Virus record (IMG/VR): IMGVR_UViG_3300045988_182393
Coordinates: 1 to 64,000 of that record
DNA length: 64,000 nt
Direction: 5' to 3' (one strand)
Source of the DNA: a virus
Part shown: positions 1 to 64,000 of the stretch, in pieces
How positions within the stretch are numbered: position 1 is the first letter of the stretch
Layout of the letters: every line of letters begins with the position of its first letter
Made by a program: the position numbers and the translations under genes
Notes under the pieces: model-generated
Database searches by the model: none
The model's input: the letters and a program-made list of their open reading frames with translations, nothing else
Told to the model about the DNA's origin: nothing

Positions 1-147
1 GCGGCCTTTCATCCCACGATTGAAATCGTGGGCTTTCCCGGCCTTCGTTTGGTAACTGCTCTGTGCGAACACTGAAAACCACAGGATTTCTTCGATGACT
101 TCCGGTTGTAGTGTATTTGATTGGACTTTCAAATTCTATTTTAGTCG

Positions 148-176
148 CACATATTGCAACTTACGGTTGTATTTGC
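148..176 (+). promoter_or_regulatory. Sigma-A-like promoter TTGCAA-17-TATACT upstream of the Y-family polymerase operon
   Basis: ttgcaa cttacggttgtatttgc tatact read directly. RBS GGAGG precedes the ATG at 257. Confidence 0.4.
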
Positions 177-256
177 TATACTAATAACAACCAATAACAA
201 CCAACAAGGCACAAATAACAACTAATAGGTGTTACCGCGAACCGAGGAGGCCAATC

Positions 257-1525
257 ATGGCAAGCGAAAGAACCATTCTTCATTGTGATATGAACTGCTT
301 TTACGCCAGCTGCGAGATGGCCTACAATCCAAAGCTGCAGGGAAAATCAATTGCGGTATGTGGTGACCCGGAAAGGCGAAATGGCATCGTGTTGACTGCC
401 TCGTATCCGGCCAAATGGATGGGCGTGAAAACCGGAATGCCTCTATGGGAAGCACAGCAGCATTGCCGAGATATCATCTTTGTCCCGGCACACTATGACC
501 TTTATACCAGATACAGCGACTATACCAGAGAAATCTTCCTGCGCTTCACGGACCAGGTTGAACCGTTTGGCTTGGATGAGGCGTGGCTCGATTGTACCGC
601 AAGCCAGTCACTTTTTGGGACAGGGGAAAAGATAGCCAAGAAAATCTCTGATACCGTGAAGGATGAACTCGGCATTACCTGTTCGGTCGGAGTCAGTTGG
701 AATAAAGTCTTTGCGAAATTGGGGTCCGACTATAAAAAGCCGGATGCCATCACCGTCATATCAAGGTCAAACTGGAAAGATATCGTGTTCCCGCTGCCTG
801 CCACGGACCTTTTGTATGTCGGGTCCAGAACGGGGAAAAAGCTGGCAAACTACTGTGTCCATACAATCGGCGACTTGGCGACTGCCAATCCGAATTTTCT
901 GAAAGAAAAGCTTGGAAAAGTTGGCTCCATGCTATGGGGATTCGCAAATGGCCATGATACGGGAGCGGTAGCGAAATATGAAGGCAGAGAAGCTCAGGCA
1001 CCTATCAAAAGCATTGGCAACAGTTGGACCACACCAAGAGACTTGTTCACGGATGAAGATGTCTGGATAGTTCTCTACCTGCTTTCAGAAAGCGTGGCAG
1101 CAAGGCTCAGAGAGAATCATTTCCGATGTCGAGGGGTAGAAGTGAGCCTCCGAGATTCCAGCCTTTTCAGCTTTGAACGGCAAGTTAAGTTATCTCAGCC
1201 AACGATGCAGGAAAAGGATATTGCGGAGGCAGCATACCAGCTATATAAGAAGAACTACCGATGGAGTGAGCATCTCCGCTCGGTCGGCGTAAGAGCCATC
1301 GACCTTCGGCCAGATACGGAACCAAACCAGATATCATTTGAGTATAGCGCTGAAAAGCAGGAAGAGATAGAGAAGCTCGAATCGGCTATCGACAGCGTTC
1401 GCAATCGATTCGGATACTATTCTGTACAAAGGGCTGTCATGTACAAGGACCGCTTTCTCTCTCATTGTGATGCAAAGGAAGACCATATGATTCACCCACA
1501 TGGGTATTTGCAGGAGAGTATCTAA
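257..1525 (+). CDS. Y-family (UmuC/DinB/ImpB-like) translesion DNA polymerase
   Basis: 422 aa. N-terminal LHCDMNCFYASCE...SIAVCG and FGLDEAWLD...SVGVS are typical IMS/UmuC palm motifs. GGAGG RBS. Confidence 0.9.
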   Translation: MASERTILHCDMNCFYASCEMAYNPKLQGKSIAVCGDPERRNGIVLTASYPAKWMGVKTGMPLWEAQQHCRDIIFVPAHYDLYTRYSDYTREIFLRFTDQVEPFGLDEAWLDCTASQSLFGTGEKIAKKISDTVKDELGITCSVGVSWNKVFAKLGSDYKKPDAITVISRSNWKDIVFPLPATDLLYVGSRTGKKLANYCVHTIGDLATANPNFLKEKLGKVGSMLWGFANGHDTGAVAKYEGREAQAPIKSIGNSWTTPRDLFTDEDVWIVLYLLSESVAARLRENHFRCRGVEVSLRDSSLFSFERQVKLSQPTMQEKDIAEAAYQLYKKNYRWSEHLRSVGVRAIDLRPDTEPNQISFEYSAEKQEEIEKLESAIDSVRNRFGYYSVQRAVMYKDRFLSHCDAKEDHMIHPHGYLQESI

Positions 1526-1528
1526 TCC

Positions 1529-1789
1529 ATGCCAGAACAAAGAATTAAAAAATATGTCGAGGTCATTGCCGATTTCTCTCCTGAAGGCATTTTGACACCG
1601 CAGACAGTCATCTGGGACACAGGCCAGAAATTTGACATCACCTGCATCTCAGAAGTATTGCCGCGTAAATACTCAAAGACCGGCGGCATTGGGGTGCGCT
1701 ATACCTGCCAGATAGGCAGAGCAAAAACAAACCTATACTACGAAGTGGATAAATGGTTCGTCGAAGCAAAGGAGGCACAATGTGAATAA
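1529..1789 (+). CDS. small hypothetical protein co-transcribed with the Y-family polymerase
   Basis: 86-aa ORF 4 nt after the polymerase stop. No recognisable motif. Confidence 0.45.
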   Translation: MPEQRIKKYVEVIADFSPEGILTPQTVIWDTGQKFDITCISEVLPRKYSKTGGIGVRYTCQIGRAKTNLYYEVDKWFVEAKEAQCE

Positions 1790-2336
1790 TAAATACCGAG
1801 AGAAAACCTGCTGCTTTGTCGGGCACAAAGATATTCCGCCAGGAGAACAACTTAAAATATTAGTCAGGGTAGAGCATCGGCTCATTCCACTCATTCAGCA
1901 GGGGGTCACCTATTTTGGCATCGGCGGTTCCTTAGGCTTCGATACCCTCATGGCAGACATGTTAATTTCCTTAAAAGCTGCGCATCCACGGATTCGGATT
2001 ATTGAGGTTTTGCCATTTGAGGGATACCGTTCTAAATGGAGCTTGGAACAGCAGCGGCACGCAAAGAAGATAGACAAACAGGTGGATAAGATTGTCTATG
2101 CGGCGAAAGAGCCAAGCAGGGGAGTATATCTTTTAAGAGACCGGCATTTAGTGGATTGTTCTGCCTATTGCATCTCTTATTGTACTAGAAATACTGGAGG
2201 CACAGCATATACGGTAAAATACGCTCTGGAACATGGCGTAACGGTGTATAACGCTTCCAGTTTCGACGTGAGCGCCTTGCTTCAGGCTCAGCCACTTGGG
2301 AAGAACGAACAGGAAGTGTCTTCGCACAAAATATGA
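1782..2336 (+). CDS. YpsA-like SLOG family protein (DUF1273)
   Basis: GTG start with GGAGG RBS. CCFVGHKD...YFGIGGSLGFDTLMADM...IIEVLPF parallels B. subtilis YpsA (ITGYKP...ILISGQLGVELWAAE...VITPF). Confidence 0.75.
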   Translation: MNNKYREKTCCFVGHKDIPPGEQLKILVRVEHRLIPLIQQGVTYFGIGGSLGFDTLMADMLISLKAAHPRIRIIEVLPFEGYRSKWSLEQQRHAKKIDKQVDKIVYAAKEPSRGVYLLRDRHLVDCSAYCISYCTRNTGGTAYTVKYALEHGVTVYNASSFDVSALLQAQPLGKNEQEVSSHKI

Positions 2337-2398
2337 GGGAGATTTCCTGGCATTTGGAAAAATACCCCTAGGACTTTGAGCTTTGCTGCACAAAAACA

Positions 2399-2432
2399 AG
2401 CCTCCGCTCTTTGGCGGGGGCTCTTCTTGTAT
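2399..2432 (+). terminator. Rho-independent terminator
   Basis: cctccgc-tctttg-gcggggg stem-loop followed by a T-rich run. Confidence 0.6.
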
Positions 2433-2564
2433 TCTCAAAAACGTTGAATTCAATTTCACTGAATTCCGATTCAGCATTATTTGGCGTGGCTCAGCTTAGC
2501 CCGGCAGCACGATGCCATGGCGGCCGAACACAATGATTCTCCAGAACGGAATTCTCGACGTTCG

Positions 2565-2582
2565 GTGCGAATCGTATATAAT
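2565..2582 (+). promoter_or_regulatory. Conserved element-specific promoter box GTGCGAA-N5-TATAAT
   Basis: ggtgcgaa tcgta tataat, 37 nt upstream of the phosphoesterase RBS. Confidence 0.6.
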
Positions 2583-2618
2583 CTAAATAGTAAACACAAA
2601 AAAGAGAGGTGAAGAGCC

Positions 2619-3344
2619 ATGAAGGTCTTAGTCATTCCAGATTGCCATTTGAAACCCTGGATGTTTGCGCAGGCAGATGCCATCGTGAAGAAGGGCATTG
2701 CGGACAAGGCCGTCTGCCTTATGGACTTGGCAGATGATTTCGGGGTACATGGTGATGCACAGTATCTGGAGACCTATGAAACCGCAATCGCGTTTGCCAA
2801 GGAACATCCAGATACTCTCTGGTGCTACGGGAACCATGACCTGAGCTACATCTGGGGAAAACCGGAAACCGGATACCATCCGGAAAAAAGAGGGCTGGTG
2901 TGTCAAGAAATTAAAAAGTTGACAAATACCTTGCCAAAGAAAAGTCAGCTTGCATATATCCACAAAATTGACAAAACACTTTTCATGCACGGCGGCCTTG
3001 CAAATCTCTTTGTTCAGCTCCGGGTAGCACCACAGAACCGAAAAAATGTTCTCGCGGCTGTCAAAGCTATCAACCAAATGAGTTGTGAAACAATGTGGGC
3101 AACAGATTCTCCTATCTGGTATCGCCCGCAGCTGTCTCCAAATCAGAATGCAAAACGTTTGTATCGCGGCGGCAAATATCTGCAAGTGGTGGGGCATACG
3201 CCAGTCAAAGAAGTACACTTGGAAGACGGAGTTCTTTCCTGTGATACTTTCTCGACCTATCGTGACGGAACCCCATACGGGTCACAGGCTTTTTGTATCG
3301 TGGATACCATTACTTTGGAGTTTGAGACAGTTAAAGGCGGATGA
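2619..3344 (+). CDS. Calcineurin-like metallophosphoesterase
   Basis: VIPDCHL (DxH), LMDLADDFG (GDxxDxG-like) and YGNHD (GNHD/E) motifs. 241 aa. Confidence 0.8.
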   Translation: MKVLVIPDCHLKPWMFAQADAIVKKGIADKAVCLMDLADDFGVHGDAQYLETYETAIAFAKEHPDTLWCYGNHDLSYIWGKPETGYHPEKRGLVCQEIKKLTNTLPKKSQLAYIHKIDKTLFMHGGLANLFVQLRVAPQNRKNVLAAVKAINQMSCETMWATDSPIWYRPQLSPNQNAKRLYRGGKYLQVVGHTPVKEVHLEDGVLSCDTFSTYRDGTPYGSQAFCIVDTITLEFETVKGG

Positions 3345-3374
3345 GTGCCGATAAAACAAGCGTTGAGAGAAACG

Positions 3375-3391
3375 GTGCTATATGCTATAAT
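3375..3391 (+). promoter_or_regulatory. Variant of the conserved promoter box (GGTGCTA-N-TATAAT)
   Basis: ggtgcta tatgc tataat. Spacing is 1 nt shorter than the canonical copies. Sits upstream of a hairpin-rich leader (aaagggacgtcccttt palindrome, cttacggag/ctccgtaag) before 3602. Confidence 0.35.
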
Positions 3392-3601
3392 ATTTTCAAG
3401 TTCAAGAACCACAGCCGATACAATCTCAACGAAGAGCTTGATACCTGCTTGAAACTGCACAGCAATAAAAAACAAATATCAAATAACAGAAATGCAGCTT
3501 AAAGAGAAAGGCTGCCATATAAAATAGCAAGAAACGTTTGCAAAAATAGCAATCAGCGCGAAAGGGACGTCCCTTTCCTTACGGAGAAGAACTCCGTAAG
3601 G

Positions 3602-4597
3602 ATGGGTTCTGGCTGCTTCCTGCGCTGCGCGGGGGTGGCACATCTGGGCAAACTGATTGACCTGTATTCTTATCCGGTCAGAACGGCAATGCGGTTTCTG
3701 CTGGAAGATAAGACGACAGGTGAAAATATAATCTGGGCAACAAACACTTATGAACGATATGGCGATGGCTATCGGCAGGATAATCAAATTACGCCGGAGC
3801 TGATTTCCGGGGTATACGCCAATCTTATCCAGCCGCGTATTTTGAAAGCAGAAGAAGAACAGGCGGCAAGAACGAAATCCAAAGCCGAGGTCTTTACGCC
3901 CTCTTGGGTCGTCTGCTATATGAACAATAAATGCGATGACGATTGGTTTGGACGCGAGAACGTATTTAATACACTGAACGGCGAACACTGGGAGCCAACG
4001 AAAGAGCCTGTTTACTTTGAGAAAGAACGGGATTGGCAGCGGTATGTTGATTCTCGGCGGCTGGAAATCACCTGCGGCGAGGCCCCTTATCTGGTGTCCC
4101 GCTATGATGCCGCTACGGGTGAAGGACTGCCGATTGAAAGCAGAATCGGGATTCTGGACAGAAAGCTGCGGGTCGTGAACGAGAACACCGATAACGAGAC
4201 TGACTGGCTGAAATGGACGCGGCGGGCGTTTGAAAGCACCTACGGCTACGAATATCAGGGTGACAACCTGTTGGTTGCGCGTATCAACCTGCTCATGACC
4301 TTTGTGGACTATATGCAGGAGCGATGGCGGCGGGAGCCGACTGCCAAGGAACTGAACCGGATTGCCAATGTAATTTCATGGAACATATGGCAGATGGACG
4401 GCCTGAAAGGGACGATTCCGGGCAAGGAACTGTACATATCAGACGACTACGAGCAGCTATCCCTGTTTGCAAGTGACTTTGAACAGGAAACGCTGTTCGA
4501 TGAGGCGGCTAAGCAGAATAAAAAGTACGAATGTAAAATCCGTGATTGGCGTGCTATGCGGACAATCACTTATAACCAAATGAAGGGAGAGAAATAA
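3602..4597 (+). CDS. N-terminal (motif X / degenerate motif I) half of a split gamma-class N6-adenine DNA methyltransferase
   Basis: KAEVFTPSWVV (motif X, xxFTPxxVV) and LEITCGEAPYLV (degenerate DPxCGSGxFL). Ends 6 nt before the NPPY-containing ORF, which lies in another frame with its own RBS. Confidence 0.55.
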   Translation: MGSGCFLRCAGVAHLGKLIDLYSYPVRTAMRFLLEDKTTGENIIWATNTYERYGDGYRQDNQITPELISGVYANLIQPRILKAEEEQAARTKSKAEVFTPSWVVCYMNNKCDDDWFGRENVFNTLNGEHWEPTKEPVYFEKERDWQRYVDSRRLEITCGEAPYLVSRYDAATGEGLPIESRIGILDRKLRVVNENTDNETDWLKWTRRAFESTYGYEYQGDNLLVARINLLMTFVDYMQERWRREPTAKELNRIANVISWNIWQMDGLKGTIPGKELYISDDYEQLSLFASDFEQETLFDEAAKQNKKYECKIRDWRAMRTITYNQMKGEK

Positions 4598-4602
4598 ACG
4601 AT

Positions 4603-5640
4603 ATGAAGTTCGATTATGCCATTGGTAACCCTCCATATAATGCTGACTTTTCTATTTCTGGTGACAATGGGAAGTTTGCGGCCCCCGTTTATAATCTTTT
4701 TATGGACGCTGCATACGGTATTGCGGATAGAGTTGAATTGATTCATCCGGCACGTTTTTTGTTTAATGCGGGAAGTACGCCGAAGGCATGGAATGAAAAG
4801 ATGCTTAATAATAAGCATTTTAAGGTTTGTTACTATGAGCCTGATTGCAAAAAAGTGTTTTCGAATACAGATATTAAAGGTGGCGTAGCGATAACTTATT
4901 ATGATAGAACTCGTGAATATGCGCCAATTCAAGTTTTCACTCCATACGAAGAACTAAATGGCATTTTGCAAAAGACCAGAAAGTATAGTGAAAAGTCAAA
5001 TGTTGGTGATGTCGGCATTTCTAGTTATGCTTATCATTTCACGCCTATAATGCATAGAGAGCATCCTGAGGTAAAGGCGTTCCAGAGCAAAGGCCATGAG
5101 AATGACTTGAAGTCAAATATTATAGCCAAATTGCCAATGATTTTCTTTAAGGAAAAGCCTGATAATAAGGACTATATTACAATTATGGGACGTTTAGATA
5201 ACGAGAGAGTATCTATGTTTATTCAGCGTTCCTATATCAATGTGGTTAAGAATTTGGATAGCTATAAGATTTTCTTGCCAAAAGCGAGTGGAGTTGGTGA
5301 GTTTGGAGAAGCCCTTGCCCCTGCTATAATTGCAATGCCAGGGGTTGGACACACAGAAACTTTTTTCAGTATAGGCAATTTTTCTACATTGCAAGAGGCG
5401 GAAAATCTACTTAAGTATCTCAAATCAAGATTTGCTCGTGCATTGCTATCAATCTTAAAGAAGACGCAAATGATAACGCCGAGCAATTTTAAATTTATTC
5501 CCCTTCAAGACTTCACTCCCAACTCCGACATTAACTGGTCGGCTTCCATCCGCGACATTGACCAGCAGCTCTACAAGAAGTACGGTCTTTCCCAGCAGGA
5601 AATCGACTTCATCGAATCTCATGTAAAGGAGATGGCATAA
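4603..5640 (+). CDS. Catalytic (NPPY) half of an Eco57I-like N6-adenine DNA methyltransferase
   Basis: MKFDYAIGNPPYNADF (motif IV) then PARFLFNAGSTPKAWNEKMLNN (Eco57I-family P..FL....K.R..LL block). RBS aagggagag. Confidence 0.75.
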   Translation: MKFDYAIGNPPYNADFSISGDNGKFAAPVYNLFMDAAYGIADRVELIHPARFLFNAGSTPKAWNEKMLNNKHFKVCYYEPDCKKVFSNTDIKGGVAITYYDRTREYAPIQVFTPYEELNGILQKTRKYSEKSNVGDVGISSYAYHFTPIMHREHPEVKAFQSKGHENDLKSNIIAKLPMIFFKEKPDNKDYITIMGRLDNERVSMFIQRSYINVVKNLDSYKIFLPKASGVGEFGEALAPAIIAMPGVGHTETFFSIGNFSTLQEAENLLKYLKSRFARALLSILKKTQMITPSNFKFIPLQDFTPNSDINWSASIRDIDQQLYKKYGLSQQEIDFIESHVKEMA

Positions 5641-5641
5641 T

Positions 5642-8600
5642 ATGAGCACCAAAATCGTCATCAAAACAACGGACCGCGTTGTTCCGATGATTTATGCCTA
5701 TACCACTCCTGAGATTGCCCGCCATAACGGTTGGACGAAAATCGGCTACACCGAGCAGGATGTAGACAAGCGATTGAGCCAGCAGACCCATACTGCCGAT
5801 GTGGAATACAAAGAAGAATGGCGCGGCAATGCTACATTCGAGGATGGCTCCGGCGATACATTTACCGATAAAGATTTCCACCGCTATCTGCGCAAGCTGA
5901 ACATTGAGAACGACCCCAAAAACGAATGGTTCCATGTGACGGGACCTGTTTCCCGCAACCACTTCTATGATTTCCGTGCGAATCGCGGTATTTTGCAATC
6001 GCTGACCGCCGCAACTCCGTATAATCTGCGTGAGGAGCAGGAGGATGCGGTAGAAAAAACGCTGGATTACAGCCGCCTGCATACCAAGGGTGAATACCTC
6101 TGGAACGCAAAGCCGCGCTTCGGCAAAACACTTACGGCCTATGAGCTTTGCAAACAGATGGACGCAGACACGGTCCTTATCGTGACGAACCGCCCTGCGA
6201 TTGCAAACTCGTGGTATTCCGACTACGAGAAGTTCCTCGGTCCCGATTCCGGGTATCTGTTTGTGAGCGATACCAGCTCCCTGCAGGGGAAGCCTTTTGT
6301 TGTGAGCCGCAATCAGTATCTGGATATGCTGAACAACGACGACTACAAGTGCATCGAGTTCGTCAGCTTGCAGGACCTCAAAGGCTCCATTTACTTTGGC
6401 GGTGAATTTGAAAAGCTGAAAGAAGTCAATGACATTCATTGGGATGTTCTGATTATTGACGAAGCCCACGAGGGCGTAGATACCTACAAGACGGATGTGG
6501 CGTTCGACCATATTGACCGCAACTTTACGCTGCATCTGTCCGGCACGCCGTTTAAGGCCATTGCCAGCGAAAAATTCAAAGAGGACGCCATCTATAACTG
6601 GACCTATGCCGACGAGCAGAAGAAAAAACGCGATTGGCAGGGTGACCAGAGCGAGCAGAATCCCTACGCGAATTTGCCGCAGCTCAATATGTTCACCTAT
6701 CAGATGTCCGAGGTCGTTCGGGATGAACTGAAACAGGGCATTGAAATCAACGGCGAGACAGAAGAATGGGCGTTTGACCTAAATGAGTTTTTTGCAGTCA
6801 ATCAGGCCGGAAACTTTGTGCATGACAGCGCTGTGGACAAGTTCCTTGATGCGCTGACTACACAGACTAAGTTCCCGTTCTCCACACCGGAATTACGCGA
6901 TGAATTAAAGCATACGCTTTGGCTGCTGAACCGTGTGGACAGCGCCAAGGCTCTAGCCCGCAAGCTGAACAACCATCCTGTTTTCAAGGATTACAAGGTC
7001 GTCGCGGCAGTGGGTGACGGTAGATTGAACGATGATGATTCTGCCAAGAAAGCGTTTGACAGCGTGACCGAGGCTATCGCCCAGAACGACAAGACAATTA
7101 CGCTGTCTGTCGGACAGCTCACCACGGGCGTTACGATTCCAGAATGGACTGCTGTGCTGATGCTGAGCAGCATCAAGAGTGCATCCCTGTATATGCAGGC
7201 GGCGTTCCGTGCGCAGAATCCGTGCTTGTTCCACGACAAAGGCAAGTTCTACCGCAAGGAGAATGCTTATATCTTCGACTTCGACCCTGCGCGAACCCTT
7301 ATGATTTTTGAGGAGTTCGCAAATGACCTGTATGCCAGCACATCCGACGGGCGCGGAGATACCGAAACCCGCAAAAAGCACATCAAGGAACTGCTGAACT
7401 TCTTCCCGGTCATCGGTGAGGATGAAGACAGCGAGATGGTGGAGCTGGATGCCGAAAAGGTGCTTTCTATTCCGCGAAAGATTCGCTCCACAGAAGTTGT
7501 GAATCGCGGATTTATGTCCAACTATCTGTTTCAGAATATTTCCAATATCTTCGGCGCTCCGCAGGAGGTCGTGGACATTATTACAAAGTTCACCCCCGTG
7601 GACGAGCCGAAAAAGCAGGAAGTCAAGAAAGAAGATTTGGACCGCGTCCATGTGGATGAAAACGGCGATGTCAAAGTAGATGAGGGCTATGTTATCGGTT
7701 TGGCTGATGACATTTTTGGCGATAAAATCTATGATACTGTCGGCGAACAGGTCACGCAGGCTATTGATAAAGTCGCCGTTGACAACCAGCCCAAGGATAA
7801 GGCGCTGGAAGCGTTGCAGGAGGCTTTCAAGGCGCAGGCTGTTAAACCCATCGTGGCTGCTGCCACCTCCAATTACGGCACGGAAATCAAGGCTTCGGAT
7901 GCCAAGCGTGTAGAGAAGAAGCTGGGCGAGGATGCGGACCGTTTGGTGGCGCGGACTTACGGCGACTATCGTATCGAAACCAACCAAATCGAAAAAGAAC
8001 GCCATGAGCAGTTGGCTGCTGCTGCGCCCCACGAACAGGCAAAAATCAATCAGGAATTCGACCAGAAAAAGGCAGAGGCTACTGAAAAGCTGAAAACAGC
8101 TTTGAATGATACGGTCAGCAGCTTCGTGGAAGATGCCGCCAAAGAGACTGTCCGCAGCTATGAGACACAAATCGAGGAACGCAAAAAGAACGATGTGGAA
8201 GATACCATCCGCGACCATCTACGCGGTTTTGCCCGCACGATACCGTCATTTCTGATGGCCTATGGCACAGAGGATACCACTCTTGCCAATTTCGACCAAA
8301 TCGTTCCCGATGAAGTTTTCCAAGAAGTCACCAGCATCACGCTGGAGCAGTTCCGTTTCCTGCGCGATGGCGGTGATTACAAGGATACCGCCACAGGCGA
8401 AACGAAGCACTTTGACGGGAAGCTGTTTGATGAAGTCGTGTTTGATGATTCCATCAAAGAGTTCCTGCGGTTAAAGCGTGAACTGGCAAACTATTTTGAC
8501 CCGGCGAACGAAAAGGACATCTTCGACTACATTCCGCCGCAGCGCACGAACCAAATCTTTACCCCGAAAGCAACCGTGGCAAAGATGGTATCGCTTTTGG

Positions 8601-8938
8601 AAGAAGAAAATCCCGGATGCTTTAATGACCCGGACAAGACCTTTATTGACCTGTACATGAAATCGGGCCTGTACATTACCGAAATCGTGAAGCGTCTGTA
8701 CCAGAGCGAAGGCATGAAAGCTGCGTTCCCGAACTCCAAGGAGCGGCTCGAACACATCTTTGAAAAGCAGGTCTACGGTCTGGCTCCGTCCGAAATTATT
8801 TATCGCATTGCAACCAACTATATTCTTGGGTTCTCTGAGGAGCATAACGGAAAGCAGTATAACTTTCGTATGTGCGATGCATTGCCTTATGCAAAGGATG
8901 GGACGTTGAGCGAAAAGCTGGATGAGTTATTTGGATAA
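5642..8938 (+). CDS. T5orf172 (GIY-YIG-like) + SNF2/ResIII-type SF2 helicase with C-terminal coiled-coil and a degenerate methyltransferase motif X/I module
   Basis: N-terminus IYAYT...KIGYT...R...NEWF (GIY-YIG/T5orf172). KPRFGKT (motif I), LIIDEAHEG (DEAH), LHLSGTP (III), TGVTIPEW (V), QAAFRAQN (VI). C-terminus QIFTPKATVAKMV...TFIDLYMKSGLYI resembles methyltransferase motifs X and I. Confidence 0.8.
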   Translation: MSTKIVIKTTDRVVPMIYAYTTPEIARHNGWTKIGYTEQDVDKRLSQQTHTADVEYKEEWRGNATFEDGSGDTFTDKDFHRYLRKLNIENDPKNEWFHVTGPVSRNHFYDFRANRGILQSLTAATPYNLREEQEDAVEKTLDYSRLHTKGEYLWNAKPRFGKTLTAYELCKQMDADTVLIVTNRPAIANSWYSDYEKFLGPDSGYLFVSDTSSLQGKPFVVSRNQYLDMLNNDDYKCIEFVSLQDLKGSIYFGGEFEKLKEVNDIHWDVLIIDEAHEGVDTYKTDVAFDHIDRNFTLHLSGTPFKAIASEKFKEDAIYNWTYADEQKKKRDWQGDQSEQNPYANLPQLNMFTYQMSEVVRDELKQGIEINGETEEWAFDLNEFFAVNQAGNFVHDSAVDKFLDALTTQTKFPFSTPELRDELKHTLWLLNRVDSAKALARKLNNHPVFKDYKVVAAVGDGRLNDDDSAKKAFDSVTEAIAQNDKTITLSVGQLTTGVTIPEWTAVLMLSSIKSASLYMQAAFRAQNPCLFHDKGKFYRKENAYIFDFDPARTLMIFEEFANDLYASTSDGRGDTETRKKHIKELLNFFPVIGEDEDSEMVELDAEKVLSIPRKIRSTEVVNRGFMSNYLFQNISNIFGAPQEVVDIITKFTPVDEPKKQEVKKEDLDRVHVDENGDVKVDEGYVIGLADDIFGDKIYDTVGEQVTQAIDKVAVDNQPKDKALEALQEAFKAQAVKPIVAAATSNYGTEIKASDAKRVEKKLGEDADRLVARTYGDYRIETNQIEKERHEQLAAAAPHEQAKINQEFDQKKAEATEKLKTALNDTVSSFVEDAAKETVRSYETQIEERKKNDVEDTIRDHLRGFARTIPSFLMAYGTEDTTLANFDQIVPDEVFQEVTSITLEQFRFLRDGGDYKDTATGETKHFDGKLFDEVVFDDSIKEFLRLKRELANYFDPANEKDIFDYIPPQRTNQIFTPKATVAKMVSLLEEENPGCFNDPDKTFIDLYMKSGLYITEIVKRLYQSEGMKAAFPNSKERLEHIFEKQVYGLAPSEIIYRIATNYILGFSEEHNGKQYNFRMCDALPYAKDGTLSEKLDELFG

Positions 8939-8958
8939 AACAGTATAGGAATATAGCT

Positions 8959-9001
8959 AAGCCGCCAAGCGAGTGAAATCGTTTGGTGGCTTTTCTTTTT
9001 G
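8959..9001 (+). terminator. Rho-independent terminator
   Basis: gccgccaa...ttggtggc stem then a TTTTCTTTTT run. Confidence 0.65.
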
Positions 9002-9040
9002 CTACGGAAAAGTAGACATTGTACTTGTCATGAGCTTGTT

Positions 9041-9095
9041 GCATACTTGCTACGAACTTGCTAAAAACTTGCTAAGCACTTGCTACGCTTCACCT
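9041..9095. repeat. Tandem CTTGCTA(M) direct repeats (5 copies)
   Basis: acttgctacgaacttgctaaaaacttgctaagcacttgctacg, followed by an inverted gaagcaagttc. Confidence 0.5.
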
Positions 9096-9556
9096 CGAAG
9101 CAAGTTCATTTTTTTGCGCGAAAGAATATCGGATAAGTGACGCTTCCTACTCGTATGACCGAAAGAAAACATGCAAAGACTCTACCATTCTGGTAGGGCT
9201 TTTTTGCTGCCCAAAAAGTTGGAAAAATGTCGCAAGCGAGCCGCTGAAACCTCAGAATTTTGTCGCAGCCTTTCCGAATATGAGATGTATCTCACAAAAG
9301 CGAAATGCGCTGCTTCGTATCTGTGGTGAGACAATCGGAACAGGCGAATAGCAAAATCTCAGCTGCCGCAAATGCTGTCAAGTTCAAATCACAACTCCCA
9401 AAAGTTTCGTTTGGGAAAGCCTGCATTAAAAGTTTCGTTCTGGAAAATGCAGAGGGGAAAGGAAAATGTCGAAGCATATATGCACTGATTTTCTTCTTGC
9501 TATTTGTGCAATCCGCTCAAATTGGCGATAAATATTCCCAAAATAAATAAGTCAAA

Positions 9557-9574
9557 GTGCTTTTGGTGTATAAT
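9557..9574 (+). promoter_or_regulatory. Promoter (GTGC-N8-TATAAT variant) of lipoprotein gene 1
   Basis: gtgc ttttggtg tataat. The whole upstream region is duplicated upstream of the paralog at 10797-10814. Confidence 0.45.
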
Positions 9575-9605
9575 AGCTCTGACAAACAGAAAAAAGGAGA
9601 ACACT

Positions 9606-10700
9606 ATGAAAAAGGTTGTATCATTAGCACTTTCGACTTTGCTCGTCCTCTCGTTGGCTGCCTGTGGCAAGGCAGACAGTTCTGCTGCAGCCTCAAGTGA
9701 ATCCAAGTCAAGTGCTTCGTCGTCAAGTGCTTCGTCAAATAGCACTTCCAATAGCACGCAAGATTACAGCCCTGACGGGATTAAAGTAGGAGAGACATAT
9801 ACTACAGAAGACGGCAAAACATATGAAAGGGTGTGGAACGGCACAGGCAGCGATTTACCTACGCCGTCCCCCGAACCCAAAATTACATACGATAATGATT
9901 TCCAGGCACAAACACTTGTTGATAATGAAGAATGCACCATTATCTTGCAGAGCGTAGGCTACGATGATGATTACGGCTATTATTGGAAGCTTTACTTCAA
10001 GAATAAGACATCAGATAAAAAACTCGGTTACTCGTTTGGCGACTGCACATTGAATGGCGTGGGTGCGAGCCTTTGGCTTACGAGTGTTGAACCTGGTCAA
10101 GAGGAAACGGAGATTCATCATTGGGAAAGTTCCGGGCTTAAAATTTATAACATCAATCCGCAGGATATCAATACGGTAAGTTTTTATCTCGATGTCTATA
10201 ACGAATTAGATTATGATGTTATCCCACGGCATGACTTTGTTGATGACGATTTCGTGGTTTATCCAAAAGGGGAAGAAAACGCAACCGAGCCAAAGCATGA
10301 AACCCAACCCACAGACCTCGTACTGGCCGACAATGACGCTTGCACTCTGATGATTTGTGGATTTGACCCCGATGGCCTGGACGGTTACACGGCTAAAGCT
10401 TACATCGAAAACAAAACAGATAAAGAAATCATGCTTGCCTTTAGAAGTGGAGGTTCCATAAATGGCTTTGAGTGCTTCCCTGAAACAGATACAATGGGAA
10501 TTGATGCGCACACTAATGCCTATGTAGACATCTACTATCGCGATTATTTGGATACTTATGAGGCCAACGGTAAAGACCCCACCTCTATCACCGAAATGGT
10601 GATGCCAATCGTTATAAACAATTTCAATACTCGGGACATCTATGTAGATGAGACTTTCACTATTAACCCTCAGACAAATTCCGTGACAACATCGAAATAA
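9606..10700 (+). CDS. Secreted lipoprotein (paralog 1), Ser-rich linker + repeated beta-rich domains
   Basis: MKKVVSLALSTLLVLSLAAC lipobox. Shares blocks TIILQSVGYDDDYGYYWK, DDDFVVYPKGEE and DPTSITE-VMP with 10845-11867. Confidence 0.75.
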   Translation: MKKVVSLALSTLLVLSLAACGKADSSAAASSESKSSASSSSASSNSTSNSTQDYSPDGIKVGETYTTEDGKTYERVWNGTGSDLPTPSPEPKITYDNDFQAQTLVDNEECTIILQSVGYDDDYGYYWKLYFKNKTSDKKLGYSFGDCTLNGVGASLWLTSVEPGQEETEIHHWESSGLKIYNINPQDINTVSFYLDVYNELDYDVIPRHDFVDDDFVVYPKGEENATEPKHETQPTDLVLADNDACTLMICGFDPDGLDGYTAKAYIENKTDKEIMLAFRSGGSINGFECFPETDTMGIDAHTNAYVDIYYRDYLDTYEANGKDPTSITEMVMPIVINNFNTRDIYVDETFTINPQTNSVTTSK

Positions 10701-10796
10701 TTTGACGCCCTCCTGCGATTAAAATTATTAACTTTCCCGGGCTTCGTTTGCAACTTTGTAAGTAAAGGTTTCGTTCTGGAAAAGTAAAATGCCGAA

Positions 10797-10814
10797 GCGC
10801 TTTTGATGTATAAT
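10797..10814 (+). promoter_or_regulatory. Promoter of lipoprotein gene 2 (duplicated copy)
   Basis: gcgc ttttgatg tataat. Flanks are about 85% identical to 9530-9640. Confidence 0.4.
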
Positions 10815-10844
10815 AGCCTTATACAAAGAAAAAAGGAGAAAATC

Positions 10845-11867
10845 ATGAAAAAGGTTGTATCATTAGCACTTTCGGCTTTGCTTGTACTTTCCCTGGCCGC
10901 CTGTAGCAGCTCTAACACTACCAGTACTGCTGCCAGCAGTGCAGCTACATCTGATGCTGCATCCTCCGAGGAAAGCACCAGCGACTCTTCAACGAGTACT
11001 GCAAGTAGTGCTGCCGATAGTACAACGGCTGAACCTGACATCCAGTTCGATGAGAGTTTCCAGCCACAGACGATTGCCGACAACGATACCTGTACCATCA
11101 TCTTGCAGAGCGTTGGCTATGATGATGACTACGGATACTACTGGAAGATTAACTTCCAGAACAAAACGGACGACAAGACTCTATGCGCTATCACAAGCAG
11201 TTCATCGCTGAACGGAATCCCAGCCGATACCAGCTGGTTCCCGGAAATCGGACCCGGAGAAGAGGTTACTGAAGTCGTTTCGTGGGACAGCGAAGGACTG
11301 GAAATCTATGGAGTGAAACCGCAAGACATCGATACCGTCAAACTTCACATCGATGTCTATGATGAAGCAGAATGGGATGTGTCGAATCGTGATGACCCTA
11401 TCGATGATGACTTTGTGATTTATCCGAAAGGTGAAGAGAAAGCGACAAAACCAAAACACGAGATTCAGCCCACGGATATTGTGCTGTTCGACAATAATGC
11501 CTGCAGCATGGTCGTTTGCGGATTTTATTCTGATAGTTTCATGGGCTATACGGCGAAAGCCTACTGTCAGAACAAGACGGATGACCGTATCGATATCATT
11601 TTGGACAAAGGCTCTATCAACGGCTTTGAATGTACCCCAGAAGGAGCGGCACTACTGGAACCACATTCTAATGCCTACGTGGATATCCGTTGGCAGGAAT
11701 ATGCCGGAACCTACGCAGAAAATGGCAATGACCCAACATCCATCACAGAAATTGTAATGCCAGTTTTTGTGAGAAAAGACACAGGGAGCAATACGGTATA
11801 CATTGACGCCACTTATTCTATTGACCCGCAGGCAAGAACAGCAACGCCGATAGTGAATCCCCAATGA
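10845..11867 (+). CDS. Secreted lipoprotein (paralog 2)
   Basis: MKKVVSLALSALLVLSLAAC lipobox. Tandem duplicate of 9606-10700 including the 5'UTR. Confidence 0.75.
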   Translation: MKKVVSLALSALLVLSLAACSSSNTTSTAASSAATSDAASSEESTSDSSTSTASSAADSTTAEPDIQFDESFQPQTIADNDTCTIILQSVGYDDDYGYYWKINFQNKTDDKTLCAITSSSSLNGIPADTSWFPEIGPGEEVTEVVSWDSEGLEIYGVKPQDIDTVKLHIDVYDEAEWDVSNRDDPIDDDFVIYPKGEEKATKPKHEIQPTDIVLFDNNACSMVVCGFYSDSFMGYTAKAYCQNKTDDRIDIILDKGSINGFECTPEGAALLEPHSNAYVDIRWQEYAGTYAENGNDPTSITEIVMPVFVRKDTGSNTVYIDATYSIDPQARTATPIVNPQ

Positions 11868-11994
11868 TAGCCGCATGATTTTCCGAAACCAAAAACTTCT
11901 GGAATAGCAGCAAAACTTTTCTGAGTTCAGAAAACTTTTGGCATTTTTGGAAAAAGTTTTCTGGAATGGGAAAACTCTCCGGCTTTTTGGAATG

Positions 11995-12038
11995 AAAAAA
12001 TAAAAGCGCTCACCATTTTTCGGTGGGCGCTTTTCTTC
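11995..12038. terminator. Bidirectional Rho-independent terminator between convergent genes
   Basis: A-run, gcgctcacc-atttttc-ggtgggcgc, T-run. Confidence 0.7.
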
Positions 12039-12066
12039 ATAAATCAGGGCAAGGAGACCCGCGACT

Positions 12067-13611
12067 TTAGTCGTGGGTTATTGACTCTTCAGTTTTCTTT
12101 TTCAGCCATTGTCTTCTCACAAACGGCGTGACATAAGTTTCATCACTCTTCAGCTCATAGCCATAGCTTTCAGCTATCAGGATGGCACGTTCGCTTGCTT
12201 TCTGTCCGGCAGGCAGGTGGCGAATGAAACCATTGATGTTTTTGGACGAAGCATCATATTTGGACTTGTCGAACACCCGCAGCGGCTCGTCGTCACCATT
12301 GCCTTTCTTGCGATAATCGCGGGGCTTTCCGCCAATCATCAGACAACGAATCCCAAATGGAACATCCGCGTGTGTCACAAACGAAGACCGGAACGACGCA
12401 TCAGTGGGCAGAACATCCGGCAAATCACAGGCGAGAGAAGTGTACAGCCAGAGAATCAGATTCGTGACGCTGTCAACCAGCTCTGGAAATTGAGCTCGGT
12501 CAGTCAAAATATAAAACCACTCGGTGCTTGTGTTATAGTATCCGGCCAGGTCACCGAACTTGGTTACGATTTTATACAGACATACAATCTCGTTGTCGCG
12601 GCAAGTCTCTTTCAGCTTAATTTCCTGTATCAGCTGGCAGGCATCAAACTGAAACAATGCACCGTTGGCGGGAAGAGTTCTGCGGCGATGGTGCAGCGTA
12701 TCTTTCAGAAACTCTGTCGTATATTTGGGTGAGATGGGCTTTGGCCACCAGGACCACATGTTCGGAGTATTCTCAATCAGCGGCTTGTCCGGCAACATGT
12801 CCACGGTATACTCGTTCACATAGGTGGCCATCGAAAGGACAGTGTTCGTATACAAATGCGAGAGCAAAGCGAGGTCGTTGATGCTATCGAAATCTGCAAC
12901 ATTCTCATAGCCATAACGCTTGTAGTACGAAAAGACCATATCCAAGCGTCTGTCTTCAGAAATCTGAGATTCACATTTGTCGTATGGCCGATTGTTGAAA
13001 AGAGCATCACTATAATAGACAGGAACATCGGCGAGGGGATAGGGGTCCCGGATGATGATTGGCTCGTTCTCAGTTGAGATACCGACAATGTTGTTCACAA
13101 TATCGAATTCCTGAGGCTTGAGGTATTCGCTCCCCTGCATCAGCATATCGATTACCGCGTACAGGACAGAATCATTACGTTCCACATTTCCGTCAATGGA
13201 TAATCCTGAATGAACACATTCCTGCGCATAAGCAATAGCCTTGAAATACAGAGCATAGTCCTTATTCTTCTTGATGGGCTTTGTGAGCCCCTGCAAAAAC
13301 TGATGATAGCCTTTAATGAACTTGTCGGGGTTTGCCATGGCAAGCTCTACCTGAGAGCTGACGGCCTCAATGATGGGTTTGCACTCCTCAGCTTCACGGA
13401 CCAGGTGAAAGAGGAAAGTAGATGCTTTCCCAAAATCCATGTCATGCAATGTCGTCGCAACCTGGCAAGCGCTGGACAGGGTTCTTCTCTGAAATACCCA
13501 GATAGACTCGCCCTTGCTCCGATATTTCTTATCCCATACCGGTGCGTATTTATCGACTAAGGTATTACCGAAATCTTCCTGCACTGCCAAAACACCATTT
13601 TCGTTCTGCAC
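12067..13611 (-). CDS. Hypothetical 514-aa protein, downstream partner of the ART-HD gene
   Basis: Long ORF on the minus strand, 10 nt downstream of the 13622-15019 gene. No recognisable motif. Confidence 0.55.
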   Translation of the reverse strand: MQNENGVLAVQEDFGNTLVDKYAPVWDKKYRSKGESIWVFQRRTLSSACQVATTLHDMDFGKASTFLFHLVREAEECKPIIEAVSSQVELAMANPDKFIKGYHQFLQGLTKPIKKNKDYALYFKAIAYAQECVHSGLSIDGNVERNDSVLYAVIDMLMQGSEYLKPQEFDIVNNIVGISTENEPIIIRDPYPLADVPVYYSDALFNNRPYDKCESQISEDRRLDMVFSYYKRYGYENVADFDSINDLALLSHLYTNTVLSMATYVNEYTVDMLPDKPLIENTPNMWSWWPKPISPKYTTEFLKDTLHHRRRTLPANGALFQFDACQLIQEIKLKETCRDNEIVCLYKIVTKFGDLAGYYNTSTEWFYILTDRAQFPELVDSVTNLILWLYTSLACDLPDVLPTDASFRSSFVTHADVPFGIRCLMIGGKPRDYRKKGNGDDEPLRVFDKSKYDASSKNINGFIRHLPAGQKASERAILIAESYGYELKSDETYVTPFVRRQWLKKKTEESITHD

Positions 13612-13621
13612 GGTATCCTCC

Positions 13622-15019
13622 TTACAACTTTAACTGCCCCACACAACTCTGCGCAGTGGGCAGTAGTTTGTGGGTTATCTCGTTGCGGAAATACTTAGGG
13701 TCCACGGCCCGCATCCCGAACCGCACACGGTCTAAAGCATCTGCATCCTTGAGAATCGTATATAGCAGCCACACCCGTTCTTTGTCCCGGATATTGGATG
13801 CTTTGAGGTCTGCAAGAGCCTTGCGGTCATCCAAGCAATGATACTCGATGAGGAAAGCAGTTGCCGGATTGCAGTCGGAGGCTGTGTCATAATAAATGTC
13901 CCTAGACTTTGCTCCGTGGCTGTCATCGACATCATCGTTTGTCCGCCCAATATCATGATAAAGAATCGCATCACATAGCTGGTGGGATTCTTTTTTTGTT
14001 AAGGCAATGCCCTGAACCTGAACCAAAAGCAGCGCATCAAAGAGAACTCGCAGCGTATGCTCGGCGTCGTGCTCCTCATCATTAGCCCGGCCATAAGCAT
14101 CATACAGAGAGGAAATGCGGCTCCGGTAGCGCTGGTAGAGAGGGTAGAACTCCTGAATTTCATCTGTCAGAGCGTTAATGCCGTACAGTGTATCGACCTT
14201 TCTATCTTTTACGGCAGCCGGTGGGACAAGGACCTCTTTTTCTTCATCATTCGGAAAATACTCGATGATGTCACATTTGCTGACATGGGCAGTGATGATT
14301 CTGCTGTTCTCGAGACTCGGGATGCGGCAGGCGAAGAAACAGGCTGCCTTGTAGCTTGTGGTCCAGGAGAAAGATTTCTCGTATGGAGTTGACTTACTCC
14401 CTTCCCCGCGATAGATGGTCACAACATCCGGCAGGCTAGACAGCTTCTTTTCAGTGTTCTGCTTTTGTTTCTGAGACTTTCCAGAAAAGACTTTCTGAAG
14501 GTTATCCTCTTTGAGAGCCGAGAACCCAAAATCACTGGTACGATAGAAGTCCAAAAAAAGTGCGTATAGATTCTCACCCGGACTGGACAACTCAATGTAT
14601 TTAGAAAGAACCGATACACGCAGGCTGTCTTCCAGGGAAAAGAGGTAGCCGCGAATGAAGGGGACGTTTCCCGATGAGATTTTCTCGGCCATATCCAGAA
14701 CTCTCTGCTGAAACTTTTCATCCGATTCGCCGTTCACAGCCAGACGCTTGTCGCCATAAATGTTTAGAGAAAGAACGATGGGAATGGCCGGATTATCGAG
14801 TTCGCAGTAATAGAGCGGGGCCAACATATTGCGAGCGGCATAAATCCTGGTGATGGGCAGTCTCGGATACTTCTTAGCGAATTCAGAGGCCGTTATACCG
14901 ATGCTGTAGCCTTCTTTGTAGTACCGTTCAATATCCGCGCTCGTCTGCACTGCAGTAAGGGGAAGCATCGTATCAAGACTTGCTTGGTTGATGCTTACAA
15001 GAATATCCCCGACCGTCAT
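13622..15019 (-). CDS. Putative ADP-ribosyltransferase (R-S-E-like) fused to a C-terminal HD-domain phosphohydrolase
   Basis: Middle: VTIYRGEG (aromatic-R), SFSWTTSY (STS-like), NDEEKEVLVPP (ExE ARTT-like). C-terminus: HDAEHTLRV...LYHDIGR...HG...LKDADALDR (HD motifs). Confidence 0.55.
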   Translation of the reverse strand: MTVGDILVSINQASLDTMLPLTAVQTSADIERYYKEGYSIGITASEFAKKYPRLPITRIYAARNMLAPLYYCELDNPAIPIVLSLNIYGDKRLAVNGESDEKFQQRVLDMAEKISSGNVPFIRGYLFSLEDSLRVSVLSKYIELSSPGENLYALFLDFYRTSDFGFSALKEDNLQKVFSGKSQKQKQNTEKKLSSLPDVVTIYRGEGSKSTPYEKSFSWTTSYKAACFFACRIPSLENSRIITAHVSKCDIIEYFPNDEEKEVLVPPAAVKDRKVDTLYGINALTDEIQEFYPLYQRYRSRISSLYDAYGRANDEEHDAEHTLRVLFDALLLVQVQGIALTKKESHQLCDAILYHDIGRTNDDVDDSHGAKSRDIYYDTASDCNPATAFLIEYHCLDDRKALADLKASNIRDKERVWLLYTILKDADALDRVRFGMRAVDPKYFRNEITHKLLPTAQSCVGQLKL

Positions 15020-15142
15020 TGTTTTTCTCCTCCCACAATTCTTTCTAACATAATTATATCATATTTTACAGATGGACGGGCCAAAATCGCAACTTTGTTC
15101 ATGAATACTTAACCTTTATGCACGAGATTTATTGTTGCCCTA

Positions 15143-15182
15143 ATATATAAAACTAGAGCCCCGTCATCTTGGATGGGGCTCT
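15143..15182 (-). terminator. Minus-strand hairpin terminator insulating the ART-HD cassette
   Basis: agagcccc...ggggctct stem, T-run on the minus strand (atatataaaac on +). Confidence 0.45.
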
Positions 15183-15487
15183 TGAGTTGTAGCTGGAGGT
15201 GTATCTCATTTTGTGCCAGGGGTATTGTATGGTAGTTTTCGAAAATGAGTACAAAAAAACAAACACCAGAAGTCAAACTCAAAAATATCTTAGTCTTGGC
15301 AAGTTTACCCTTGCGCCGCTGTGCGAACCTCATAAAATAGAAATTGTACAAGAGAAACGGCAAGTGACGTTCATCGCGATTGTAGTTGGTCGCCACGAAT
15401 CGATGCCGTGTCTGCTTGCGCATAATTACCTCTTTTCGAAGCCCACAGGTCATTCTCTCACCTGTGGGTTTTGCTTATTGCGGAATC

Positions 15488-15505
15488 GTGCGAATTGCAG
15501 ACAAT
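15488..15505 (+). promoter_or_regulatory. Conserved promoter box GTGCGAA-N5-GACAAT
   Basis: gtgcgaa ttgca gacaat upstream of the flotillin gene. Confidence 0.55.
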
Positions 15506-15598
15506 TAAAGACAGAGCGATTGTGAGATGGGGCGATACCGATGCAGTAGGGATGAGAATCTTAGCAGCTAAAAAATTGAATGTGGAGAAATAAAAATT

Positions 15599-17242
15599 AT
15601 GGTATACGTGATTGGAATTGTAGCAGCCCTGATTATTCTCTTTGGATTTCTCTGCTACAAGAAAGCTCCGCCCACGGAGGCTATCGTTGTAACTGGCTTT
15701 GGCCTGTCTAAGCCTAAAGTGGTTTGCGGAAAGGGTACATTTGTTCTGCCCGTTCTCCAACGGGCTGACCGACTGAATATGCGCCTTTTGAAAATCGATG
15801 TCAAGACTCCTGAAACAGGTGTTAAGACGAAGAACGGCGTAAGTCTCTGGATTGACTCTGTTGTCACGATTCAAGTCTACAGCGAAAACTCTACCGTTCT
15901 GGATGAAGAAGTGAAGGCATCCGGTCTGAAAGACGCCAAGGCGTACATCATGTCCCGACAACAGGCAGCCATCTCGAACTTTCTGGGCATGAACGAGCAG
16001 GGCATCAATGAGAAAGTTAATGACGTTCTGCAGGGCAATTTGCGTGAGATTGTCTCTGACATGACCGTTGACCAAATTCTGACGAACCGCAAGCAGATGG
16101 CTGTGAGCGTTATCGAGAATGCTCGCCCCGACCTTGCTAAGATGGGACTTGAGGTCGTGACTTTTAACGTCCAGGATATCAGGGATGCGGTGGATGTTCA
16201 GGGCCACAACCACGGCGTCATCGAGGCTATCGGCATTGAACAGGAAGAGCTTGTGAAAAAACAGGCTGAAATTGCCCGTGCTCAGGCTGCCCGTGATGTA
16301 GCCTGCGCGAAGGCCGATGCTGAGATGGCTGCAAATGCCAAGGAAGTTGAAGCGCAGACTGTGATTGCAAAACGCAACAATGAATTGCAGCTCGCCAAGG
16401 CAAAGCTGAAAGCTGAAGCTGATAAAGCTGCGGCTGACGCAGATGCTGCCGGTCAGATTCAGATGAATCTCCGCGCCAAAGAAATCAAAGAAGCGGAAGC
16501 GGATGCTGAAATCGCCAAGCAGAAGAAAATGGTAGACCTTGCCGCACAGGAAGCCGAGGTCCAGCAACGCAAACTGGATGCGGAAGTCCGCAAACAGGCA
16601 GATGCTGACCTGTACCGCCGCCAGAAAGAGGCAGAAGCCAAGAAATATGAGGCGGAACGTGCAGCTGAGGCACAGAAGTTCTCCAAGCAGCAGGAAGCAG
16701 AAGGCATTGAACTTGTCGGTAAGGCAGAAGCTGAAGCGATTCGTCAGAAAGGCTTGGCTGAAGCGGAAGCCATGAAACAGAAAGCAGAGGCATATAAGCA
16801 GTATAACGATGCGGCTGTGGCTGAAATGCTCATCAAGGTTCTTCCTGACATTGCCAAGAGCGTGGCTCAGCCTTTGTCCAGCATTGATAAGGTTTCTATC
16901 ATTGGCGGTGACGCCTCCGGCGTATCCGGCGTTTCCGGGAACGTTCCTATCCTGATGGCTCAAACCATGCAGACGGTGAAAGAAGCGACCGGCATTGACA
17001 TGGGCGAAATTGTCCGTGCCAACAGCATCCAGGCAAAGACCGACCGCAACATCAACATTATGACTCAATGTGAACAGCCTGAGAATAACAAAGAGAAAGG
17101 AGGTGCCAAGGCAATGGAACGCGTAGAAGGCGGCTATCTGATTCATGAGAAGAGTCTCAACGGTGAGAAAGTCACTCATTTTCGACCGGATGTGACCGAA
17201 GAAGAGAAGGCTATCATGAAAGACAAAAAGGCCAAAGATTAA
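15599..17242 (+). CDS. Flotillin / SPFH (band-7) family membrane protein
   Basis: N-terminal TM, SPFH-like core, then a long E/A/K-rich coiled coil (AEAEA repeats) typical of FloT/YuaG. Confidence 0.85.
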   Translation: MVYVIGIVAALIILFGFLCYKKAPPTEAIVVTGFGLSKPKVVCGKGTFVLPVLQRADRLNMRLLKIDVKTPETGVKTKNGVSLWIDSVVTIQVYSENSTVLDEEVKASGLKDAKAYIMSRQQAAISNFLGMNEQGINEKVNDVLQGNLREIVSDMTVDQILTNRKQMAVSVIENARPDLAKMGLEVVTFNVQDIRDAVDVQGHNHGVIEAIGIEQEELVKKQAEIARAQAARDVACAKADAEMAANAKEVEAQTVIAKRNNELQLAKAKLKAEADKAAADADAAGQIQMNLRAKEIKEAEADAEIAKQKKMVDLAAQEAEVQQRKLDAEVRKQADADLYRRQKEAEAKKYEAERAAEAQKFSKQQEAEGIELVGKAEAEAIRQKGLAEAEAMKQKAEAYKQYNDAAVAEMLIKVLPDIAKSVAQPLSSIDKVSIIGGDASGVSGVSGNVPILMAQTMQTVKEATGIDMGEIVRANSIQAKTDRNINIMTQCEQPENNKEKGGAKAMERVEGGYLIHEKSLNGEKVTHFRPDVTEEEKAIMKDKKAKD

Positions 17243-17260
17243 AGACAACGAATAAAAAGA

Positions 17261-17291
17261 GGGTGACTCGAAAGAGCCATCCTTTTTTCTG
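17261..17291 (+). terminator. Rho-independent terminator (GAAA-loop hairpin + U6)
   Basis: gggtgactc-gaaa-gagccatcc tttttt. Confidence 0.5.
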
Positions 17292-17374
17292 TTGTGACGC
17301 AAACGAAAAGTTCATGGTAGCCATCCAATTAGGGTGACTGTCTTTTTTGCATGTTAAGGCTTTGTTGCTGAATC

Positions 17375-17392
17375 GTGCGAATCGAAGATAAT
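17375..17392 (+). promoter_or_regulatory. Conserved promoter box GTGCGAA-N5-GATAAT
   Basis: gtgcgaa tcgaa gataat upstream of 17463. Confidence 0.5.
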
Positions 17393-17462
17393 TAGAAGCA
17401 AAAGATACTTCGTATCAAGCCCTCTTGATAGCAAATAGAGTAAAACCGGAGAGGTGAAGTTA

Positions 17463-18266
17463 ATGCTCGGCGTGAGTTTGATTATCATAGCAGCGGCTAT
17501 AGTCTACATGGTCGAAACCTATATCAGCACCTATTACACTATCGAATACATGCACGGAACATCGCTGTTCATTATCCTCCTTGCGAAATATGGCACGCCA
17601 GTCCTGTTCCTGCTGCTCTGCGCCTACATTGCATATCGCAATTTTCTCAAAAAGCAGAAAGCTGCGGCTTCTGCTGCATCTGAACGGCCTACAAGCAAAG
17701 AAGAGCTGTATACCAACAAAATTCAAACGGCAGTAAAGACAAAAAGCGTCTTCTCAGAGCAGGCTGACCAAATGCTGTATCAGGTACGGCGCTTCGGGCA
17801 AAAAATGGCCGTTGCCTACAGCATGACCCAGGATAGCAAGACATCCGGGGAACAAGTCAAGTGCCTAACGTTATTGGAATCCGCAGAACGTATCTTCTAT
17901 GACCGACTGGATGACGCGATTCGCTCGGCTTCAATGTTTGATGAAACGGAATACAAGGCTTTCTGTCAAGGCTCTATCTCGTTTGGAAACAAAGAAGAAG
18001 TGCAGAAAAAGAAAGAAATCTACAATGGTATCGTAAGTACCGTGGATAAGGTAGTTCATGACAATGAGCGCTTAATCCTCCGATTGGATTCTTTAGCATA
18101 CGCTCTGAACCAACGTTCTGCCCAGAATCCGTGGGATACAGAGGTTGTGCTCGCAATGTCAAAGCTCGATGCTGTCATTAACAAGACGACGCAGGATATT
18201 GAACAGGATGAAGATATCAGTCGTGAGGCTATGAAACGATATAACAACTTGAAAGGAGAAATTTAA
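17463..18266 (+). CDS. Membrane protein of the flotillin operon (2 TM + cytoplasmic coiled-coil domain)
   Basis: RBS ggagagg. TM helices LGVSLIIIAAAIVY and LFIILLAKYGTPVLFLLLCAYIAY. Confidence 0.6.
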   Translation: MLGVSLIIIAAAIVYMVETYISTYYTIEYMHGTSLFIILLAKYGTPVLFLLLCAYIAYRNFLKKQKAAASAASERPTSKEELYTNKIQTAVKTKSVFSEQADQMLYQVRRFGQKMAVAYSMTQDSKTSGEQVKCLTLLESAERIFYDRLDDAIRSASMFDETEYKAFCQGSISFGNKEEVQKKKEIYNGIVSTVDKVVHDNERLILRLDSLAYALNQRSAQNPWDTEVVLAMSKLDAVINKTTQDIEQDEDISREAMKRYNNLKGEI

Positions 18267-18267
18267 C

Positions 18268-19962
18268 GTGACAAAAAAGAACATTTTCCCTGTAGTTGCA
18301 ACCATTGCTGTGGTAGGCGTTGTTCTCGGAGTATTTTCGATGACGGTGATGAGGGACTCAAACGTCAGCATTAGTACAATGACGTCCGAGCAGGCATATG
18401 CCAACTTGAGCAGCAAGATGAAGCGCATCGGCGTGCAGGAGGTCAAGGTCAATCCTCAGCAGCTAGATGTTTCTGAATTCCTTGATGCAAAGGATGAACT
18501 GCCCGACATTGAATCCTCCTACCCATTCGTGGTCGTAGGAAACGGAGATGTGAACATCGAAATCTTTTCCTCTGGCGAGAAAGCAGCAGAGTCCGGCTCA
18601 GATTCTTTCCTGACCGAAATGGCAAAGAAGTTCAACGCCCAGCACAACAAGACTTCCGGAGACAAGACTATGAGTGTCTCCCTGCGCTCCATTCCGTCCG
18701 GTACGGCGGCTGAGTACATCTCGACGGGAAAGTATCAGCCCGAGTGCTATACCCCCTCAAATACACTCTTTGGCGAGCTGGTGAAGAACGAGGGCGTAGA
18801 ATTGACCGTTGAGGCTGACCGTCTGGTCGGCAATGTGGCGGGTATTCTCGTATCAAAGAAGACAGGGGATATGCTTCGCTCTGAATACGGTGAAGCATCT
18901 GTTTCTTCCGTTCTGAACGCAACCATCGATGGCAAACTCATGATGGGATACTCGAACCCCTACACAAGTGCTACGGGTCTTAATTTTCTGCTTGAGGCTC
19001 TTGCGAGCAGCGGCAGCGATACGATTGTCGATACGGCTGCTGTTGAGAATTTCCAGAAATTTCAAGCGAACGTCCCTCTCGTATCCTTCACGACCCAGCA
19101 GATGGTCCAGTCGGCTGACAAGGGTATCGTGGACGGTGTCGTGATGGAGTACCAGTCTTATCAGAATGACCCGACCTTGCAGCGCAACTACGAATTCATC
19201 CCGTTCGGTGTACGGCACGATAATCCTCTGTATTCCATCGGGAATGTCTCTGCTGAGAAAAAGGAAGTTATTACTGCCTTCGTTTCCTTCTGCGCTCAGA
19301 ACCAGGCGGAGGCGACCAAGGACGGGTTCAATGGTCTTGACGACTATGCTTATACAGGCAAGGCATACGATGGCAACACCATCGCACAGGCTCAGAGTGT
19401 CTGGAAAGAAGAGAAGGACTCAGGCATTCCTATTGTGGCAGAGTTCGTTGTCGATACTTCCGGCTCGATGCGCGGCGAACCCCTGAATGCCCTGAAAACC
19501 GCGATGATAAACACCATCCAGTATATCAATGACGACAACTATATCGGCATCATTGGCTTTGATTCAGATGTCAGGGAATACCTGCCCATTGACCAGTTCT
19601 CTCTGACCCAGAAAACTCTGTATAAGGGTGCCGTGAACTCCCTCGATGCGAACGGCAGCACCGCAATGTACAACGGTCTTTGCGTTGCTATGGACCGCAT
19701 CTACCAGAAATCTCAGGAACTGGGTGGGAATTGCACGCCCATCATCTTTGTGCTCACGGATGGTGACAACAATACCGGATATGGCTTCTCCGATACGAAA
19801 AACATCATTGCCGGTATGGATATCCCCATTTACACCATCAGCTACAACTACGCAGCGGATAGTCTTTCGGAGCTCGCTTCCATCAACGAAGCGGCAGCTA
19901 TCGTCGGCAACAGCGAGGATATCACCTACAAGCTCCGCAACCTGTTCAACGCAGAGATGTAA
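18268..19962 (+). CDS. Membrane-anchored von Willebrand factor A (vWA) domain protein
   Basis: N-terminal TM. C-terminal FVVDTSGSMRGEPL (DxSGS MIDAS)...GSTAMYNGL...IIFVLTDGDNN. Confidence 0.8.
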   Translation: MTKKNIFPVVATIAVVGVVLGVFSMTVMRDSNVSISTMTSEQAYANLSSKMKRIGVQEVKVNPQQLDVSEFLDAKDELPDIESSYPFVVVGNGDVNIEIFSSGEKAAESGSDSFLTEMAKKFNAQHNKTSGDKTMSVSLRSIPSGTAAEYISTGKYQPECYTPSNTLFGELVKNEGVELTVEADRLVGNVAGILVSKKTGDMLRSEYGEASVSSVLNATIDGKLMMGYSNPYTSATGLNFLLEALASSGSDTIVDTAAVENFQKFQANVPLVSFTTQQMVQSADKGIVDGVVMEYQSYQNDPTLQRNYEFIPFGVRHDNPLYSIGNVSAEKKEVITAFVSFCAQNQAEATKDGFNGLDDYAYTGKAYDGNTIAQAQSVWKEEKDSGIPIVAEFVVDTSGSMRGEPLNALKTAMINTIQYINDDNYIGIIGFDSDVREYLPIDQFSLTQKTLYKGAVNSLDANGSTAMYNGLCVAMDRIYQKSQELGGNCTPIIFVLTDGDNNTGYGFSDTKNIIAGMDIPIYTISYNYAADSLSELASINEAAAIVGNSEDITYKLRNLFNAEM

Positions 19963-20234
19963 CTCAAAAGCGCGGTTTTGTCCGCGCAGCTGCTCCAAAA
20001 GACAGCCTCCACGCGGCGAGCAGCGGGAACATGCTGGTCGAAGCGGCACGGCCGTCAGCTACCAGTGCCACTCGATGGATGAGGCGGTCGATATGGTCGC
20101 CGCCTTGTACAATGGCAGAAAAAACAGAAGCAGCGCAAGCATAACCATCCTGCAAAAATATATGCCGTTCATCTTTTTGGGTGGACGGCTTTTTGTTTTG
20201 TGAATACAGCGATTCAGTGGCGAAGCGAGCCGAT

Positions 20235-20291
20235 TTTACCAGCAGTTTGATATTCTGCGGCATGATTTCCAGCAGTTTGATACTCTGTGGG
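20235..20291. repeat. Two tandem 27-bp imperfect-palindromic repeats TTTYACCAGCAGTTTGATAYTCTGYGG
   Basis: 20235-20260 and 20265-20291. A third copy lies at 27046-27072. Each is CCAGCAG-N9-CTGCGG-like. Confidence 0.6.
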
Positions 20292-20664
20292 CAGTTGCAC
20301 AGCCGTGCAAATTGCATACAATGGGAATTGGAGAACAAAAAAAGCGATGCAAGGATGTATTTGTAATAAATGTGGCGGCTGTTTTTGGTATTCGCGAAAC
20401 AACACGAAATTAAACGAAACGCGAAGAGGATACAAGAAAAGACGAATGAAATCCGGCTGAGGCGGATAATACTTGTGCCGAGTAGTTTAAAGTCCGGACA
20501 ATGGGACAGCTAAAGTGGTAAAATGAAACTAGGAATACCTAAAATCAGAGTTAACCGAAAAAACAAAAACCATGAATGAATAATTGGTTGCTAAAAAGTA
20601 ACCGCTCGCTTTTATACCCAAACCAACAAATGACCCAAATCTGTTTAGGAAGGATAGATACAAA

Positions 20665-22830
20665 ATGGCAAGAAGGAAAACAAACGACTTGGAAAATCAG
20701 ATGTCGCTCATGGACATGATGGCATCGGAAAGCCCCGAATATACCGAAGAAGGCCCGGAAGAACTCTTGGACCCCGGCGAGGACATGGGGGACAGTGAAG
20801 GGCAGACGGATAAGCCCTTCAAACTCGTGGCGAACAAGACCACGAAGGCAAAGGTGAGCATCTCCACGCAGGCGCTGAATGTTGTGAAGGCGGTATATGC
20901 TGATACGGTCGAAACGAATTGGGAAGAGTTGTTTGACGGGTTCGACAGACTCTATGCTATCACTTTTTCGTCCGGTATCGAGTTCGTGAATAAGGTCATC
21001 AACAAGTTCTCGTATGCGGAAGTCGTGTTCGGATGCGAGAAAATCATCGCCAACGACATTGCTGCCATCATGTCGGTGCAAATCGACAGCGTGCAGCGGC
21101 TCGCTAAGTCTAAGTCGGCAGGGAACCTTGCGAACCGCCTCAATGACGGGTCCTTGCAGCTGTATGTATCGCGAGACACGAAATCGCACGAGAAAATCTT
21201 TATCTTGGAGAGCGCTGACCATAAGCGCGTCCGAGTCATCACCGGCAGTGCGAATATGTCGGCATCGGCGTTTTGCGGCATTCAGCGAGAGAATATCGTC
21301 TGCTTCGATGACGAGGCGGCATTTTCGCATTACAAGGTTCTGTTCGAGACCTTCCAGGAGACCTGCTCCGACAATGTCTCCTATAAGGCAGTCGTGAACA
21401 CCATGAACCAGGAAGATTATCTGAAAGAGAACATCAAAGAAGTGCCCGTCTTTCAGGCTATTGAAAAGCAGAAGCTTGTCTTTCTGGAACAGGCACAGCC
21501 TGAGGATGAGGTCGAATACGAGATAGCTGCCGATGTCAAGAAAATGCAGGAACTCGTCAAGCCAATCATGCCTAAGATGCCGGTACAGGCGAATCGTATT
21601 GTAGTGGCAGCGGAACCGATGCGCGTTTTCGGGAAACGATATACCGAGGTGCGGCGTGTGGCAGCTGAGGCAGTTAAGCAGCTCCCGAAATTACATATCG
21701 ACTATGATGCCGGGACCATGACCTTCAACGACGAGAATATCGACCTCAATCCGAATCTCAGCGAGGTGGCAAAGAACATCAAGAGCATCCAGAAGTTCTT
21801 CTTAGGCATGGACTACTTTTACGGCGATGTCGAACAGGCCAAGAAGGACTACTTCAAGTACATGACCTGGTATCTGGCTACTCCGTTCATGGCGTATCTG
21901 CGGTATTTCGCATCGAGGAACAACTACGATACGAAGCTGTTCCCGATGTACGGCGTTATATACGGCGACTCAAACGGCGGCAAGACGACCTTTATAAAAT
22001 TTCTTGTCAAACTCATGTGCGGTGAGACCGTTAAGATGAACACGACGGAGGATTTCACAGCCACAAGAATCGACGGCCTCAAACGAGTTTGTGAGGGACT
22101 GCCGCTGAACATCGACGACCTCGCCAAGACCCAGTTTCAGAACCATTCAGAACGGGTAATCAAGAACGATGAATGGGGTATCTCGGACAGGCTCGTGAAC
22201 TATCCTGCTGTATCTATCACATCGAATAAAATTACCTCGCTGACAAAAGACCTCTCGAAACGTGCTATCATCTGTCGAATTGGTGCTAAAATCGACAACG
22301 AGCGCGGTGCCAAAAACTCGAAGCGTGTGAATGAGAGTATGTCGGAGCTGACAACCGCGTTCTATGGCGAATATGTCCGCCGAATGCTTGTTTGCATCGA
22401 TGAGATGACGACGGAAATGCGTGAAAATGCGAATGGCAAGGAATACTTCCCGGATATCTTCCACGCTTCGTCTAGTGTCATTGCAGATATCTTCGAGGCA
22501 TGCGGAATCGATTTGCCGGACTATGTGCGTATCCTGTACTATAACGACTATATGGGTGATGAGAGCATTGGTCGTGCTGCAATTGAGAAAATCGAACTGG
22601 CATGGCAGGCTGACCCGAGCAAGTTCCGGGTTGATAAGAAGCAGAACAGGCTCATTTACTCCTATCCGCCGGATGGACCGTGGTACGAACTGAAATACAT
22701 TGCAGATGAGCTGCCGAACTCCCTCGAAGCAGAGATTTCTGGCGGCAACCAGCTTATCATGAACTACGAGCAGGCACAGGAATTGTTCGGCATCAAGTTT
22801 CGGCGCTGGCTGGGCATCTTTAACCTCTAA
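20665..22830 (+). CDS. PLD-like (single HKD) nuclease domain fused to an SF3 (D5/P4-type) helicase
   Basis: SHEKIFILESADHKRVRVITGSANMS (HxK...GSxN). C-terminus YGDSNGGKTT (Walker A), LPLNIDD (B), VSITSNK (motif C). Confidence 0.6.
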   Translation: MARRKTNDLENQMSLMDMMASESPEYTEEGPEELLDPGEDMGDSEGQTDKPFKLVANKTTKAKVSISTQALNVVKAVYADTVETNWEELFDGFDRLYAITFSSGIEFVNKVINKFSYAEVVFGCEKIIANDIAAIMSVQIDSVQRLAKSKSAGNLANRLNDGSLQLYVSRDTKSHEKIFILESADHKRVRVITGSANMSASAFCGIQRENIVCFDDEAAFSHYKVLFETFQETCSDNVSYKAVVNTMNQEDYLKENIKEVPVFQAIEKQKLVFLEQAQPEDEVEYEIAADVKKMQELVKPIMPKMPVQANRIVVAAEPMRVFGKRYTEVRRVAAEAVKQLPKLHIDYDAGTMTFNDENIDLNPNLSEVAKNIKSIQKFFLGMDYFYGDVEQAKKDYFKYMTWYLATPFMAYLRYFASRNNYDTKLFPMYGVIYGDSNGGKTTFIKFLVKLMCGETVKMNTTEDFTATRIDGLKRVCEGLPLNIDDLAKTQFQNHSERVIKNDEWGISDRLVNYPAVSITSNKITSLTKDLSKRAIICRIGAKIDNERGAKNSKRVNESMSELTTAFYGEYVRRMLVCIDEMTTEMRENANGKEYFPDIFHASSSVIADIFEACGIDLPDYVRILYYNDYMGDESIGRAAIEKIELAWQADPSKFRVDKKQNRLIYSYPPDGPWYELKYIADELPNSLEAEISGGNQLIMNYEQAQELFGIKFRRWLGIFNL

Positions 22831-22836
22831 TATGCA

Positions 22837-22872
22837 TGGCAGGTTCTTTTCGGAGCCTGCCTTCTTATTTCA
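22837..22872 (+). terminator. Rho-independent terminator
   Basis: ggcagg-ttcttttcggag-cctgcc then ttcttattt. Confidence 0.6.
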
Positions 22873-22891
22873 CAAAAATAGTTGCCCATTT

Positions 22892-22909
22892 GTGCGAATT
22901 GCAGACAAT
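22892..22909 (+). promoter_or_regulatory. Conserved promoter box GTGCGAA-N5-GACAAT
   Basis: tgtgcgaa ttgca gacaat. Confidence 0.55.
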
Positions 22910-22993
22910 CAGAAATAAAGCGTAAAGCAAAGGAGCTGAGTACCATCTCAAAATTTGCAAGCAAAAAGTTGATTGAGCGAAATTGCAATATCA

Positions 22994-23436
22994 TGAAAGA
23001 CTACGGCAACGGCTATTCCATTGAGGAGCTTGCCGCAAAATACAGGTTGAGCGTCCGTACATGCTATCGAGCGTTAGACGACGCGAAACAGGAGGCCAGA
23101 ATTCAGTTGGCGCAGGTAGAGGATGCTAGAAAGGCCGAAATTCTTGCGGCATACAAGAACAGTGTCCCTCTCAAGGAAATGATTGCGAAATTTAACGTGG
23201 CAGAAGGATATTGCAGCATGGTTGCCAACGATGCGGGCCTGACTGAAAACCGTAGAAATGAGCGCATCAAAATTCGGCAAAAACCCCGCAATGAGAATAT
23301 CTTTCGAGAATACGAGAGTGGCGTGCCGGTGCAGAAACTATCCGAAAAATATCAGCTCTCGGTTCCGGGCATTTACAAAGTGATTCAAAGAGTCAGAAAG
23401 CAGAAGGAGGCGATGGAGTTTTGCAATGGATTGTGA
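22994..23436 (+). CDS. Tandem-HTH-repeat DNA-binding protein (3 resolvase/sigma-region-4-like HTH modules)
   Basis: Repeats YSIEELAAKYRLSVRTCYRAL / VPLKEMIAKFNVAEGYCSMV / VPVQKLSEKYQLSVPGIYKVI. Start inferred at the first in-frame ATG. Confidence 0.55.
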
Positions 23437-24059
23437 AGCAAACCAAATCGAAAGGATATGAGTTCACCTTCGATATCGTGAAAGGCAAGGCCGTTATCGG
23501 GCAGGCACACTATATCCCGAAATTGCTACGGCAGGGTTATGGCATCCGGCTGAATGATTCCAAGTTCCTGCTGCAATACATGCCAGCTGCTGACGCAAGG
23601 GCGTACATGCGCGGCATCAACACGAAAGATATTCTGAGACACCCTTTTGCTATCCGTGAGAACAACTGCACGGTAGGCGAAATTTCCGTCATCCATACAA
23701 AAACCGGATTCCTCCAAGGATACAATTCTATCGCCATGCAGCTGTATGGCGAGGAATACCAGAGCTACAAAATTGGCTTTGGAAAAGAAGGAGTATGCTG
23801 CCCTGTATTCCTTTGCGGACAGCAAATCGCCCAAATCAATAAGAGCGCGGTGGTCAAGGATAATCTGGATGAATACCTGATTTACGCAGTGAATGAAAAG
23901 GCACTGATGCCGTCCGTCATGTTCGCCATTTATATTGATGGAATATACTACGCAAACCGAGGCATGTATGTGGATGACGCAACGACTATCAACTGCGAAT
24001 ACAGCTTGAACGAGGAAGTCCTGTCCCACTACGACCCGAATTTTGTCAAAGGGCTATAA
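23421..24059 (+). CDS. hypothetical protein
   Basis: 212-aa ORF with TTG start. RBS gaaggagg 9 nt upstream. Confidence 0.5.
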   Translation: MQWIVKQTKSKGYEFTFDIVKGKAVIGQAHYIPKLLRQGYGIRLNDSKFLLQYMPAADARAYMRGINTKDILRHPFAIRENNCTVGEISVIHTKTGFLQGYNSIAMQLYGEEYQSYKIGFGKEGVCCPVFLCGQQIAQINKSAVVKDNLDEYLIYAVNEKALMPSVMFAIYIDGIYYANRGMYVDDATTINCEYSLNEEVLSHYDPNFVKGL

Positions 24060-24102
24060 CTCCGATAACTGGTATTCACAGACAATATCATGTTGCGAAA
24101 CT

Positions 24103-24120
24103 GTGCGAATTGCAGACAAT
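24103..24120 (+). promoter_or_regulatory. Conserved promoter box GTGCGAA-N5-GACAAT
   Basis: ctgtgcgaa ttgca gacaat upstream of 24160. Confidence 0.55.
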
Positions 24121-24159
24121 TAAAAGTGAATGAATTACAAAAGCTACAGAGGATAAACA

Positions 24160-24759
24160 ATGAGCTATGAACCCATTATCACACCGGGCAGGAATTTCTT
24201 TCTTGTCTCGACGGAGTACAAAGAGAGCTGCTCTGCCTGGTGCCGCAAGCAAATTAGAGCGACACTGAGGACCTGTCAGGGACGAGTCATCATCATTGAT
24301 GCAACGGGCGAGTACGCGGACTTGGCGCTTGAACATGACAGATTGATTCGAGAGAAAATCCCGTCCATCATTTATCGGTATAAGCTGGTGGACGGGAAAC
24401 CGTATATTGCTCATGTCATTGAAGTTGATACGGAAGCAAATGAAGCACCGCACCTGATTGTATACGATATCAGCCGGACCATAATCACCAGCTGGAAGGT
24501 CGGCGTGGAGGCAATTGATAAAATCCTGCAATCCTATGCCGTGATGCAGGACAGTGAAATCGCGTGGCTGTATGTTCCGCTGGACTTATATACCAATGTC
24601 AAGCCCGAAAGCGAATCCTGGAACATTTTGGAACGAACTATCAAGGGTAATGAAGGCAAGCTCATGACAGTACTGACGACTCGCAAATTCACCATTGGGA
24701 TGGTCCAGCGCTGTTTACATATGGCAAAAATCAAAAATAATTTGGAGGATAACAAATGA
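24160..24759 (+). CDS. hypothetical protein
   Basis: 199-aa ORF. Stop overlaps the next start. Confidence 0.5.
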   Translation: MSYEPIITPGRNFFLVSTEYKESCSAWCRKQIRATLRTCQGRVIIIDATGEYADLALEHDRLIREKIPSIIYRYKLVDGKPYIAHVIEVDTEANEAPHLIVYDISRTIITSWKVGVEAIDKILQSYAVMQDSEIAWLYVPLDLYTNVKPESESWNILERTIKGNEGKLMTVLTTRKFTIGMVQRCLHMAKIKNNLEDNK

Positions 24760-25643
24760 CCAATGAACAGCTGAGAATCGCATTGACGGCGAATGCCGTT
24801 ACCAAACAAACCCGAAACCATTTTGGGTTCAGTAACCCGTGTGGGAAGACTCTGGAAGAGTACAACAAATCTTCAACGCTTTGCTGTGTGACGGCAGCGC
24901 AGAAAATGAACACGCCGGGTTTTGAGCGTGTTTTGGCTGCGCAGATTTTTCCCTGCTTTACCATTGGCTGCTGGAATCAGACAAAGACGGTCTATGATTT
25001 TGACTACGAGTTTCAGAAAATGCTGATGGATACGGATGACGTGGCAATTCATCAGGATATTCTGCAGCGGCTTCCGATTCGTGATTTCTTTATCCCGGTG
25101 TATGACAGCTACGACTACAACGGTATGTTCGTGCATGTGGAATTTGAAGAGAAAGAGAAGACCACTGCTTTCGGCATCGTTCTTGTCGGCCCGGCCAAAG
25201 GCAGCCATGATGATTTCACGTTCCTGACTCTGCCTGCCTGGGCCAAAGAAAACCAGAGCTTGACGGAAGCAACCCGGAGTACGAAAGAATATCTGGAAAA
25301 GGCAGCAGGGCAGCGGCAAGTGAACGGTATCAGTGTTCCAGCCGTAATGGAAGAAGTGCCTTCGGTCTTCGACGACGGAACGCCTTATGTCCGGCTGGCA
25401 ATCCTGTGCGCCAACTATCTTGCCAGCAAGAACCCAGATGTTCGCCTTGAAACCTCCAAGAAGCGTGACCGCCCGGTTTTTGTATTCCAGGGAAAAGCAC
25501 AACGCATCAACATTAAACCGTATACCGTTGGTGAGAATGCAGCCAAAGAATACAAAAAGAATGGGGAAGGCAAAACTCCCCGCTGGCGGCATTACTGGTG
25601 CGGCAATGGCCGGGAACGTCGGGAATGCAAATTCATCTATTGA
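24756..25643 (+). CDS. hypothetical protein
   Basis: 295-aa ORF, translationally coupled to the previous gene. Confidence 0.5.
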   Translation: MTNEQLRIALTANAVTKQTRNHFGFSNPCGKTLEEYNKSSTLCCVTAAQKMNTPGFERVLAAQIFPCFTIGCWNQTKTVYDFDYEFQKMLMDTDDVAIHQDILQRLPIRDFFIPVYDSYDYNGMFVHVEFEEKEKTTAFGIVLVGPAKGSHDDFTFLTLPAWAKENQSLTEATRSTKEYLEKAAGQRQVNGISVPAVMEEVPSVFDDGTPYVRLAILCANYLASKNPDVRLETSKKRDRPVFVFQGKAQRINIKPYTVGENAAKEYKKNGEGKTPRWRHYWCGNGRERRECKFIY

Positions 25644-25654
25644 TGAACTATGAA

Positions 25655-25700
25655 GAGCGCACGCCCCGTCTATAGCCGTAAGGCTTAGGCGGGGTTGGCA
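25655..25700 (+). ncRNA. Structured RNA module copy R1 (GTAA-tetraloop nested hairpin)
   Basis: ccccgtcta-t-agcc-GTAA-ggct-tag-gcgggg. Covaries with R2 and R3. Confidence 0.4.
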
Positions 25701-25719
25701 GAAGAAACTATCTGAACGG

Positions 25720-25920
25720 ATGGCACATCTCAGCAGCGGAGAAGTGGTTCAGCGTGACCTGTATTCCGCTTTTCTGCTTGAACATATAGATACAGAAACC
25801 CTGAAATACGATATCGAAGCTCTTAAAGCTGCTTTTCCTGCATTTTTGAAGATGCATGAAAATACAAAAAAGCGCCTGCAGGAAGCTGAAAGCTATCTTC
25901 CTGCAAGCGTTGGATTCTAA
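25720..25920 (+). CDS. small hypothetical protein
   Basis: 66-aa ORF. Confidence 0.3.
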   Translation: MAHLSSGEVVQRDLYSAFLLEHIDTETLKYDIEALKAAFPAFLKMHENTKKRLQEAESYLPASVGF

Positions 25921-25929
25921 AAATAATAG

Positions 25930-26268
25930 TTTTCCGGGGGTCTCGACACGTCCCTCGTAAGAGAGCTGCCCCGTAAGGGGTGAAACTTCACAGGAGGATG
26001 CACTCAAAAAGCTGGGAACGCAGACAAGTGTGTTGGTCAACCTGCAAAGGCTGGATACTCATGGAAAGCCACACCCGTGGCTTTTTGTGGGAAACCGCAT
26101 AACTCGCTACCTGGCATGCTGCATGGTGATGAGCCTTGCAGCTGCCGCCCAGGAATCCCACGATTTCAATCGTGGGAGGTGTCAACGTAAGGCTACAACT
26201 CACGGAGAACCCCCATCTACAGCCGTAAGGCTTAGGTGGGGAGGTTCACGGGATGAGGTAAATATCAT
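25930..26268 (+). ncRNA. Highly structured ~340-nt leader containing module copy R2 and multiple GNRA hairpins
   Basis: ctc-GTAA-gag, cccc-GTAA-gggg, gccac-accc-gtggc, cccacga-TTTCAA-tcgtggg, ccccatcta-c-agcc-GTAA-ggct-tagg-tgggg, then RBS and ATG 26269. Confidence 0.4.
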
Positions 26269-26974
26269 GGCTTCCCATACTTATCAGGACCCGATTGGGT
26301 TCTATGAATGGTTCGATGACCTTCCCTATGCTATCCAGGATAGTATTCTGAAACACCTGCCGCATATGGAAGGCGAGGAATGGCTCATTGTCATTATCCT
26401 TGCAGCTCTTCTTCTGATGATTCTGGTTTCAGCGTATCTGGGCTTTGCAAGACATAATGTCAAAAAAACGAGTGAACGACTCAACGCTTTGAAAGAGCTG
26501 AACAACACGACTGAATTCATGCCGGTCGAGGCGCAGTACCGCTACTATCTACGTTCTGATACGAAGCCGGAATACGAGGAGTTCTCGCTCCCGAAATTCT
26601 TCCGCCGCGAAGTGAGAGAAAACTTTAAGCTGTTCAACACTCTTCTTGGCAATGCTCGGGCAAACACGGTATTGTATGAAACATACGGCCGCGAAATCCA
26701 GGAACTCCCGGATTGGACAGAATCGGATGACGATTGCGGGCGGCATATCCCGTTCTTTCTCTACCACAACATCGAGAAAGAGTTGTACGATGAAACTGTC
26801 CTGGACTGCCCTGTAACGAGCCCTGAGTTTGTCTGTACGAAAAGCTATCTGCCCAAAGATGCCAAAGAGCCGATTGAGACGGAAGAGACCTATACACTGG
26901 AGGAACTGGAAGAGTACATACGCCGCTTGAAGGTTGCAGCCGAGGTTAAGAAAAGCGGCCAGAGTGCAAGCTGA
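26269..26974 (+). CDS. Membrane-anchored hypothetical protein
   Basis: Start with RBS ggatgagg. TM WLIVIILAALLLMILVSAYLGF. Confidence 0.5.
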
Positions 26975-27045
26975 AAAAAGTCAGCAGCCATAAGCAAGAG
27001 GCAGGGCCCTGTGTTTCATGGTTCCAGAACGTCTTCCCACCTTAA

Positions 27046-27072
27046 TTTTACCAGTACTTTGATATTTTGTGG
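27046..27072. repeat. Third copy of the 27-bp TTTTACCAGYASTTTGATAT..TGYGG repeat
   Basis: ttttaccagtactttgatattttgtgg. Confidence 0.5.
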
Positions 27073-27122
27073 TTATTGACAAACGGCGCAAAAGGTGCTT
27101 GAGTTAAAAGCCATTGCAAAAA

Positions 27123-27140
27123 AGTGCGATATCCATATAA
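27123..27140 (+). promoter_or_regulatory. Conserved promoter box GTGCGAT-N5-TATAAT
   Basis: agtgcgat atcca tataat upstream of 27172. Confidence 0.5.
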
Positions 27141-27171
27141 TAAATTGAAATTCAAAAGGGAGATACACATT

Positions 27172-27780
27172 ATGAGTGAACAGAAAGAAAATGCGCAGCT
27201 CGAAGCTTATCGGAAGCTCGTTGAAGATTTCAAGCGCTTTGTCAGCTCTGAGATTCGGACGGAGGAAAACAGTTACCGAATTGTGGACATGACTTCTGAA
27301 GATGCCGAAATCAATGACCCTAGTGTTCCGGTAACTCAGCTGGAAGACGATAAGGCAGAGAAGCTTGCCGGTATCTGCATGGACCTGTCCAATGCCACGC
27401 TGTGGCTCTACTACAACCGTGACAAATTTGCAAACGTCGAGTTCATGCCCCTGACTGATGAAACTCTGAAAGAATACCAGAAGCAGGCTCAGAATGCTCT
27501 GAATGAGCCGAAGAGCCCTCTGTATCTGAAATCCTGGTATCAGCTCATTGAAATGTTGAGTCAGGAATGTATCCCGCAGCGCTACGAGGACGACGGTCAG
27601 CGATATACAGACGTCTATGTGAACACCTATATGCTCATGTACCTGACCATGACCCGACTCAAGAACGGCGGAACCTTTACACGCCTTGCAAACGGGCAGG
27701 GAAGCGATGCTGTGAAAATCACGACCATCGCAATGTACTACTTCTCCAGCCTTTTGACGGTTCTCTGCACTGAATATTAA
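27172..27780 (+). CDS. hypothetical protein
   Basis: RBS aaagggag. ~202 aa. Confidence 0.5.
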   Translation: MSEQKENAQLEAYRKLVEDFKRFVSSEIRTEENSYRIVDMTSEDAEINDPSVPVTQLEDDKAEKLAGICMDLSNATLWLYYNRDKFANVEFMPLTDETLKEYQKQAQNALNEPKSPLYLKSWYQLIEMLSQECIPQRYEDDGQRYTDVYVNTYMLMYLTMTRLKNGGTFTRLANGQGSDAVKITTIAMYYFSSLLTVLCTEY

Positions 27781-27848
27781 GAAATTTTTTCCCGTGTGAG
27801 CAGCGACGCTCATGCGGGAATTTTTTTGTAATTTTCTATTGTCAATCT

Positions 27849-27866
27849 GTGCGAATTACGTACAAT
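27849..27866 (+). promoter_or_regulatory. Conserved promoter box GTGCGAA-N5-TACAAT
   Basis: ctgtgcgaa ttacg tacaat. Confidence 0.55.
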
Positions 27867-27956
27867 GAAAAATATAAACCAAAAATATATCTTATCGTTG
27901 TCCCGCATGAGTTGTTTGTGCGGGACTTTTTTGTTTGCGGAAAGGAAATGCACTAT

Positions 27957-28152
27957 GTACGGTTTATCAGAAGAAAGCTTAACGATTGTTGGTATTATTT
28001 TGATTGTGGTTGGTGTCGCTATGATTGGTTGGGGATTTGAATGGAATCAGGACATTACCAATGATAAACGGGTCGGAACCGTTGTCAGAGACATTGGCGT
28101 TATGGTTTTGGCAACCGGCATCATATTTGTGATGCAGCGGGCAATAAACTAA
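27957..28152 (+). CDS. small membrane protein (2 TM)
   Basis: RBS aaaggaaatg. IVGIILIVVGVAMIGWGF and VMVLATGIIFVM. Confidence 0.45.
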
Positions 28153-28165
28153 ATTTGGAAAATGT

Positions 28166-28199
28166 AAGGCAGGCTCATTTCGGGCCTGCTTGTTTTTTG
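28166..28199 (+). terminator. Rho-independent terminator
   Basis: ggcaggc-tcatttcgg-gcctgct then tgtttttt. Confidence 0.65.
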
Positions 28200-28207
28200 G
28201 GTGAAAT

Positions 28208-30403
28208 ATGATTACAACAAAGAAGATTGACCCACGGCCATATCAGCAGAAAGCTGCTGCGGCGATTCACAGAGAGTGGGATGCCGGGAATAAGAAAACG
28301 CTGGTTGTGATGCCGACCGGAACCGGCAAAACTATTGTGTTTGCAAGCATCGTGAACGACCAGGTGGCAAAGGGCGAACACGTTTTGATTCTTGCGCACC
28401 GGGAAGAGCTTTTACAGCAGGCAAGCGACAAGCTCAAGATGGTGACGGGGCTAGAGACCGCGTTAGAGAAAGCGCAAAGCTCGGCGCTCGATTCCGATAA
28501 GATAGTCGTGGTTGCCAGTGTTCAGACTCTCTCTAAGCAGAATCGGTTAATGAAGTATCCGCGTGATTATTTCGGGACTATCATCATTGATGAAGCGCAT
28601 CACACGGCAGCCAAAACTTACAAGGGAATTCTCGAGCATTTCATCGATGCCAAAGTGTTGGGCGTGACCGCAACACCCGACCGAAGCGACATGAAATCCC
28701 TATCTGATATCTTTGATAGTCTTGCATTTGAATATAAGCTCCCGGATGCAATTCGGGAAGGATATCTCTGCAAAATTAACACGAAGACAATTCCGGTCGA
28801 GGTAGACATCAGCAAGGTTCATATCAATGCCGGTGATTTCAGTGCTCAGGACCTCGGCAATGTTCTTGACCTGTATCTGGACACGATTGCGGATGCCATT
28901 GTGCGAGAATGCCAGAACCGAAAGACTGTCATCTTTACGCCTCTGGTACGAATCAGCAAAAGACTGTGTAATATCCTCAATAAGCGAAACTTCAAGACCG
29001 CAGAAGTCAACGGCGCGTCTGCGGACCGGAAGGACGTTCTGAAAGGGTTTGACAATGGCGAGTACAAGGCGCTGACGAACGCGATGCTCCTGACGGAAGG
29101 CTGGGATTGCCCGACCGTTGACTGTATCATCTGCTTGCGTCCTACCAAGAGCCGTAGCCTGTATGCGCAGATTGTGGGACGCGGAACACGCCTATGTGAA
29201 GGGAAAAAGAATCTTCTCGTGCTGGATTTCCTGTGGCTGACAAAGAAACATAGTCTTTGCCATCCTGCTGATATTTTCTGTGAAGACCCGGAAGTGGCAC
29301 AAAAGACCACCGATATGCTGGCGGATGCGGCACTCACCGGTTCGAATAGCCAGGAGAATTTCGGGAGTCCCGAATTGGGGCTGATTGAGGCAATCGAGGA
29401 AGCACAGACTGAGCTGGACGAGGAAAAGCGGAAAGCACTGTGTGAACTCGAAAAGCAGGATACGATTCAGCGCAAGCTCAAGGCACAGCGTCAAAAGCCG
29501 AGAGGATTGGTTGACCCGCTGCAGTATATCTTCAGCATCGAAGCGCCAGAACTCAACGATTATCAGCCGATGTTTGAGAGTGAGAGGCAGGAGCCTTCCG
29601 ATGACATCATCGATAGTATTTCGTGCTACGGCGTGAAAGGGGATGCCATCAAATCTCAGGGCCTTGCCGCTGCAATTCTCAAACGACTCATTGCTCGCAG
29701 AGCCAGCGGAATGGCTACCCCGAAACAGATTCGGTGTCTTGAAAGTTTTGGGTTCGTCCATGTTGGGCGCTGGACATTGCGCTATGCAAGCAGCTTTTTG
29801 GACATCATCAGTTCTCATGACTGGAAACTTCCGAATGGGTTCGACGCATCCACGCTGGACCCGGAAAAGAATACGGCAGAAGACCTCGCCAAGCTGTATC
29901 CAGACTACAAGGAAGATGAGACGAAGAAAGCACCGCGTGGGGATGCTTTCATCTGCTGCTACTACGATGCAAGCTACAATTTGGCTCGCAAGAAGGTCTG
30001 CAACAGTGAAAAAGAAATGTTGAATCTGTATTATTCACTGTTCAATACTTGCGAAGCAAAGTACTTCTATTGTACGAAGGAAGCTGATGCCTGGATGGCA
30101 GAAAAGCAGAATCTAATTGCCAGAAAGACTGGAACACCGATTCCTGCCGCACAGCCGACTCAGGCAACACCCGCAGTACCTCCTCCCTTTGTCCCGACAG
30201 CTCCCGCTAAGAGCCACGAATATTATTGCTGCCTTGCACGCTGGGACGGGTCTTATATCGGCTATGAAACTTACAAGAGTGAGCAGGCGGCACAGAATGC
30301 CCGAAAGCAGATTGCCCGGCGCGGTGAGACGGCAGTGTATGCCACAGTAGAGGAAGCCGAAGCGTGGGTCGAACGGCAAAAGGCAGCGAGAACCAGGAGG
30401 TAA
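28208..30403 (+). CDS. DEAD/DEAH-box SF2 helicase with a ~330-aa C-terminal extension
   Basis: VVMPTGTGKT (I), IIIDEAHH (II), LGVTATP (III), LLTEGWDCP (V), QIVGRGTR (VI). Confidence 0.85.
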   Translation: MITTKKIDPRPYQQKAAAAIHREWDAGNKKTLVVMPTGTGKTIVFASIVNDQVAKGEHVLILAHREELLQQASDKLKMVTGLETALEKAQSSALDSDKIVVVASVQTLSKQNRLMKYPRDYFGTIIIDEAHHTAAKTYKGILEHFIDAKVLGVTATPDRSDMKSLSDIFDSLAFEYKLPDAIREGYLCKINTKTIPVEVDISKVHINAGDFSAQDLGNVLDLYLDTIADAIVRECQNRKTVIFTPLVRISKRLCNILNKRNFKTAEVNGASADRKDVLKGFDNGEYKALTNAMLLTEGWDCPTVDCIICLRPTKSRSLYAQIVGRGTRLCEGKKNLLVLDFLWLTKKHSLCHPADIFCEDPEVAQKTTDMLADAALTGSNSQENFGSPELGLIEAIEEAQTELDEEKRKALCELEKQDTIQRKLKAQRQKPRGLVDPLQYIFSIEAPELNDYQPMFESERQEPSDDIIDSISCYGVKGDAIKSQGLAAAILKRLIARRASGMATPKQIRCLESFGFVHVGRWTLRYASSFLDIISSHDWKLPNGFDASTLDPEKNTAEDLAKLYPDYKEDETKKAPRGDAFICCYYDASYNLARKKVCNSEKEMLNLYYSLFNTCEAKYFYCTKEADAWMAEKQNLIARKTGTPIPAAQPTQATPAVPPPFVPTAPAKSHEYYCCLARWDGSYIGYETYKSEQAAQNARKQIARRGETAVYATVEEAEAWVERQKAARTRR

Positions 30404-30407
30404 TCAT

Positions 30408-30962
30408 ATGCGTACCAATAAGACAGTAAGCCATATTTACTACGAACTCGACCATGATGTGCAGGAATATGCGAAACGGCTTTTGGCTAAAAAGATTCTG
30501 CACGCGGCACAGCAGGACAATGCCGTTCCGTTTCCTGATGAAACGGCAAAGAGAATTGCCGAGACGGCGGTGTTTCTGACCGAACGCCTCACGCTTTTGT
30601 ATGAGGTCAGTTCTGGCTTTCGAGGCATTCGGTTCAGCGATTCCGGGAAACAACCCGCTGTTTATACTACCATGGTTCAGCGCAATGCTCCTTTGTACGA
30701 TGAGCCGATGCTTGGGCGGGCCTACAACCTCGCCAGCTTCCTTGCCGCTGAAAGTCCCGATATCAGAGAAGTGGTTTTGATGAAGCATGGGGTTTTGGCG
30801 GCAATTTATAATGCTGCTGCGCACATGAAAGAGCGGACTCCGGAGCCGGGAAAAATCTCGGTTCAGAGCCAGCTGTTTGTGTCTACGGCAGTTGAGTTGT
30901 TTGATGGTCTTTTGAGTACAGCAGTAGAGAAAAAGAACAGCGGCAATAAAACCGCCGCATGA
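30408..30962 (+). CDS. hypothetical protein
   Basis: 184 aa. RBS aggagg. Confidence 0.5.
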   Translation: MRTNKTVSHIYYELDHDVQEYAKRLLAKKILHAAQQDNAVPFPDETAKRIAETAVFLTERLTLLYEVSSGFRGIRFSDSGKQPAVYTTMVQRNAPLYDEPMLGRAYNLASFLAAESPDIREVVLMKHGVLAAIYNAAAHMKERTPEPGKISVQSQLFVSTAVELFDGLLSTAVEKKNSGNKTAA

Positions 30963-30983
30963 GATAGAGAATAGGAGATTCGT

Positions 30984-31436
30984 ATGATTCGATTCAGAAA
31001 AGATACCCCTCGCTACTGGTTTATGAGTAACTATTATTCTTGCGAATTTGTGATGAATGGGATTCGTTACAAGAATGCCGAAGCAGCGTTTCAGAGCCAC
31101 AAGGTTCCGCTGGAAGAGCGCAAACAATTTTCAGACATGCCTCCGGCAACGGCTAAGCATTTTGGCCGTCATGTGGCTTTCCCTGCCAACTGGGACGAAA
31201 CCCGGGACGATGTAATGCGCCGCGTGGTGATGGCTAAATTCGAACAGAATAAAGACCTCAAGCAGCGTCTCCTCGAAACGGGAACGCAGCCAATCGAGGA
31301 AGATACCACCAGTTGGCACGATAACTACTGGGGAAACTGCCATTGCCCGAAATGCCGGAACATCCCGGGTCAGAACCGGCTTGGGATTATTCTGATGGAA
31401 ACGAGGGACAAGCTAAAAAAACAAACGAGTAAATAA
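30984..31436 (+). CDS. NADAR (YbiA/DUF1768) domain protein
   Basis: FMSNYYSCEFVMNGIRYKNAEAAFQSHK, MAKFEQNKDLKQRLLETG and NYWGN...GQNRLGIILMETRDKL match E. coli YbiA block for block. Confidence 0.85.
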   Translation: MIRFRKDTPRYWFMSNYYSCEFVMNGIRYKNAEAAFQSHKVPLEERKQFSDMPPATAKHFGRHVAFPANWDETRDDVMRRVVMAKFEQNKDLKQRLLETGTQPIEEDTTSWHDNYWGNCHCPKCRNIPGQNRLGIILMETRDKLKKQTSK

Positions 31437-31461
31437 TATTTGCGAGTCATTTCCTTTTTTA

Positions 31462-31508
31462 AGACAAAAGGCTGCCGCCCATCACGGGTAGCAGCCTTCT
31501 TTTTTTGT
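31462..31508. terminator. Bidirectional Rho-independent terminator
   Basis: aaaaggctgc...gcagcctt then tttttttg, between convergent genes. Confidence 0.7.
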
Positions 31509-31961
31509 TTAGTGGGTGTCGTGGCACACATGCTCGAAATCGACGAGCAGCTCATTTGCTGCCTTTTGCACACATGCTATGGCCGGTTCATCCTTGACTT
31601 TTTCAGGTAAAAGGATAAGGCACGGACGGTTAATATCAGTTGAGCTGCTATAGTGGCAGGAGAGCAACTCTTCTCCAAATTCGTGATTAAGGGCGGAGGC
31701 AAGACATTTACCGAGCAAAGCACAATCCTCATCTTTCGCCAAAAGCCTATCCGCCTCATCGTAGTTAATGCGGCCGTTATCGAGACATATACGGTCAAGA
31801 AATGCACGAACAGAAGCAGATGCGCTCATGGCATCTATAGTCTGACGATGATTCTCAAGAAAAATGCAAAATATCGGCTTTTCGATTTCATCCAAGTAAA
31901 AGCCAAGGCCGGTAATACGGGTATTGGTATCGGTTTGTGTCATAGGAAACACCTCATCCAT
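31509..31961 (-). CDS. hypothetical protein (minus-strand cassette)
   Basis: 150-aa ORF downstream of the 628-aa XRE gene. Confidence 0.45.
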   Translation of the reverse strand: MDEVFPMTQTDTNTRITGLGFYLDEIEKPIFCIFLENHRQTIDAMSASASVRAFLDRICLDNGRINYDEADRLLAKDEDCALLGKCLASALNHEFGEELLSCHYSSSTDINRPCLILLPEKVKDEPAIACVQKAANELLVDFEHVCHDTH

Positions 31962-31997
31962 TATGGCAGCGAATCACCTTGCCGCATTCAGAACAAC

Positions 31998-33884
31998 TCA
32001 CTGAACAACTTCGCCAAGGTCATTTGCGTATTTCGGGTCACACATCATGAAATAGTTGACGGGGCCGTACTCCAGACCGAGCTCCTGCGCGTATGCCTTG
32101 ATGACTTCCAGAACGTCCTCTTTCTTGAGGCCAAACTTGGAATGCAGACGGGCAAACTCTTTGTCAGAGACAGAAACGCAAGAGCAATTTTCTGCATCGG
32201 TTTCTTTGCTGCCCAGCATCCCGTCAAAGATGTCCTGCCCTGCACAGAGAATCGTCTCATTGTTCATCGCATAGGCGATAACGGAAGCCTTACAGTCAAA
32301 GTCGCTGTCTTCCACAAGGAAATCCTCAGGGCGGCCGTGACGTTCAACAACGTTTTCATAGATGTCCCGGAGTTCGATAGGAGCAGAAGGAGCGGTCAGC
32401 GCTGCTTTATGAAGGCGCATGAATTCCACAAACTTTTCATCCGAGAGGGTATCAGTATAAAAGCCGATGCCGGAAACGCGAACCTTCACTTCGCTGGCAA
32501 AGTAATCGTCAATTTTGGAGACGATTTTCTGTTGAACCCGCTTGTACGCTTCCTGAACATTGGAAGCCGTGTAAAATACCGGGAACTTCATGATGTCGAT
32601 TCCCTCCGGCAGACTCGCGTCATAGGCCGCATCAATGCCGCCTCGCAGCGCCGGAACCGCGTCATGCAGCTCTTTCACAGAAGAAATGTATCCGGTAATG
32701 TACAGCTCATCGTTTTTGCTGTAATGCCCGATAAGTCCCACATAGAGGGTCTGCATCAGCATCCGCTTGAAGCTGAACCAACATAGACGAATGGGTAGAA
32801 TGACATTAGCAGCCGTACCTTCCGCACGATAGGTGCCGGGGGCAGAGACCTTTTCCAGCAGAATCTGGTCGTTCTTGTCGCCGTATTTTTCCTTGAAAAG
32901 AGCTTGAAGAATTTCAGTGGACGAAAGAGGAGTGGACATTGGAATCGTTTCATTCAGAAAAGAGAGGAATGCATCCACGTTGTCTTTCTGCCATGCGTCA
33001 TCAGACATGCTTGCACGCTGCATAGAGAGCTTGTCTTTCCCGTCGTCAGGCAAGGGCTCATACCCACAGGCGATACGAAGCTCGTTCTCCGTGACAGCAT
33101 CCGTTGCGCTTGCAATTTTCTTGATGGTATTCTCGGTCGGCTGAGCTTTTGCGTTGCCATTCACGAGGCTGCTGATATACCCACGAGTCAGTCCTGCCTG
33201 AAACGCAAACTTACCCTGTGTTCGGGTTCCGATGGCTTTTTTAACCAGCGATGCCAGCCTTTGAAAGTCGGGCTCTTTGGGAAAAGTGGCCTCCGTATCC
33301 TTATTGCCGTTCTTTTCAAGTACCGACTTGTCCCAACCGGTGACAAGAGAATACCCAATATCCTTCAAGGATTGATAGGCAACCCCGTTCTGGTCAAGAG
33401 CCGGGGAGTATGTACCGCTGTTATCTTCCAGCTGCTCTACTGCGTCACGCACCATCCTTGCTTCGTTCATCAGGATGACGTCCGGGGCTTCAAGCCGGGC
33501 AAGACTCTTGTACCGATTATTGAGGCGCTCGACTCGTGCGGCCAATGCAGTGATGTTGGCAACTTGGTCTTCCGTTGCATGGGCAGAGATATCTGCACCA
33601 AGTTCAAAATGGTTCAGTGCAGGAATATCCACGCCTTTGCTCTTGGCGAATTCCACAATGGCTTCCGCGCCATAAAAACGCTTCTCATGGGTTGCGACAA
33701 CTTTCGTTATCGTGTCGGCCGAGTTGTCCAGCTCAAGCACTTCACCTTTTCCGGCATCCTCGACATAACACCTGGCGTTGGTGAGAAAGCCTTTCAAAAA
33801 ATCAGCATCCACATCCAGCTTTTTAGCGATGTCGGGCAGCTGCTTATAGAAAATCACGGGCGTGGCGAGGTTAACATAAATCAT
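31998..33884 (-). CDS. Large (628 aa) protein with a central XRE/Cro-C1-type HTH
   Basis: FAFQAGLTRGYISSLVNGNAKAQPTENTIKKIASA resembles an XRE HTH. Divergent from the + operon starting at 34256. Confidence 0.55.
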   Translation of the reverse strand: MIYVNLATPVIFYKQLPDIAKKLDVDADFLKGFLTNARCYVEDAGKGEVLELDNSADTITKVVATHEKRFYGAEAIVEFAKSKGVDIPALNHFELGADISAHATEDQVANITALAARVERLNNRYKSLARLEAPDVILMNEARMVRDAVEQLEDNSGTYSPALDQNGVAYQSLKDIGYSLVTGWDKSVLEKNGNKDTEATFPKEPDFQRLASLVKKAIGTRTQGKFAFQAGLTRGYISSLVNGNAKAQPTENTIKKIASATDAVTENELRIACGYEPLPDDGKDKLSMQRASMSDDAWQKDNVDAFLSFLNETIPMSTPLSSTEILQALFKEKYGDKNDQILLEKVSAPGTYRAEGTAANVILPIRLCWFSFKRMLMQTLYVGLIGHYSKNDELYITGYISSVKELHDAVPALRGGIDAAYDASLPEGIDIMKFPVFYTASNVQEAYKRVQQKIVSKIDDYFASEVKVRVSGIGFYTDTLSDEKFVEFMRLHKAALTAPSAPIELRDIYENVVERHGRPEDFLVEDSDFDCKASVIAYAMNNETILCAGQDIFDGMLGSKETDAENCSCVSVSDKEFARLHSKFGLKKEDVLEVIKAYAQELGLEYGPVNYFMMCDPKYANDLGEVVQ

Positions 33885-34119
33885 GGTGTACTCCTTTCAA
33901 ATATGTCATTAGCTGTACAATGCTGTCATCTTCTGTAATTATAATAGCACATCCCGCACCAAAAAGCAAGCATGAATTTACAATAAATGACAAGAAAATA
34001 CACGAGATGACATATTTGGGCAAAGCGGTTGATTTTTGGCATTTCCTGTTCAGCAACGGAACAAGTCCCATGTGCCTTGTCTTTGTCACGGCTTTGCCAT
34101 ATTTTTGCCTTGTGCATCC

Positions 34120-34137
34120 GTGCGAATTGAATATGAT
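34120..34137 (+). promoter_or_regulatory. Conserved promoter box GTGCGAA-N5-TATGAT
   Basis: ccgtgcgaa ttgaa tatgat, in a divergent intergenic region. Confidence 0.5.
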
Positions 34138-34255
34138 GGGAAATATAAAATAAATAAGTGTAAGCCGCAGAGATTATGTTTCTGCGGCTCTTTCTTTTGT
34201 GGTCCCCATGCGGATGAAAATGTCTGCGTGGGGATTATTTATTGGGAGATATAAC

Positions 34256-35515
<1,260 letters not shown>

Positions 35516-35719
35516 TGGAATTATGGGTGTGCCGATTACTTTTTTGGACAAGTATAACCCGGATGAATTTGAGATTATTCAACTCTGTGCCTCTCATGGG
35601 AAAGTGCCAAAAGGAATTGAGAATGAATCTGGCTATATAAATGGGAAATGGTTGTATGCCCGTATTCTTATTCAAAAGAAGAAAGAATGTAAATATTAAG
35701 GAGAATTAGGAAAACTGAA

Positions 35720-36400
35720 ATGAAACAGAAAAAAGAGCAAAATGGGCTTATCTTCAAAAGCTATTTTCATGCACCTAACGAAGGCGAAGTGTACAAAAGT
35801 GCAATGAACAAGTTGTCAGACAAAACACTTAACAACTTTACGCCTATTTCTATGGCTACAACAGCAAAAGAAGAATTTAAAAACAAATTGGCTATTGAGG
35901 AATGGGTGAATTCGTATGTGGGGGCGGCTAAACAATTAGCACAACTAAATCAAAACAGATGTAACGGTGGCAAGACCGGGTATGCGCTTTATAAATACAA
36001 TTATACTTTGCCAACTGTGTTTCTCATAAGACACGCGGCAGAACTTGCAATAAAAGAAGCCATCGATAAAAGTGGGAAAGTGCCGAATAGCTCTACCCAC
36101 GACCTTGACAAGTTGTGGAATTCTATATCGAGTCAACTTCCTGAAAGTAAAACTCCAAACGATAGGAAAACCATACAGCAAGTGCGTACGTTTTTACAAT
36201 ATATATCCCACTTGGATAAAGATGGAACAAAAGCACGATATGCGGTTGATAAAAATGGAAATTATACGCACGCGAAATTCGAATGGGTGGATTGTATAAA
36301 ACTGTCTAATACATTAGATGCTTTTGTTACAACACTTCGTTCCATAGACTGGGAGCATGTTAAGGCTTCAAAGGAAAAAGAAGCAAAGAAAGAAGGATAA
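35720..36400 (+). CDS. hypothetical protein (low-GC)
   Basis: 226 aa, AT-rich codon usage. Sits between the methyltransferase and the Type IV restriction gene. Confidence 0.5.
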   Translation: MKQKKEQNGLIFKSYFHAPNEGEVYKSAMNKLSDKTLNNFTPISMATTAKEEFKNKLAIEEWVNSYVGAAKQLAQLNQNRCNGGKTGYALYKYNYTLPTVFLIRHAAELAIKEAIDKSGKVPNSSTHDLDKLWNSISSQLPESKTPNDRKTIQQVRTFLQYISHLDKDGTKARYAVDKNGNYTHAKFEWVDCIKLSNTLDAFVTTLRSIDWEHVKASKEKEAKKEG

Positions 36401-36403
36401 ATC

Positions 36404-37540
36404 ATGAAAATCACCGAAACTAAAATCAAGGTATCTGACCTTGTCGAGAACTACAAGGATAATGGCGATGGCGGTGTCTTTGGCTACAATGACCGTCTTA
36501 CGATTCGCCCGTCCTTCCAGCGTGAGTTTATTTACGGGGAGAAGCAGCGTGCAGCCGTCATCGATTCCGTAATGAACGGATTTCCGCTGAACGTCATGTA
36601 CTGGTCTAAGACCGGGGCTGACACATACGAGGTTCTTGATGGGCAGCAGCGTACCGTCTCTATTGCCCAGTACATCAACAAGGATTTCCCTGTCACGGTC
36701 AACGGCAATGATAAGTTCTTCCAGAACCTGACCAACGAAGAAAAGCAGGCAATTCTGGACTACGAGCTGACGGTCTATGTCTGTGAAGGCACGGAAGCCG
36801 AGAAGCTGGAATGGTTTAAGCGTATCAACATCGCTGGAGAAGTTCTGACTCCGCAAGAGCTGCTGAACGCTACCTATACAGGTCCGTGGCTGGCTGATGC
36901 AAAGAACTACTTCTCAAAGCGCAACTGTGTGGCCGCGAAGATGGCTGATGGTTACTTGAAAGGGAACCCTATTCGGCAGGAACTGCTGGAAAAGGCTCTG
37001 ACTTGGATTGCGGACCGGGATGGTCTGGAATCCGGGCAGATGTACATGGCTATCCACCAGCATGACGAGGATGCCAATGACCTCTGGCTTTACTTCCAGT
37101 CAGTTATCAACTGGGCAAAAATGCTGTTCCCGACTAAGCGGAAGGGGATTACTGATGCACAGGCGTGGGGACTGCTCTACAACAAGTACCATGCCATGCA
37201 GTACAACAGCAACGCTCTGGAAGCAGACATCAAGCAGCTCGTGATGGACGATGATGTGACGAAAAAGGCAGGCATCGTTCCGTACATCCTGTCTGACCGT
37301 ACATGGCGTGACGAGAAGCACCTGTCTCTGCGTGCGTTTACTGAATCCCAGAAACTCCGTGCCTACGAGCGGCAGGGTCACAAATGTCCCTTGTGCGTTG
37401 CAAATGGCATCAACACCGAGTATGCCTTTGAGGATATGGAAGGTGACCACATCATTCCTTGGAGCAAGGGCGGGCATACTACGGATGACAACCTGCAGAT
37501 GTTGTGCAAGAAGTGCAATGCGGCGAAGTCGGATATGTAA
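36404..37540 (+). CDS. GmrSD-like Type IV restriction enzyme (N-terminal DUF262/ParB-like + C-terminal HNH)
   Basis: VLDGQQRTVSI (DGQQR). C-terminus CPLC...GDHIIPWSKGGHTTDDNLQMLCKKCNAAK (HNH). Confidence 0.8.
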   Translation: MKITETKIKVSDLVENYKDNGDGGVFGYNDRLTIRPSFQREFIYGEKQRAAVIDSVMNGFPLNVMYWSKTGADTYEVLDGQQRTVSIAQYINKDFPVTVNGNDKFFQNLTNEEKQAILDYELTVYVCEGTEAEKLEWFKRINIAGEVLTPQELLNATYTGPWLADAKNYFSKRNCVAAKMADGYLKGNPIRQELLEKALTWIADRDGLESGQMYMAIHQHDEDANDLWLYFQSVINWAKMLFPTKRKGITDAQAWGLLYNKYHAMQYNSNALEADIKQLVMDDDVTKKAGIVPYILSDRTWRDEKHLSLRAFTESQKLRAYERQGHKCPLCVANGINTEYAFEDMEGDHIIPWSKGGHTTDDNLQMLCKKCNAAKSDM

Positions 37541-37626
37541 TGGTGGGAGCATATCATGAAAAAATATCGCTCTTTCATGTTCGGTATGTTCACCGGCACA
37601 GATGGGAATACAAATGTCGTATTTTT

Positions 37627-38031
37627 TCAAAAATCCAATTTATAATCCCCTGTAAGAATCCCATCAACCTCCATTGTTGCGTTCGGGTCTGCTCGAAACC
37701 CAGCTTTATGACAAAAGACTTCCATTTCACGAGTTAGTACAGATTGCATAACGATACGATGCACACCATAGTCTTCGCAAATTTCTTTCAACGCATCGAG
37801 CAACAGAGACATTGTACCATGACGCTTTATAGAAAACCTAACACGTGAAATAACCAAAGCAAAATTACAAAGAAATGAAACCCTAAGTTCATTTTCACCG
37901 TCATCAGAAGTAATCCAGACTGTGCGCATACTATTAGATACGTTGCAAATACAACCTTGCTTATCCTCGATGATATTCACAAGCCGTTGCGTTTGTTCCT
38001 TCGTAAGCTCAAGCATACCGGGCAATGCCAT
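37627..38031 (-). CDS. Possible GNAT-family acetyltransferase (small, low-GC)
   Basis: HRIVMQSVLTREMEVFCHKAGF resembles the GNAT C-terminal motif. Weak call. Confidence 0.35.
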   Translation of the reverse strand: MALPGMLELTKEQTQRLVNIIEDKQGCICNVSNSMRTVWITSDDGENELRVSFLCNFALVISRVRFSIKRHGTMSLLLDALKEICEDYGVHRIVMQSVLTREMEVFCHKAGFRADPNATMEVDGILTGDYKLDF

Positions 38032-38099
38032 AAAGATTCCTCCGACAGTTATGTAGTATCATTTCATACATATATTATACATGTATTCTATACCGTTGG

Positions 38100-38590
38100 C
38101 CAAGCTGCTAGGTCGTTATTTTACAAAAAAATTCAAAAACAGGAGCCGTTCATACCACAGGAAAGCCTGCGGGTTTTCTAGCTCCCAATTATAACATTGG
38201 TGCCCGGTATTTCATCCGCGAGGTAACAAAACCCATGTCAAAGAAGGCATGGTCTCAGTGTAAGGCTAAAGTTCCTGACATTGGGCGTAGAACCCAATGC
38301 ACATTGTACTCCCTTAAACAGTTGCATTCACTGTTGAGCCCCCCCGTGGCGACTCAACAGCCCGGGCCCATCTGTTGGGATTACACTGTGTTGCGAGAAC
38401 TTTGCGGGAGACTAACCCCTATGTGGCGACCAATGCCGTCAGGCATTGTTAGCTAAGTTCGGGTCGTATCTCTACCTTCGGGTTACGCAGAGACTTACCG
38501 TGGGGTTACAACCCACGGAGAAGCCCCAACTATAGCCGAAAGGTTTAGGTGGGGAGGTCCACGATGAAGCATACAAAATTAGCGAGGTAG
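38100..38590 (+). ncRNA. Structured non-coding leader containing module copy R3
   Basis: ctgttgag...ctcaacag hairpin, ccgtggg-gttacaa-cccacgg, ccccaacta-t-agcc-GAAA-ggtt-tagg-tgggg, then RBS and ATG 38597. Confidence 0.35.
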
Positions 38591-38596
38591 AAGTTA

Positions 38597-38986
38597 ATGT
38601 TTAATACTAAGAAAACCGTCCGCCAGGACATTCACGAAAACGAAGTAGCTTACTCCGGCACTGTGACTGCCGTCACCCACATGACCATCGTGGTCTTCAT
38701 CCCGGCACTCGATGTCGAGGTGGATGTCAAGCGTAACCCCGATGCATCCGTCCAGAACGGTTCTGTCCCCGAAGTAGGGGATATTGCTACTGTGCAAGTA
38801 GTGCTTGAAGACGGCGATTATAACGCTACCGCTGCCACGTTCGTGCCACAGCAGGACATCAAGGAAGACATTCCCGTCACCGATGACGACTTCTTTGATG
38901 ACGATTTGGATGATGAAAAAGCAGAGGAGTATGACTGGTACAACGAGCCTCCTGCAGATGATTTTGGCAATTGGGACATTGACTGA
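38597..38986 (+). CDS. Acidic hypothetical protein (D/E-rich C-terminus)
   Basis: 129 aa. RBS gcgagg. DDDFFDDDLDDEKAEEYDW tail. Confidence 0.5.
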   Translation: MFNTKKTVRQDIHENEVAYSGTVTAVTHMTIVVFIPALDVEVDVKRNPDASVQNGSVPEVGDIATVQVVLEDGDYNATAATFVPQQDIKEDIPVTDDDFFDDDLDDEKAEEYDWYNEPPADDFGNWDID

Positions 38987-39050
38987 ATTATTGAGATTGG
39001 CCTTGAGTAATTCACGAAGCGTGGTATAATAAGACTATCACAAAAGGTTT

Positions 39051-39106
39051 GAGCCTCCCATCGTAATCAGTAGCATGCTGACTGCGGTGGGAGGCTTTTT
39101 ATTTTG
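39051..39106 (+). terminator. Rho-independent terminator
   Basis: gcctccca...tgggaggc then tttttatttt. Confidence 0.7.
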
Positions 39107-39128
39107 AAGAAAGGGGCAATGATAGATT

Positions 39129-40007
39129 ATGACTTTGAACGCACAGAATGGAACTAAAAAAGAACACTTTGTTCCGCAATTTTATATGGCTAATTTTTCG
39201 ATTCCGGGAAAACACGGAATAGTCTATTCACTTGAAGCCACGGTAATCAACCCTCGCCCAAAGAAGATGGCAGTTTCCGGGTTGTGCGTCTGTGATGATT
39301 TGTATGAAAGTAAATACGATGATAAATACATTTTGCACAACGAAACAGAGCATTCGTTTTCAAAATACGAAGCAAAGCAAAAGGTGCTTGTAGATAAAAT
39401 AATTAACATTTCAAATAACAGGGAAAACATCAATTCGGCATTGGTTCTAAGAAAGTCTGAAAAAGAGGCGCTGGTTCAATTTGTAGCGCAACTATATCTC
39501 AGGAATAAATCGATTTACCAGAAAATGTGTAATAGTTTAAAATGCCAGTCGGACGGGAGTGGTAATGATTGGAAAAGGTTCATGGATTCGTTTTTGAAAC
39601 AAGCTTACAATAGAACAATTATTTCAACAAACGATGGCGAGCATGAAGAATTTCAAACAAAAGACTTGTGTAAGTATTTGAATACGTTGTGCTATCAATT
39701 TTGCTATACGCGGGAAACATTCATAACTTCTAATGTGCCAGTAACAATCTTTACTGTAAAAAACAAGAATGTTCTGGAGGTATGGGTTCCATTAGCATCA
39801 CATGTTGGAGTTTTGTTCTCGTCAAAGAACGGACATTCAGGAAATAATAGGCTTATTGACCACACGCAGTCAACAGAAGAACTCAATAGGCGCATGTATT
39901 GGGCACCGATTGCGGCTCATAGCAGTTCTATTTTGCTTATTGCATCAAAAGACAAGGTCCTTCGAGAATTGTATCAAAATGCTTCAACAGAATTTCAAAA
40001 GATATAA
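39129..40007 (+). CDS. DUF4238-like protein (low-GC)
   Basis: N-terminal HFVPQFYMANF matches the DUF4238 HxVPxxYL signature. AT-rich. Confidence 0.5.
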   Translation: MTLNAQNGTKKEHFVPQFYMANFSIPGKHGIVYSLEATVINPRPKKMAVSGLCVCDDLYESKYDDKYILHNETEHSFSKYEAKQKVLVDKIINISNNRENINSALVLRKSEKEALVQFVAQLYLRNKSIYQKMCNSLKCQSDGSGNDWKRFMDSFLKQAYNRTIISTNDGEHEEFQTKDLCKYLNTLCYQFCYTRETFITSNVPVTIFTVKNKNVLEVWVPLASHVGVLFSSKNGHSGNNRLIDHTQSTEELNRRMYWAPIAAHSSSILLIASKDKVLRELYQNASTEFQKI

Positions 40008-40162
40008 GGGCGAAATTAGAACTATAATCTTTTATGCCACCTCATTGCATAATTGTAAATTATAAAAACAAATGGTATAATGTAAATAATACAAACCGCC
40101 ATCCAGCACTAAACTCAAATACCAAAAAATCAAACAAATCCCATCACGAAAGGAGCCATACC

Positions 40163-40627
40163 ATGTCCACCCTCAAAAACGGTGAGTTCGGCATCGACTT
40201 GGACAAGGAGAAAATTCTCTGGACTGACCGCAAGCGCCACACTATCTTTTCTCTGCCGCTGTCCTTTACGAAGTACACCCTGACCGAGACCAAACTCATC
40301 ATCCAGCGTGGCTGCTTTAATCTGCGCGAGGATGAGATTCAGCTGTACCGCGTCCGGGACATCGCGTTCAAGCAGAACTTCTATGAGCGTCTGTGCCGTG
40401 TTGGTAGCATTCATCTCTGCTCCACGGATGCCATGACACCGGAAATCGATATCCGTCGTATCAAGAACCCGCGTGATGTCAAGGAAGTGCTTTCTAAGAC
40501 CATCGAGGCTTGCCGGAAAGCGAACGGTATCCGTACTTCGGAAATCATCGGGGACCATGGTCACTTCCCAGAGCCTGCCCCGCATGGTATGCCGCCTGAA
40601 CCTTGCCACGAACATCCCCATGACTAA
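40163..40627 (+). CDS. Bacterial PH-domain (bPH_2/YdbT-like) protein
   Basis: RBS aaaggag. TKYTLTETKLIIQRGCFNLREDEIQLYRVRDIAFKQ resembles bPH_2. Confidence 0.5.
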   Translation: MSTLKNGEFGIDLDKEKILWTDRKRHTIFSLPLSFTKYTLTETKLIIQRGCFNLREDEIQLYRVRDIAFKQNFYERLCRVGSIHLCSTDAMTPEIDIRRIKNPRDVKEVLSKTIEACRKANGIRTSEIIGDHGHFPEPAPHGMPPEPCHEHPHD

Positions 40628-40630
40628 TAC

Positions 40631-40670
40631 CAGCCCGTACAGATTCAGTTCTGTGCGGGCTGTTTTTTGT
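40631..40670 (+). terminator. Rho-independent terminator
   Basis: cagcccg...cgggctg then tttttt. Confidence 0.65.
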
Positions 40671-40922
40671 TTCCAAAAGAAATTTGAAATCCGGTCTGGT
40701 CGGATTCATGAGGTATAACGGTTGACCGATTATGCGAACCTCATACAAGTCAACTACCCAACCTGAAGGAGGGGTGTACTAAGATTGGCCTTGAATACAA
40801 GCAGGTTAGCAGCTTCTCCGACCACATGCAGCGGATGACTGTTGAGGAGTTTGGCGAACGCCTGAAGGAACAGTGGAAGGTTTTGATGAGAGACCTGAAA
40901 TAAACTGCCACCGAAAAGAATA

Positions 40923-40960
40923 ACCTACCTGCCACAAGCAGGTGGGTCTTTTTCTTTTTG
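40923..40960 (+). terminator. Rho-independent terminator
   Basis: acctacctgc-cacaa-gcaggtgggt then ctttttcttttt. Confidence 0.6.
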
Positions 40961-41295
40961 TACTGGCAGCAGCCTAAAGAGGAGGGAGCCGCCCAATGAA
41001 ATGCCTATTCCAGAACGTCTTAAATTGACTCGTGGTGCGATTCGCATAGAATGAAAAGAAATGAAACAGAAAGCGAGATGAGTATAATGTTTGCAATGTG
41101 TCGAGATGGCTCAACCGTTCATGCCTTTGGAAACGCCATCAGTGTCAGCGGCCGGGGCATGAGTGAAACCTATGTTTTATGTGGGAACATGCTCACCGGC
41201 CCTCATGGGTTCAGGTCGATGAACTGCAGGAGCATCGACGAGGAGTTTTGCCTGGTGTGCGGTGTACACGGCGGCAAGAATTGGTGAAGCAAAAT

Positions 41296-41399
41296 CCTTG
41301 ATTTGTGTTGTTTTTTGGGTGTGTTAAGGTCTTGATTTGTGTAGGATTTTACCCTTTCATAGGTCTTGATTTGTGTTAAGTCCTGAGACAAATACAAGA
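41296..41399. repeat. Iteron/operator-like array: 3 direct copies of (C/G)TCTTGATTTGTGT at ~34-bp spacing plus one inverted partial copy
   Basis: 41296-41309, 41329-41342, 41364-41378. Inverted gacaaatacaag at 41386-41399. Confidence 0.6.
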
Positions 41400-41439
41400 A
41401 ATCGCGAACCCGATATAAGAAATTTTGTATTGCTACAGC

Positions 41440-41457
41440 GTGCGAATTGCATACAAT
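41440..41457 (+). promoter_or_regulatory. Conserved promoter box GTGCGAA-N5-TACAAT
   Basis: gcgtgcgaa ttgca tacaat. Confidence 0.55.
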
Positions 41458-41506
41458 AAAAGATGTCGAAAGATAAACCACAACACACAAAAAGGAGATT
41501 TTAACA

Positions 41507-41826
41507 TGAGCACTAGCATTCTGAAACTTGAAGCCACTGTAATCCGTCCCAAAGATTTTGACGAACTCGACGGCCTCGCCGCTTCCATCAGCTTCCCTGT
41601 CGAATACGATGATGAAGCAATTGGTGAGGCCCTGGGCGACCAGGACCTGATGGCCTATGTCGTCGGAGAGCTGCACGACCTCGTTGTCCGTATGCGTCCC
41701 GAATGGCTGGATAACGAGGATACCAGCCTGACCATCAAGGCATTCCTGGACGACGCCGAGTGCCAGACGTTTAAGGGCCTTGTTGCAATGAAAGAAGACA
41801 GCTACACCTTCGACCTTGAAGGCTAA
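41507..41826 (+). CDS. Small acidic hypothetical protein (possible DNA mimic)
   Basis: 106 aa. RBS aaaggag. Strongly D/E-rich. Confidence 0.45.
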
Positions 41827-41846
41827 ACACAACAGTGCAAAAGCAA

Positions 41847-41886
41847 ACCCTGCTCGCAGCAAAATGCGGGCAGGGTCTTTTTTTGT
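41847..41886 (+). terminator. Rho-independent terminator
   Basis: 10-bp stem ccctgctcgc/gcgggcaggg then ttttttt. Confidence 0.75.
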
Positions 41887-42063
41887 TTGACAATGTGTGC
41901 GAGATGACTATGATAGATATTGTATTAAAGATACCACTTACCAATTTACTTTTTAACATTCCGCTTTTGCAAGGACAGCCTCATTTTGAGGTTGTCCTTT
42001 TTGTTTTGCAGAAGCGACCGACCCGCTGTGGAGATTGCATCAAGAGCAGCACCCGGAACTATC

Positions 42064-42906
42064 ATGAATAACATTAACATGAACGAAAAAGTCATCACCA
42101 TCTGCCCCGATTGCGGTTGCAAATACACAACCTACGAGGCAAACCTTGTTAGAGCTAAGCAGCGTGGCGTAACTGCCTGCCCTGTCTGCCGATTCAAAAC
42201 GGTCAAAAACCGTAAGGTAACTACGGCATTCAAAGCCGAAGAAACCCATAGCGAAAAGCTTGTTCCCGGAGTCAATGATTTGGCTACCAAGTATCCCAAA
42301 ATTGCAGCTATGTGGAGTCCTAAAAACACGATTCGTCCCGACGAAGTTCGCTGTGACAGTCCCGAAAATGTGATTGTTGTATGCCCTGATTGTCATGCAG
42401 AGTACACAACAAAAATCATCTCTTTGGTCAAAGACATCGAGAATGGAACCTTCACTTGCCCCGTATGCCGTGGCATGAAAGTCGTTCCCGGAACCAATGA
42501 CTTGGCAACCACATCTCCTGCCGTGGCAAAAATGTGGAGCAGCAAAAACGCTTTCTCCCCGCGTGAAGTAAGTGCCAATAGCTGCAAGAAGGTCGTCATT
42601 GTATGCCCGGATTGCGGAGAAGAATACGTCACTCACGTGAATTCTCTTGTCCACTGCATCAATAACGGCAGTTCTTTTTGTCCCTGCTGCACCAAGCATA
42701 AGCCGCTTCCTTTCGATTTTAAGGTCGAGTATAGCGGACCTATGACCAAGACCATGAATGATGGCTCGAAAGCAACCATCATTCGCATCATCAGCGCAAA
42801 CGCCGTTGACGTTCAATTCGAAGACGGATTTGTTCTGAAGCACGCCCGTTTGACACAGTTCAACAAGGGCACGCTGAAAGGCCATCACACGAATACTAAC
42901 GTTTGA
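42064..42906 (+). CDS. Protein with four tandem treble-clef zinc-ribbon repeats (DUF4379-like) and a small C-terminal beta domain
   Basis: Repeats CPDCG...CPVC-G-KVVPG-NDLAT--P--A-MWS-KN---P-EV x4. C-terminus TIIRIISANAVDVQFEDGFV. Confidence 0.6.
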   Translation: MNNINMNEKVITICPDCGCKYTTYEANLVRAKQRGVTACPVCRFKTVKNRKVTTAFKAEETHSEKLVPGVNDLATKYPKIAAMWSPKNTIRPDEVRCDSPENVIVVCPDCHAEYTTKIISLVKDIENGTFTCPVCRGMKVVPGTNDLATTSPAVAKMWSSKNAFSPREVSANSCKKVVIVCPDCGEEYVTHVNSLVHCINNGSSFCPCCTKHKPLPFDFKVEYSGPMTKTMNDGSKATIIRIISANAVDVQFEDGFVLKHARLTQFNKGTLKGHHTNTNV

Positions 42907-42938
42907 ACATTACTATGAATAACAAGGAGATGCTTACT

Positions 42939-43088
42939 ATGACTATCACCAACCCTCTGCTTCTTTCTACTCTGAACATGCTGAAGAGCATGAATCCGGA
43001 AATTTATCCGCGTGTCCTTGCTGCAGCCGAGGAAAGCGCCGACATGAAGGAATTCAACGCTCGTTTGCAGGTTATGCTGGACGAGTGA
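42939..43088 (+). CDS. small hypothetical protein
   Basis: RBS aaggag. 49 aa. Confidence 0.3.
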   Translation: MTITNPLLLSTLNMLKSMNPEIYPRVLAAAEESADMKEFNARLQVMLDE

Positions 43089-43132
43089 AGCAATTCTTCA
43101 TGAATAACAACTCAATACCCATTGAACGTAAA

Positions 43133-43180
43133 GCAGTCACTTTTGCCCTCAAAAGAGGGAAGGGTGGCTGCTTTTTTTAT
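43133..43180 (+). terminator. Rho-independent terminator (nested hairpin)
   Basis: agcagtcac...gtggctgct enclosing ccctc-aaaa-gaggg, then ttttttt. Confidence 0.6.
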
Positions 43181-43209
43181 TTTTATTGATAACAAAGGAG
43201 AAATCTATC

Positions 43210-44511
43210 ATGAATACTAACATGAAAATTATGATGCACGCTAACTCTTGCAACTGCGCTGCTTGCACTCCTGTTCCGACTCTTGGCATTGAGATGCCGT
43301 ATAACATCAAAGAAAATTGCCTTGCTGTTGCTTGCCCGAAAGCTGCGGCAATGCTGAGTGATAAAGACAAACGCCTTGCTTTGGAAGCCACTACTGGAAG
43401 CCACAGAAAAGCCACTTTTGTTTGTCCGGACTGTGGGCAGGAATTCGAAGCTGTAATCCAGAATGTTGTTCGTTCTGTAAAAAATGGCACTAAGGGTTGT
43501 CCTGTTTGCGAAGGACTTAAAGTTGTTCCTGGTATAAACGATTTAACTACCAAATGCCCAAAAGCCGCTGCTATGTGGAGCAGCAAAAATAAGCTTTCTG
43601 CTTCAGAAGTTACCGCTAGAAGCAACAAAAAGGCAATTTTCAAATGCTATGTTTGCAAGCAAGAATTTGAAGCCCAAATTTGTCATGTTGCTCGTTCTGT
43701 AGAGAATGACACTATAGGTTGCCCTATTTGTGCGGGGCTCAAGGTTGTTTCTAGCATCAACGACCTTGCGTCGCAATGCCCAGAAGCAGCCGCCATGTGG
43801 AGTAGCAAAAATAAGCTTTCTGCTTCAGAAGTCGCTGTTAAGAGCAACAAAAAAGCCTTCTTCAAATGCCGTGATTGCGGGCAAGAATTCGAAGCCGCGA
43901 TTCAAAATGTTGTCCGTTCTGTAGGCAATGGCTTTACTGGCTGTTACGACTGCAAAATGCGGAGAAAGAATGCTATTTCCAAACCAGAGTGCTTTTTGGT
44001 GCGTCCTATGATGGCATTCGCTGGTGAAAACGGAATTGCTAATCCTTTCGCTGATGTACGGAACATTTTGGGTGAGAATAGTCTCTTGGGTCTGGACTTT
44101 GTGGACCACATTCAGAAATTGTGTGGCGAATACAATGGCGTTGCATGGCATGGAGATGATGAACACGTAGTAAGAGACCGTTTCAAGTTTGAAGCTGCCC
44201 ACAAAGCTGGGTACACCATGATTCGCATTCAGGAGCCGGGGCTTGAAGTCCTTGACCCCAAATACGACATCGTTATGCCCGAAGGCTTTTACCGTAACGG
44301 CAAATACGATGCCGAAATCATGGAAGAAGTTGGCCGCAAAGTTATCCACCTGTTGGAAGAAATTTACGGTCGCAAGGCTTCTCCTGAGATTTGGGCACTG
44401 AACAACTTCAAGGAATTCGAGATTTGGTACGATGCCAACAAGAAGGAACTTGAAGCCAATGCACGGAAGAAGGGTCCGAAGGGCAAAACCGCAGCGAAGA
44501 TGGCTGCCTGA
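43210..44511 (+). CDS. Zinc-ribbon-repeat (x4) protein with a C-terminal DUF559/Vsr-like PD-(D/E)xK endonuclease domain
   Basis: Same CPxC...KVVPGINDLT/A..CP.AAAMWSSKNKLSASEV repeats as 42064-42906. C-terminus GLDFVDHIQKLCGEYNGVAWHGDDEH...GYTMIRIQE (DUF559-like). Confidence 0.65.
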   Translation: MNTNMKIMMHANSCNCAACTPVPTLGIEMPYNIKENCLAVACPKAAAMLSDKDKRLALEATTGSHRKATFVCPDCGQEFEAVIQNVVRSVKNGTKGCPVCEGLKVVPGINDLTTKCPKAAAMWSSKNKLSASEVTARSNKKAIFKCYVCKQEFEAQICHVARSVENDTIGCPICAGLKVVSSINDLASQCPEAAAMWSSKNKLSASEVAVKSNKKAFFKCRDCGQEFEAAIQNVVRSVGNGFTGCYDCKMRRKNAISKPECFLVRPMMAFAGENGIANPFADVRNILGENSLLGLDFVDHIQKLCGEYNGVAWHGDDEHVVRDRFKFEAAHKAGYTMIRIQEPGLEVLDPKYDIVMPEGFYRNGKYDAEIMEEVGRKVIHLLEEIYGRKASPEIWALNNFKEFEIWYDANKKELEANARKKGPKGKTAAKMAA

Positions 44512-44568
44512 TAGATTACAAGACCTCTGACGAACTCAGTCGTCTTTTTACATAGATAGCGTTTCCTG

Positions 44569-44610
44569 CCGTTCACCCCCTAACCGGGTGGGCGGCTTTT
44601 TCTTTTTGCT
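44569..44610 (+). terminator. Rho-independent terminator
   Basis: ccgttcaccc-cctaacc-gggtgggcgg then ctttttctttttg. Confidence 0.55.
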
Positions 44611-44796
44611 TATTTGTTGCGTAGCTGCGCTTTTTGCCGTTGGAACCGTAGGTGCCAGGATGCGTAGCTGCCGACATGACTTGACCTGATGTGCGAGGCT
44701 CGTACAATCAGATTTGTACGACAGATATCAAACACAAAATAGGGTTTATATTGAGTTGCTCAGTGGCCTTATGGCTGTTGGGCTGCTTTTTCTTTT

Positions 44797-44814
44797 GTGC
44801 GAACTGCGTACAAT
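44797..44814 (+). promoter_or_regulatory. Conserved promoter box GTGCGAA-N5-TACAAT
   Basis: tgtgcgaa ctgcg tacaat. Confidence 0.55.
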
Positions 44815-44837
44815 AAAAATCAGACGGAGGAATAACT

Positions 44838-45245
44838 ATGAAAAAATTTATTGGGACTGCTTTGGTGCTGTGCTGCCTGGCTCTACCTTTGGCTGGCTGT
44901 GAGGACGCAATCAGCACTGTGACAAGTACCACAATGTCTGAACTCGAAGATATCCCGAACCAGATATTGGCCACACCGGAAAGTGCTGAGATGAAACCGG
45001 AATACAATTACATTCATTTTCGCTACGACAACATTTGGACCGTATCCGCTCTCGTAAGCTACGAAATCGTGGACAACGGCCAAAACATAAAATTTGAAAT
45101 CAACGATAGTCGTTATCGAGACAAGGTTTTTTATACCAGCATGGCGAATGTAGAGCTCGTATACCGAGACGATAGCGTTGATTATCGCACGGGCTATGCG
45201 ATTTATCCGGGGAATGCCTCGAAATTTGGAAAAGGTGGTAAGTGA
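44838..45245 (+). CDS. Small lipoprotein
   Basis: MKKFIGTALVLCCLALPLAGC lipobox. Confidence 0.6.
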   Translation: MKKFIGTALVLCCLALPLAGCEDAISTVTSTTMSELEDIPNQILATPESAEMKPEYNYIHFRYDNIWTVSALVSYEIVDNGQNIKFEINDSRYRDKVFYTSMANVELVYRDDSVDYRTGYAIYPGNASKFGKGGK

Positions 45246-45246
45246 G

Positions 45247-45723
45247 ATGAGCATAAATTTTGTTGATGGCAATATTTTTTCACGACTGTCAACGAACAAG
45301 ACGACATATATCTGCCAACAAGTGAATTGTAAAGGCGTGATGGGAGCTGGACTTGCCATGCAAATTTGCATCCAATGGCCGGTGGTATATCAGCGCTATC
45401 TGGAGTTTTGCTATGGAAACGACGGCAACAAGTTCGGTACTTATCAGGAGGTTCTGGTAGAACCGAAGCTGTATGTCGTGAATCTGTTCGGGCAGAATGG
45501 TTATAGCCGAGGTGAAAGGCAGACGAATTATGCTGCACTGGCGGCTGCGCTGTTCTCGTTTTTTAGAGACTGCGCTCAAAAGTATCAGGACGTAACTATC
45601 CGGTTGCCATATGGTTTAGGCTGCGGACTTGCCGGAGGCGACTGGGACACGGTTCTGGACATCATCAGCGATGCAGCAAAAGCCTGGAATCTGAATGTTG
45701 AGATTTGGAAATTCCAACAGTAA
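45247..45723 (+). CDS. Macro domain protein (TARG1/OARD1-like clade)
   Basis: ICQQVNCKGVMGAGLA and LPYGLGCGLAGGDW resemble the macro P-loop and S-G-Y-G-P motifs. Confidence 0.75.
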   Translation: MSINFVDGNIFSRLSTNKTTYICQQVNCKGVMGAGLAMQICIQWPVVYQRYLEFCYGNDGNKFGTYQEVLVEPKLYVVNLFGQNGYSRGERQTNYAALAAALFSFFRDCAQKYQDVTIRLPYGLGCGLAGGDWDTVLDIISDAAKAWNLNVEIWKFQQ

Positions 45724-45726
45724 TAG

Positions 45727-45772
45727 CAGAAAGACCCTTACCGAAAATCGGTAGGGGTCTTTCTTTTTTTGT
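45727..45772 (+). terminator. Rho-independent terminator
   Basis: gaaagacccttacc-gaaaat-cggtaggggtctttc then ttttttt. Confidence 0.8.
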
Positions 45773-45892
45773 AGGGACGCAAATATGTACAGATTGTAAA
45801 CAAATGGCACCTGCCGTTGCGAAAAAGTACGATAGTGGGATAATATTAGTAAAGAAACAACAACATCATCAGTAAAGTGAGTGAAAAAGCCG

Positions 45893-46900
45893 ATGACAAA
45901 CGCAGAACTGAAAGCAGTCCTCTGGCGTGAGGAATACGATTTCCTGCACACCAACAAACGCTTGGGGAGCAACATTTTATTCCTAACGCTTAGCGGCAGT
46001 CATGCCTACGGAACCAACGTCGAAGGCTCCGATATCGATATACGTGGCGTGGCAGGCTCACCCGAAATCTTAGGGTTTAACCGCTTCGAGCAGGCCATTG
46101 ACAACCGGACAGATACAGTCATCTACGCTGTGAACAAGTTTGTCGGCTTGCTTGCGCAGAGTAATCCCAGCATTATCGAACTTCTTGGCAATGACCCGGA
46201 GCTATATGTGAACATGACGCCGGAAGGCCAAATGCTGCTTGACAATAGGGAACTGTTCTTGACTCGGCGCATTGCCTACAGCTATGGCGGCTTTGCAAAC
46301 GACCAGCTCAGACGTTTGCAGATGGGTTTGCTTCGCAACAGAGTCTCGCCGGAGGCGCTCAAAAACAAATTCGAGAAGAGAAGCCTGGAACGGTCGATTA
46401 CCGGATGGGGCAAGGATGACATTTTTGAAATCTCCATCAGTGAGGATACAGATAAAGAAGGCAAGCATCCGCTCCTGATTTCTTGCAGCTTGAACGATTA
46501 TCCAGTCACCTCTCTAAAGTCGCTGCTAAAGAGTCTGACTACGACCATCGACCAGTATGAGCAGCCGCAGCACCCGAAAGCACAAAAAGATGCTGCCCAC
46601 ATCAACAAACACGCGATGCACATTGTGCGGTTGTACTACACGGCGTTCGATATTCTGGAAAAAGGCGAGATTATCACTCACCGAGACAAGGAGCGCGAGG
46701 AACTGTTGGCGATTCGCAACGGCAAGTACCTGCGTGAAGACGGGTCGTACGCACCCGAATTCTTTGAGCTTGTTGATGCGCTTGAAAAGAGATTTCAGGA
46801 TGACGTGAGGAAAACCCCTCTTCCTGCTAAGCCTGACTTTGGAAAAATTGAGGAGCTTCTGGTGGAAATCAACAAGTCATATTTGCGGCGTATCGTGTAA
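45893..46900 (+). CDS. Pol-beta-superfamily nucleotidyltransferase (RlaP/PF10127-like)
   Basis: LTLSGSHAYGTNVEGSDIDIRGV is the GS-x9-13-DxD nucleotidyltransferase signature. GTG at 45881 is an alternative start. Confidence 0.6.
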   Translation: MTNAELKAVLWREEYDFLHTNKRLGSNILFLTLSGSHAYGTNVEGSDIDIRGVAGSPEILGFNRFEQAIDNRTDTVIYAVNKFVGLLAQSNPSIIELLGNDPELYVNMTPEGQMLLDNRELFLTRRIAYSYGGFANDQLRRLQMGLLRNRVSPEALKNKFEKRSLERSITGWGKDDIFEISISEDTDKEGKHPLLISCSLNDYPVTSLKSLLKSLTTTIDQYEQPQHPKAQKDAAHINKHAMHIVRLYYTAFDILEKGEIITHRDKEREELLAIRNGKYLREDGSYAPEFFELVDALEKRFQDDVRKTPLPAKPDFGKIEELLVEINKSYLRRIV

Positions 46901-47026
46901 AGCAGAACACCAACGACAACAACCATCAAGGCTGTACAAGATTATGCGCTCATTCGCAAGTTGCGGGTTGGCGTTCTTTTTTGCCCAAAAAACAAAAATA
47001 AAACATAGCAAAAGCCTTGCACATCT

Positions 47027-47044
47027 GTGCGAATCAGATATAAT
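47027..47044 (+). promoter_or_regulatory. Conserved promoter box GTGCGAA-N5-TATAAT
   Basis: tctgtgcgaa tcaga tataat. Confidence 0.55.
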
Positions 47045-47069
47045 AACCCTAATAAGATAAGAATTGTGC

Positions 47070-47112
47070 CCTGGCGGCTTCTGAATTGGATGCTGCCGGG
47101 GCATTTTGTTTG
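47070..47112 (+). terminator. Leader hairpin/terminator-like structure between the promoter box and the helicase start (attenuator-like)
   Basis: gccctggcggc-ttctgaattggat-gctgccggggc then attttgtttg. Confidence 0.35.
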
Positions 47113-47129
47113 TTAAGGAGAATTTGGCT

Positions 47130-49850
47130 ATGACACTGAACGACTTGTCAAGCGAACAACAGGAATTCGTACATTTGGCATTGTCGGGCAAAAACGTATT
47201 ATGTGATGCCTGCATTGGCAGCGGAAAAACATCGACCATCAACGTGCTCTGTGATGCGTACCCTCCAGAACGGCGTATCCTGTACTTGACCTATAACCGA
47301 TTACTCAAACTTGACGCCAAAGACAAAATCAAAAATCATAATGTCTTGGTCCAGAACTATCACGGATTTGCAAGCCTGCTGCTGAACAAAAAGGGAATCC
47401 GGAATTGCGGACAAGGCGAACAGCTCGCTATGGTATTGGAAAAGAAAATTCCGATTCCGCCAATTGATACTCTTATCATTGACGAGTATCAGGATATCAA
47501 TGACGAGATTGCAGAACTGCTCAAATATATCCGTTCTCAGAATCCGGGCCTTCAAATCATCGCAGTGGGCGATATGAAGCAGAAAATCTACGATGATACA
47601 GCGCTGGATGTCTGGGAATTCATGCAGGATTTTCTCGGCCGCCATGAACAGGTGGTTTTCACGAAATGCTTCCGTATTTCTCATGACTTGGCAGAACGAC
47701 TCGGCAATATCTGGGGCAAGACCATCAACGGCGTAAATGGCTCCTGCATTGTGGAACAGATGTCGGTCGATGAGGTGACGGAGTTTCTGAATAAACAAAA
47801 CCCGAAAGATGTTTTGTGCCTGGGCGCTCGAATCGGAGCTATGACAAAGGTGCTCAATGACCTGGAAAATCGCCCCGGAAACCTCTATGACAAGCATCAC
47901 GTCTATGCAAGTATCGCGGACAATGACGGGGATAAGGCGGTAGCACCTTCCTCAGATGTTGGTATCTTCACAACATTTGACGGCAGCAAAGGTATGGAGC
48001 GACCTATCTGTGTCGTGTTCGATTTCACTGAAGAATACTGGTCGTCCCGCACAAGCAAGCCGATGTCACGATATGAGATTCTTCGGAATCTGTTTTGTGT
48101 CGCAGCAAGCCGAGGAAAGCAGCGAATCATTTTCGTAAACTCAGACCATCCGTTGAGCGATAAATCCCTGATGACTCCGACTGGAATGAATTGCGTGTTC
48201 CGGCATCCGTTTTCGTTCTCCGAGATGTTCGACCACAAATTCATCGAAGATGTGGATGCTTGCTATAAGCTGCTGGAAGTCACACCGATTGAGCACAACG
48301 ACAATACGACCATCGATGTGCAGGCAGCGGATGCCATGATTGATTTGTCCCCCTGTATCAGTATCTACATGCAGGCAGGCTTCTTTAATTCCTATGATAT
48401 CGATGACGCACTCGCTTATTACATGGACCTACACAAGGACATGCAGTATTTGAAAATCAAGAAAGGCGCAACGGTCGAGGATAAGGTTCTACTGCTCACA
48501 GCACTCGAAACGAATCAGTGCAGGTATGTAAAACAGGTCAAGCCTCCTTTTGTGAACGCAAAAGCCAAAATGTCGCTCAGTATGCGGCTTGGAACCGTGT
48601 TCACTCCCGATGAGTATGTTCAGGCACGCGGAGATATCGACATCCATACTAATGACCATAAAGTGATTTATGCCTCGGGCCTTGCGGATGTCGTAAAGAA
48701 CAACACCGTCTACTGCATCAAGTTCATCAGCAGTCTGGCACACAAGCATTTTCTGCAGTGTGCGTGTTCTATGATTGCGCTGGGGCTTCCATATGGCGTT
48801 GTCTGGAACGTGAAAAGTAACCTGATGTACAGCGTAAAAATCAAGGATAAGGACGCTCTGATTGACGCAATCCTCAAGTGCATCACGAAACGAGCTTACA
48901 ACGGCGCGGATTGTTACACCTGCCGAAAAGGCTTTGTACAGGATACGGCATCGATTATCGACCGCTGGACTGACGACGGATATGCGGAAGAGTCCACCAC
49001 TATCACTTCCGGAGATGGTATCGCCATCATCAAGCAAGGAAGCCGTTATTTCGTGATGGATGGAGCACGCCGAAACACTCTGAACGATAATTTTGGGCTT
49101 GGTTTTGCCGATGTGAAAGACGCTTGTCTTGCTTATGCGAAGAGTTGCGAACTTCAAAAAAACGTGGACCATGATTCTCCTTATTCCGAAGTCGAGTTCT
49201 GGCTCGACCAGAACAAGGCGTTTGAGGAATACATGACTCAGGTAAGCCATGAAATCGAGCAGCACGAAGAAGGACCGTATGCAAAATACAAGTCTTTCGC
49301 TACGCCTGCTGTCCGAAAGATGCTGGCGGAAAAGGGACTGACCATCACGTTCCCGGAAAAGGTCCTCATCAAGGTCTGGAAGATGCGCCGTGTCGAAGAT
49401 GCCATGTATCAGAAAATCGAAGAAGCAAATAAGCAGAACAATTCCAATGTGCCGCTCGATGAGGCGTTCTTTGACTCTGAACTGGTAGATTCCGTCGAGG
49501 GAAATACCGAAAATACCAAGGCAAAAGCCAAACCCCAAAAGGAATCCACATTACCGTTCTCCAAGTACGGCGCAGATGAGAAGAAGAGCTATCGTGTCGT
49601 GAAAAGCGATGAACTCTCAAAGCCCAACCAGCCCCGTTATGTTGTGGTCGAGGCCGCAACTGATAAGGTCCTGGACAATGCTAACGGATATGGCTACCTT
49701 TCCTATCAGGCTGCCTGGAAAGGCTATTCGTACAAGAGCAAGCATCATCTGGACGGCACGAAGAAACCGATGAGTAAGAGTGCAAAAGAGCAGGCAAAGA
49801 AAAAGGCGGCTTTCTTTTCAACTGACTCAGAGCAGCTCAGCTTTGGCTGA
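47130..49850 (+). CDS. UvrD/Rep-like SF1 helicase with a large C-terminal extension
   Basis: RBS aaggag. ACIGSGKTSTIN (Walker A), LIIDEYQDIND (motif II). Confidence 0.75.
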   Translation: MTLNDLSSEQQEFVHLALSGKNVLCDACIGSGKTSTINVLCDAYPPERRILYLTYNRLLKLDAKDKIKNHNVLVQNYHGFASLLLNKKGIRNCGQGEQLAMVLEKKIPIPPIDTLIIDEYQDINDEIAELLKYIRSQNPGLQIIAVGDMKQKIYDDTALDVWEFMQDFLGRHEQVVFTKCFRISHDLAERLGNIWGKTINGVNGSCIVEQMSVDEVTEFLNKQNPKDVLCLGARIGAMTKVLNDLENRPGNLYDKHHVYASIADNDGDKAVAPSSDVGIFTTFDGSKGMERPICVVFDFTEEYWSSRTSKPMSRYEILRNLFCVAASRGKQRIIFVNSDHPLSDKSLMTPTGMNCVFRHPFSFSEMFDHKFIEDVDACYKLLEVTPIEHNDNTTIDVQAADAMIDLSPCISIYMQAGFFNSYDIDDALAYYMDLHKDMQYLKIKKGATVEDKVLLLTALETNQCRYVKQVKPPFVNAKAKMSLSMRLGTVFTPDEYVQARGDIDIHTNDHKVIYASGLADVVKNNTVYCIKFISSLAHKHFLQCACSMIALGLPYGVVWNVKSNLMYSVKIKDKDALIDAILKCITKRAYNGADCYTCRKGFVQDTASIIDRWTDDGYAEESTTITSGDGIAIIKQGSRYFVMDGARRNTLNDNFGLGFADVKDACLAYAKSCELQKNVDHDSPYSEVEFWLDQNKAFEEYMTQVSHEIEQHEEGPYAKYKSFATPAVRKMLAEKGLTITFPEKVLIKVWKMRRVEDAMYQKIEEANKQNNSNVPLDEAFFDSELVDSVEGNTENTKAKAKPQKESTLPFSKYGADEKKSYRVVKSDELSKPNQPRYVVVEAATDKVLDNANGYGYLSYQAAWKGYSYKSKHHLDGTKKPMSKSAKEQAKKKAAFFSTDSEQLSFG

Positions 49851-49897
49851 TTCAGAAAATCAACAACAGATTTCACGATTAAAAGGAGGAGGAAATC

Positions 49898-50671
49898 ATG
49901 GCAGCCAAAAAGGATAAGATGATTCCGTCTGAGAAAGAACGGAAAAGAGCACTGAAATATGCGACCCCGGCAGGCACGGGTCGGATGTGGGTAACAATGG
50001 GAATCGCCTTTATAATTTTCGGCATTATCTTGCTGCTGATTCCAATTGGCCTTGTTATTTCGGAGGCATCAGCGCAGAGATACGACCCCGAAAGCATCCA
50101 TACAGCAACACTTGTATTCTATCTGCTTGGCGCATTTTTTGATTTCTGCGGATGTTTCTGCGTTATCTTTGGTAAGCTTGCCGTCAAAGCATTTGCGAAA
50201 ATACTGTGCAAGGGTGAAATTAACTATCCGGTAGCGGAATACAAAACACCTAAGAAACTGCTGCTTCAAGAGGCAGCAGCTATCGACCAGAGTCCTAATG
50301 CTCCATTGACAGCTTCCACATTCGGGAACTGGATTGATTTTGAAGCCGATTGGCAAAACTGCCTTTCCATTTATAATGGCATCTTGCAGAGTCATCAGAT
50401 TTTCAAAAAACTGATTCTTGTACAAGACAATTTTACTTACAAAGAGCTGGACTACGAGAATAACTCGGAACTCGGCGTCGGAGCCAAAACATTCGCCGCA
50501 GGAAGCACAACGACCATCGGCAAAATGAAAGGCCACAAGCTCATTTATAATATCGGCATGAATCTTTCCAATGGCAAACTGGGAGTTAACAGCTATTCCA
50601 TCGATACATTGAACGTCACGAATGAAGTACATAAATGGTTAGCTGACCACGGATACACCCGCACAGACTAA
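49898..50671 (+). CDS. Membrane protein (2 TM), hypothetical
   Basis: RBS aaaggaggagg. MWVTMGIAFIIFGIILLLIPIGLVI and LVFYLLGAFFDFCGCFCVIFG. Confidence 0.5.
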   Translation: MAAKKDKMIPSEKERKRALKYATPAGTGRMWVTMGIAFIIFGIILLLIPIGLVISEASAQRYDPESIHTATLVFYLLGAFFDFCGCFCVIFGKLAVKAFAKILCKGEINYPVAEYKTPKKLLLQEAAAIDQSPNAPLTASTFGNWIDFEADWQNCLSIYNGILQSHQIFKKLILVQDNFTYKELDYENNSELGVGAKTFAAGSTTTIGKMKGHKLIYNIGMNLSNGKLGVNSYSIDTLNVTNEVHKWLADHGYTRTD

Positions 50672-50680
50672 GAAATAGCT

Positions 50681-51022
50681 TTGTTCGTTGTCGATACTTC
50701 CGGTTCAATGCGCGGAGAGCCTCTCAATGCACTGAAAACGGCCATGATTAACACCATCCAGTATATCAATTACGACAACTATATCGGCATCCTCGATGAG
50801 TTGCTGGCGATTCTGGCTGATTCAGACGACAGAGCTAGGACTCATAACCTCAGCGGCAGGGATACCTTATCGCCGCCGGTGAGAGGAGGTGTTATGCACA
50901 GACTCAGAACGTTGCGCACTGTTTCGATGCAGCCACGCCAACTCGACCAACACGAATATAATCACAAATCGGAAAATCCTTCTGAATATCACATAACAAA
51001 TATCAGACATATGCCCACATAG
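50681..51022 (+). pseudogene. Decayed fragment of a vWA-domain gene (paralog remnant of 18268-19962)
   Basis: 50684-50800 is ~85% identical at the nucleotide level to 19444-19560 (FVVDTSGSMRGEPLNALKTAMINTIQYIN-DNYIGI). Diverges on both sides. Confidence 0.6.
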
Positions 51023-51039
51023 GCAGAAAGGAATTACAG

Positions 51040-51906
51040 ATGGGACGCTATAATTTTAATCAGAGGACTCGGGACGGCTACGAAATCTCGCCCGAACAGG
51101 CGGCAAAATGGCTTGAGAGGAACGATAGCAATCGGAACGTGAACGTCGCCAAAGTCAAAAAGATGGCGAAAGACATGAGAGAAGGGCATTGGGATACAAC
51201 GCATCAGGGTATCGCCATTGCCTCCGATGGCACGCTGGTCGATGGCCAGCATCGACTGCTCGCTATCGTCGAGTCCGGTGTGACCGTGCGTATGAACGTG
51301 ACCTTTAATGCCGCCAAGTCTCAGCACATCGATTCCGGAAACATCCGCTCCATGGCGAACCGTGTGCAGATGTCCGAGTACGATATGAGCTGGACGAACA
51401 ATACGATTCTCTCCGCAGCAAACCTCATCGGCCGCGTGTTCGCAGGCTCGAACCTCAGTCACGAGGAAGCTTTGAGCGAATGGCTGATGAAATACCGCAC
51501 GCAAATCGAATCCGCCACCAAGTGCATCAAGAAGGCTACGCTGCCGGGACTCAATTCCGCAGGTACAACAGCGGCCATCATTGTGGCTGCCATGAACGAT
51601 GTTCCCGCTATTTATATCGAGAAGTTCATGGACGTGTTCTATTCGGGGTTCACCAACAATGAAGCCGAACATTATGCTATCACGCTGCGGGACGAACTGC
51701 TGCGCGAAAACCGTGTCAAGCGCGGCACACAGTATGCAAGGTTTGCCTTTTTCCGTACTGCAAACCGACTGAACCAGTATTATAAGACTGCCACTGGGCA
51801 GCGCGTCGCTAAGCGCGTCAATAACGGTGACTTCCCATACAATGTCTACGATGCCAACGGCGGTATCGTAAAGCCCGAAACTAAGAAGACGAAGAAGGCG
51901 GTATAA
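51040..51906 (+). CDS. ParB/Srx-fold nuclease-like domain protein
   Basis: HWDTTHQGIAIASDGTLVDGQHRLLAI carries the DGQHR signature. Confidence 0.65.
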   Translation: MGRYNFNQRTRDGYEISPEQAAKWLERNDSNRNVNVAKVKKMAKDMREGHWDTTHQGIAIASDGTLVDGQHRLLAIVESGVTVRMNVTFNAAKSQHIDSGNIRSMANRVQMSEYDMSWTNNTILSAANLIGRVFAGSNLSHEEALSEWLMKYRTQIESATKCIKKATLPGLNSAGTTAAIIVAAMNDVPAIYIEKFMDVFYSGFTNNEAEHYAITLRDELLRENRVKRGTQYARFAFFRTANRLNQYYKTATGQRVAKRVNNGDFPYNVYDANGGIVKPETKKTKKAV

Positions 51907-52020
51907 ACCTAAATTAAATCGGCTTGACTTTTTGCGGCTGTACGAATGTTGCAAAGCTCAGATATAATCCCGGAATTCTGATAATACGCATGGAAAATTG
52001 TTGCAAGGAGGACGAAAACT

Positions 52021-52296
52021 ATGAATGAATTCAAAGCAAGGAGCACGCTGGGAAGCGAGGCTGTCCCGGTTTTCGGCGATGACGGTGAGCTCACGGAATG
52101 GCTGCACCGGGACAACTATACTGTCGAGGAATTGGAACTGATGAACTTTGTCGGCGATGAAAAGCCCGTCATCAAAAAGGACGGCGTGAAAATTATCCGG
52201 GATGGCACGGTCATTCGGAGGACCAACACTGAAACAAGAAAAACTGAATTTTTATTCATCCCGCGCATTGTCACCAGCGAACAGAAAACGGTGTGA
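52021..52296 (+). CDS. hypothetical protein
   Basis: 91 aa. RBS aaggagg. Confidence 0.4.
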   Translation: MNEFKARSTLGSEAVPVFGDDGELTEWLHRDNYTVEELELMNFVGDEKPVIKKDGVKIIRDGTVIRRTNTETRKTEFLFIPRIVTSEQKTV

Positions 52297-52586
52297 GGTG
52301 CAACGTGGTCAAAATTTATGGGTCCAGTGACGACCTTGTCTGCCTGGATAATTCCAACTATGGAGTCGATGAAATTGGTTGCTTCGATGTCAAGGGAGTC
52401 CGGCTGTTCTTGGATGATGACACGATTTTGGTAGTGCGCTATACGAACGGTATCTGGCGCATTGAAATTGAACGCAAGGGCACGGCACCATATCAGCATG
52501 AGGTCTGTGCGGGCAATGATGAGGCCGATTACAGCGATATCTTTTGTACGGAATCCGACGTTATTGCGCACGAAATCATTCGATGA
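52293..52586 (+). CDS. hypothetical protein
   Basis: GTG start overlapping the preceding stop (translational coupling). Confidence 0.4.
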   Translation: MRCNVVKIYGSSDDLVCLDNSNYGVDEIGCFDVKGVRLFLDDDTILVVRYTNGIWRIEIERKGTAPYQHEVCAGNDEADYSDIFCTESDVIAHEIIR

Positions 52587-52600
52587 GGATTGGAGCAGCC

Positions 52601-53254
52601 ATGGCAAAAACTCTTCTGACTCAAAAAATAGAATCAGCGCTAAAGGTTTGGCATCCTGCCAACTATGGTGGATACCGGGTTGATTCATTCCGTCAAGGCT
52701 TCGACGCTCTGGAAGTACCTGTCGAGTGTGGCTCGATAAAATCCGGTCTTGTTGACTTCGTTCGGGTCCAAGAGTGCTTCACATCAGAAACAAAATGTGG
52801 GACCTGCAAACTCTCAATGTACAGGGATGAGAACAGAGACTTAGTTATGCCGTCCGTCCGGCAGTGGACGCAGGAAGTATCATGCCCTAAAGATATCGCC
52901 GACTGGAGTTTTCGTAATGAACCGTGTACGGAACGGTTCTGCAGGCTATATAAGACGAAACATACATACACCATCGACACCGTCATCACCTGCGTGGAAA
53001 TTAAGGTTTCCGTGAGTGACTTTCACTCTGACCATGGCCACAACTTTGTGGGGCACTGTAACTACTATGCGATGCCGTTAGCACTATACAAGAAAGTCAA
53101 AGATGAGATTCCTGATGGTATAGGAGTTCTGCTATATTACAACGGCGAAAGTACCTGCGGGATTCGCAAGAAAATCGAATGCAAGCCCTGCCAACTCTCA
53201 GAGAAAACCCAGAAATGGCTCATCATGTCAGTTGCTAAGCGACTGACAAAATAA
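52601..53254 (+). CDS. Cys-rich hypothetical protein
   Basis: RBS ggag. ~217 aa with many Cys/His. No clear motif. Confidence 0.45.
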   Translation: MAKTLLTQKIESALKVWHPANYGGYRVDSFRQGFDALEVPVECGSIKSGLVDFVRVQECFTSETKCGTCKLSMYRDENRDLVMPSVRQWTQEVSCPKDIADWSFRNEPCTERFCRLYKTKHTYTIDTVITCVEIKVSVSDFHSDHGHNFVGHCNYYAMPLALYKKVKDEIPDGIGVLLYYNGESTCGIRKKIECKPCQLSEKTQKWLIMSVAKRLTK

Positions 53255-53399
53255 AGATATTCGCAGCGATAAAAATTTTCTAAAAAAGGAGAGAGATATT
53301 AAGAATTGGGATATATCGGCCGTGACAAGTCGGTATAAAATGTTTTATAACTGCCCTTGCGGTGACATCTTTGCATCCGCAGCATAAAAGGAGAAATAA

Positions 53400-53516
53400 A
53401 TGAAGAAGCTTTTGCAAATCATCATTTTCGCTATCCTGGTCGGATTTGGCGTTATCTGGTATACAGAAAGCCGGAAGCGCCAGGCCATGATTCCGCTCGA
53501 ATTTCGAGGCGAGTGA
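53400..53516 (+). CDS. small membrane peptide (38 aa)
   Basis: RBS aaaggag. LLQIIIFAILVGFGVIWY. Confidence 0.3.
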   Translation: MKKLLQIIIFAILVGFGVIWYTESRKRQAMIPLEFRGE

Positions 53517-53517
53517 A

Positions 53518-53730
53518 ATGCGAAAAGACATCAAAATTGTGCTGGAAAGCATCTGGTATCTAATTCTGCCGGTGTTTATTTTTGTACTTAACATTAGATA
53601 TTGGCATGGGTATCTAGCGAATCCTGGCTGGTCCTTGACCCATCCGTCATATGTTGTTCTTGGATTTGTCTTGAGCGCTGCGTTGTGCTTTGAGATTGTA
53701 TATATCGACATCAAGTTTGGGGAAAAATAG
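53518..53730 (+). CDS. small membrane protein (2 TM)
   Basis: 70-aa ORF immediately following 53400-53516. Confidence 0.4.
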   Translation: MRKDIKIVLESIWYLILPVFIFVLNIRYWHGYLANPGWSLTHPSYVVLGFVLSAALCFEIVYIDIKFGEK

Positions 53731-53813
53731 CGCTTGCCAAAATATACGAACGCCGTACAATGTAAAGTGTGAACAGATACTAAGCAATCAGTAGGATTCA
53801 CAATCTGTATTTT

Positions 53814-53856
53814 AAGCGGACTTATCCCATAGCGGGGTAGGTCCGCTTTTTTTGTT
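53814..53856 (+). terminator. Rho-independent terminator
   Basis: agcggac...gtccgct then ttttttt. Confidence 0.7.
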
Positions 53857-53872
53857 GAAAGGAGAAGAATTC

Positions 53873-55033
53873 ATGAAAATCAAAAACAAGCTTTTACGGA
53901 GTACAGCGGCAATCATCGCTGCGCTCTTTGCACTCAGCTTCACCGGCTGCGGTCAGAGTCCGATAATATCGGAAAGTCCATCCAGTATCGGGGTCGTCTC
54001 AGAAAGCACTGTGAGCAGTGACCAGACAGCTGGCGATTCGGTGGACGGCAGCTTTACGATTCACTTTATAGACGTAGGGCAGGCGGATTCCGCCCTTATC
54101 ACCTGTGACGGCCACTCAATGCTTATTGATGGCGGTAATGTAGATGATTCTAACCTCTTATATTCTGTTATGCAGCGTGAAACCGATGGGCACCTGGATT
54201 ATGTCGTTGGGACTCACGCGCACGAAGACCACATCGGCGGCTTGTCCGGTGCTTTTGAGGCCGTCACTGCGGACATGACTCTATGCCCTGTGACAGAATA
54301 CGACAGCAAAGCATTTCGGGACTTTGCAAGCTACGCGGAACAGAAAGGCGGAGGCATCACGATACCGGATGTGGGTGAAACCTACACTCTGGGGGAAGCG
54401 GAATTCACGATAGTTGGTGTTAATTCTGCTCCCGATGATACGAACAATGCATCGATTGTTCTGCGCATCGTTTATGGGGATACTTCGTTCCTCTTTACTG
54501 GTGATGCTGAACAGGAAGCCGAAAATGTGATACTTGCATCGGGACAAGACATTCAGTCAACGGTTCTGAAAGTAGGTCATCACGGCTCAAACACATCCAC
54601 ATCGGAAGCCTTTCTGGATGCAGTGAATCCGACCTATGCTGTGATTTCCTGTGGAGCAGGGAACAGCTATGGCCACCCGCATCAGGAAACACTCGACAAG
54701 CTGCAAAACAAGGGTGTTGAGGTTTATCGCACAGACCTGCTGGGTGATATCTATTGTACCTCGGATGGCAAAGAGGTAAGTTTCACTTCCGGTGAATATC
54801 ATGATGAAAACCGGATTGAAGCCGGTAGTGCTGCAGATTCCAAGGATGAACAGGACAAAGCTTCACTTGTCATAGACGAGACATACGTTCTGAACACGAG
54901 CACTATGAAGTTTCACAAACCCGATTGCTCTGCAGTCGAATCGATGAGTCAAAAGAATCGAATCGACTATATGGGGCCCCGCGATGAGCTCATCCAGGAA
55001 GGGTATTCGGCGTGTGGGATTTGCAAACCATAA
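53873..55033 (+). CDS. Lipoprotein with ComEC/Rec2-type metallo-beta-lactamase fold hydrolase domain
   Basis: Lipobox LSFTGC. HFIDVGQADS, GTHAHEDHIGG (HxHxDH), GDAE, KVGHHGS. Confidence 0.75.
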   Translation: MKIKNKLLRSTAAIIAALFALSFTGCGQSPIISESPSSIGVVSESTVSSDQTAGDSVDGSFTIHFIDVGQADSALITCDGHSMLIDGGNVDDSNLLYSVMQRETDGHLDYVVGTHAHEDHIGGLSGAFEAVTADMTLCPVTEYDSKAFRDFASYAEQKGGGITIPDVGETYTLGEAEFTIVGVNSAPDDTNNASIVLRIVYGDTSFLFTGDAEQEAENVILASGQDIQSTVLKVGHHGSNTSTSEAFLDAVNPTYAVISCGAGNSYGHPHQETLDKLQNKGVEVYRTDLLGDIYCTSDGKEVSFTSGEYHDENRIEAGSAADSKDEQDKASLVIDETYVLNTSTMKFHKPDCSAVESMSQKNRIDYMGPRDELIQEGYSACGICKP

Positions 55034-55061
55034 AAATTGCACCTGATTTACTCGACAAGCT

Positions 55062-55079
55062 GTGCGAACCGACTACAAT
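55062..55079 (+). promoter_or_regulatory. Conserved promoter box GTGCGAA-N5-TACAAT
   Basis: ctgtgcgaa ccgac tacaat. Confidence 0.55.
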
Positions 55080-55149
55080 AAAAATTGTACGATAGATAAC
55101 ATTCTATATCGAAAGGGTTTTATGCCTTTCGTACATTCACAATTTCGCT

Positions 55150-55192
55150 TAAAGGGCGGACTTCCTGTTTTTAGGGAGCCCGCCCTTTTTGT
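55150..55192 (+). terminator. Intrinsic-terminator-like hairpin inside the leader between the promoter box and 55217 (attenuator-like)
   Basis: aaagggcgg...ccgcccttt then ttg, preceded by a cgaaagg...cctttcg hairpin. Confidence 0.45.
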
Positions 55193-55216
55193 ATGAACAA
55201 GAAGGAGCGTAATGCA

Positions 55217-55957
55217 ATGTTCAAAATTCACGATGACAAAGTCTATTTCGTCGCCGAAACCCCCGATATCAACAAAGTTATCGAAATCTTCCTACCTAAG
55301 GATGACCGTGGCACCATTATGGATTCACACGAAATCCGTGTGGACCTGTGCCGTGCCGTCATTCACATGGAGAAGGAGGGTGTCCGTGTCTTGAAGGTCC
55401 GCAACATTGAGGATACCAACAAGGCAAGCATCGACATCTGGCACATGCCGGAATATCAGGAGGCTGCAGAGTCTCCCGTAAGCGATGTGGTCAATGCCTG
55501 CATTGAGTCCTGCTTTGATTCCGGTGCAATGTTCAATCTGCCATGCAAAGCCAACCGCAAAACCCATGAAGTTTTTGCTGTCGAATGCTGCGCAAGCCCC
55601 GATGATGATGACTCGTTCAGTTATGCAGAAGTGAAAATCAACGGCAAGGATTATCCTATCAATTTTATTGACGATATTCTTCTCGAAAACAATGTTGATG
55701 ATGCGCTGGATGAGTTTTATAGAATTCAGCAGACAGGCGAGTATTGGCAGCCTGATGGCAACAAAACGCTGGATGATGCCATTCACGAATGTCGTTGGGC
55801 TATCCTGAAGGATGCCATCCAGAAGCGCGGACATGAGGCTGTTGCTGATTTTGTCGGGACCGACATTTCCAGCGATACTTACGACCGCGTGATGGATGAA
55901 ACCGAAGCCCAGATGCCGGACGAAGAGTTCGAGCGCTTCTGGGAAAAGTACATCTAA
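55217..55957 (+). CDS. hypothetical protein (first gene of the radical-SAM operon)
   Basis: RBS aaggag. ~246 aa. Confidence 0.5.
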   Translation: MFKIHDDKVYFVAETPDINKVIEIFLPKDDRGTIMDSHEIRVDLCRAVIHMEKEGVRVLKVRNIEDTNKASIDIWHMPEYQEAAESPVSDVVNACIESCFDSGAMFNLPCKANRKTHEVFAVECCASPDDDDSFSYAEVKINGKDYPINFIDDILLENNVDDALDEFYRIQQTGEYWQPDGNKTLDDAIHECRWAILKDAIQKRGHEAVADFVGTDISSDTYDRVMDETEAQMPDEEFERFWEKYI

Positions 55958-55992
55958 GAAACATCTCACACACAGAAAGGGAGCATATTACT

Positions 55993-56319
55993 ATGGCTAT
56001 TTTCAATACCAACGAATTTCTCCGCAAAACCTTCAGCAAGACCATCTTTGGTACTGCTGCACTTCGTCCGGAAGCAGTTTGTGCAGACGGCTTCACCCTG
56101 TCGATTCAGGCAAGCGGCATGCACTACTGCATACCGAACGAAGACCTGTCGGACGGCAATTACTCTAAGGTTGAACTCAGCTACTTGTCTGAGGAGGTCG
56201 AAGAGTTTCTGCCGTTTGCTGAAGACGACGAGGCACCGCTGGCTACGGTCTACGGGTATGTGCCCGTAGAAACCGTAGACGCGGTTCTGGCCAAGCACGG
56301 CGGTATCGTCAACGCGTGA
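55993..56319 (+). CDS. hypothetical protein
   Basis: 108 aa. RBS aaagggag. Confidence 0.45.
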   Translation: MAIFNTNEFLRKTFSKTIFGTAALRPEAVCADGFTLSIQASGMHYCIPNEDLSDGNYSKVELSYLSEEVEEFLPFAEDDEAPLATVYGYVPVETVDAVLAKHGGIVNA

Positions 56320-56335
56320 GGGGGGGGAACTTACG

Positions 56336-56662
56336 ATGGAAGTATTCACTATCGTCGCCAATGAGGTCATTGGCTTATCCGCAACGGAATGCACACTGAT
56401 GCAATTCAGCTACAATCCGGAGCAAATCCATGACCCCGAAGCGGTCCTGCGCAGTGCTGTCATGGACTATCTCAAGACGGATGAAGGCAAACGACAGCTG
56501 GAAATCAACTGTGGTTGCTGGAACTGGGGCGATGTCGATGACATTCCCGGCTCGTTCTTCTTGAACTATGGTCTGACTAAAATCGCTCCGCCGGATGTGA
56601 ATGTTGTCGTCGACCGCAACGAGAACTTCATGGATGACTACGAGGATTGCGAGGAAGAATAA
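56336..56662 (+). CDS. hypothetical acidic protein
   Basis: 108 aa. C-terminus DDYEDCEEE. Confidence 0.45.
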   Translation: MEVFTIVANEVIGLSATECTLMQFSYNPEQIHDPEAVLRSAVMDYLKTDEGKRQLEINCGCWNWGDVDDIPGSFFLNYGLTKIAPPDVNVVVDRNENFMDDYEDCEEE

Positions 56663-56680
56663 CAGAAAGGGCATGAAAAA

Positions 56681-57421
56681 ATGCGTATTTATAGCGCAAA
56701 CAACGTATTCATAGAAGTTACGCGCCGATGCAATATGTGCTGTGCGCACTGCCTGCGCGGAGATGCCGAAAGCATCGATATTCAGGAGAAGTACATCGAC
56801 GCTTTTCTCGACAACCTTGAGAAGGGAGCTTATATCAGCTCTCTTACCTTTACCGGTGGGGAAATCTCTCTGAATATACCGGCAATTCGATACACCTTGA
56901 AAGCTGTCAAAGAGCGCGGTATCGCCGTTGGAAGCTTTTACATGGTCACTAACGGAAAAGCTGTCGATAAGATGGCTGACCTTGCTATGGCGAGTCTGGA
57001 GTGGTGGGCCTACTGCGATGAAAAAGATGACTATATGTGCGGTCTTTGCATCAGCAGTGATAACTTCCACGAAGCAATCCCATATGAAAGTGAAAGTATC
57101 CTTAGTGGCTTGAAATATAACCGTAACGATAAGGTAACGGACTTCCATCTGGCTTATTTACTGAACGAAGGGCGTGCTAAGAATCTCGATTCGAATATCT
57201 ATAAGAAGCGTGAACCTCATGTAGACAAGCTCGAATACGAATTCAACAAAACCGGCGATATCGACTTTTACAGCGGCGAGCTGTACTTGAACGCCATCGG
57301 TGATGTCGTTTCCGGCTGCGATTGGTCCTACAAGTCGCAGAAGAAATATCGTTTTGGTAATGTAATGAACAAAAACTGGCTGGAAAACATTTCCAACAGC
57401 GAGTTGTACATTGCAAGCTAA
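56681..57421 (+). CDS. Small radical SAM enzyme (possible twitch/SPASM-like auxiliary Cys)
   Basis: VTRRCNMCCAHC (CxxxCxxC), TFTGGE (GGE motif). Extra CDEKDDYMCGLC Cys triad. Confidence 0.7.
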   Translation: MRIYSANNVFIEVTRRCNMCCAHCLRGDAESIDIQEKYIDAFLDNLEKGAYISSLTFTGGEISLNIPAIRYTLKAVKERGIAVGSFYMVTNGKAVDKMADLAMASLEWWAYCDEKDDYMCGLCISSDNFHEAIPYESESILSGLKYNRNDKVTDFHLAYLLNEGRAKNLDSNIYKKREPHVDKLEYEFNKTGDIDFYSGELYLNAIGDVVSGCDWSYKSQKKYRFGNVMNKNWLENISNSELYIAS

Positions 57422-57491
57422 ACCATATCACTTATACATTGCCACTGTTTTCCTACAGAAACGGTGGCTTTTTTAGAAAAGGAGACCACAA

Positions 57492-58925
57492 ATGACTGAA
57501 ACAAAAGACATGTTTGAACAAATCAGCGCCATCTTAACCGATAAGAAAGATAAGCCGTTTTCTTATGAGGAGCTTGCAGCAATGCTCAAAACTGACCCTG
57601 ATGCCCTCAAAACCTTTGATGAGGTCTATAAGACACAGGTTCTTGAAAGCGGAGAGCTGCATGAAAATATGCTCCAGTGGGATACAGCTACAGTCAAAGC
57701 AATTCTCGACAAAAAGGTCTACTTCCCACCGGAACTCAATTCGCTCATTGACCGCATCGTCACAGAACTGGTGCTTGAAACGCGTCTGTACATCTACAAC
57801 GCGGAACGCGGTGGCTATTATGTGACATACTCTGCCAACCGCGACTTTATGACAGAGGTTACAAACGAGGAGTTGAAACGCTACCCCGAAGAACTCCGTC
57901 CGCAGCTCACCGGAAAGTTGATGAAGATTGACATTTCTGAGCCGTCGTACAAGGAACTGCTTCAAAACTACGCAGGCTACAAGAATGCAAAGAACGACAG
58001 CACAAAAATGTTCTACCACAACATGTTCCGTCAAGGTCTTGACATCCTCGACCTTGATGACTTCACTTATCAGATGCTTGAGATGAACCCCAACTCTATG
58101 GGCTTCTGGTTTCCTCCTCTGGTAGAGGGATTGTACGGCAGCGCATTTTTCAAGGTTCCGGACACAAAAATTCTTCGCGTACCTATCACCATGCTGCAGC
58201 TTACCCGCCTTGGTTTCGAGACGTTGAATCCCGTTACAAAGGAAATCGTGAACCGTTATTGCCAGAAAGTCTTCCATCTTGATGGATACGAAGACTATTT
58301 TATCAAAACGGGCACGTATTCTTCCAAATACGAATTCCGCAACGCTCATATCCATAACCCGAAGGAAATCAATGAGATGGGCGAGTATTTCTTGTTTTTG
58401 AATCATCTGACATGCTCGATGGCATCCCCTCTGAACAATCGCTGCTTCTACGGCGCGAACACCACGAACGAGTGGGTCGTCAGAGAATACATCAAGGACA
58501 AAGAAAATAACCCCACCATCTACAACGGTTTGCCGCTGCACACTGAATATCGCGTGTTTGTGGATTTTGATACAAAGGAAATCCTTGGCGCAAGTCCTTA
58601 TTGGCGCAGCGATGTTATGAAGAACGAATTCAAAAAAGTCAGCAGCCCACAGGAACGCCATGATTATGTTGTCTACAAGATGCATGAAGACATTCTGAAC
58701 CAGCGTTACCACGAAAGCGTTCAAACTGTTCTGGCTGAGCTGAAGAAGGTTATTCCTCGCATTGAGTTGACAGGGCAGTGGAGCGTCGATGTAATGCGCA
58801 ACGGCAATGATTACTACATCATTGATATGGCGCTTGCTGAGAACTCTGCTCTGAATGACTGCGTGCCGAGTAACCGCCTTCGTGCTTATCCGCAGCAGTG
58901 GCTGCCGGGTGAATCGAACAGCTGA
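57492..58925 (+). CDS. ATP-grasp-fold protein
   Basis: YFIKTGTYSSK (K/Gly-rich loop), WVVREYIKD (QEYI-like), QWSVDVMRNGNDYYIIDMALAENS (C-terminal vD...yyiiEvN). Confidence 0.55.
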   Translation: MTETKDMFEQISAILTDKKDKPFSYEELAAMLKTDPDALKTFDEVYKTQVLESGELHENMLQWDTATVKAILDKKVYFPPELNSLIDRIVTELVLETRLYIYNAERGGYYVTYSANRDFMTEVTNEELKRYPEELRPQLTGKLMKIDISEPSYKELLQNYAGYKNAKNDSTKMFYHNMFRQGLDILDLDDFTYQMLEMNPNSMGFWFPPLVEGLYGSAFFKVPDTKILRVPITMLQLTRLGFETLNPVTKEIVNRYCQKVFHLDGYEDYFIKTGTYSSKYEFRNAHIHNPKEINEMGEYFLFLNHLTCSMASPLNNRCFYGANTTNEWVVREYIKDKENNPTIYNGLPLHTEYRVFVDFDTKEILGASPYWRSDVMKNEFKKVSSPQERHDYVVYKMHEDILNQRYHESVQTVLAELKKVIPRIELTGQWSVDVMRNGNDYYIIDMALAENSALNDCVPSNRLRAYPQQWLPGESNS

Positions 58926-59018
58926 TACTCCTAGAACGAAACTTTGATTCGGATTCTTTCAGCAGAAAGCGTTGGAATCAAAATCATACAAATTGATTGT
59001 GCGAAAGCAATAGCAATC

Positions 59019-59057
59019 AAGACCACTACCCCAAAAAGGGTAGTGGTCTTATTTTTT
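59019..59057 (+). terminator. Rho-independent terminator
   Basis: aagaccactaccc-caaaaa-gggtagtggtctt then attttttg. Confidence 0.8.
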
Positions 59058-59104
59058 GCACAATACTTACCATAAATTACCAGAAAGAAAAACATTGTGC
59101 ATCT

Positions 59105-59122
59105 GTGCGAATTGCATATAAT
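59105..59122 (+). promoter_or_regulatory. Conserved promoter box GTGCGAA-N5-TATAAT
   Basis: tctgtgcgaa ttgca tataat. Confidence 0.6.
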
Positions 59123-59234
59123 ACAAAATATAGAACGAAAGGCATCAAAAAACATCGTTGGTCGGGCAAAATCCGACCGAAAGGCTAGGGCGGGCTCAGT
59201 TTTGAACCTGCTCTTTCTTTTTATCGGAGGCTTT

Positions 59235-59762
59235 ATGTCAAACAAAGAAGAACGCATGAACCGCAATAAAAGCATCATCGAAGATTACAAAAATGGAAAG
59301 CCGATTTTAGAAATCGCGAGGGAATATAATCTTTCAGAAACGATGTGCTACAAGATTCTAAAAGGTACGCAGGAGCCGCCTCGTTATTTTGAAAAAAAGA
59401 GGAAGAGACTTGCCACTCGAAATGAGCAGATTGTTAAACAGTATAAAGGCGGTATGACGGCCAGAGAATTGGGCAAGATGTACGGCATTTCCATGCAGCG
59501 TATTTATGCAATCTTGCATTCGAGCGGAGAGTACGAAAGCCAAAAATACAATCATATTGAAACGGCTCTCAAAAAAGAGAAAAAGATGCGGAACCAAACT
59601 TTTCTTGATGCTTACACAAAAAATCCTCAAAAATCGATTATCGAGTTGAGCAGGGAGGTAAATATCAGCCCTTCACTAGGTTATCTTATCCTTCATCAAA
59701 ATGGGATTTACCAGTATAACGTAAAAGCCAGAGCTAAGGAGAATAGCGAAAATGCCGATTAA
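59235..59762 (+). CDS. Tandem-HTH-repeat DNA-binding protein (paralog 2)
   Basis: Repeats PILEIAREYNLSETMCYKIL / TARELGKMYGISMQRIYAIL / SIIELSREVNISPSLGYLIL. Confidence 0.6.
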   Translation: MSNKEERMNRNKSIIEDYKNGKPILEIAREYNLSETMCYKILKGTQEPPRYFEKKRKRLATRNEQIVKQYKGGMTARELGKMYGISMQRIYAILHSSGEYESQKYNHIETALKKEKKMRNQTFLDAYTKNPQKSIIELSREVNISPSLGYLILHQNGIYQYNVKARAKENSENAD

Positions 59763-60270
59763 CAAGATTACCCACGTGTGTCTAACTCATGACAAAGTCA
59801 GGGCGCGAAATGAAAAGATGCTGGAGGATGCCGATAACGGTATGTCCCAGGAACAGCTGGCCGAAAAGTATCAAATCTGTGTTTCTACTGTCCGATATAG
59901 TCTGAAGGACTTTTACGAAGAACAGGCCCGGCAGAGAAAAGCAAAGAAGAAAGCCTGGCAAACCCAGATGATTCATGAATATGAGATGGGCGCAAAATCT
60001 CCGGAGCTTCAGGAAAAATACGGCATCAGTGGAACGCTCTTTTATCGGATTCTTCATGCGCACGGAAAGAATGGCCGACAAATCCACAGCCAAAACCGTA
60101 TCGAGACCGGCAAGAAAAGAAACGCCGAGATGGTCAGGAAATACAAAAACGGCGTTTCTGTCAAAGAGCTTGCGGAAGAATACGGGCTCAAAAAGGGAAG
60201 TGTATATCGCGCCATGAAGCGGTATAATCCAGGCCCAGGGAAAAGTAAAAGTTGTCAAAGTGAGGAATAA
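59752..60270 (+). CDS. Tandem-HTH-repeat DNA-binding protein (paralog 3)
   Basis: SQEQLAEKYQICVSTVRYSL / SPELQEKYGISGTLFYRIL / SVKELAEEYGLKKGSVYRAM. Confidence 0.6.
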   Translation: MPINKITHVCLTHDKVRARNEKMLEDADNGMSQEQLAEKYQICVSTVRYSLKDFYEEQARQRKAKKKAWQTQMIHEYEMGAKSPELQEKYGISGTLFYRILHAHGKNGRQIHSQNRIETGKKRNAEMVRKYKNGVSVKELAEEYGLKKGSVYRAMKRYNPGPGKSKSCQSEE

Positions 60271-60274
60271 TTGC

Positions 60275-61228
60275 ATGGCTGCATCAAAGAAAGATGTTGC
60301 GAAGCAGCAGGTCAAAGAAGACCGAGAAAAAGTCCGGGAAATGTATCTTTCTGGCAAAACTGTCAAGGAAATCGCCAAGGAAACGTATTTTTCAAGCTCT
60401 TATTGCTATGCCATGGTGAGAGACCTAGCAAAAGAAAAGAATCTTGCAAAGAAAGCAAAAAGAGCACCTCTCGACGAAGCTATGATTCAAGATGCGAAAG
60501 CCGGGATGACGGTTGCTGAAATCGCAAAGAAGCATGGCGTGACCTATCAGCAGTGCTACTATACTGTTTCTGAATACGCTCAAGCTACGATTAAGAAGAA
60601 CAAGAAAAAGCAGTCTGCTGCCACGAAAGTTCGCAATGCGGCTATGTTGGAAGATGCGAAAGCCGGAATGACTGATAAGGAAATCGCCAAAAAATACTTT
60701 TTGTCTCGAAGCAGTGTCCGTACCGTCCTTGCAGGGCATTTACATACAAATTCCAAAAAGTTGGATGAAAGGCGCAAGGCGATTCTTGCGGATTATGAGG
60801 CAGGAACGTCCTCAAAAGACATCTGTGAGAAATACGGTATTTCAAAATCCACTCTTTACAAGGACATGCGCCAAATTGGAAAAACCTGTCAGGAATACTA
60901 TCACAAGGCGCTGAAAGACAAGACCAATCGAAGGAATTCCGATATTCGAAGCAAAATCGAAAGAGGGGTCTCGGTCAGCACTATTGCCAAGGAATACGGA
61001 ATCTCTAAAACGGCGATTTATGAAACGTTTCATCAGGAAAATGTCAGAGCTGGAATTTTACAGAAACGCGGCCGTCCGCGAAAAAACACGGAACGTAATG
61101 CACTGATTGCTAAACGCCACAGGGAAGGCGAGAAGGTGCAGGCGCTTGCCACTGAATATAATCTCTCTGTTTCGACGGTAAACACTATTTGCAGTAGAAA
61201 CAAAAATCAGAATATAACCTCATATTAA
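60275..61228 (+). CDS. Tandem-HTH-repeat DNA-binding protein (paralog 4, ~7 modules)
   Basis: TVKEIAKETYFSSSYCYAMV, TVAEIAKKHGVTYQQCYYTV, TDKEIAKKYFLSRSSVRTVL, SSKDICEKYGISKSTLYKDM, SVSTIAKEYGISKTAIYETF, KVQALATEYNLSVSTVNTIC. Confidence 0.6.
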   Translation: MAASKKDVAKQQVKEDREKVREMYLSGKTVKEIAKETYFSSSYCYAMVRDLAKEKNLAKKAKRAPLDEAMIQDAKAGMTVAEIAKKHGVTYQQCYYTVSEYAQATIKKNKKKQSAATKVRNAAMLEDAKAGMTDKEIAKKYFLSRSSVRTVLAGHLHTNSKKLDERRKAILADYEAGTSSKDICEKYGISKSTLYKDMRQIGKTCQEYYHKALKDKTNRRNSDIRSKIERGVSVSTIAKEYGISKTAIYETFHQENVRAGILQKRGRPRKNTERNALIAKRHREGEKVQALATEYNLSVSTVNTICSRNKNQNITSY

Positions 61229-61261
61229 CAGGCTGCCATTTGGCGGCCTATTTCTTTTTTA
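61229..61261 (+). terminator. Rho-independent terminator
   Basis: aggctgcc-attt-ggcggcct then atttctttttt. Confidence 0.6.
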
Positions 61262-61273
61262 GGAGGAAATGAA

Positions 61274-62188
61274 ATGACAGACGACGTACGTAATTTAATT
61301 CGATTTGTGGTGGATGGCGATATTCGAAACGCGCAGACTCAGTGCCGAATCATGCTTGAAAAGAATGTCCCTGAAAAAGATGCCCGGTTTAAGGAGGCTG
61401 AACTCAAAAAGCTGAATCTTTTGAAACCGGAACTCATTCAGCTGCCTGCCAACCTGGAAAACCTCTTGATTGCGGAGGATGCCACGAATTTCCCTGAGAG
61501 CCGGTTCCTGCTCCGCGAGGAGGAAGAAACAGTCATCAACAAGCTCTTGGCCACCAGAAAAGCAGCTTTAGCCATCAAGGAGCTTGGCATCCACTATACT
61601 TGCTCTTTGCTTTTGACGGGCCTTCCTGGTGTTGGTAAGACTGAATTGGCCCGCTACATTGCACACAAGGCGAATTTACCGTTTGTTTTCCTGAAATTCT
61701 CTGGCCTTGTCAATTCTGCTCTTGGCCGGACACAGCAGAACATCGGCAGAGTGTTCGATTACGCAAAGCGCACGCCTTGTGTTCTTTGTGTTGATGAAAT
61801 TGATGCCATCGGAATGTGCCGTGGCAGCCGCGATGATGTCGCTGAAATGAGCCGCGTCACCATCGCATTGATGCAGGAACTTGACCGGCTCCCGAATGAC
61901 GTCATTCTCATTGGCACTACAAACCGCGTCGATAACCTTGACGAAGCCCTCATTCGCCGATTCACTTTCAAACACCGCGTCAAGCCTTTAGGCGACGATG
62001 ACATGAAAGAACTGTGCAAGAAGTTCCTTGCTTCGGCAGATTATCCCTTCACGGAATCCGAACTCGACGGACTCTGCCATTCGCTGCGTGAACAGCGGAC
62101 TGCCAGCGCCGTTGTCAATGCCTGTACAGAACGTATCGTTGCACATATCGTATCGCAGCTGCCTGAAAATTCGGCAGATGCCGTGTAA
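61274..62188 (+). CDS. Classical AAA+ ATPase
   Basis: LLLTGLPGVGKT (Walker A), VLCVDEID (Walker B), IGTTN (sensor 1), LIRRF (Arg finger). Confidence 0.8.
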   Translation: MTDDVRNLIRFVVDGDIRNAQTQCRIMLEKNVPEKDARFKEAELKKLNLLKPELIQLPANLENLLIAEDATNFPESRFLLREEEETVINKLLATRKAALAIKELGIHYTCSLLLTGLPGVGKTELARYIAHKANLPFVFLKFSGLVNSALGRTQQNIGRVFDYAKRTPCVLCVDEIDAIGMCRGSRDDVAEMSRVTIALMQELDRLPNDVILIGTTNRVDNLDEALIRRFTFKHRVKPLGDDDMKELCKKFLASADYPFTESELDGLCHSLREQRTASAVVNACTERIVAHIVSQLPENSADAV

Positions 62189-62228
62189 AAGTATGATAGC
62201 CTGGGAAGAAAGCCCTCGTCAGTTTAAG

Positions 62229-62891
62229 ATGTCAAAGCAACTCGATGAGGGAAAATTCGGAGAAGACTTGGCTCGCAAATTCCTTAACGACCCGATTATC
62301 AAAGTGAATCATGGCATTAGCCATTACGATGACGTGACTCAGGATAAATCATATCAAGACAAAGATACCGATTTCATTGTCTGGAAGAAGAATGGTAAGA
62401 CCTTTGGCCTGGAAGCGAAAGTGGACAGTCACAATACCGGAAATTTCTACCTGGAAACCTCGGTGGACTACTTCTCCATGGTGCCTGACGCTCTGAACGA
62501 ACAACGGGTGGCGCGGCGGTATCGGGATGGCATCGACCCTTTATGGCACACCCCGGGCTGGGTATACAGGAGTGGTGCGGACCAGATTCTCTATTATTTC
62601 AGAACCACGCAGCTGCTTTACATTTTCTCCCGCGTTGATGTCTGGTTCTATGCTGAAAAGCTGATGCGTGGTGGAATCCATCTTGACCCCGGAATCAGAA
62701 AGCCAAAAATGTATTCTGCCGAAAATATCAGTGAACGCAATGGCTCCACTCTCTTCTTTGCCAACGGCTTATGCGTGAATACTGAGCAGACATACAAGGC
62801 TTTAGGGGCGCAAAAAAGAGTCATTAAATACCAGGTTGAGAACCCGAATTCAGACGTCCCAACGTTCAGCTTTTGCCCTTTCAAATTATGA
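62229..62891 (+). CDS. PD-(D/E)xK-like nuclease-fold protein
   Basis: DTDFIVWKKNGKTFGLEAKVD fits D-x15-E-x-K. Confidence 0.45.
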   Translation: MSKQLDEGKFGEDLARKFLNDPIIKVNHGISHYDDVTQDKSYQDKDTDFIVWKKNGKTFGLEAKVDSHNTGNFYLETSVDYFSMVPDALNEQRVARRYRDGIDPLWHTPGWVYRSGADQILYYFRTTQLLYIFSRVDVWFYAEKLMRGGIHLDPGIRKPKMYSAENISERNGSTLFFANGLCVNTEQTYKALGAQKRVIKYQVENPNSDVPTFSFCPFKL

Positions 62892-62976
62892 ATTTTTCGC
62901 TAACAATCGTTAGAAAATCACATTTCAGTCTGACGGAAGAGTATAATTAAAGCATGGAAAGAGAGGACAAAAAATC

Positions 62977-63186
62977 ATGAACCAAATCAACGTTGTGACG
63001 ATTGGAAAACTCATTGAAGCGCATCGTGACGGTGACGAGCAGAAGTTCAAAACCTACGTCGATTTTATTGTTAAAGCCTACGAAGAGCAGGAGAACGACC
63101 GTGCCGCACGAATCATCCGAAGCAGCTATACGGGTGACTACGGTGAGCAGGGGAAAGTTGTTCTGGATGAAGCAAACGGACTCTGA
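62977..63186 (+). CDS. small hypothetical protein
   Basis: RBS ggaaagagagg. 69 aa. Confidence 0.4.
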   Translation: MNQINVVTIGKLIEAHRDGDEQKFKTYVDFIVKAYEEQENDRAARIIRSSYTGDYGEQGKVVLDEANGL

Positions 63187-63315
63187 GGAAGAGGTCCTGC
63201 AACAGCTGCAAAAGCACGCAGCAAACTATGCACAACGTATCACGATATATAAGATAGACGGTAGAACCGTGAAACGGGAAGTTGCCGAATACGACCAGTG
63301 GGAAAAGAAGTGGAT

Positions 63316-63801
63316 GAGTTAATCATGAAGCACAAAATCTCGGAAACCGGCGCTCGGATGCTTAAATATCAAGAGCAGCTTGCCCGCGAATACAAATACA
63401 AGCCTATTCCGCGTACCTTTTTCAAGGATGTGCGAGCAGAGTTCAAAGATGCTCTGCCAGAATGGTGCAACGTATCCGGTGGTACGACCAAACTCGAAAC
63501 CAGTAACGGCACAGTCATTACCAGCGGGTACAACCGTATCGTGATTGGCGACTACGGCGCATTCGTTGAGTTTTCGCGTGCCCAAGCAAATGCACGTCAT
63601 TTGAAAATCAAAGAGGGGCAGAGCTATCGTATCGAAGACCCGCGCTATGCTGAGCACGTCAAGTATCTTTGGCTCACGGCGGACGATGACTCAGACGTGA
63701 AAGTATACGACCAAAAGCGCTCGGTTGAGTACGCTGACTACAAGCCGGGGATGCTGTATGTCAGCGTGTACGAGGTGTTTCCGGCAGAAGAAGGTCACTG
63801 A
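63316..63801 (+). CDS. hypothetical protein
   Basis: RBS gaaaagaag. ~161 aa. Confidence 0.5.
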   Translation, partial: ELIMKHKISETGARMLKYQEQLAREYKYKPIPRTFFKDVRAEFKDALPEWCNVSGGTTKLETSNGTVITSGYNRIVIGDYGAFVEFSRAQANARHLKIKEGQSYRIEDPRYAEHVKYLWLTADDDSDVKVYDQKRSVEYADYKPGMLYVSVYEVFPAEEGH

Positions 63802-64000
63802 AAAAAAAGCCGAACCACGGGACGAATGGGGACAGGGTGATTCCATTGCTGACCTATACGCAAAGAGCGGTGCAGTGGTTTCACAGGTCAGCTCGGCCAA
63901 AGATTTACTGAATTTCCTGCAAACTGCCGGAAACGCAAGGCATTTGTGATGCACTTGCCTCAACCACAAGATATAGTGGCATCTTAATGTTTGTTTACAA

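What the first reader, a model, noticed from the sequence alone, without database searches (positions are those of the whole stretch)
20235..22830. PLD-like (single HKD) nuclease domain fused to an SF3 D5/P4-type helicase, preceded by a 700-bp non-coding region with 27-bp dyad repeats
The 721-aa protein combines an HxK(x)4D-like/GSxN phospholipase-D-family nuclease motif (SHEKIFILESADHKRVRVITGSANMS) with a C-terminal SF3 helicase (Walker A GDSNGGKTT, Walker B LNIDD, motif C VSITSN). SF3 helicases in mobile elements are normally fused to primase or origin-binding domains, not to PLD nucleases.

The upstream intergenic region (19963-20664) is AT-rich. It contains two tandem copies of a 27-bp imperfect palindrome (CCAGCAG-N9-CTGCGG), with a third copy at 27046-27072. 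This looks like an origin or operator region. The gene may be the replication initiator of the element with an unusual nicking or processing domain, or it may be a nuclease-helicase defense or anti-defense effector.
Basis: partly seen in the sequence, partly recalled or inferred. Interest (0 to 1): 0.5.

Follow-up and report, generated by a model that had tools for sequence, protein, structure and literature searches.

The report
PLD nuclease fused to helicase-like ATPase
This gene on a very common human-gut mobile element joins a restriction-enzyme-type DNA-cutting domain to a ring-helicase-like motor; it belongs to a large, uncharacterised family that sits beside bacterial immune genes, so it is most likely an ATP-driven conflict nuclease, not the element's replication starter.

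Summary
ORF 20665-22830 (721 aa) has a single-HKD PLD nuclease domain; Pfam RE_NgoFVII and PLDc_2 both score above their cut-offs. It also has a C-terminal P-loop ATPase with Walker A, Walker B, a sensor-1 Asn and an Arg finger.

The fusion is not unusual. It is a widespread uncharacterised family (PLD + Pfam PF27394 'Aq_aa27') with 927 clusters at 50% identity. dN/dS is about 0.05.

Relatives lie:
- in ICE cargo next to R-M, GmrSD and BREX genes;
- beside a pAgo gene on an archaeal plasmid;
- alone in alphaproteobacterial chromosomes.

Some host elements carry their own Rep genes. I favour an ATP-dependent defence or inter-element conflict nuclease (0.5) over a replication initiator (0.12).

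The "700-bp non-coding region" is a mosaic:
- a truncated HDV-like ribozyme;
- a decayed small-ORF remnant;
- a terminator;
- two boxes with a 30-bp period;
- promoter-like hexamers and a leader.

The box occurs only three times in 64 kb. It is conserved in related elements and marks two operon starts. It looks like a promoter or operator element, not an origin.

The parts
19989..20030 (+). 5' part (P1/P3) of an HDV-like self-cleaving ribozyme, truncated by a deletion. It is a remnant, not part of the PLD gene's machinery.
   Evidence: Rfam RF02682 scores 33.3 bits here, below the gathering score of 44. The intact version in related loci scores 48-61 bits. Among 149 sequences (148 loci plus the window), the intact form was counted 63 times and the window-type truncated form 23 times.
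20031..20144 (+). Decayed C-terminal remnant of a small (~65 aa) ORF that is intact in related elements.
   Evidence: The window reads ..SYQCHSMDEAVDMVAALYNG.., matching the end of the L017 ORF (..SYQCRSMDEAVDMVAALYNGKKPEAAQA). The N-terminus is missing and the frame is shifted. The deletion junction is at about 20020-20030.
20164..20199 (+). Intrinsic-terminator-like hairpin plus T-run. It closes the upstream transcription unit.
   Evidence: Stem of 11 pairs (6 GC), followed by TTTTTGTTTT.
20236..20260 (+). Distal regulatory box (TTACCAGCAGTTTGATATTCTGCGG).
   Evidence: It is conserved upstream of the gene in related loci: two copies in 92 loci, one in 12, three in 1.
20266..20290 (+). Proximal regulatory box, 30 bp after the first. 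Its core TGATACTCT resembles an extended -10.
   Evidence: It ends 4 nt before the -35-like hexamer.
20295..20322 (+). Promoter-like element TTGCAC-16 nt-TACAAT. This is my inference from the sequence and its conservation.
   Evidence: Read. These are the best-conserved columns of the upstream region, at 0.91-0.94.
20495..20524 (+). Second promoter-like site (CGGACA-18-TGgTAAAAT) inside the leader.
   Evidence: It is only a consensus match.
20323..20664 (+). AT-rich leader (39% GC) with RBS AGGAAGGA at 20647-20654. No conserved RNA structure was found.
   Evidence: RNAalifold consensus energy is -0.56 kcal/mol. The leader is absent in the 86%-identity clade.
20665..22830 (+). CDS, 721 aa: PLD nuclease plus Aq_aa27 (Cch-like AAA+) protein.
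   Evidence: dN/dS is 0.035-0.06 against six homologs.
20872..21369 (+). Single-HKD PLD nuclease domain (aa ~70-235), with catalytic H175/K177 and N197 of GSAN.
   Evidence: Pfam PF09565 and PF13091 score above cut-off. 43 of 46 family members hit RE_NgoFVII. Foldseek matches 4rct_A NgoAVII R at E 2e-5. Conservation is shown.
21685..22827 (+). C-terminal module (aa 341-721). From the secondary-structure order it reads as a small beta domain, helices, the AAA+ core, lid helices and a C-terminal alpha/beta domain. The core carries Walker A 434-441, Walker B 484-485, sensor-1 N521 and Arg finger R533.
27048..27072 (+). Third copy of the box, ahead of the next operon. TTGACA at 27076-27081 follows after 3 nt, and TTGCAA-16-TATAAT lies at 27114-27141.
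   Evidence: A single box in this promoter context was found in 36 related loci.

Best explanation
The 721-aa protein is a member of a widespread, experimentally uncharacterised family of stand-alone ATP-dependent nucleases. I propose it is used in conflicts between mobile elements and hosts, as a defence or restriction-like enzyme.

**Proposed mechanism (inferred)**
- The C-terminal AAA+ module, whose fold resembles the ring helicases Cch and SaPIbov1 Rep, oligomerises on DNA.
- It uses ATP to translocate or to switch conformation. Walker A K440, Walker B D484/D485, sensor-1 N521 and the trans-acting R533 would do this.
- The N-terminal single-HKD PLD domains of neighbouring subunits pair to form one composite active site (H175/K177/N197 twice).
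- That site cuts DNA without metal ions through a covalent phospho-histidine intermediate, as in Nuc, BfiI and NgoAVII.
- How the enzyme picks its target is unknown.

**In this window**
- The gene is the first gene of an operon on a very common human-gut Bacillota extrachromosomal element that IMG/VR classes as viral.
- It is followed by a Mor-type regulator gene and, three genes further on, an AcrVA2-like gene.
- Its expression is set by a conserved 22-25-nt box present in two copies here.
- The same box precedes the next operon at 27 kb.

**Shown:** domain identities, conserved catalytic residues, fold similarity, purifying selection, genomic contexts, and conservation and position of the box.

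**Inferred:** oligomeric state, nuclease and ATPase activity, defence role, and what binds the box.
For: **Domains and fold**
- The PLD domain is of the restriction-endonuclease type.
- The AAA+ motifs are invariant across the family.
- The C-terminal model is confident and is closest to Cch and SaPIbov1 Rep.
- Selection is strongly purifying on both domains, with omega 0.02-0.05.

**Family size**
- 927 clusters at 50% identity reach E<=1e-3 and 283 reach E<1e-30. Most are full-length proteins of 650-690 aa.

**Contexts of relatives**
- Beside HaeIII R-M and a Schlafen/AlbA_2 gene (L060).
- Beside Vsr, Dcm, NmeDI and GmrSD (L062).
- Beside an Eco57I-type methylase and a BsuBI/PstI endonuclease (L064).
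- Directly before BrxA, BrxB, BrxC and PglX (L148).
- Two genes after a Piwi/pAgo gene on a haloarchaeal plasmid (L150).
- As a lone gene between housekeeping genes in large alphaproteobacterial contigs (L058, L059, L065, L147).
- L001 carries Rep3, ParA and ParB, and L064 carries RepA_N.

**Cassette behaviour**
- The gene with its leader moves as a cassette between different elements: L001 matches only window 20374-22902.
- Synteny breaks at about 20030 and 22902 in most loci.

**Precedent**
- PLD N-terminal nuclease plus a variable C-terminal module is a known design for single-gene defence nucleases, including BfiI, SauUSI and END (PMC12191111).
Against: - There are no experimental data for any family member.
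- PADLOC gives only a weak ZacB hit to the PLD part (E 0.0024), so the family is not a recognised defence system.
- The defence-island association rests on about a dozen inspected contexts, not on a genome-wide statistic.
- The closest solved folds are replication initiator-helicases of mobile elements.
- Here the gene sits among genes that look anti-defence (AcrVA2-like, NADAR), which fits an offensive or establishment role as well as a defensive one.
- The model shows no clear pre-sensor-1 beta-hairpin between Walker B and sensor 1; that stretch is helix 488-503 plus a loop. True helicase activity is therefore uncertain.
Confidence: 0.5

Rival explanations
1. The protein is a replication initiator-helicase of the element. 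The PLD domain nicks an origin and stays covalently attached through phospho-histidine. The Cch/Rep-like ATPase then unwinds the DNA. This would be analogous to HUH-SF3 Rep proteins, and the repeats would be iterons.
For: - From general knowledge, PLD nucleases work through a covalent intermediate that could conserve bond energy.
- Direct repeats lie upstream of the gene.
- The gene is present in every contig of this element family that was sampled.
Against: - Many relatives are lone chromosomal genes flanked by housekeeping genes, with no mobile element around them.
- Some elements that carry relatives have their own Rep3 or RepA_N initiators.
- In L001 the gene is present without the boxes.
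- Box copy number is only 1-3, and a single copy also sits before an unrelated operon 6.8 kb away.
- In the 86% clade the boxes lie 48-100 nt before the ATG with no AT-rich unwinding region.
- No primase or polymerase partner gene is adjacent.
Confidence: 0.12
2. The protein is an offensive or establishment factor of the element. It would be an early-expressed nuclease-motor that degrades or processes host or competitor DNA, or clears obstacles during entry, acting together with the neighbouring anti-defence genes.
For: - It is the first gene of an operon that also holds a Mor-type activator and an AcrVA2-like gene.
- A NADAR gene and an orphan EcoRI-type methylase follow in downstream transcription units.
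- It shares its control box with the next operon, which encodes a ResIII/SNF2 helicase.
- The window resembles an anti-defence or leading-type region.
Against: - The same family occurs as lone chromosomal genes and in ICE cargo next to R-M and BREX systems. There a host-protective role is the simpler reading.
- Nothing in the sequence separates offence from defence.
Confidence: 0.2
3. For the upstream repeats only: they are binding sites for a transcription factor, for example one of the element's multi-HTH Mor-like proteins, and are not promoters themselves.
For: - Conserved flanks (CC at positions 1-2, G21, G22) extend beyond the -10-like core.
- The proximal box ends 3-4 nt before a -35-like hexamer at both window promoters.
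- The 30-bp spacing puts copies on one face of the helix.
- Four Mor-type multi-HTH genes are present in the window.
Against: - In the 86% clade only 48 nt separate the proximal box from the ATG, and no other promoter is visible there. The box core TGATATTAT may therefore be the extended -10 itself.
- The most conserved core positions (G11, A14, T18) match the key positions of an extended -10.
Confidence: 0.45

Closest known systems
Pfam PF27394 'Aq_aa27' proteins with an N-terminal PLD domain. NCBI names them 'phospholipase D family protein' or 'restriction endonuclease PLD domain-containing protein'.
   Same: - Same two-domain architecture and length.
- 24-50% identity over nearly the whole protein.
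- Same invariant residues.
- Homologs 96-99% identical to the window protein carry the precomputed PF27394 hit.
   Different: - The window clade adds about 50-65 acidic, disordered N-terminal residues.
- No member has a tested function.
SCCmec Cch (PDB 5dgk) and SaPIbov1 Rep (PDB 8tch): self-loading MCM-like helicases of staphylococcal mobile elements.
   Same: - Both are encoded on mobile elements.
   Different: - Only 12-13% identity, and no sequence-level match to any PDB chain.
- Those proteins have no nuclease domain and act at an adjacent origin.
- Here a PLD nuclease is fused, and no origin is evident.
SauUSI (PDB 7clg) and NgoAVII (PDB 4rct): NTP-dependent restriction enzymes with PLD nuclease domains.
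   Same: - A restriction-type single-HKD PLD nuclease is coupled to an NTPase motor.
- NgoAVII R is the best fold match to the PLD part (E 2e-5), and SauUSI ranks third for the whole chain.
- Single-gene defence use of PLD plus a variable C-terminal domain is documented (PMC12191111).
   Different: - SauUSI's motor is a helicase domain (PMC12191111), an SF2 type with a modified-DNA reader by my recollection. I also recall that NgoAVII needs a separate ATPase subunit.
- Here the motor is a Cch-like AAA+ domain in the same chain, and no recognisable modification reader is present.
SF3 helicases of viruses and plasmids (vaccinia D5, papillomavirus E1, polyomavirus LTag, SaPI5 PriRep, P4 alpha).
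   Same: - Short Walker A to Walker B spacing, sensor-1 Asn (ITSN) and a following Arg.
   Different: - These score clearly lower than Cch and SaPIbov1 Rep.
- SF3 Pfam models (RNA_helicase, DUF5906, VapE) are hit only below threshold, in 6, 3 and 1 of 46 members.
- No primase or origin-binding domain is present.

Membership tests
PLD superfamily nucleases (Nuc/BfiI/NgoFVII type) | HxK ... GSxN catalytic motif in a single-HKD domain | tested here: met
   - S-H175-E-K177 ... G-S-A-N197 is present.
- K177 is invariant, and H175, S195 and N197 are at least 90% conserved in 46 diverse members.
- The classical Asp four residues after Lys is not conserved here.
PLD superfamily nucleases (Nuc/BfiI/NgoFVII type) | Profile match above the curated threshold, and a PLD fold | tested here: met
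   - PF09565 scores 30.2 bits (cut-off 23.8) and PF13091 scores 27.6 (cut-off 27).
- 43 of 46 members hit PF09565.
- Foldseek matches 4rct_A at E 2e-5, probability 1.0. The N-terminal half of that model is only medium confidence.
PLD superfamily nucleases (Nuc/BfiI/NgoFVII type) | Metal-independent DNA cleavage through a phospho-histidine intermediate | not testable with these tools
   This needs biochemistry.
Pfam PF27394 (Aq_aa27) | Match to the family profile | tested here: met
   - Precomputed hits exist in homologs 96-99% identical to the window protein and in all distant relatives.
- The model is absent from the local Pfam copy, so the window protein itself was not scored.
SF3 helicases (D5/P4 type) | Walker A, Walker B, motif C (sensor-1 Asn) and Arg finger | tested here: met
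   GDSNGGKT 434-441, NIDD 482-485, ITSN 518-521 and K532-R533 are conserved. These motifs are shared by AAA+ proteins in general.
SF3 helicases (D5/P4 type) | Profile match to SF3 families (RNA_helicase, Pox_D5/D5_N, DUF5906, VapE) | tested here: not met
   Only sub-threshold hits were found: RNA_helicase at E 0.072 in the window protein, and 6, 3 and 1 of 46 members for RNA_helicase, DUF5906 and VapE.
SF3 helicases (D5/P4 type) | Closest fold relatives are SF3 helicases, with a beta-hairpin (B' motif) between Walker B and motif C | tested here: inconclusive
   - The model has helix 488-503 plus an 11-residue loop before the sensor-1 strand, and no clear hairpin.
Cch / SaPIbov1-Rep MCM-like self-loading helicases | Fold similarity across the ATPase and flanking domains | tested here: met
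   [not shown]
Cch / SaPIbov1-Rep MCM-like self-loading helicases | Detectable sequence homology | tested here: not met
   No PDB chain reaches E<0.4 with the protein or the family profile. Identity in the structural alignments is 12-13%.
Cch / SaPIbov1-Rep MCM-like self-loading helicases | Acts as initiator at an adjacent iteron origin, with helicase activity | not testable with these tools
   Context argues against this role. Relatives occur as lone chromosomal genes, and separate Rep genes are present in the carrier elements L001 and L064.
Iteron-type replication origin (for the repeats) | An array of direct repeats next to an AT-rich unwinding region and tied to the initiator gene | tested here: not met
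   - Copy number is 1-3.
- A lone copy precedes another operon.
- L001 carries the gene without boxes.
- In one clade the boxes lie 48-100 nt before the ATG.
Known anti-phage defence systems (PADLOC-DB v2) | Profile match to a catalogued defence protein | tested here: not met
   The only hit is ZacB at E 0.0024, 14.8 bits, to the PLD region.

The most novel reading that the evidence does not exclude
The protein could be a new class of replication or DNA-transfer initiator. In it, a PLD nuclease would take the place of the HUH nuclease of Rep proteins. It would nick DNA, hold the end through a covalent phospho-histidine bond, and hand the strand to its own fused Cch/MCM-like ring helicase. On this reading the chromosomal lone copies would be domesticated or decayed relatives.
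Probability: 0.07. Interest if true: 0.85.

Novelty: new variant of a known kind. Interest (0 to 1): 0.45.

Why it matters
- If the family is an ATP-dependent nuclease used in defence, it would add a widespread single-protein system (at least 900 clusters at 50% identity, across Bacteria and Archaea). It would pair a restriction-type PLD nuclease with an MCM/Cch-like ring motor, a pairing not yet studied.
- The variant here is carried by one of the commonest large extrachromosomal elements in human-gut metagenomes. Clusters of 5005 and 2893 sequences were found, on contigs up to about 300 kb. Its activity could therefore shape phage and plasmid traffic in the gut.
- The ATPase fold also links these proteins to the replication helicases of SCCmec and SaPI elements, which bears on how mobile-element helicases get recruited to other jobs.

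Tried and rejected
- **Phage databases:** megablast and tblastn found no match, and PHROGs gave no hit for the protein.
- **PDB by sequence:** searches with the protein and with a family profile found nothing meaningful.
- **Literature:** 'aq_aa27' returned only irrelevant hits. Searches for PLD with SF3 or MCM-like found no description of this architecture.
- **Locus searches:**
  - The search for related loci with the diverse alignment A2 failed because no stretch was conserved enough.
  - With A1 it returned only close gut relatives, so diverse contexts came from the look-up of encoding contigs.
  - The afdb50 fold library was unavailable.
- **Structured RNA in the leader:** rejected. No Rfam family matches it, the RNAalifold consensus is -0.56 kcal/mol, and the leader is replaced in a sister clade.
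- **Conserved palindrome:** rejected. Arm positions 5 and 19 vary independently (C5 with A19, T5 with G19), and only GCAG/CTGC is complementary.
- **Mokosh, DISARM DrmC and Zorya membership:** rejected, because PADLOC gave no supporting match.
- **A functional HDV ribozyme in the window:** rejected. The P4 stem and the 3' strand of P2 are deleted, and the score is 33 bits against a gathering score of 44.
Full report
**What is there**

The ORF at 20665-22830 (+) encodes 721 aa and is preceded by a good ribosome-binding site, AGGAAGGA, at 20647-20654. Pfam places a restriction-endonuclease-type PLD domain at aa 144-236. RE_NgoFVII scores 30.2 bits against a cut-off of 23.8, and PLDc_2 scores 27.6 against 27. 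In the C-terminal half Pfam finds only weak P-loop hits (AAA_22 and RNA_helicase, E 0.04-0.07). PHROGs gives nothing. PADLOC gives only a weak ZacB hit to the PLD part, and NCBIfam gives nothing useful.

**The fusion is a family, not an oddity**

- The protein has hundreds of near-identical relatives in gut metagenomes, including clusters of 5005 and 2893 sequences. All carry PLD plus the newer Pfam family PF27394, named 'Aq_aa27'.
- An exhaustive search of 1.84 billion cluster representatives found 927 clusters at E<=1e-3 and 283 at E<1e-30. Most are full-length proteins of 650-690 aa with the same architecture.
- Relatives at 24-28% identity are common in Acetobacteraceae and other Proteobacteria and in Acidobacteriota. 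Relatives at 44-51% identity occur in Lachnospiraceae.
- Across 46 diverse members, K177, R190, G439, K440, N521 and R533 are invariant. H175, S195, N197, Q207 and E209 are at least 90% conserved.
- RE_NgoFVII is hit in 43 of 46 members. SF3-type models are hit only weakly and rarely.
- dN/dS against six homologs is 0.035-0.06, and both domains are constrained.

**Fold**

The full-length AlphaFold model was mediocre (pLDDT 59). Even so, its best PDB matches were the NgoAVII R protein for the PLD part (E 2e-5) and the SCCmec Cch helicase (E 2.3e-4).

A second model covered aa 335-721 with a deeper alignment and was confident (pLDDT 91.1, pTM 0.85).

- Foldseek agreed. Cch scored E 1.4e-5 over 381 columns, followed by polyomavirus large T helicases and ASFV PrimPol.

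PMC9371898 classes the SaPIbov1-type Rep with MCM as SF6, cites Cch as an 'MCM-like helicase', and places SaPI Rep1 and PriRep5 in SF3. The ATPase is therefore a replicative-helicase-like AAA+ domain nearest to Cch and SaPIbov1 Rep. The model shows a helix and a loop between Walker B and sensor 1, not a clear beta-hairpin. Helicase activity itself remains unproven.

**Context**

The window belongs to a large element that is abundant in human-gut assemblies. Fifty-three IMG/VR contigs of 26-346 kb and 80 metagenome contigs of up to 302 kb carry homologs at 86-100% identity. One genome hit is a Clostridiales MAG.

Genes annotated by Pfam or PHROGs scans in the window:
- a Y-family (ImpB/UmuC-type) polymerase
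- methyltransferases
- ResIII/SNF2 and UvrD-like helicases
- flotillin and vWA proteins
- a Mor-type regulator directly downstream of the PLD gene
- an AcrVA2-like gene
- NADAR, HEPN and GmrSD genes
- three more multi-HTH Mor-like genes

No structural phage genes were seen among the ORFs scanned.

Contexts of more distant relatives:

| Setting | Locus | Neighbours |
|---|---|---|
| Bacillota mobilisable element | L060 | HaeIII R-M, Schlafen/AlbA_2 |
| Bacillota conjugative element | L062 | Vsr, Dcm, NmeDI, GmrSD |
| Bacillota ICE | L064 | Eco57I-type methylase, BsuBI/PstI endonuclease |
| Bacillota conjugative element | L148 | BrxA, BrxB, BrxC, PglX directly downstream |
| Haloarchaeal plasmid | L150 | Piwi/pAgo gene two genes upstream |
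| Large alphaproteobacterial contigs | L058, L059, L065, L147 | lone gene among housekeeping genes |
| Gut plasmid-like element | L001 | Rep3, ParA, ParB |

- An AraC-type gene often sits immediately upstream in the Bacillota cases.
- L064 also carries RepA_N.
- Between different elements only the gene and its leader are shared: L001 matches only window 20374-22902. Synteny breaks at about 20030 and 22902 in most loci. This is cassette behaviour, typical of accessory conflict genes.

**The upstream 702 bp is a mosaic**

1. **19989-20051** matches the HDV-like ribozyme family RF02682 at only 33 bits.
   - Related loci have an intact copy right after the vWA gene, scoring 48-61 bits against a gathering score of 44.
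   - A deletion at about 20020-20030 removed the ribozyme's 3' half in the window and in 22 other loci. The intact form was counted 63 times.
2. **20031-20144** is the frameshifted C-terminal remnant of a small ORF that is intact elsewhere.
3. **20164-20199** is a strong terminator-like hairpin.
4. **20236-20260 and 20266-20290** are two direct copies of a box with a 30-bp period.
5. **TTGCAC-16-TACAAT at 20295-20322** follows the proximal box after 4 nt. It is the best-conserved stretch of the region.
6. **An AT-rich leader** follows, holding a second promoter-like site and no conserved RNA structure.

**The box**

- It occurs exactly three times in the window. The third copy (27048-27072) lies 3 nt before a consensus TTGACA, ahead of the next operon.
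- Upstream of the PLD gene, 92 related loci have two copies, 12 have one and 1 has three. Thirty-six loci keep the single copy at the second operon.
- In the 86%-identity clade the long leader is missing and the two boxes lie 48-100 nt before the ATG.
- The invariant core positions (G11, A14, T18 of TTTGATATTCT) match an extended -10 element.

I conclude that the box is a transcription-control element shared by two operons. It is either a promoter core or an operator. I cannot tell which, and I found nothing that marks it as an origin.

**Interpretation**

The best-supported reading is a stand-alone ATP-dependent PLD nuclease used in conflicts between hosts and mobile elements. In design it parallels SauUSI and NgoAVII, but with a Cch/MCM-like AAA+ motor in the same chain.

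Single-HKD PLD domains must pair to form an active site, as established for Nuc and BfiI. An oligomeric ATPase ring would provide that pairing. This step is my inference.

The replication-initiator idea is attractive because of the Cch/Rep fold and the covalent chemistry of PLD enzymes. It is hard to square with lone chromosomal copies, with separate Rep genes in some carrier elements, and with the behaviour of the boxes. An offensive or establishment role on this element cannot be separated from a defensive one by sequence alone.

**Verdict**

The gene is a new, abundant member of a catalogued but uncharacterised family. The family itself is a new variant of the known theme of a PLD nuclease coupled to an NTPase motor. 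Interest is moderate.

Noticed in passing
window 19989-20051 (+); intact copies at L012 6581-6650, L017 7978-8047, L038 7280-7348, L021 7900-7971: An HDV-like self-cleaving ribozyme (Rfam RF02682, the F. prausnitzii type) sits directly after the vWA gene in this element family. It scores 48-61 bits where intact (gathering score 44). In the window it is truncated by a deletion and scores 33 bits. The intact form was counted 63 times and the truncated form 23 times among 149 sequences.
   Followed up: yes
window ~20020-20144; L012 6623-9355; L017 8020-9366: The gap between the vWA gene and the PLD gene is a rearrangement hot spot. Related loci carry 1.3-2.7 kb more here, with three paralogous small ORFs of about 65-80 aa. 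L012 also has an IS200/IS605-type TnpB-like ORF (7223-8323). The window keeps only a frameshifted tail of one small ORF.
   Followed up: partly
window 24756-25643, 30984-31436, 34199-35515, 35720-37540: Downstream genes include an AcrVA2-like protein (from the annotation of a close homolog), NADAR, an orphan EcoRI-type adenine methylase, a HEPN protein and GmrSD with an HNH domain. This is a mix of anti-defence and defence genes, as seen in establishment or leading regions.
   Followed up: partly
window 22882-23436 and 59097-61225: There are four genes for proteins with tandem HTH repeats of the Mor / late-activator type, three of them consecutive. They are candidate binders of the conserved box.
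   Followed up: no
window 20665-20862 versus L001 and L038: Against L001 and L038, synonymous divergence of codons 1-66 is 0.05-0.08, while the rest of the gene is about 1.0. This points to a recent recombination breakpoint inside the 5' end of the gene. Together with the leader similarity seen in the alignment, the leader appears to travel with the first ~200 nt of the gene.
   Followed up: partly
L126 6881-7000 (and L116, L123, L127, L138, L143): In the 86%-identity clade the 340-nt leader is absent. Two boxes lie 48-100 nt before the ATG, and the proximal core reads TGATATTAT, a near-consensus extended -10.
   Followed up: partly
L150 766-6137 (Salinirubellus plasmid); L148 8001-18016: A haloarchaeal family member, annotated 'tyrosyl-DNA phosphodiesterase', lies two genes after a Piwi/pAgo gene. 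A Bacillota member lies immediately upstream of a complete BREX cluster.
   Followed up: no
window 257-1525, 5642-8938: A Y-family (ImpB/UmuC-type) polymerase gene lies at the start of the window. At 5642-8938 there is a 1098-aa fusion of T5orf172 and a ResIII helicase, next to an Eco57I-type methylase fragment.
   Followed up: no

Follow-up and report, generated by a model that had tools for sequence, protein, structure and literature searches.

Promoter-proximal terminators that are overcome by antitermination are known from lambda, where Q acts at PR'/tR', and from HK022, where this is achieved by put RNA. Among radical SAM enzymes, the peptide epimerase EpeE/YydG of Bacillus subtilis (PDB 8ai1-8ai6; TIGR04078) is a protein of 319 aa with an extended twitch domain that carries an auxiliary [4Fe-4S] cluster, and its locus, epeXEPAB, includes a precursor peptide, a protease, and an ABC transporter. 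Cys223 of EpeE is the H-atom donor (PMC13012085). Among ATP-grasp proteins, those of the R2K clade were predicted to be protein-peptide ligases in phage-host conflicts (Burroughs, Zhang and Aravind 2015, PMC4431377). As regards CDC123, two reports give ATP binding and assembly, not ligation, as its established roles (PMC8844851, PMC12860950).

The window (i.e., the whole stretch of 64,000 nucleotides of viral DNA that was analyzed) contains, downstream of a copy of a promoter box, five co-oriented ORFs on the + strand that encode proteins of 246, 108, 108, 246, and 477 aa, all present as a previous sequence-only reading had listed them. We interpret them, with a confidence that is about evenly divided, as independent accessory genes that form a promoter-led cassette on a large mobile element from gut Clostridia (Oscillospiraceae/Clostridiales), and not as a dedicated biosynthetic pathway. 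The products of genes 4 and 5 are probably protein-modifying effectors. The features of the locus are the following:

55051-55079, + strand: promoter box, TCGACA-16 nt-TACAAT with GTGCGAA inside the spacer
55086-55135, + strand: leader hairpin 1, a branched 5' hairpin
55153-55191, + strand: leader hairpin 2, a terminator-like GC-rich stem (55153-55186) followed by UUUUUG
55217-55957, + strand: gene 1, an acidic 246-aa protein (pI 4.41) without a family match
55993-56319, + strand: gene 2, an acidic 108-aa protein (pI 4.27)
56336-56662, + strand: gene 3, an acidic 108-aa protein (pI 4.05)
56681-57421, + strand: gene 4, a compact 246-aa radical SAM enzyme, EpeE/YydG-like
57441-57474, + strand: hairpin between genes 4 and 5, terminator-like, 11-bp stem followed by T6
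57492-58925, + strand: gene 5, a 477-aa protein with a predicted C-terminal CDC123-like (R2K-type) ATP-grasp domain
59019-59057, + strand: terminal terminator, 13-bp stem (hairpin 59019-59050) and a T-run

An alternative start of gene 1, an ATG at 55193, would give a protein of 254 aa, but the start at 55217 was preferred because of an AAGGAG ribosome-binding site and the public gene calls. The sole match of gene 2 was a weak one to a PHROG of unknown function, and this gene is frequently missing from related arrangements. In gene 3, NCGCWNWGDVDDIP is conserved and the acidic tail is variable. The third small protein had been singled out as acidic, which it is, but this property extends to the products of genes 1 and 2. 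Elsewhere in the window, genes for a Y-family polymerase, orphan methyltransferases, helicases, VWA, GmrSD/HNH, and PLD nuclease proteins are nearly all placed on the + strand behind repeated boxes, and neither capsid nor type IV secretion genes were found in the window. The cassette was also detected on many IMG/VR contigs and in Clostridiales and Oscillospiraceae assemblies, and on some related contigs a dCMP deaminase gene is located a few kb downstream. Radical SAM relatives at 43-53% identity have SSB, VWA, TraG/VirD4, DUF87, and YodL genes as neighbours.

The promoter box comprises a -35-like TCGACA (55052-55057), the spacer element GTGCGAA (55062-55068), and a -10 TACAAT (55074-55079), which places the element noticed earlier inside a box spanning 55052-55079. 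With up to two mismatches, GTGCGAAnnnnnTACAAT was found in 22 copies in the window, 20 of them on the + strand, where 1.83 would be expected; 100 shuffles gave no more than 5. The start signals of a sigma-70-type, element-specific promoter are in place as judged by sequence, and the transcript would open with a conserved structured leader. The minimum free energy of this leader was -45.2 kcal/mol (z = -5.6), and none of 200 shuffles folded as well. RNAalifold on eight leader variants from related contigs retained 29 pairs, six of which showed compensatory double changes, mostly in the terminator-like stem (5-6 stem pairs). Hairpin 1 combines an invariant outer stem, GUACGA/UCGUAC, with a variable inner hairpin and a conserved 5' motif, UGUACGAUAGAUAAC; a related 5' motif is also found 3' of the boxes at 15318 and 44688. 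Hairpin 2 ends approximately 10 nt upstream of the ribosome-binding site of gene 1. Folding and compensatory changes therefore agree with the two-hairpin leader and terminator-like second hairpin of the sequence-only reading, and its operon layout behind a box promoter held as well. That reading also recognized the leader terminator and the strong one after the array (59019-59050 plus T-run) but overlooked the hairpin between genes 4 and 5. The next promoter box begins at 59094.

The leader had also been taken as a sign of conditional expression of this particular operon, which our comparison of arrangements does not support. Specifically, in other arrangements the same box and leader stand upstream of gene 3 and again upstream of a relocated gene 1, which on related contigs lies downstream of gene 5 with a box and leader of its own. 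Moreover, at least eight boxes in the window share the design of a promoter followed by a hairpin and a T-run. Since the box and leader recur upstream of other genes, the leader belongs to the element and is not operon-specific. This design is similar to those of lambda Q and HK022 put in three ways: a conserved element lies between the -35 and -10 of the promoter, the genes are preceded first by conserved structured 5' RNA and next by a hairpin resembling an intrinsic terminator, and the arrangement is repeated at several promoters within one element. Unlike in those systems, neither a Q-like protein nor a put-like RNA was identified here, and the hairpin accompanies only about 8 of the 20 boxes. 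Read-through at leader hairpin 2, and at the weaker one that separates genes 4 and 5, would rely on element-wide antitermination and not on a metabolite tied to these genes.

Gene 4 encodes a compact radical SAM enzyme. Among solved structures, its closest relative in both sequence profile and fold is that of the peptide epimerase EpeE/YydG. As read previously from its 246 aa, C17xxxC21xxC24 and G59-G60-E61 are present, and both are invariant in 28 homologues, as are S125-x-D127-x-F129-H130 and C213. Pfam PF04055 matched with 32.4 bits (cut-off 29.5), and the fold is a partial TIM-barrel, as the radical SAM superfamily requires. The family profile matched EpeE with E = 2.4e-10 over residues 5-135, the next-best PDB match being 6e-5, and SxDxFH pairs with SYDEYH of EpeE in the profile alignment. 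C213 is the sole invariant cysteine outside CxxxCxxC among the 28 homologues. HMMER aligns it with EpeE chain residue 248 (native C223), but the stretch concerned is not significant; together with the overall fold match, this hints weakly at an equivalence of the two cysteines. The family is sizeable, with at least 367 clusters at 90% identity, and is found in Clostridia, Bacteroidota, and other gut anaerobes. The enzyme differs from EpeE in its length (246 against 319 aa), in that the cysteines of the auxiliary cluster are not conserved, in a locus that has no precursor peptide, protease, or ABC transporter, and in its residence on mobile elements of gut anaerobes. We propose that it would make a 5'-deoxyadenosyl radical, abstract an H atom from a peptide or protein substrate, and return one from Cys213, an epimerase-like chemistry without an auxiliary Fe-S cluster.

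An extra Cys triad had suggested a SPASM/twitch domain. C112, C120, and C123 do exist in the protein of the window, but they are not conserved as a triad across the family: about three quarters of its members retain C112 and C120, about one third retain C123, and these positions lie inside the barrel and not in a C-terminal domain. As C112 and C120 are so frequent, many members may bind a second metal site. Pfam SPASM scored 15.8 bits (cut-off 21.5), no auxiliary-cluster cysteines are conserved among the 28 homologues, and there is no conserved C-terminal Cys-rich domain, C213 alone being invariant; the SPASM/twitch subfamily was rejected. The YydG/EpeE equivalog TIGR04078 reached 33.3 bits against a cut-off of 300. 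Viperin, NrdG, and MoaA were likewise rejected on NCBIfam scores far under the family cut-offs, and QueE on the lack of a close fold match, in line with the earlier statement that gene 4 is not QueE, NrdG, or viperin.

A different view would have the radical SAM enzyme act on a nucleotide, DNA, or RNA, viperin-like or in hypermodification, with the ATP-grasp protein activating or ligating a group, for defence or for protection of the element's DNA. We consider this very unlikely. On the one hand, the window is rich in methyltransferases, nucleases, and helicases, and the dCMP deaminase gene of some related contigs would fit such a role. On the other hand, the viperin matches are confined to the generic radical SAM core at the N-terminus (residues 11-108) and stay far under the cut-off (27 vs 180 bits), whereas EpeE is better by five orders of magnitude with an alignment that reaches past the core. 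Nucleotide kinase, hydroxymethylase, and glycosyltransferase are all absent from the adjoining genes, and the profile of gene 5 appears to relate to CDC123, a protein-binding ATP-grasp, and not to the nucleotide-acting ones.

That gene 5 encodes an ATP-grasp-fold protein, as first read, is supported by the agreement of fold and conserved residues. The latter include K272, K279, E332, E352-x-R354, D433, and D445, and correspond to the RAGNYA-strand Lys, hinge Glu, E-x-R, and acidic Mg ligands of ATP-grasp; apart from E332, all of these stay invariant in homologues of as little as about 30% identity. The structure model is of only moderate quality (mean pLDDT 68.5), and about 160 aa at the N-terminus form a mostly helical domain. 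Gene 5 matched none of the Pfam or NCBIfam families, DUF4343 of Pfam included (E up to 1), and searching PDB sequences with a profile likewise gave no hit. An hhalign comparison based on a family alignment of 98 sequences matched CDC123 with 68-78% probability (E ~2e-5) over the C-terminal half only, against 0.2% for RimK and at most 2.1% for 20 shuffled CDC123 sequences. K272-x6-K279 is invariant in FIKTGTxSSK and has the spacing of K-x6-R in FPKLNWSAPR of human CDC123, and K279 provides the second Lys/Arg in the loop after the strand-2 Lys that is a feature of R2K. At the level of sequence, gene 5 is thus probably a CDC123-like (R2K-clade) ATP-grasp with an extra N-terminal domain. It differs from the CDC123/R2K clade (PDB 4zgo, 8phd) in this additional domain, in having no Pfam ATP-grasp match, and in the replacement of the DxN Asn by Ala. 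Specifically, the terminal ExN/DxN Mg motif reads I-I-D445-M-A447 in the gene 5 family, with Ala in all aligned members, and gene 5 may therefore not be a ligase. It would bind ATP and either attach an amino acid or a peptide to a target protein by ligation or serve as an ATP-dependent binder of such a protein. A graspetide/RiPP ATP-grasp ligase was rejected, as gene 5 is not close to the MdnC/CdnC types and no precursor with a leader was found.

Members of the gene 5 family fall into 836 clusters at 50% identity, and temperate phages, SPbeta-like ones among them, carry some of these proteins. Its ATP-grasp domain matched PHROG 12834, of unknown function (E = 5.9e-73; 25-42% identity by tblastn), with homologues in SPbeta-like Staphylococcus phages, Streptococcus phage Javan420, Clostridium phage Maintenon, and Fusobacterium phage phiFN37. 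These are encoded in early/accessory regions of temperate phages, with no radical SAM gene as a neighbour, and their N-terminal region is either shorter than that of gene 5 or different from it.

The loss of the Mg-binding Asn from gene 5 and of the auxiliary cluster from gene 4 could mean that both enzymes are decayed or non-catalytic and persist as binders, decoys, or near-neutral cargo. This would agree with the DxA found throughout the gene 5 family, with a cassette that varies through gains and losses, and with CDC123 itself, whose established roles are ATP binding and assembly as opposed to ligation (PMC8844851, PMC12860950). However, the cluster cysteines, GGE, and several further residues of gene 4 are invariant from 93% to 40% identity, and gene 5 retains the ATP-grasp lysines, E352-x-R354, D433, and D445 to about 30%. 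The large size of both families (367 clusters at 90% and 836 at 50% identity, respectively) also argues for purifying selection on catalytic sites, and we regard decay as highly improbable.

The combination of a radical SAM enzyme and an ATP-grasp protein had been read as a single pathway, but the pairing is confined to one close lineage and is often broken there. Among 70 radical SAM loci of this lineage with enough flank, gene 5 was adjacent in 45, lay beyond an inserted gene in 21, and was missing from 4, while 4 of 59 gene 5 loci lacked the radical SAM gene. In relatives, insertions of 1.1 kb and 2.3 kb occupy the space between genes 4 and 5. Radical SAM relatives at 43-59% identity lack gene 5, and the more distant radical SAM loci had no homologue of genes 1, 2, 3, or 5. 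Genes 4 and 5 thus look like separate accessory genes and not like two steps of one pathway, although genes 3, 4, and 5 may be functionally linked within the lineage, where they usually stay together.

Such a link could take the form of a RiPP-like or protein-maturation pathway: the radical SAM enzyme would epimerise or cross-link the product of gene 3 (or 2) as its substrate, and the ATP-grasp protein would then ligate residues or close a macrocycle to yield a toxin, a signal, or a modified effector. The nearest relatives of gene 4 are indeed RiPP/protein maturases (EpeE, ChlB, anSME, CteB, and SuiB). Gene 3 ends 18 nt upstream of gene 4 and is its most constant upstream neighbour (adjacent in 70 of 77 loci), which mirrors epeX-epeE; two of its cysteines are nearly invariant as a pair, and many members end in an acidic tail of the kind that RimK-type ligases extend. 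In 66 of the 70 lineage loci, genes 4 and 5 lie no more than a few kb apart. Nevertheless, we consider this pathway unlikely. Gene 3 is conserved over its full length like a folded protein, with no pattern of leader and variable core, its tail is missing in several members, and its family is limited to relatives of at least 55% identity, whereas the radical SAM family is far broader. The small ORFs beside distant radical SAM homologues are mutually unrelated, so that no conserved precursor peptide emerged from the small ORFs in which one had been sought. Neither a RiPP recognition element nor a protease, transporter, or immunity gene was found at the locus, and genes 4 and 5 are parted by a terminator-like hairpin as well as by frequent insertions.

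Under the preferred reading of a cassette of independent accessory genes, genes 4 and 5 would work independently of each other. Their most likely targets would be host proteins while the element establishes itself, for host takeover or counter-defence, and the radical SAM enzyme would have gene 3 as its sole plausible lineage-specific partner or substrate. A more specific joint proposal, quite unlikely as a whole, is that both effectors are aimed at the host: the EpeE-like radical SAM enzyme without an auxiliary cluster would edit (epimerise or otherwise) the backbone of a host protein or of the gene 3 protein, and the CDC123-like ATP-grasp would target a translational GTPase of the EF-Tu/IF2 type, a target suggested by CDC123 and eIF2-gamma. 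In this proposal, both would belong to a regulon of about 20 promoters with promoter-proximal terminators and Q-/put-like antitermination.

If the genes are merely unlinked cargo, the finding is an ordinary one. Both enzyme families are sizeable, without annotation, and uncharacterised. If gene 4 is an EpeE-type epimerase without an auxiliary cluster, it would represent the minimal machinery for radical epimerisation of peptides or proteins and would move this chemistry from RiPP biosynthesis to the conflict between mobile elements and their hosts. Likewise, a phage-borne CDC123-like ATP-grasp would allow a test of the 2015 prediction that the R2K clade arose as protein-modifying conflict effectors. 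Finally, the recurring succession of promoter, structured leader, and terminator may represent a new antitermination regulon of gut Firmicutes, for which it is a tractable candidate.

The cassette comprises five genes preceded by a promoter box that recurs in the window and by a structured leader. It encodes a radical SAM enzyme related to EpeE and an ATP-grasp protein related to CDC123, and its synteny among relatives is mosaic. All five ORFs lie at the positions claimed in the sequence-only reading, and the public annotation of six near-identical contigs lists the identical five products (246, 108, 108, 246, and 477 aa). The intergenic gaps from gene 1 to gene 5 measure 35, 16, 18, and 70 nt, and the terminator claimed to close the array was recovered downstream of gene 5. 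The operon layout stood, except that a terminator-like hairpin splitting genes 4 and 5 had been overlooked. Likewise, the third small protein is acidic as claimed, but so are the other two (pI 4.41, 4.27, and 4.05 for genes 1, 2, and 3, respectively). The features are as follows:

55052-55079, + strand: promoter box, TCGACA-16 nt-TACAAT with GTGCGAA within the spacer
55086-55135, + strand: leader hairpin 1, 5' and branched
55153-55186, + strand: leader hairpin 2, GC-rich, then UUUUUG, just ahead of the AAGGAG ribosome-binding site of gene 1
55217-55957, + strand: gene 1
55993-56319, + strand: gene 2
56336-56662, + strand: gene 3
56681-57421, + strand: gene 4, radical SAM
57441-57474, + strand: terminator-like hairpin and T6 between genes 4 and 5
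57492-58925, + strand: gene 5, ATP-grasp
59019-59050, + strand: terminator after gene 5

The promoter box claimed ahead of gene 1 is real. With at most two mismatches, GTGCGAAnnnnnTACAAT has 22 copies in the window (1.83 expected; maximum of 5 in 100 shuffles), and 20 of these are on the + strand. The leader (55086-55216) has a folding energy of -45.2 kcal/mol (z = -5.6), and its proposed architecture of two hairpins, the second terminator-like, was borne out. Conservation of the leader exceeds that of the gene that follows, as it is near-identical ahead of gene 1 homologues sharing 51% identity. For eight leader variants 29 base pairs were predicted, 6 of them with compensatory double changes, chiefly in the terminator-like stem, while no change was seen in the outer stem of hairpin 1 or in the 5' motif UGUACGAUAGAUAAC. 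Rfam searches of the window and of the leader gave no family. Hairpin 1 might form an antiterminator by pairing its 3' arm (GCCUUU) with the terminator's 5' arm (AAAGGG), but this was discarded, as by eye it suits two variants and not a third.

The same box and leader were also found ahead of other genes. Where the order is MBL-gene 3-gene 4-gene 5-gene 1, they directly precede gene 3, with a second copy before the relocated gene 1, and in four related loci (L159, L164, L178, and L023) the gene 3 homologue has a box and leader (UGUACGAUAGAUAAC ... terminator hairpin) approximately 170 nt ahead of it. Of the 20 + strand boxes in the window, at least 8 have a strong GC hairpin and T-run within 57-130 nt downstream (dG -14 to -27 kcal/mol):

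Starts of these boxes, all + strand: 15321, 27849, 34120, 44691, 47027, 53744, 55062, and 59105

Short motifs are common to the cassette leader and the leaders at 15318, 44688, and 53787. A covariance model of the leader retrieved one full copy in the window and weak partial matches to the leaders starting at 53787 and 41920, so that the leaders of the window share modules rather than form one RNA family. With the same box and leader ahead of different genes, and a hairpin and T-run behind other boxes, the leader is, as judged from its sequence contexts, a portable expression module of the element rather than a sensor for the chemistry of the cassette genes. The conditional expression that had been proposed is thus not upheld as specific to this operon. 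By analogy, the repeated order of promoter, terminator-like leader, and gene suggests a Q-like or put-like antitermination regulon. At lambda PR' the Q-binding site lies between -35 and -10, and the put sites of HK022 are structured 5' RNAs. The cassette box resembles the former through its conserved GTGCGAA between -35 and -10, and the leader may be likened to the latter as a structured 5' RNA. Under an element-wide antitermination scheme, read-through of both hairpins, in the leader and between genes 4 and 5, would be regulated.

Gene 4 scored narrowly above the Radical_SAM cut-off of Pfam and has the radical SAM fold. Its CxxxCxxC and GGE motifs are present as described and are invariant in an alignment of 28 homologues ranging from 93% down to 40% identity, in which the unchanging positions are C17, C21, C24, G59-G60-E61, S125, D127, F129, H130, K151, G164, A166, G207, and C213. 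The specific NCBIfam models (W-cofactor maturase, YydG, viperin, NrdG, MoaA, and others) matched the N-terminal core only, with 18-38 bits versus cut-offs of 130-515, in agreement with the earlier view that this is neither viperin nor NrdG. Membership in the YydG equivalog was rejected on the same grounds, the score falling far under the model cut-off. The extra Cys triad previously taken as a sign of a SPASM/twitch domain did not hold up: C112 and C120 are retained in about three quarters of the homologues and C123 in roughly a third, the three residues sit between barrel elements and outside any C-terminal domain, and the Pfam SPASM score was 15.8 bits, under the cut-off of 21.5.

A search of the PDB with the gene 4 family profile identified EpeE (YydG), the 319-aa peptide epimerase of Bacillus subtilis, as the best match (E = 2.4e-10, residues 5-135), with SxDxFH of gene 4 aligned to SYDEYH of EpeE; the runner-up trailed by five orders of magnitude. 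The search also gave a second, weak stretch in which G207-x5-C213 aligned with GEIYPCC of EpeE, placing C213 on chain residue 248, the native C223. This residue is the H-atom donor that completes epimerisation in EpeE (PMC13012085). From the EpeE profile match, the alignment of C213, and the lack of conserved extra cysteines, we read gene 4 as a probable compact EpeE-like radical SAM enzyme in which the conserved auxiliary cluster is lost and a candidate H-donor cysteine retained. Such an enzyme would take a hydrogen off a peptide or protein substrate, with C213 supplying one in return. The gene 4 protein had no match among PLSDB plasmids, and a faecal phage contig lacking annotation gave one weak match. 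Literature searches brought up no plasmid- or phage-borne radical SAM enzyme with a characterised anti-defence role.

Gene 5 matched nothing in Pfam or NCBIfam, nor in the PDB by single-sequence or family-profile search. Placement in DUF4343 or another Pfam ATP-grasp family was rejected, since gene 5, ten distant representatives, and four phage homologues all gave no match. PHROG 12834 (function unknown) matched residues 164-458 (5.9e-73), and a BFVD search returned only weak matches to jumbo-phage ATP-grasp proteins. The family comprises 836 representative clusters (E < 1e-3). From the window protein down to phage homologues at approximately 30% identity, the invariant positions are F-I-K272-T-G-T-x-S-S-K279, E352-x-R354-x-F, D433, and I-I-D445-M-A447. 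In the hinge V-R-E-Y-I, R331 is invariant and E332 nearly so among the closer family, and the Asn of the ExN/DxN Mg-binding motif is missing from the family. The defining trait of the R2K clade, to which the eukaryotic protein CDC123 belongs, is a pair of lysines spaced K-x6-K (Burroughs, Zhang and Aravind, PMC4431377). The K272-x6-K279 spacing of gene 5 corresponds to K-x6-R in human CDC123, whose sequence was verified against PDB 8phd. Comparisons with hhalign, using a 98-sequence alignment of the gene 5 family as query, gave:

CDC123, human plus S. pombe: probability 78%, E = 1.8e-5, gene 5 325-448 versus CDC123 161-249
Human CDC123 alone: probability 68%, E = 4.7e-5
Control, E. coli RimK (sequence verified): probability 0.2%
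Control, 20 shuffled CDC123 sequences: probability at most 2.1%

Set against these controls, the profiles suggest a specific relationship between gene 5 and CDC123, with only the C-terminal half aligned. The earlier ATP-grasp call was sound as to fold. The protein would act as an ATP-dependent ligase or binder with a protein target.

The sequence-only reading had joined the radical SAM and ATP-grasp proteins into one pathway. Among the close relatives of the cassette, we counted 70 IMG/VR radical SAM loci whose downstream flank reaches 4.5 kb or more: gene 5 was adjacent in 45, beyond an insertion of 1.1 or 2.3 kb in 21, and absent in 4. The radical SAM gene, in turn, was missing from 4 of 59 gene 5 loci. 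Where the radical SAM protein shares 71% identity, the interval from gene 1 to gene 3 carries three inserted genes and a single one separates gene 4 from gene 5; at 59% identity both gene 3 and gene 5 are missing, and at 43-53% no homologue of gene 1, 2, 3, or 5 was found within 6 kb. No radical SAM neighbour was found beside phage homologues of the gene 5 ATP-grasp domain. Given these insertions, absences, and distant relatives without the partner, gene order makes the one-pathway idea appear weak, though within this lineage the two enzymes could still be linked. Relatives show the gene 4-gene 5 interval to be an insertion hot spot (inserts at 2205-4470 of locus L111 and 8733-9810 of locus L155). 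The 1.1-kb insert encodes a 358-aa protein with no function assigned, and the 2.3-kb insert a 579-aa ORF that resembles OrfB_IS605 (TnpB-like) only faintly.

Gene 3 is the sole steady partner of the radical SAM gene, adjoining it in 70 of 77 loci, and its family is restricted to relatives at 55% identity or more. Its conservation runs from end to end, as in a folded protein, and its acidic tail varies. A conserved precursor peptide, a feature to be sought among the small ORFs, was not found, as those near distant radical SAM homologues are mutually unrelated. Genes 1-3 gave nothing usable in Pfam, NCBIfam, PHROGs, or PADLOC, PDB sequence searches with genes 1 and 3 had no match, and a comparison of genes 2 and 3 as possible paralogues was negative.

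The window belongs to a large mobile element, of which it forms an accessory-gene region coding for a Y-family polymerase, Eco57I-like and EcoRI-like methyltransferases, ResIII/SNF2 and UvrD-like helicases, Band-7, VWA, PLD nuclease, GmrSD-HNH, RlaP nucleotidyltransferase, and MBL-fold lipoprotein; no phage or conjugation hallmark genes were detected in it, PHROG scans of ten further window proteins included. The cassette is common among human-gut assemblies and on IMG/VR contigs as long as 389 kb, and also occurs in a Clostridiales MAG and an Oscillospiraceae isolate; a nucleotide search against GenBank phages gave no match. Homologues of the gene 5 domain are present in temperate phages. Distant radical SAM homologues adjoin SSB, VWA, TraG/VirD4, DUF87, and YodL genes, a neighbourhood typical of conjugative elements. 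Longer radical SAM relatives (345-412 aa, 31-34% identity; loci L030-L033 and L060, approximately 5000-10400) were found in Ruminococcaceae and Solibaculum genomes. They lie in a conserved block of JAB-like, ThiF (E1-like), 141-aa protein, radical SAM, and DUF6094 methyltransferase genes, with VWA, SMC-like, and Rad52 genes close by.

Upstream of the cassette, 53852-55033 encodes the MBL-fold lipoprotein, which has a Cys-rich C-terminal tail, a faint Pfam match to Anti-Pycsar Apyc1, and PADLOC matches to the MBL domains of LmuA, DRT, and Avs1a. Most relatives keep its gene in synteny with the cassette, and a separate box and leader terminator (53733-53848) precede it. Directly after the cassette, three consecutive genes with their own box (59097-61228) encode tandem helix-turn-helix repeat proteins with faint matches to Mor and HTH_7/23/28, which are candidate regulators of the box promoters. 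Elsewhere, a (GACA)n tract (35224-35282) falls within the gene for the EcoRI-like orphan methyltransferase (34199-35515) or at its end, and around the tract are three diverged copies of a 77-nt coding segment (at 35091, 35319, and 35509; span 35091-35585); this methyltransferase could be phase-variable or segment-switching. The GC-rich palindromic element CCCCnTCTAnAGCCGnAAGGnTTAGGnGGGG, 31-65 nt, has three intergenic copies (25664-25694, 26186-26250, and 38499-38563), and two adjacent paralogous lipoprotein genes (9504-10700 and 10803-11867) have near-identical signal-peptide regions and upstream sequences.

The products of genes 4 and 5 are uncharacterised and represent new variants within known superfamilies. 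Both would have host targets while the element establishes itself.
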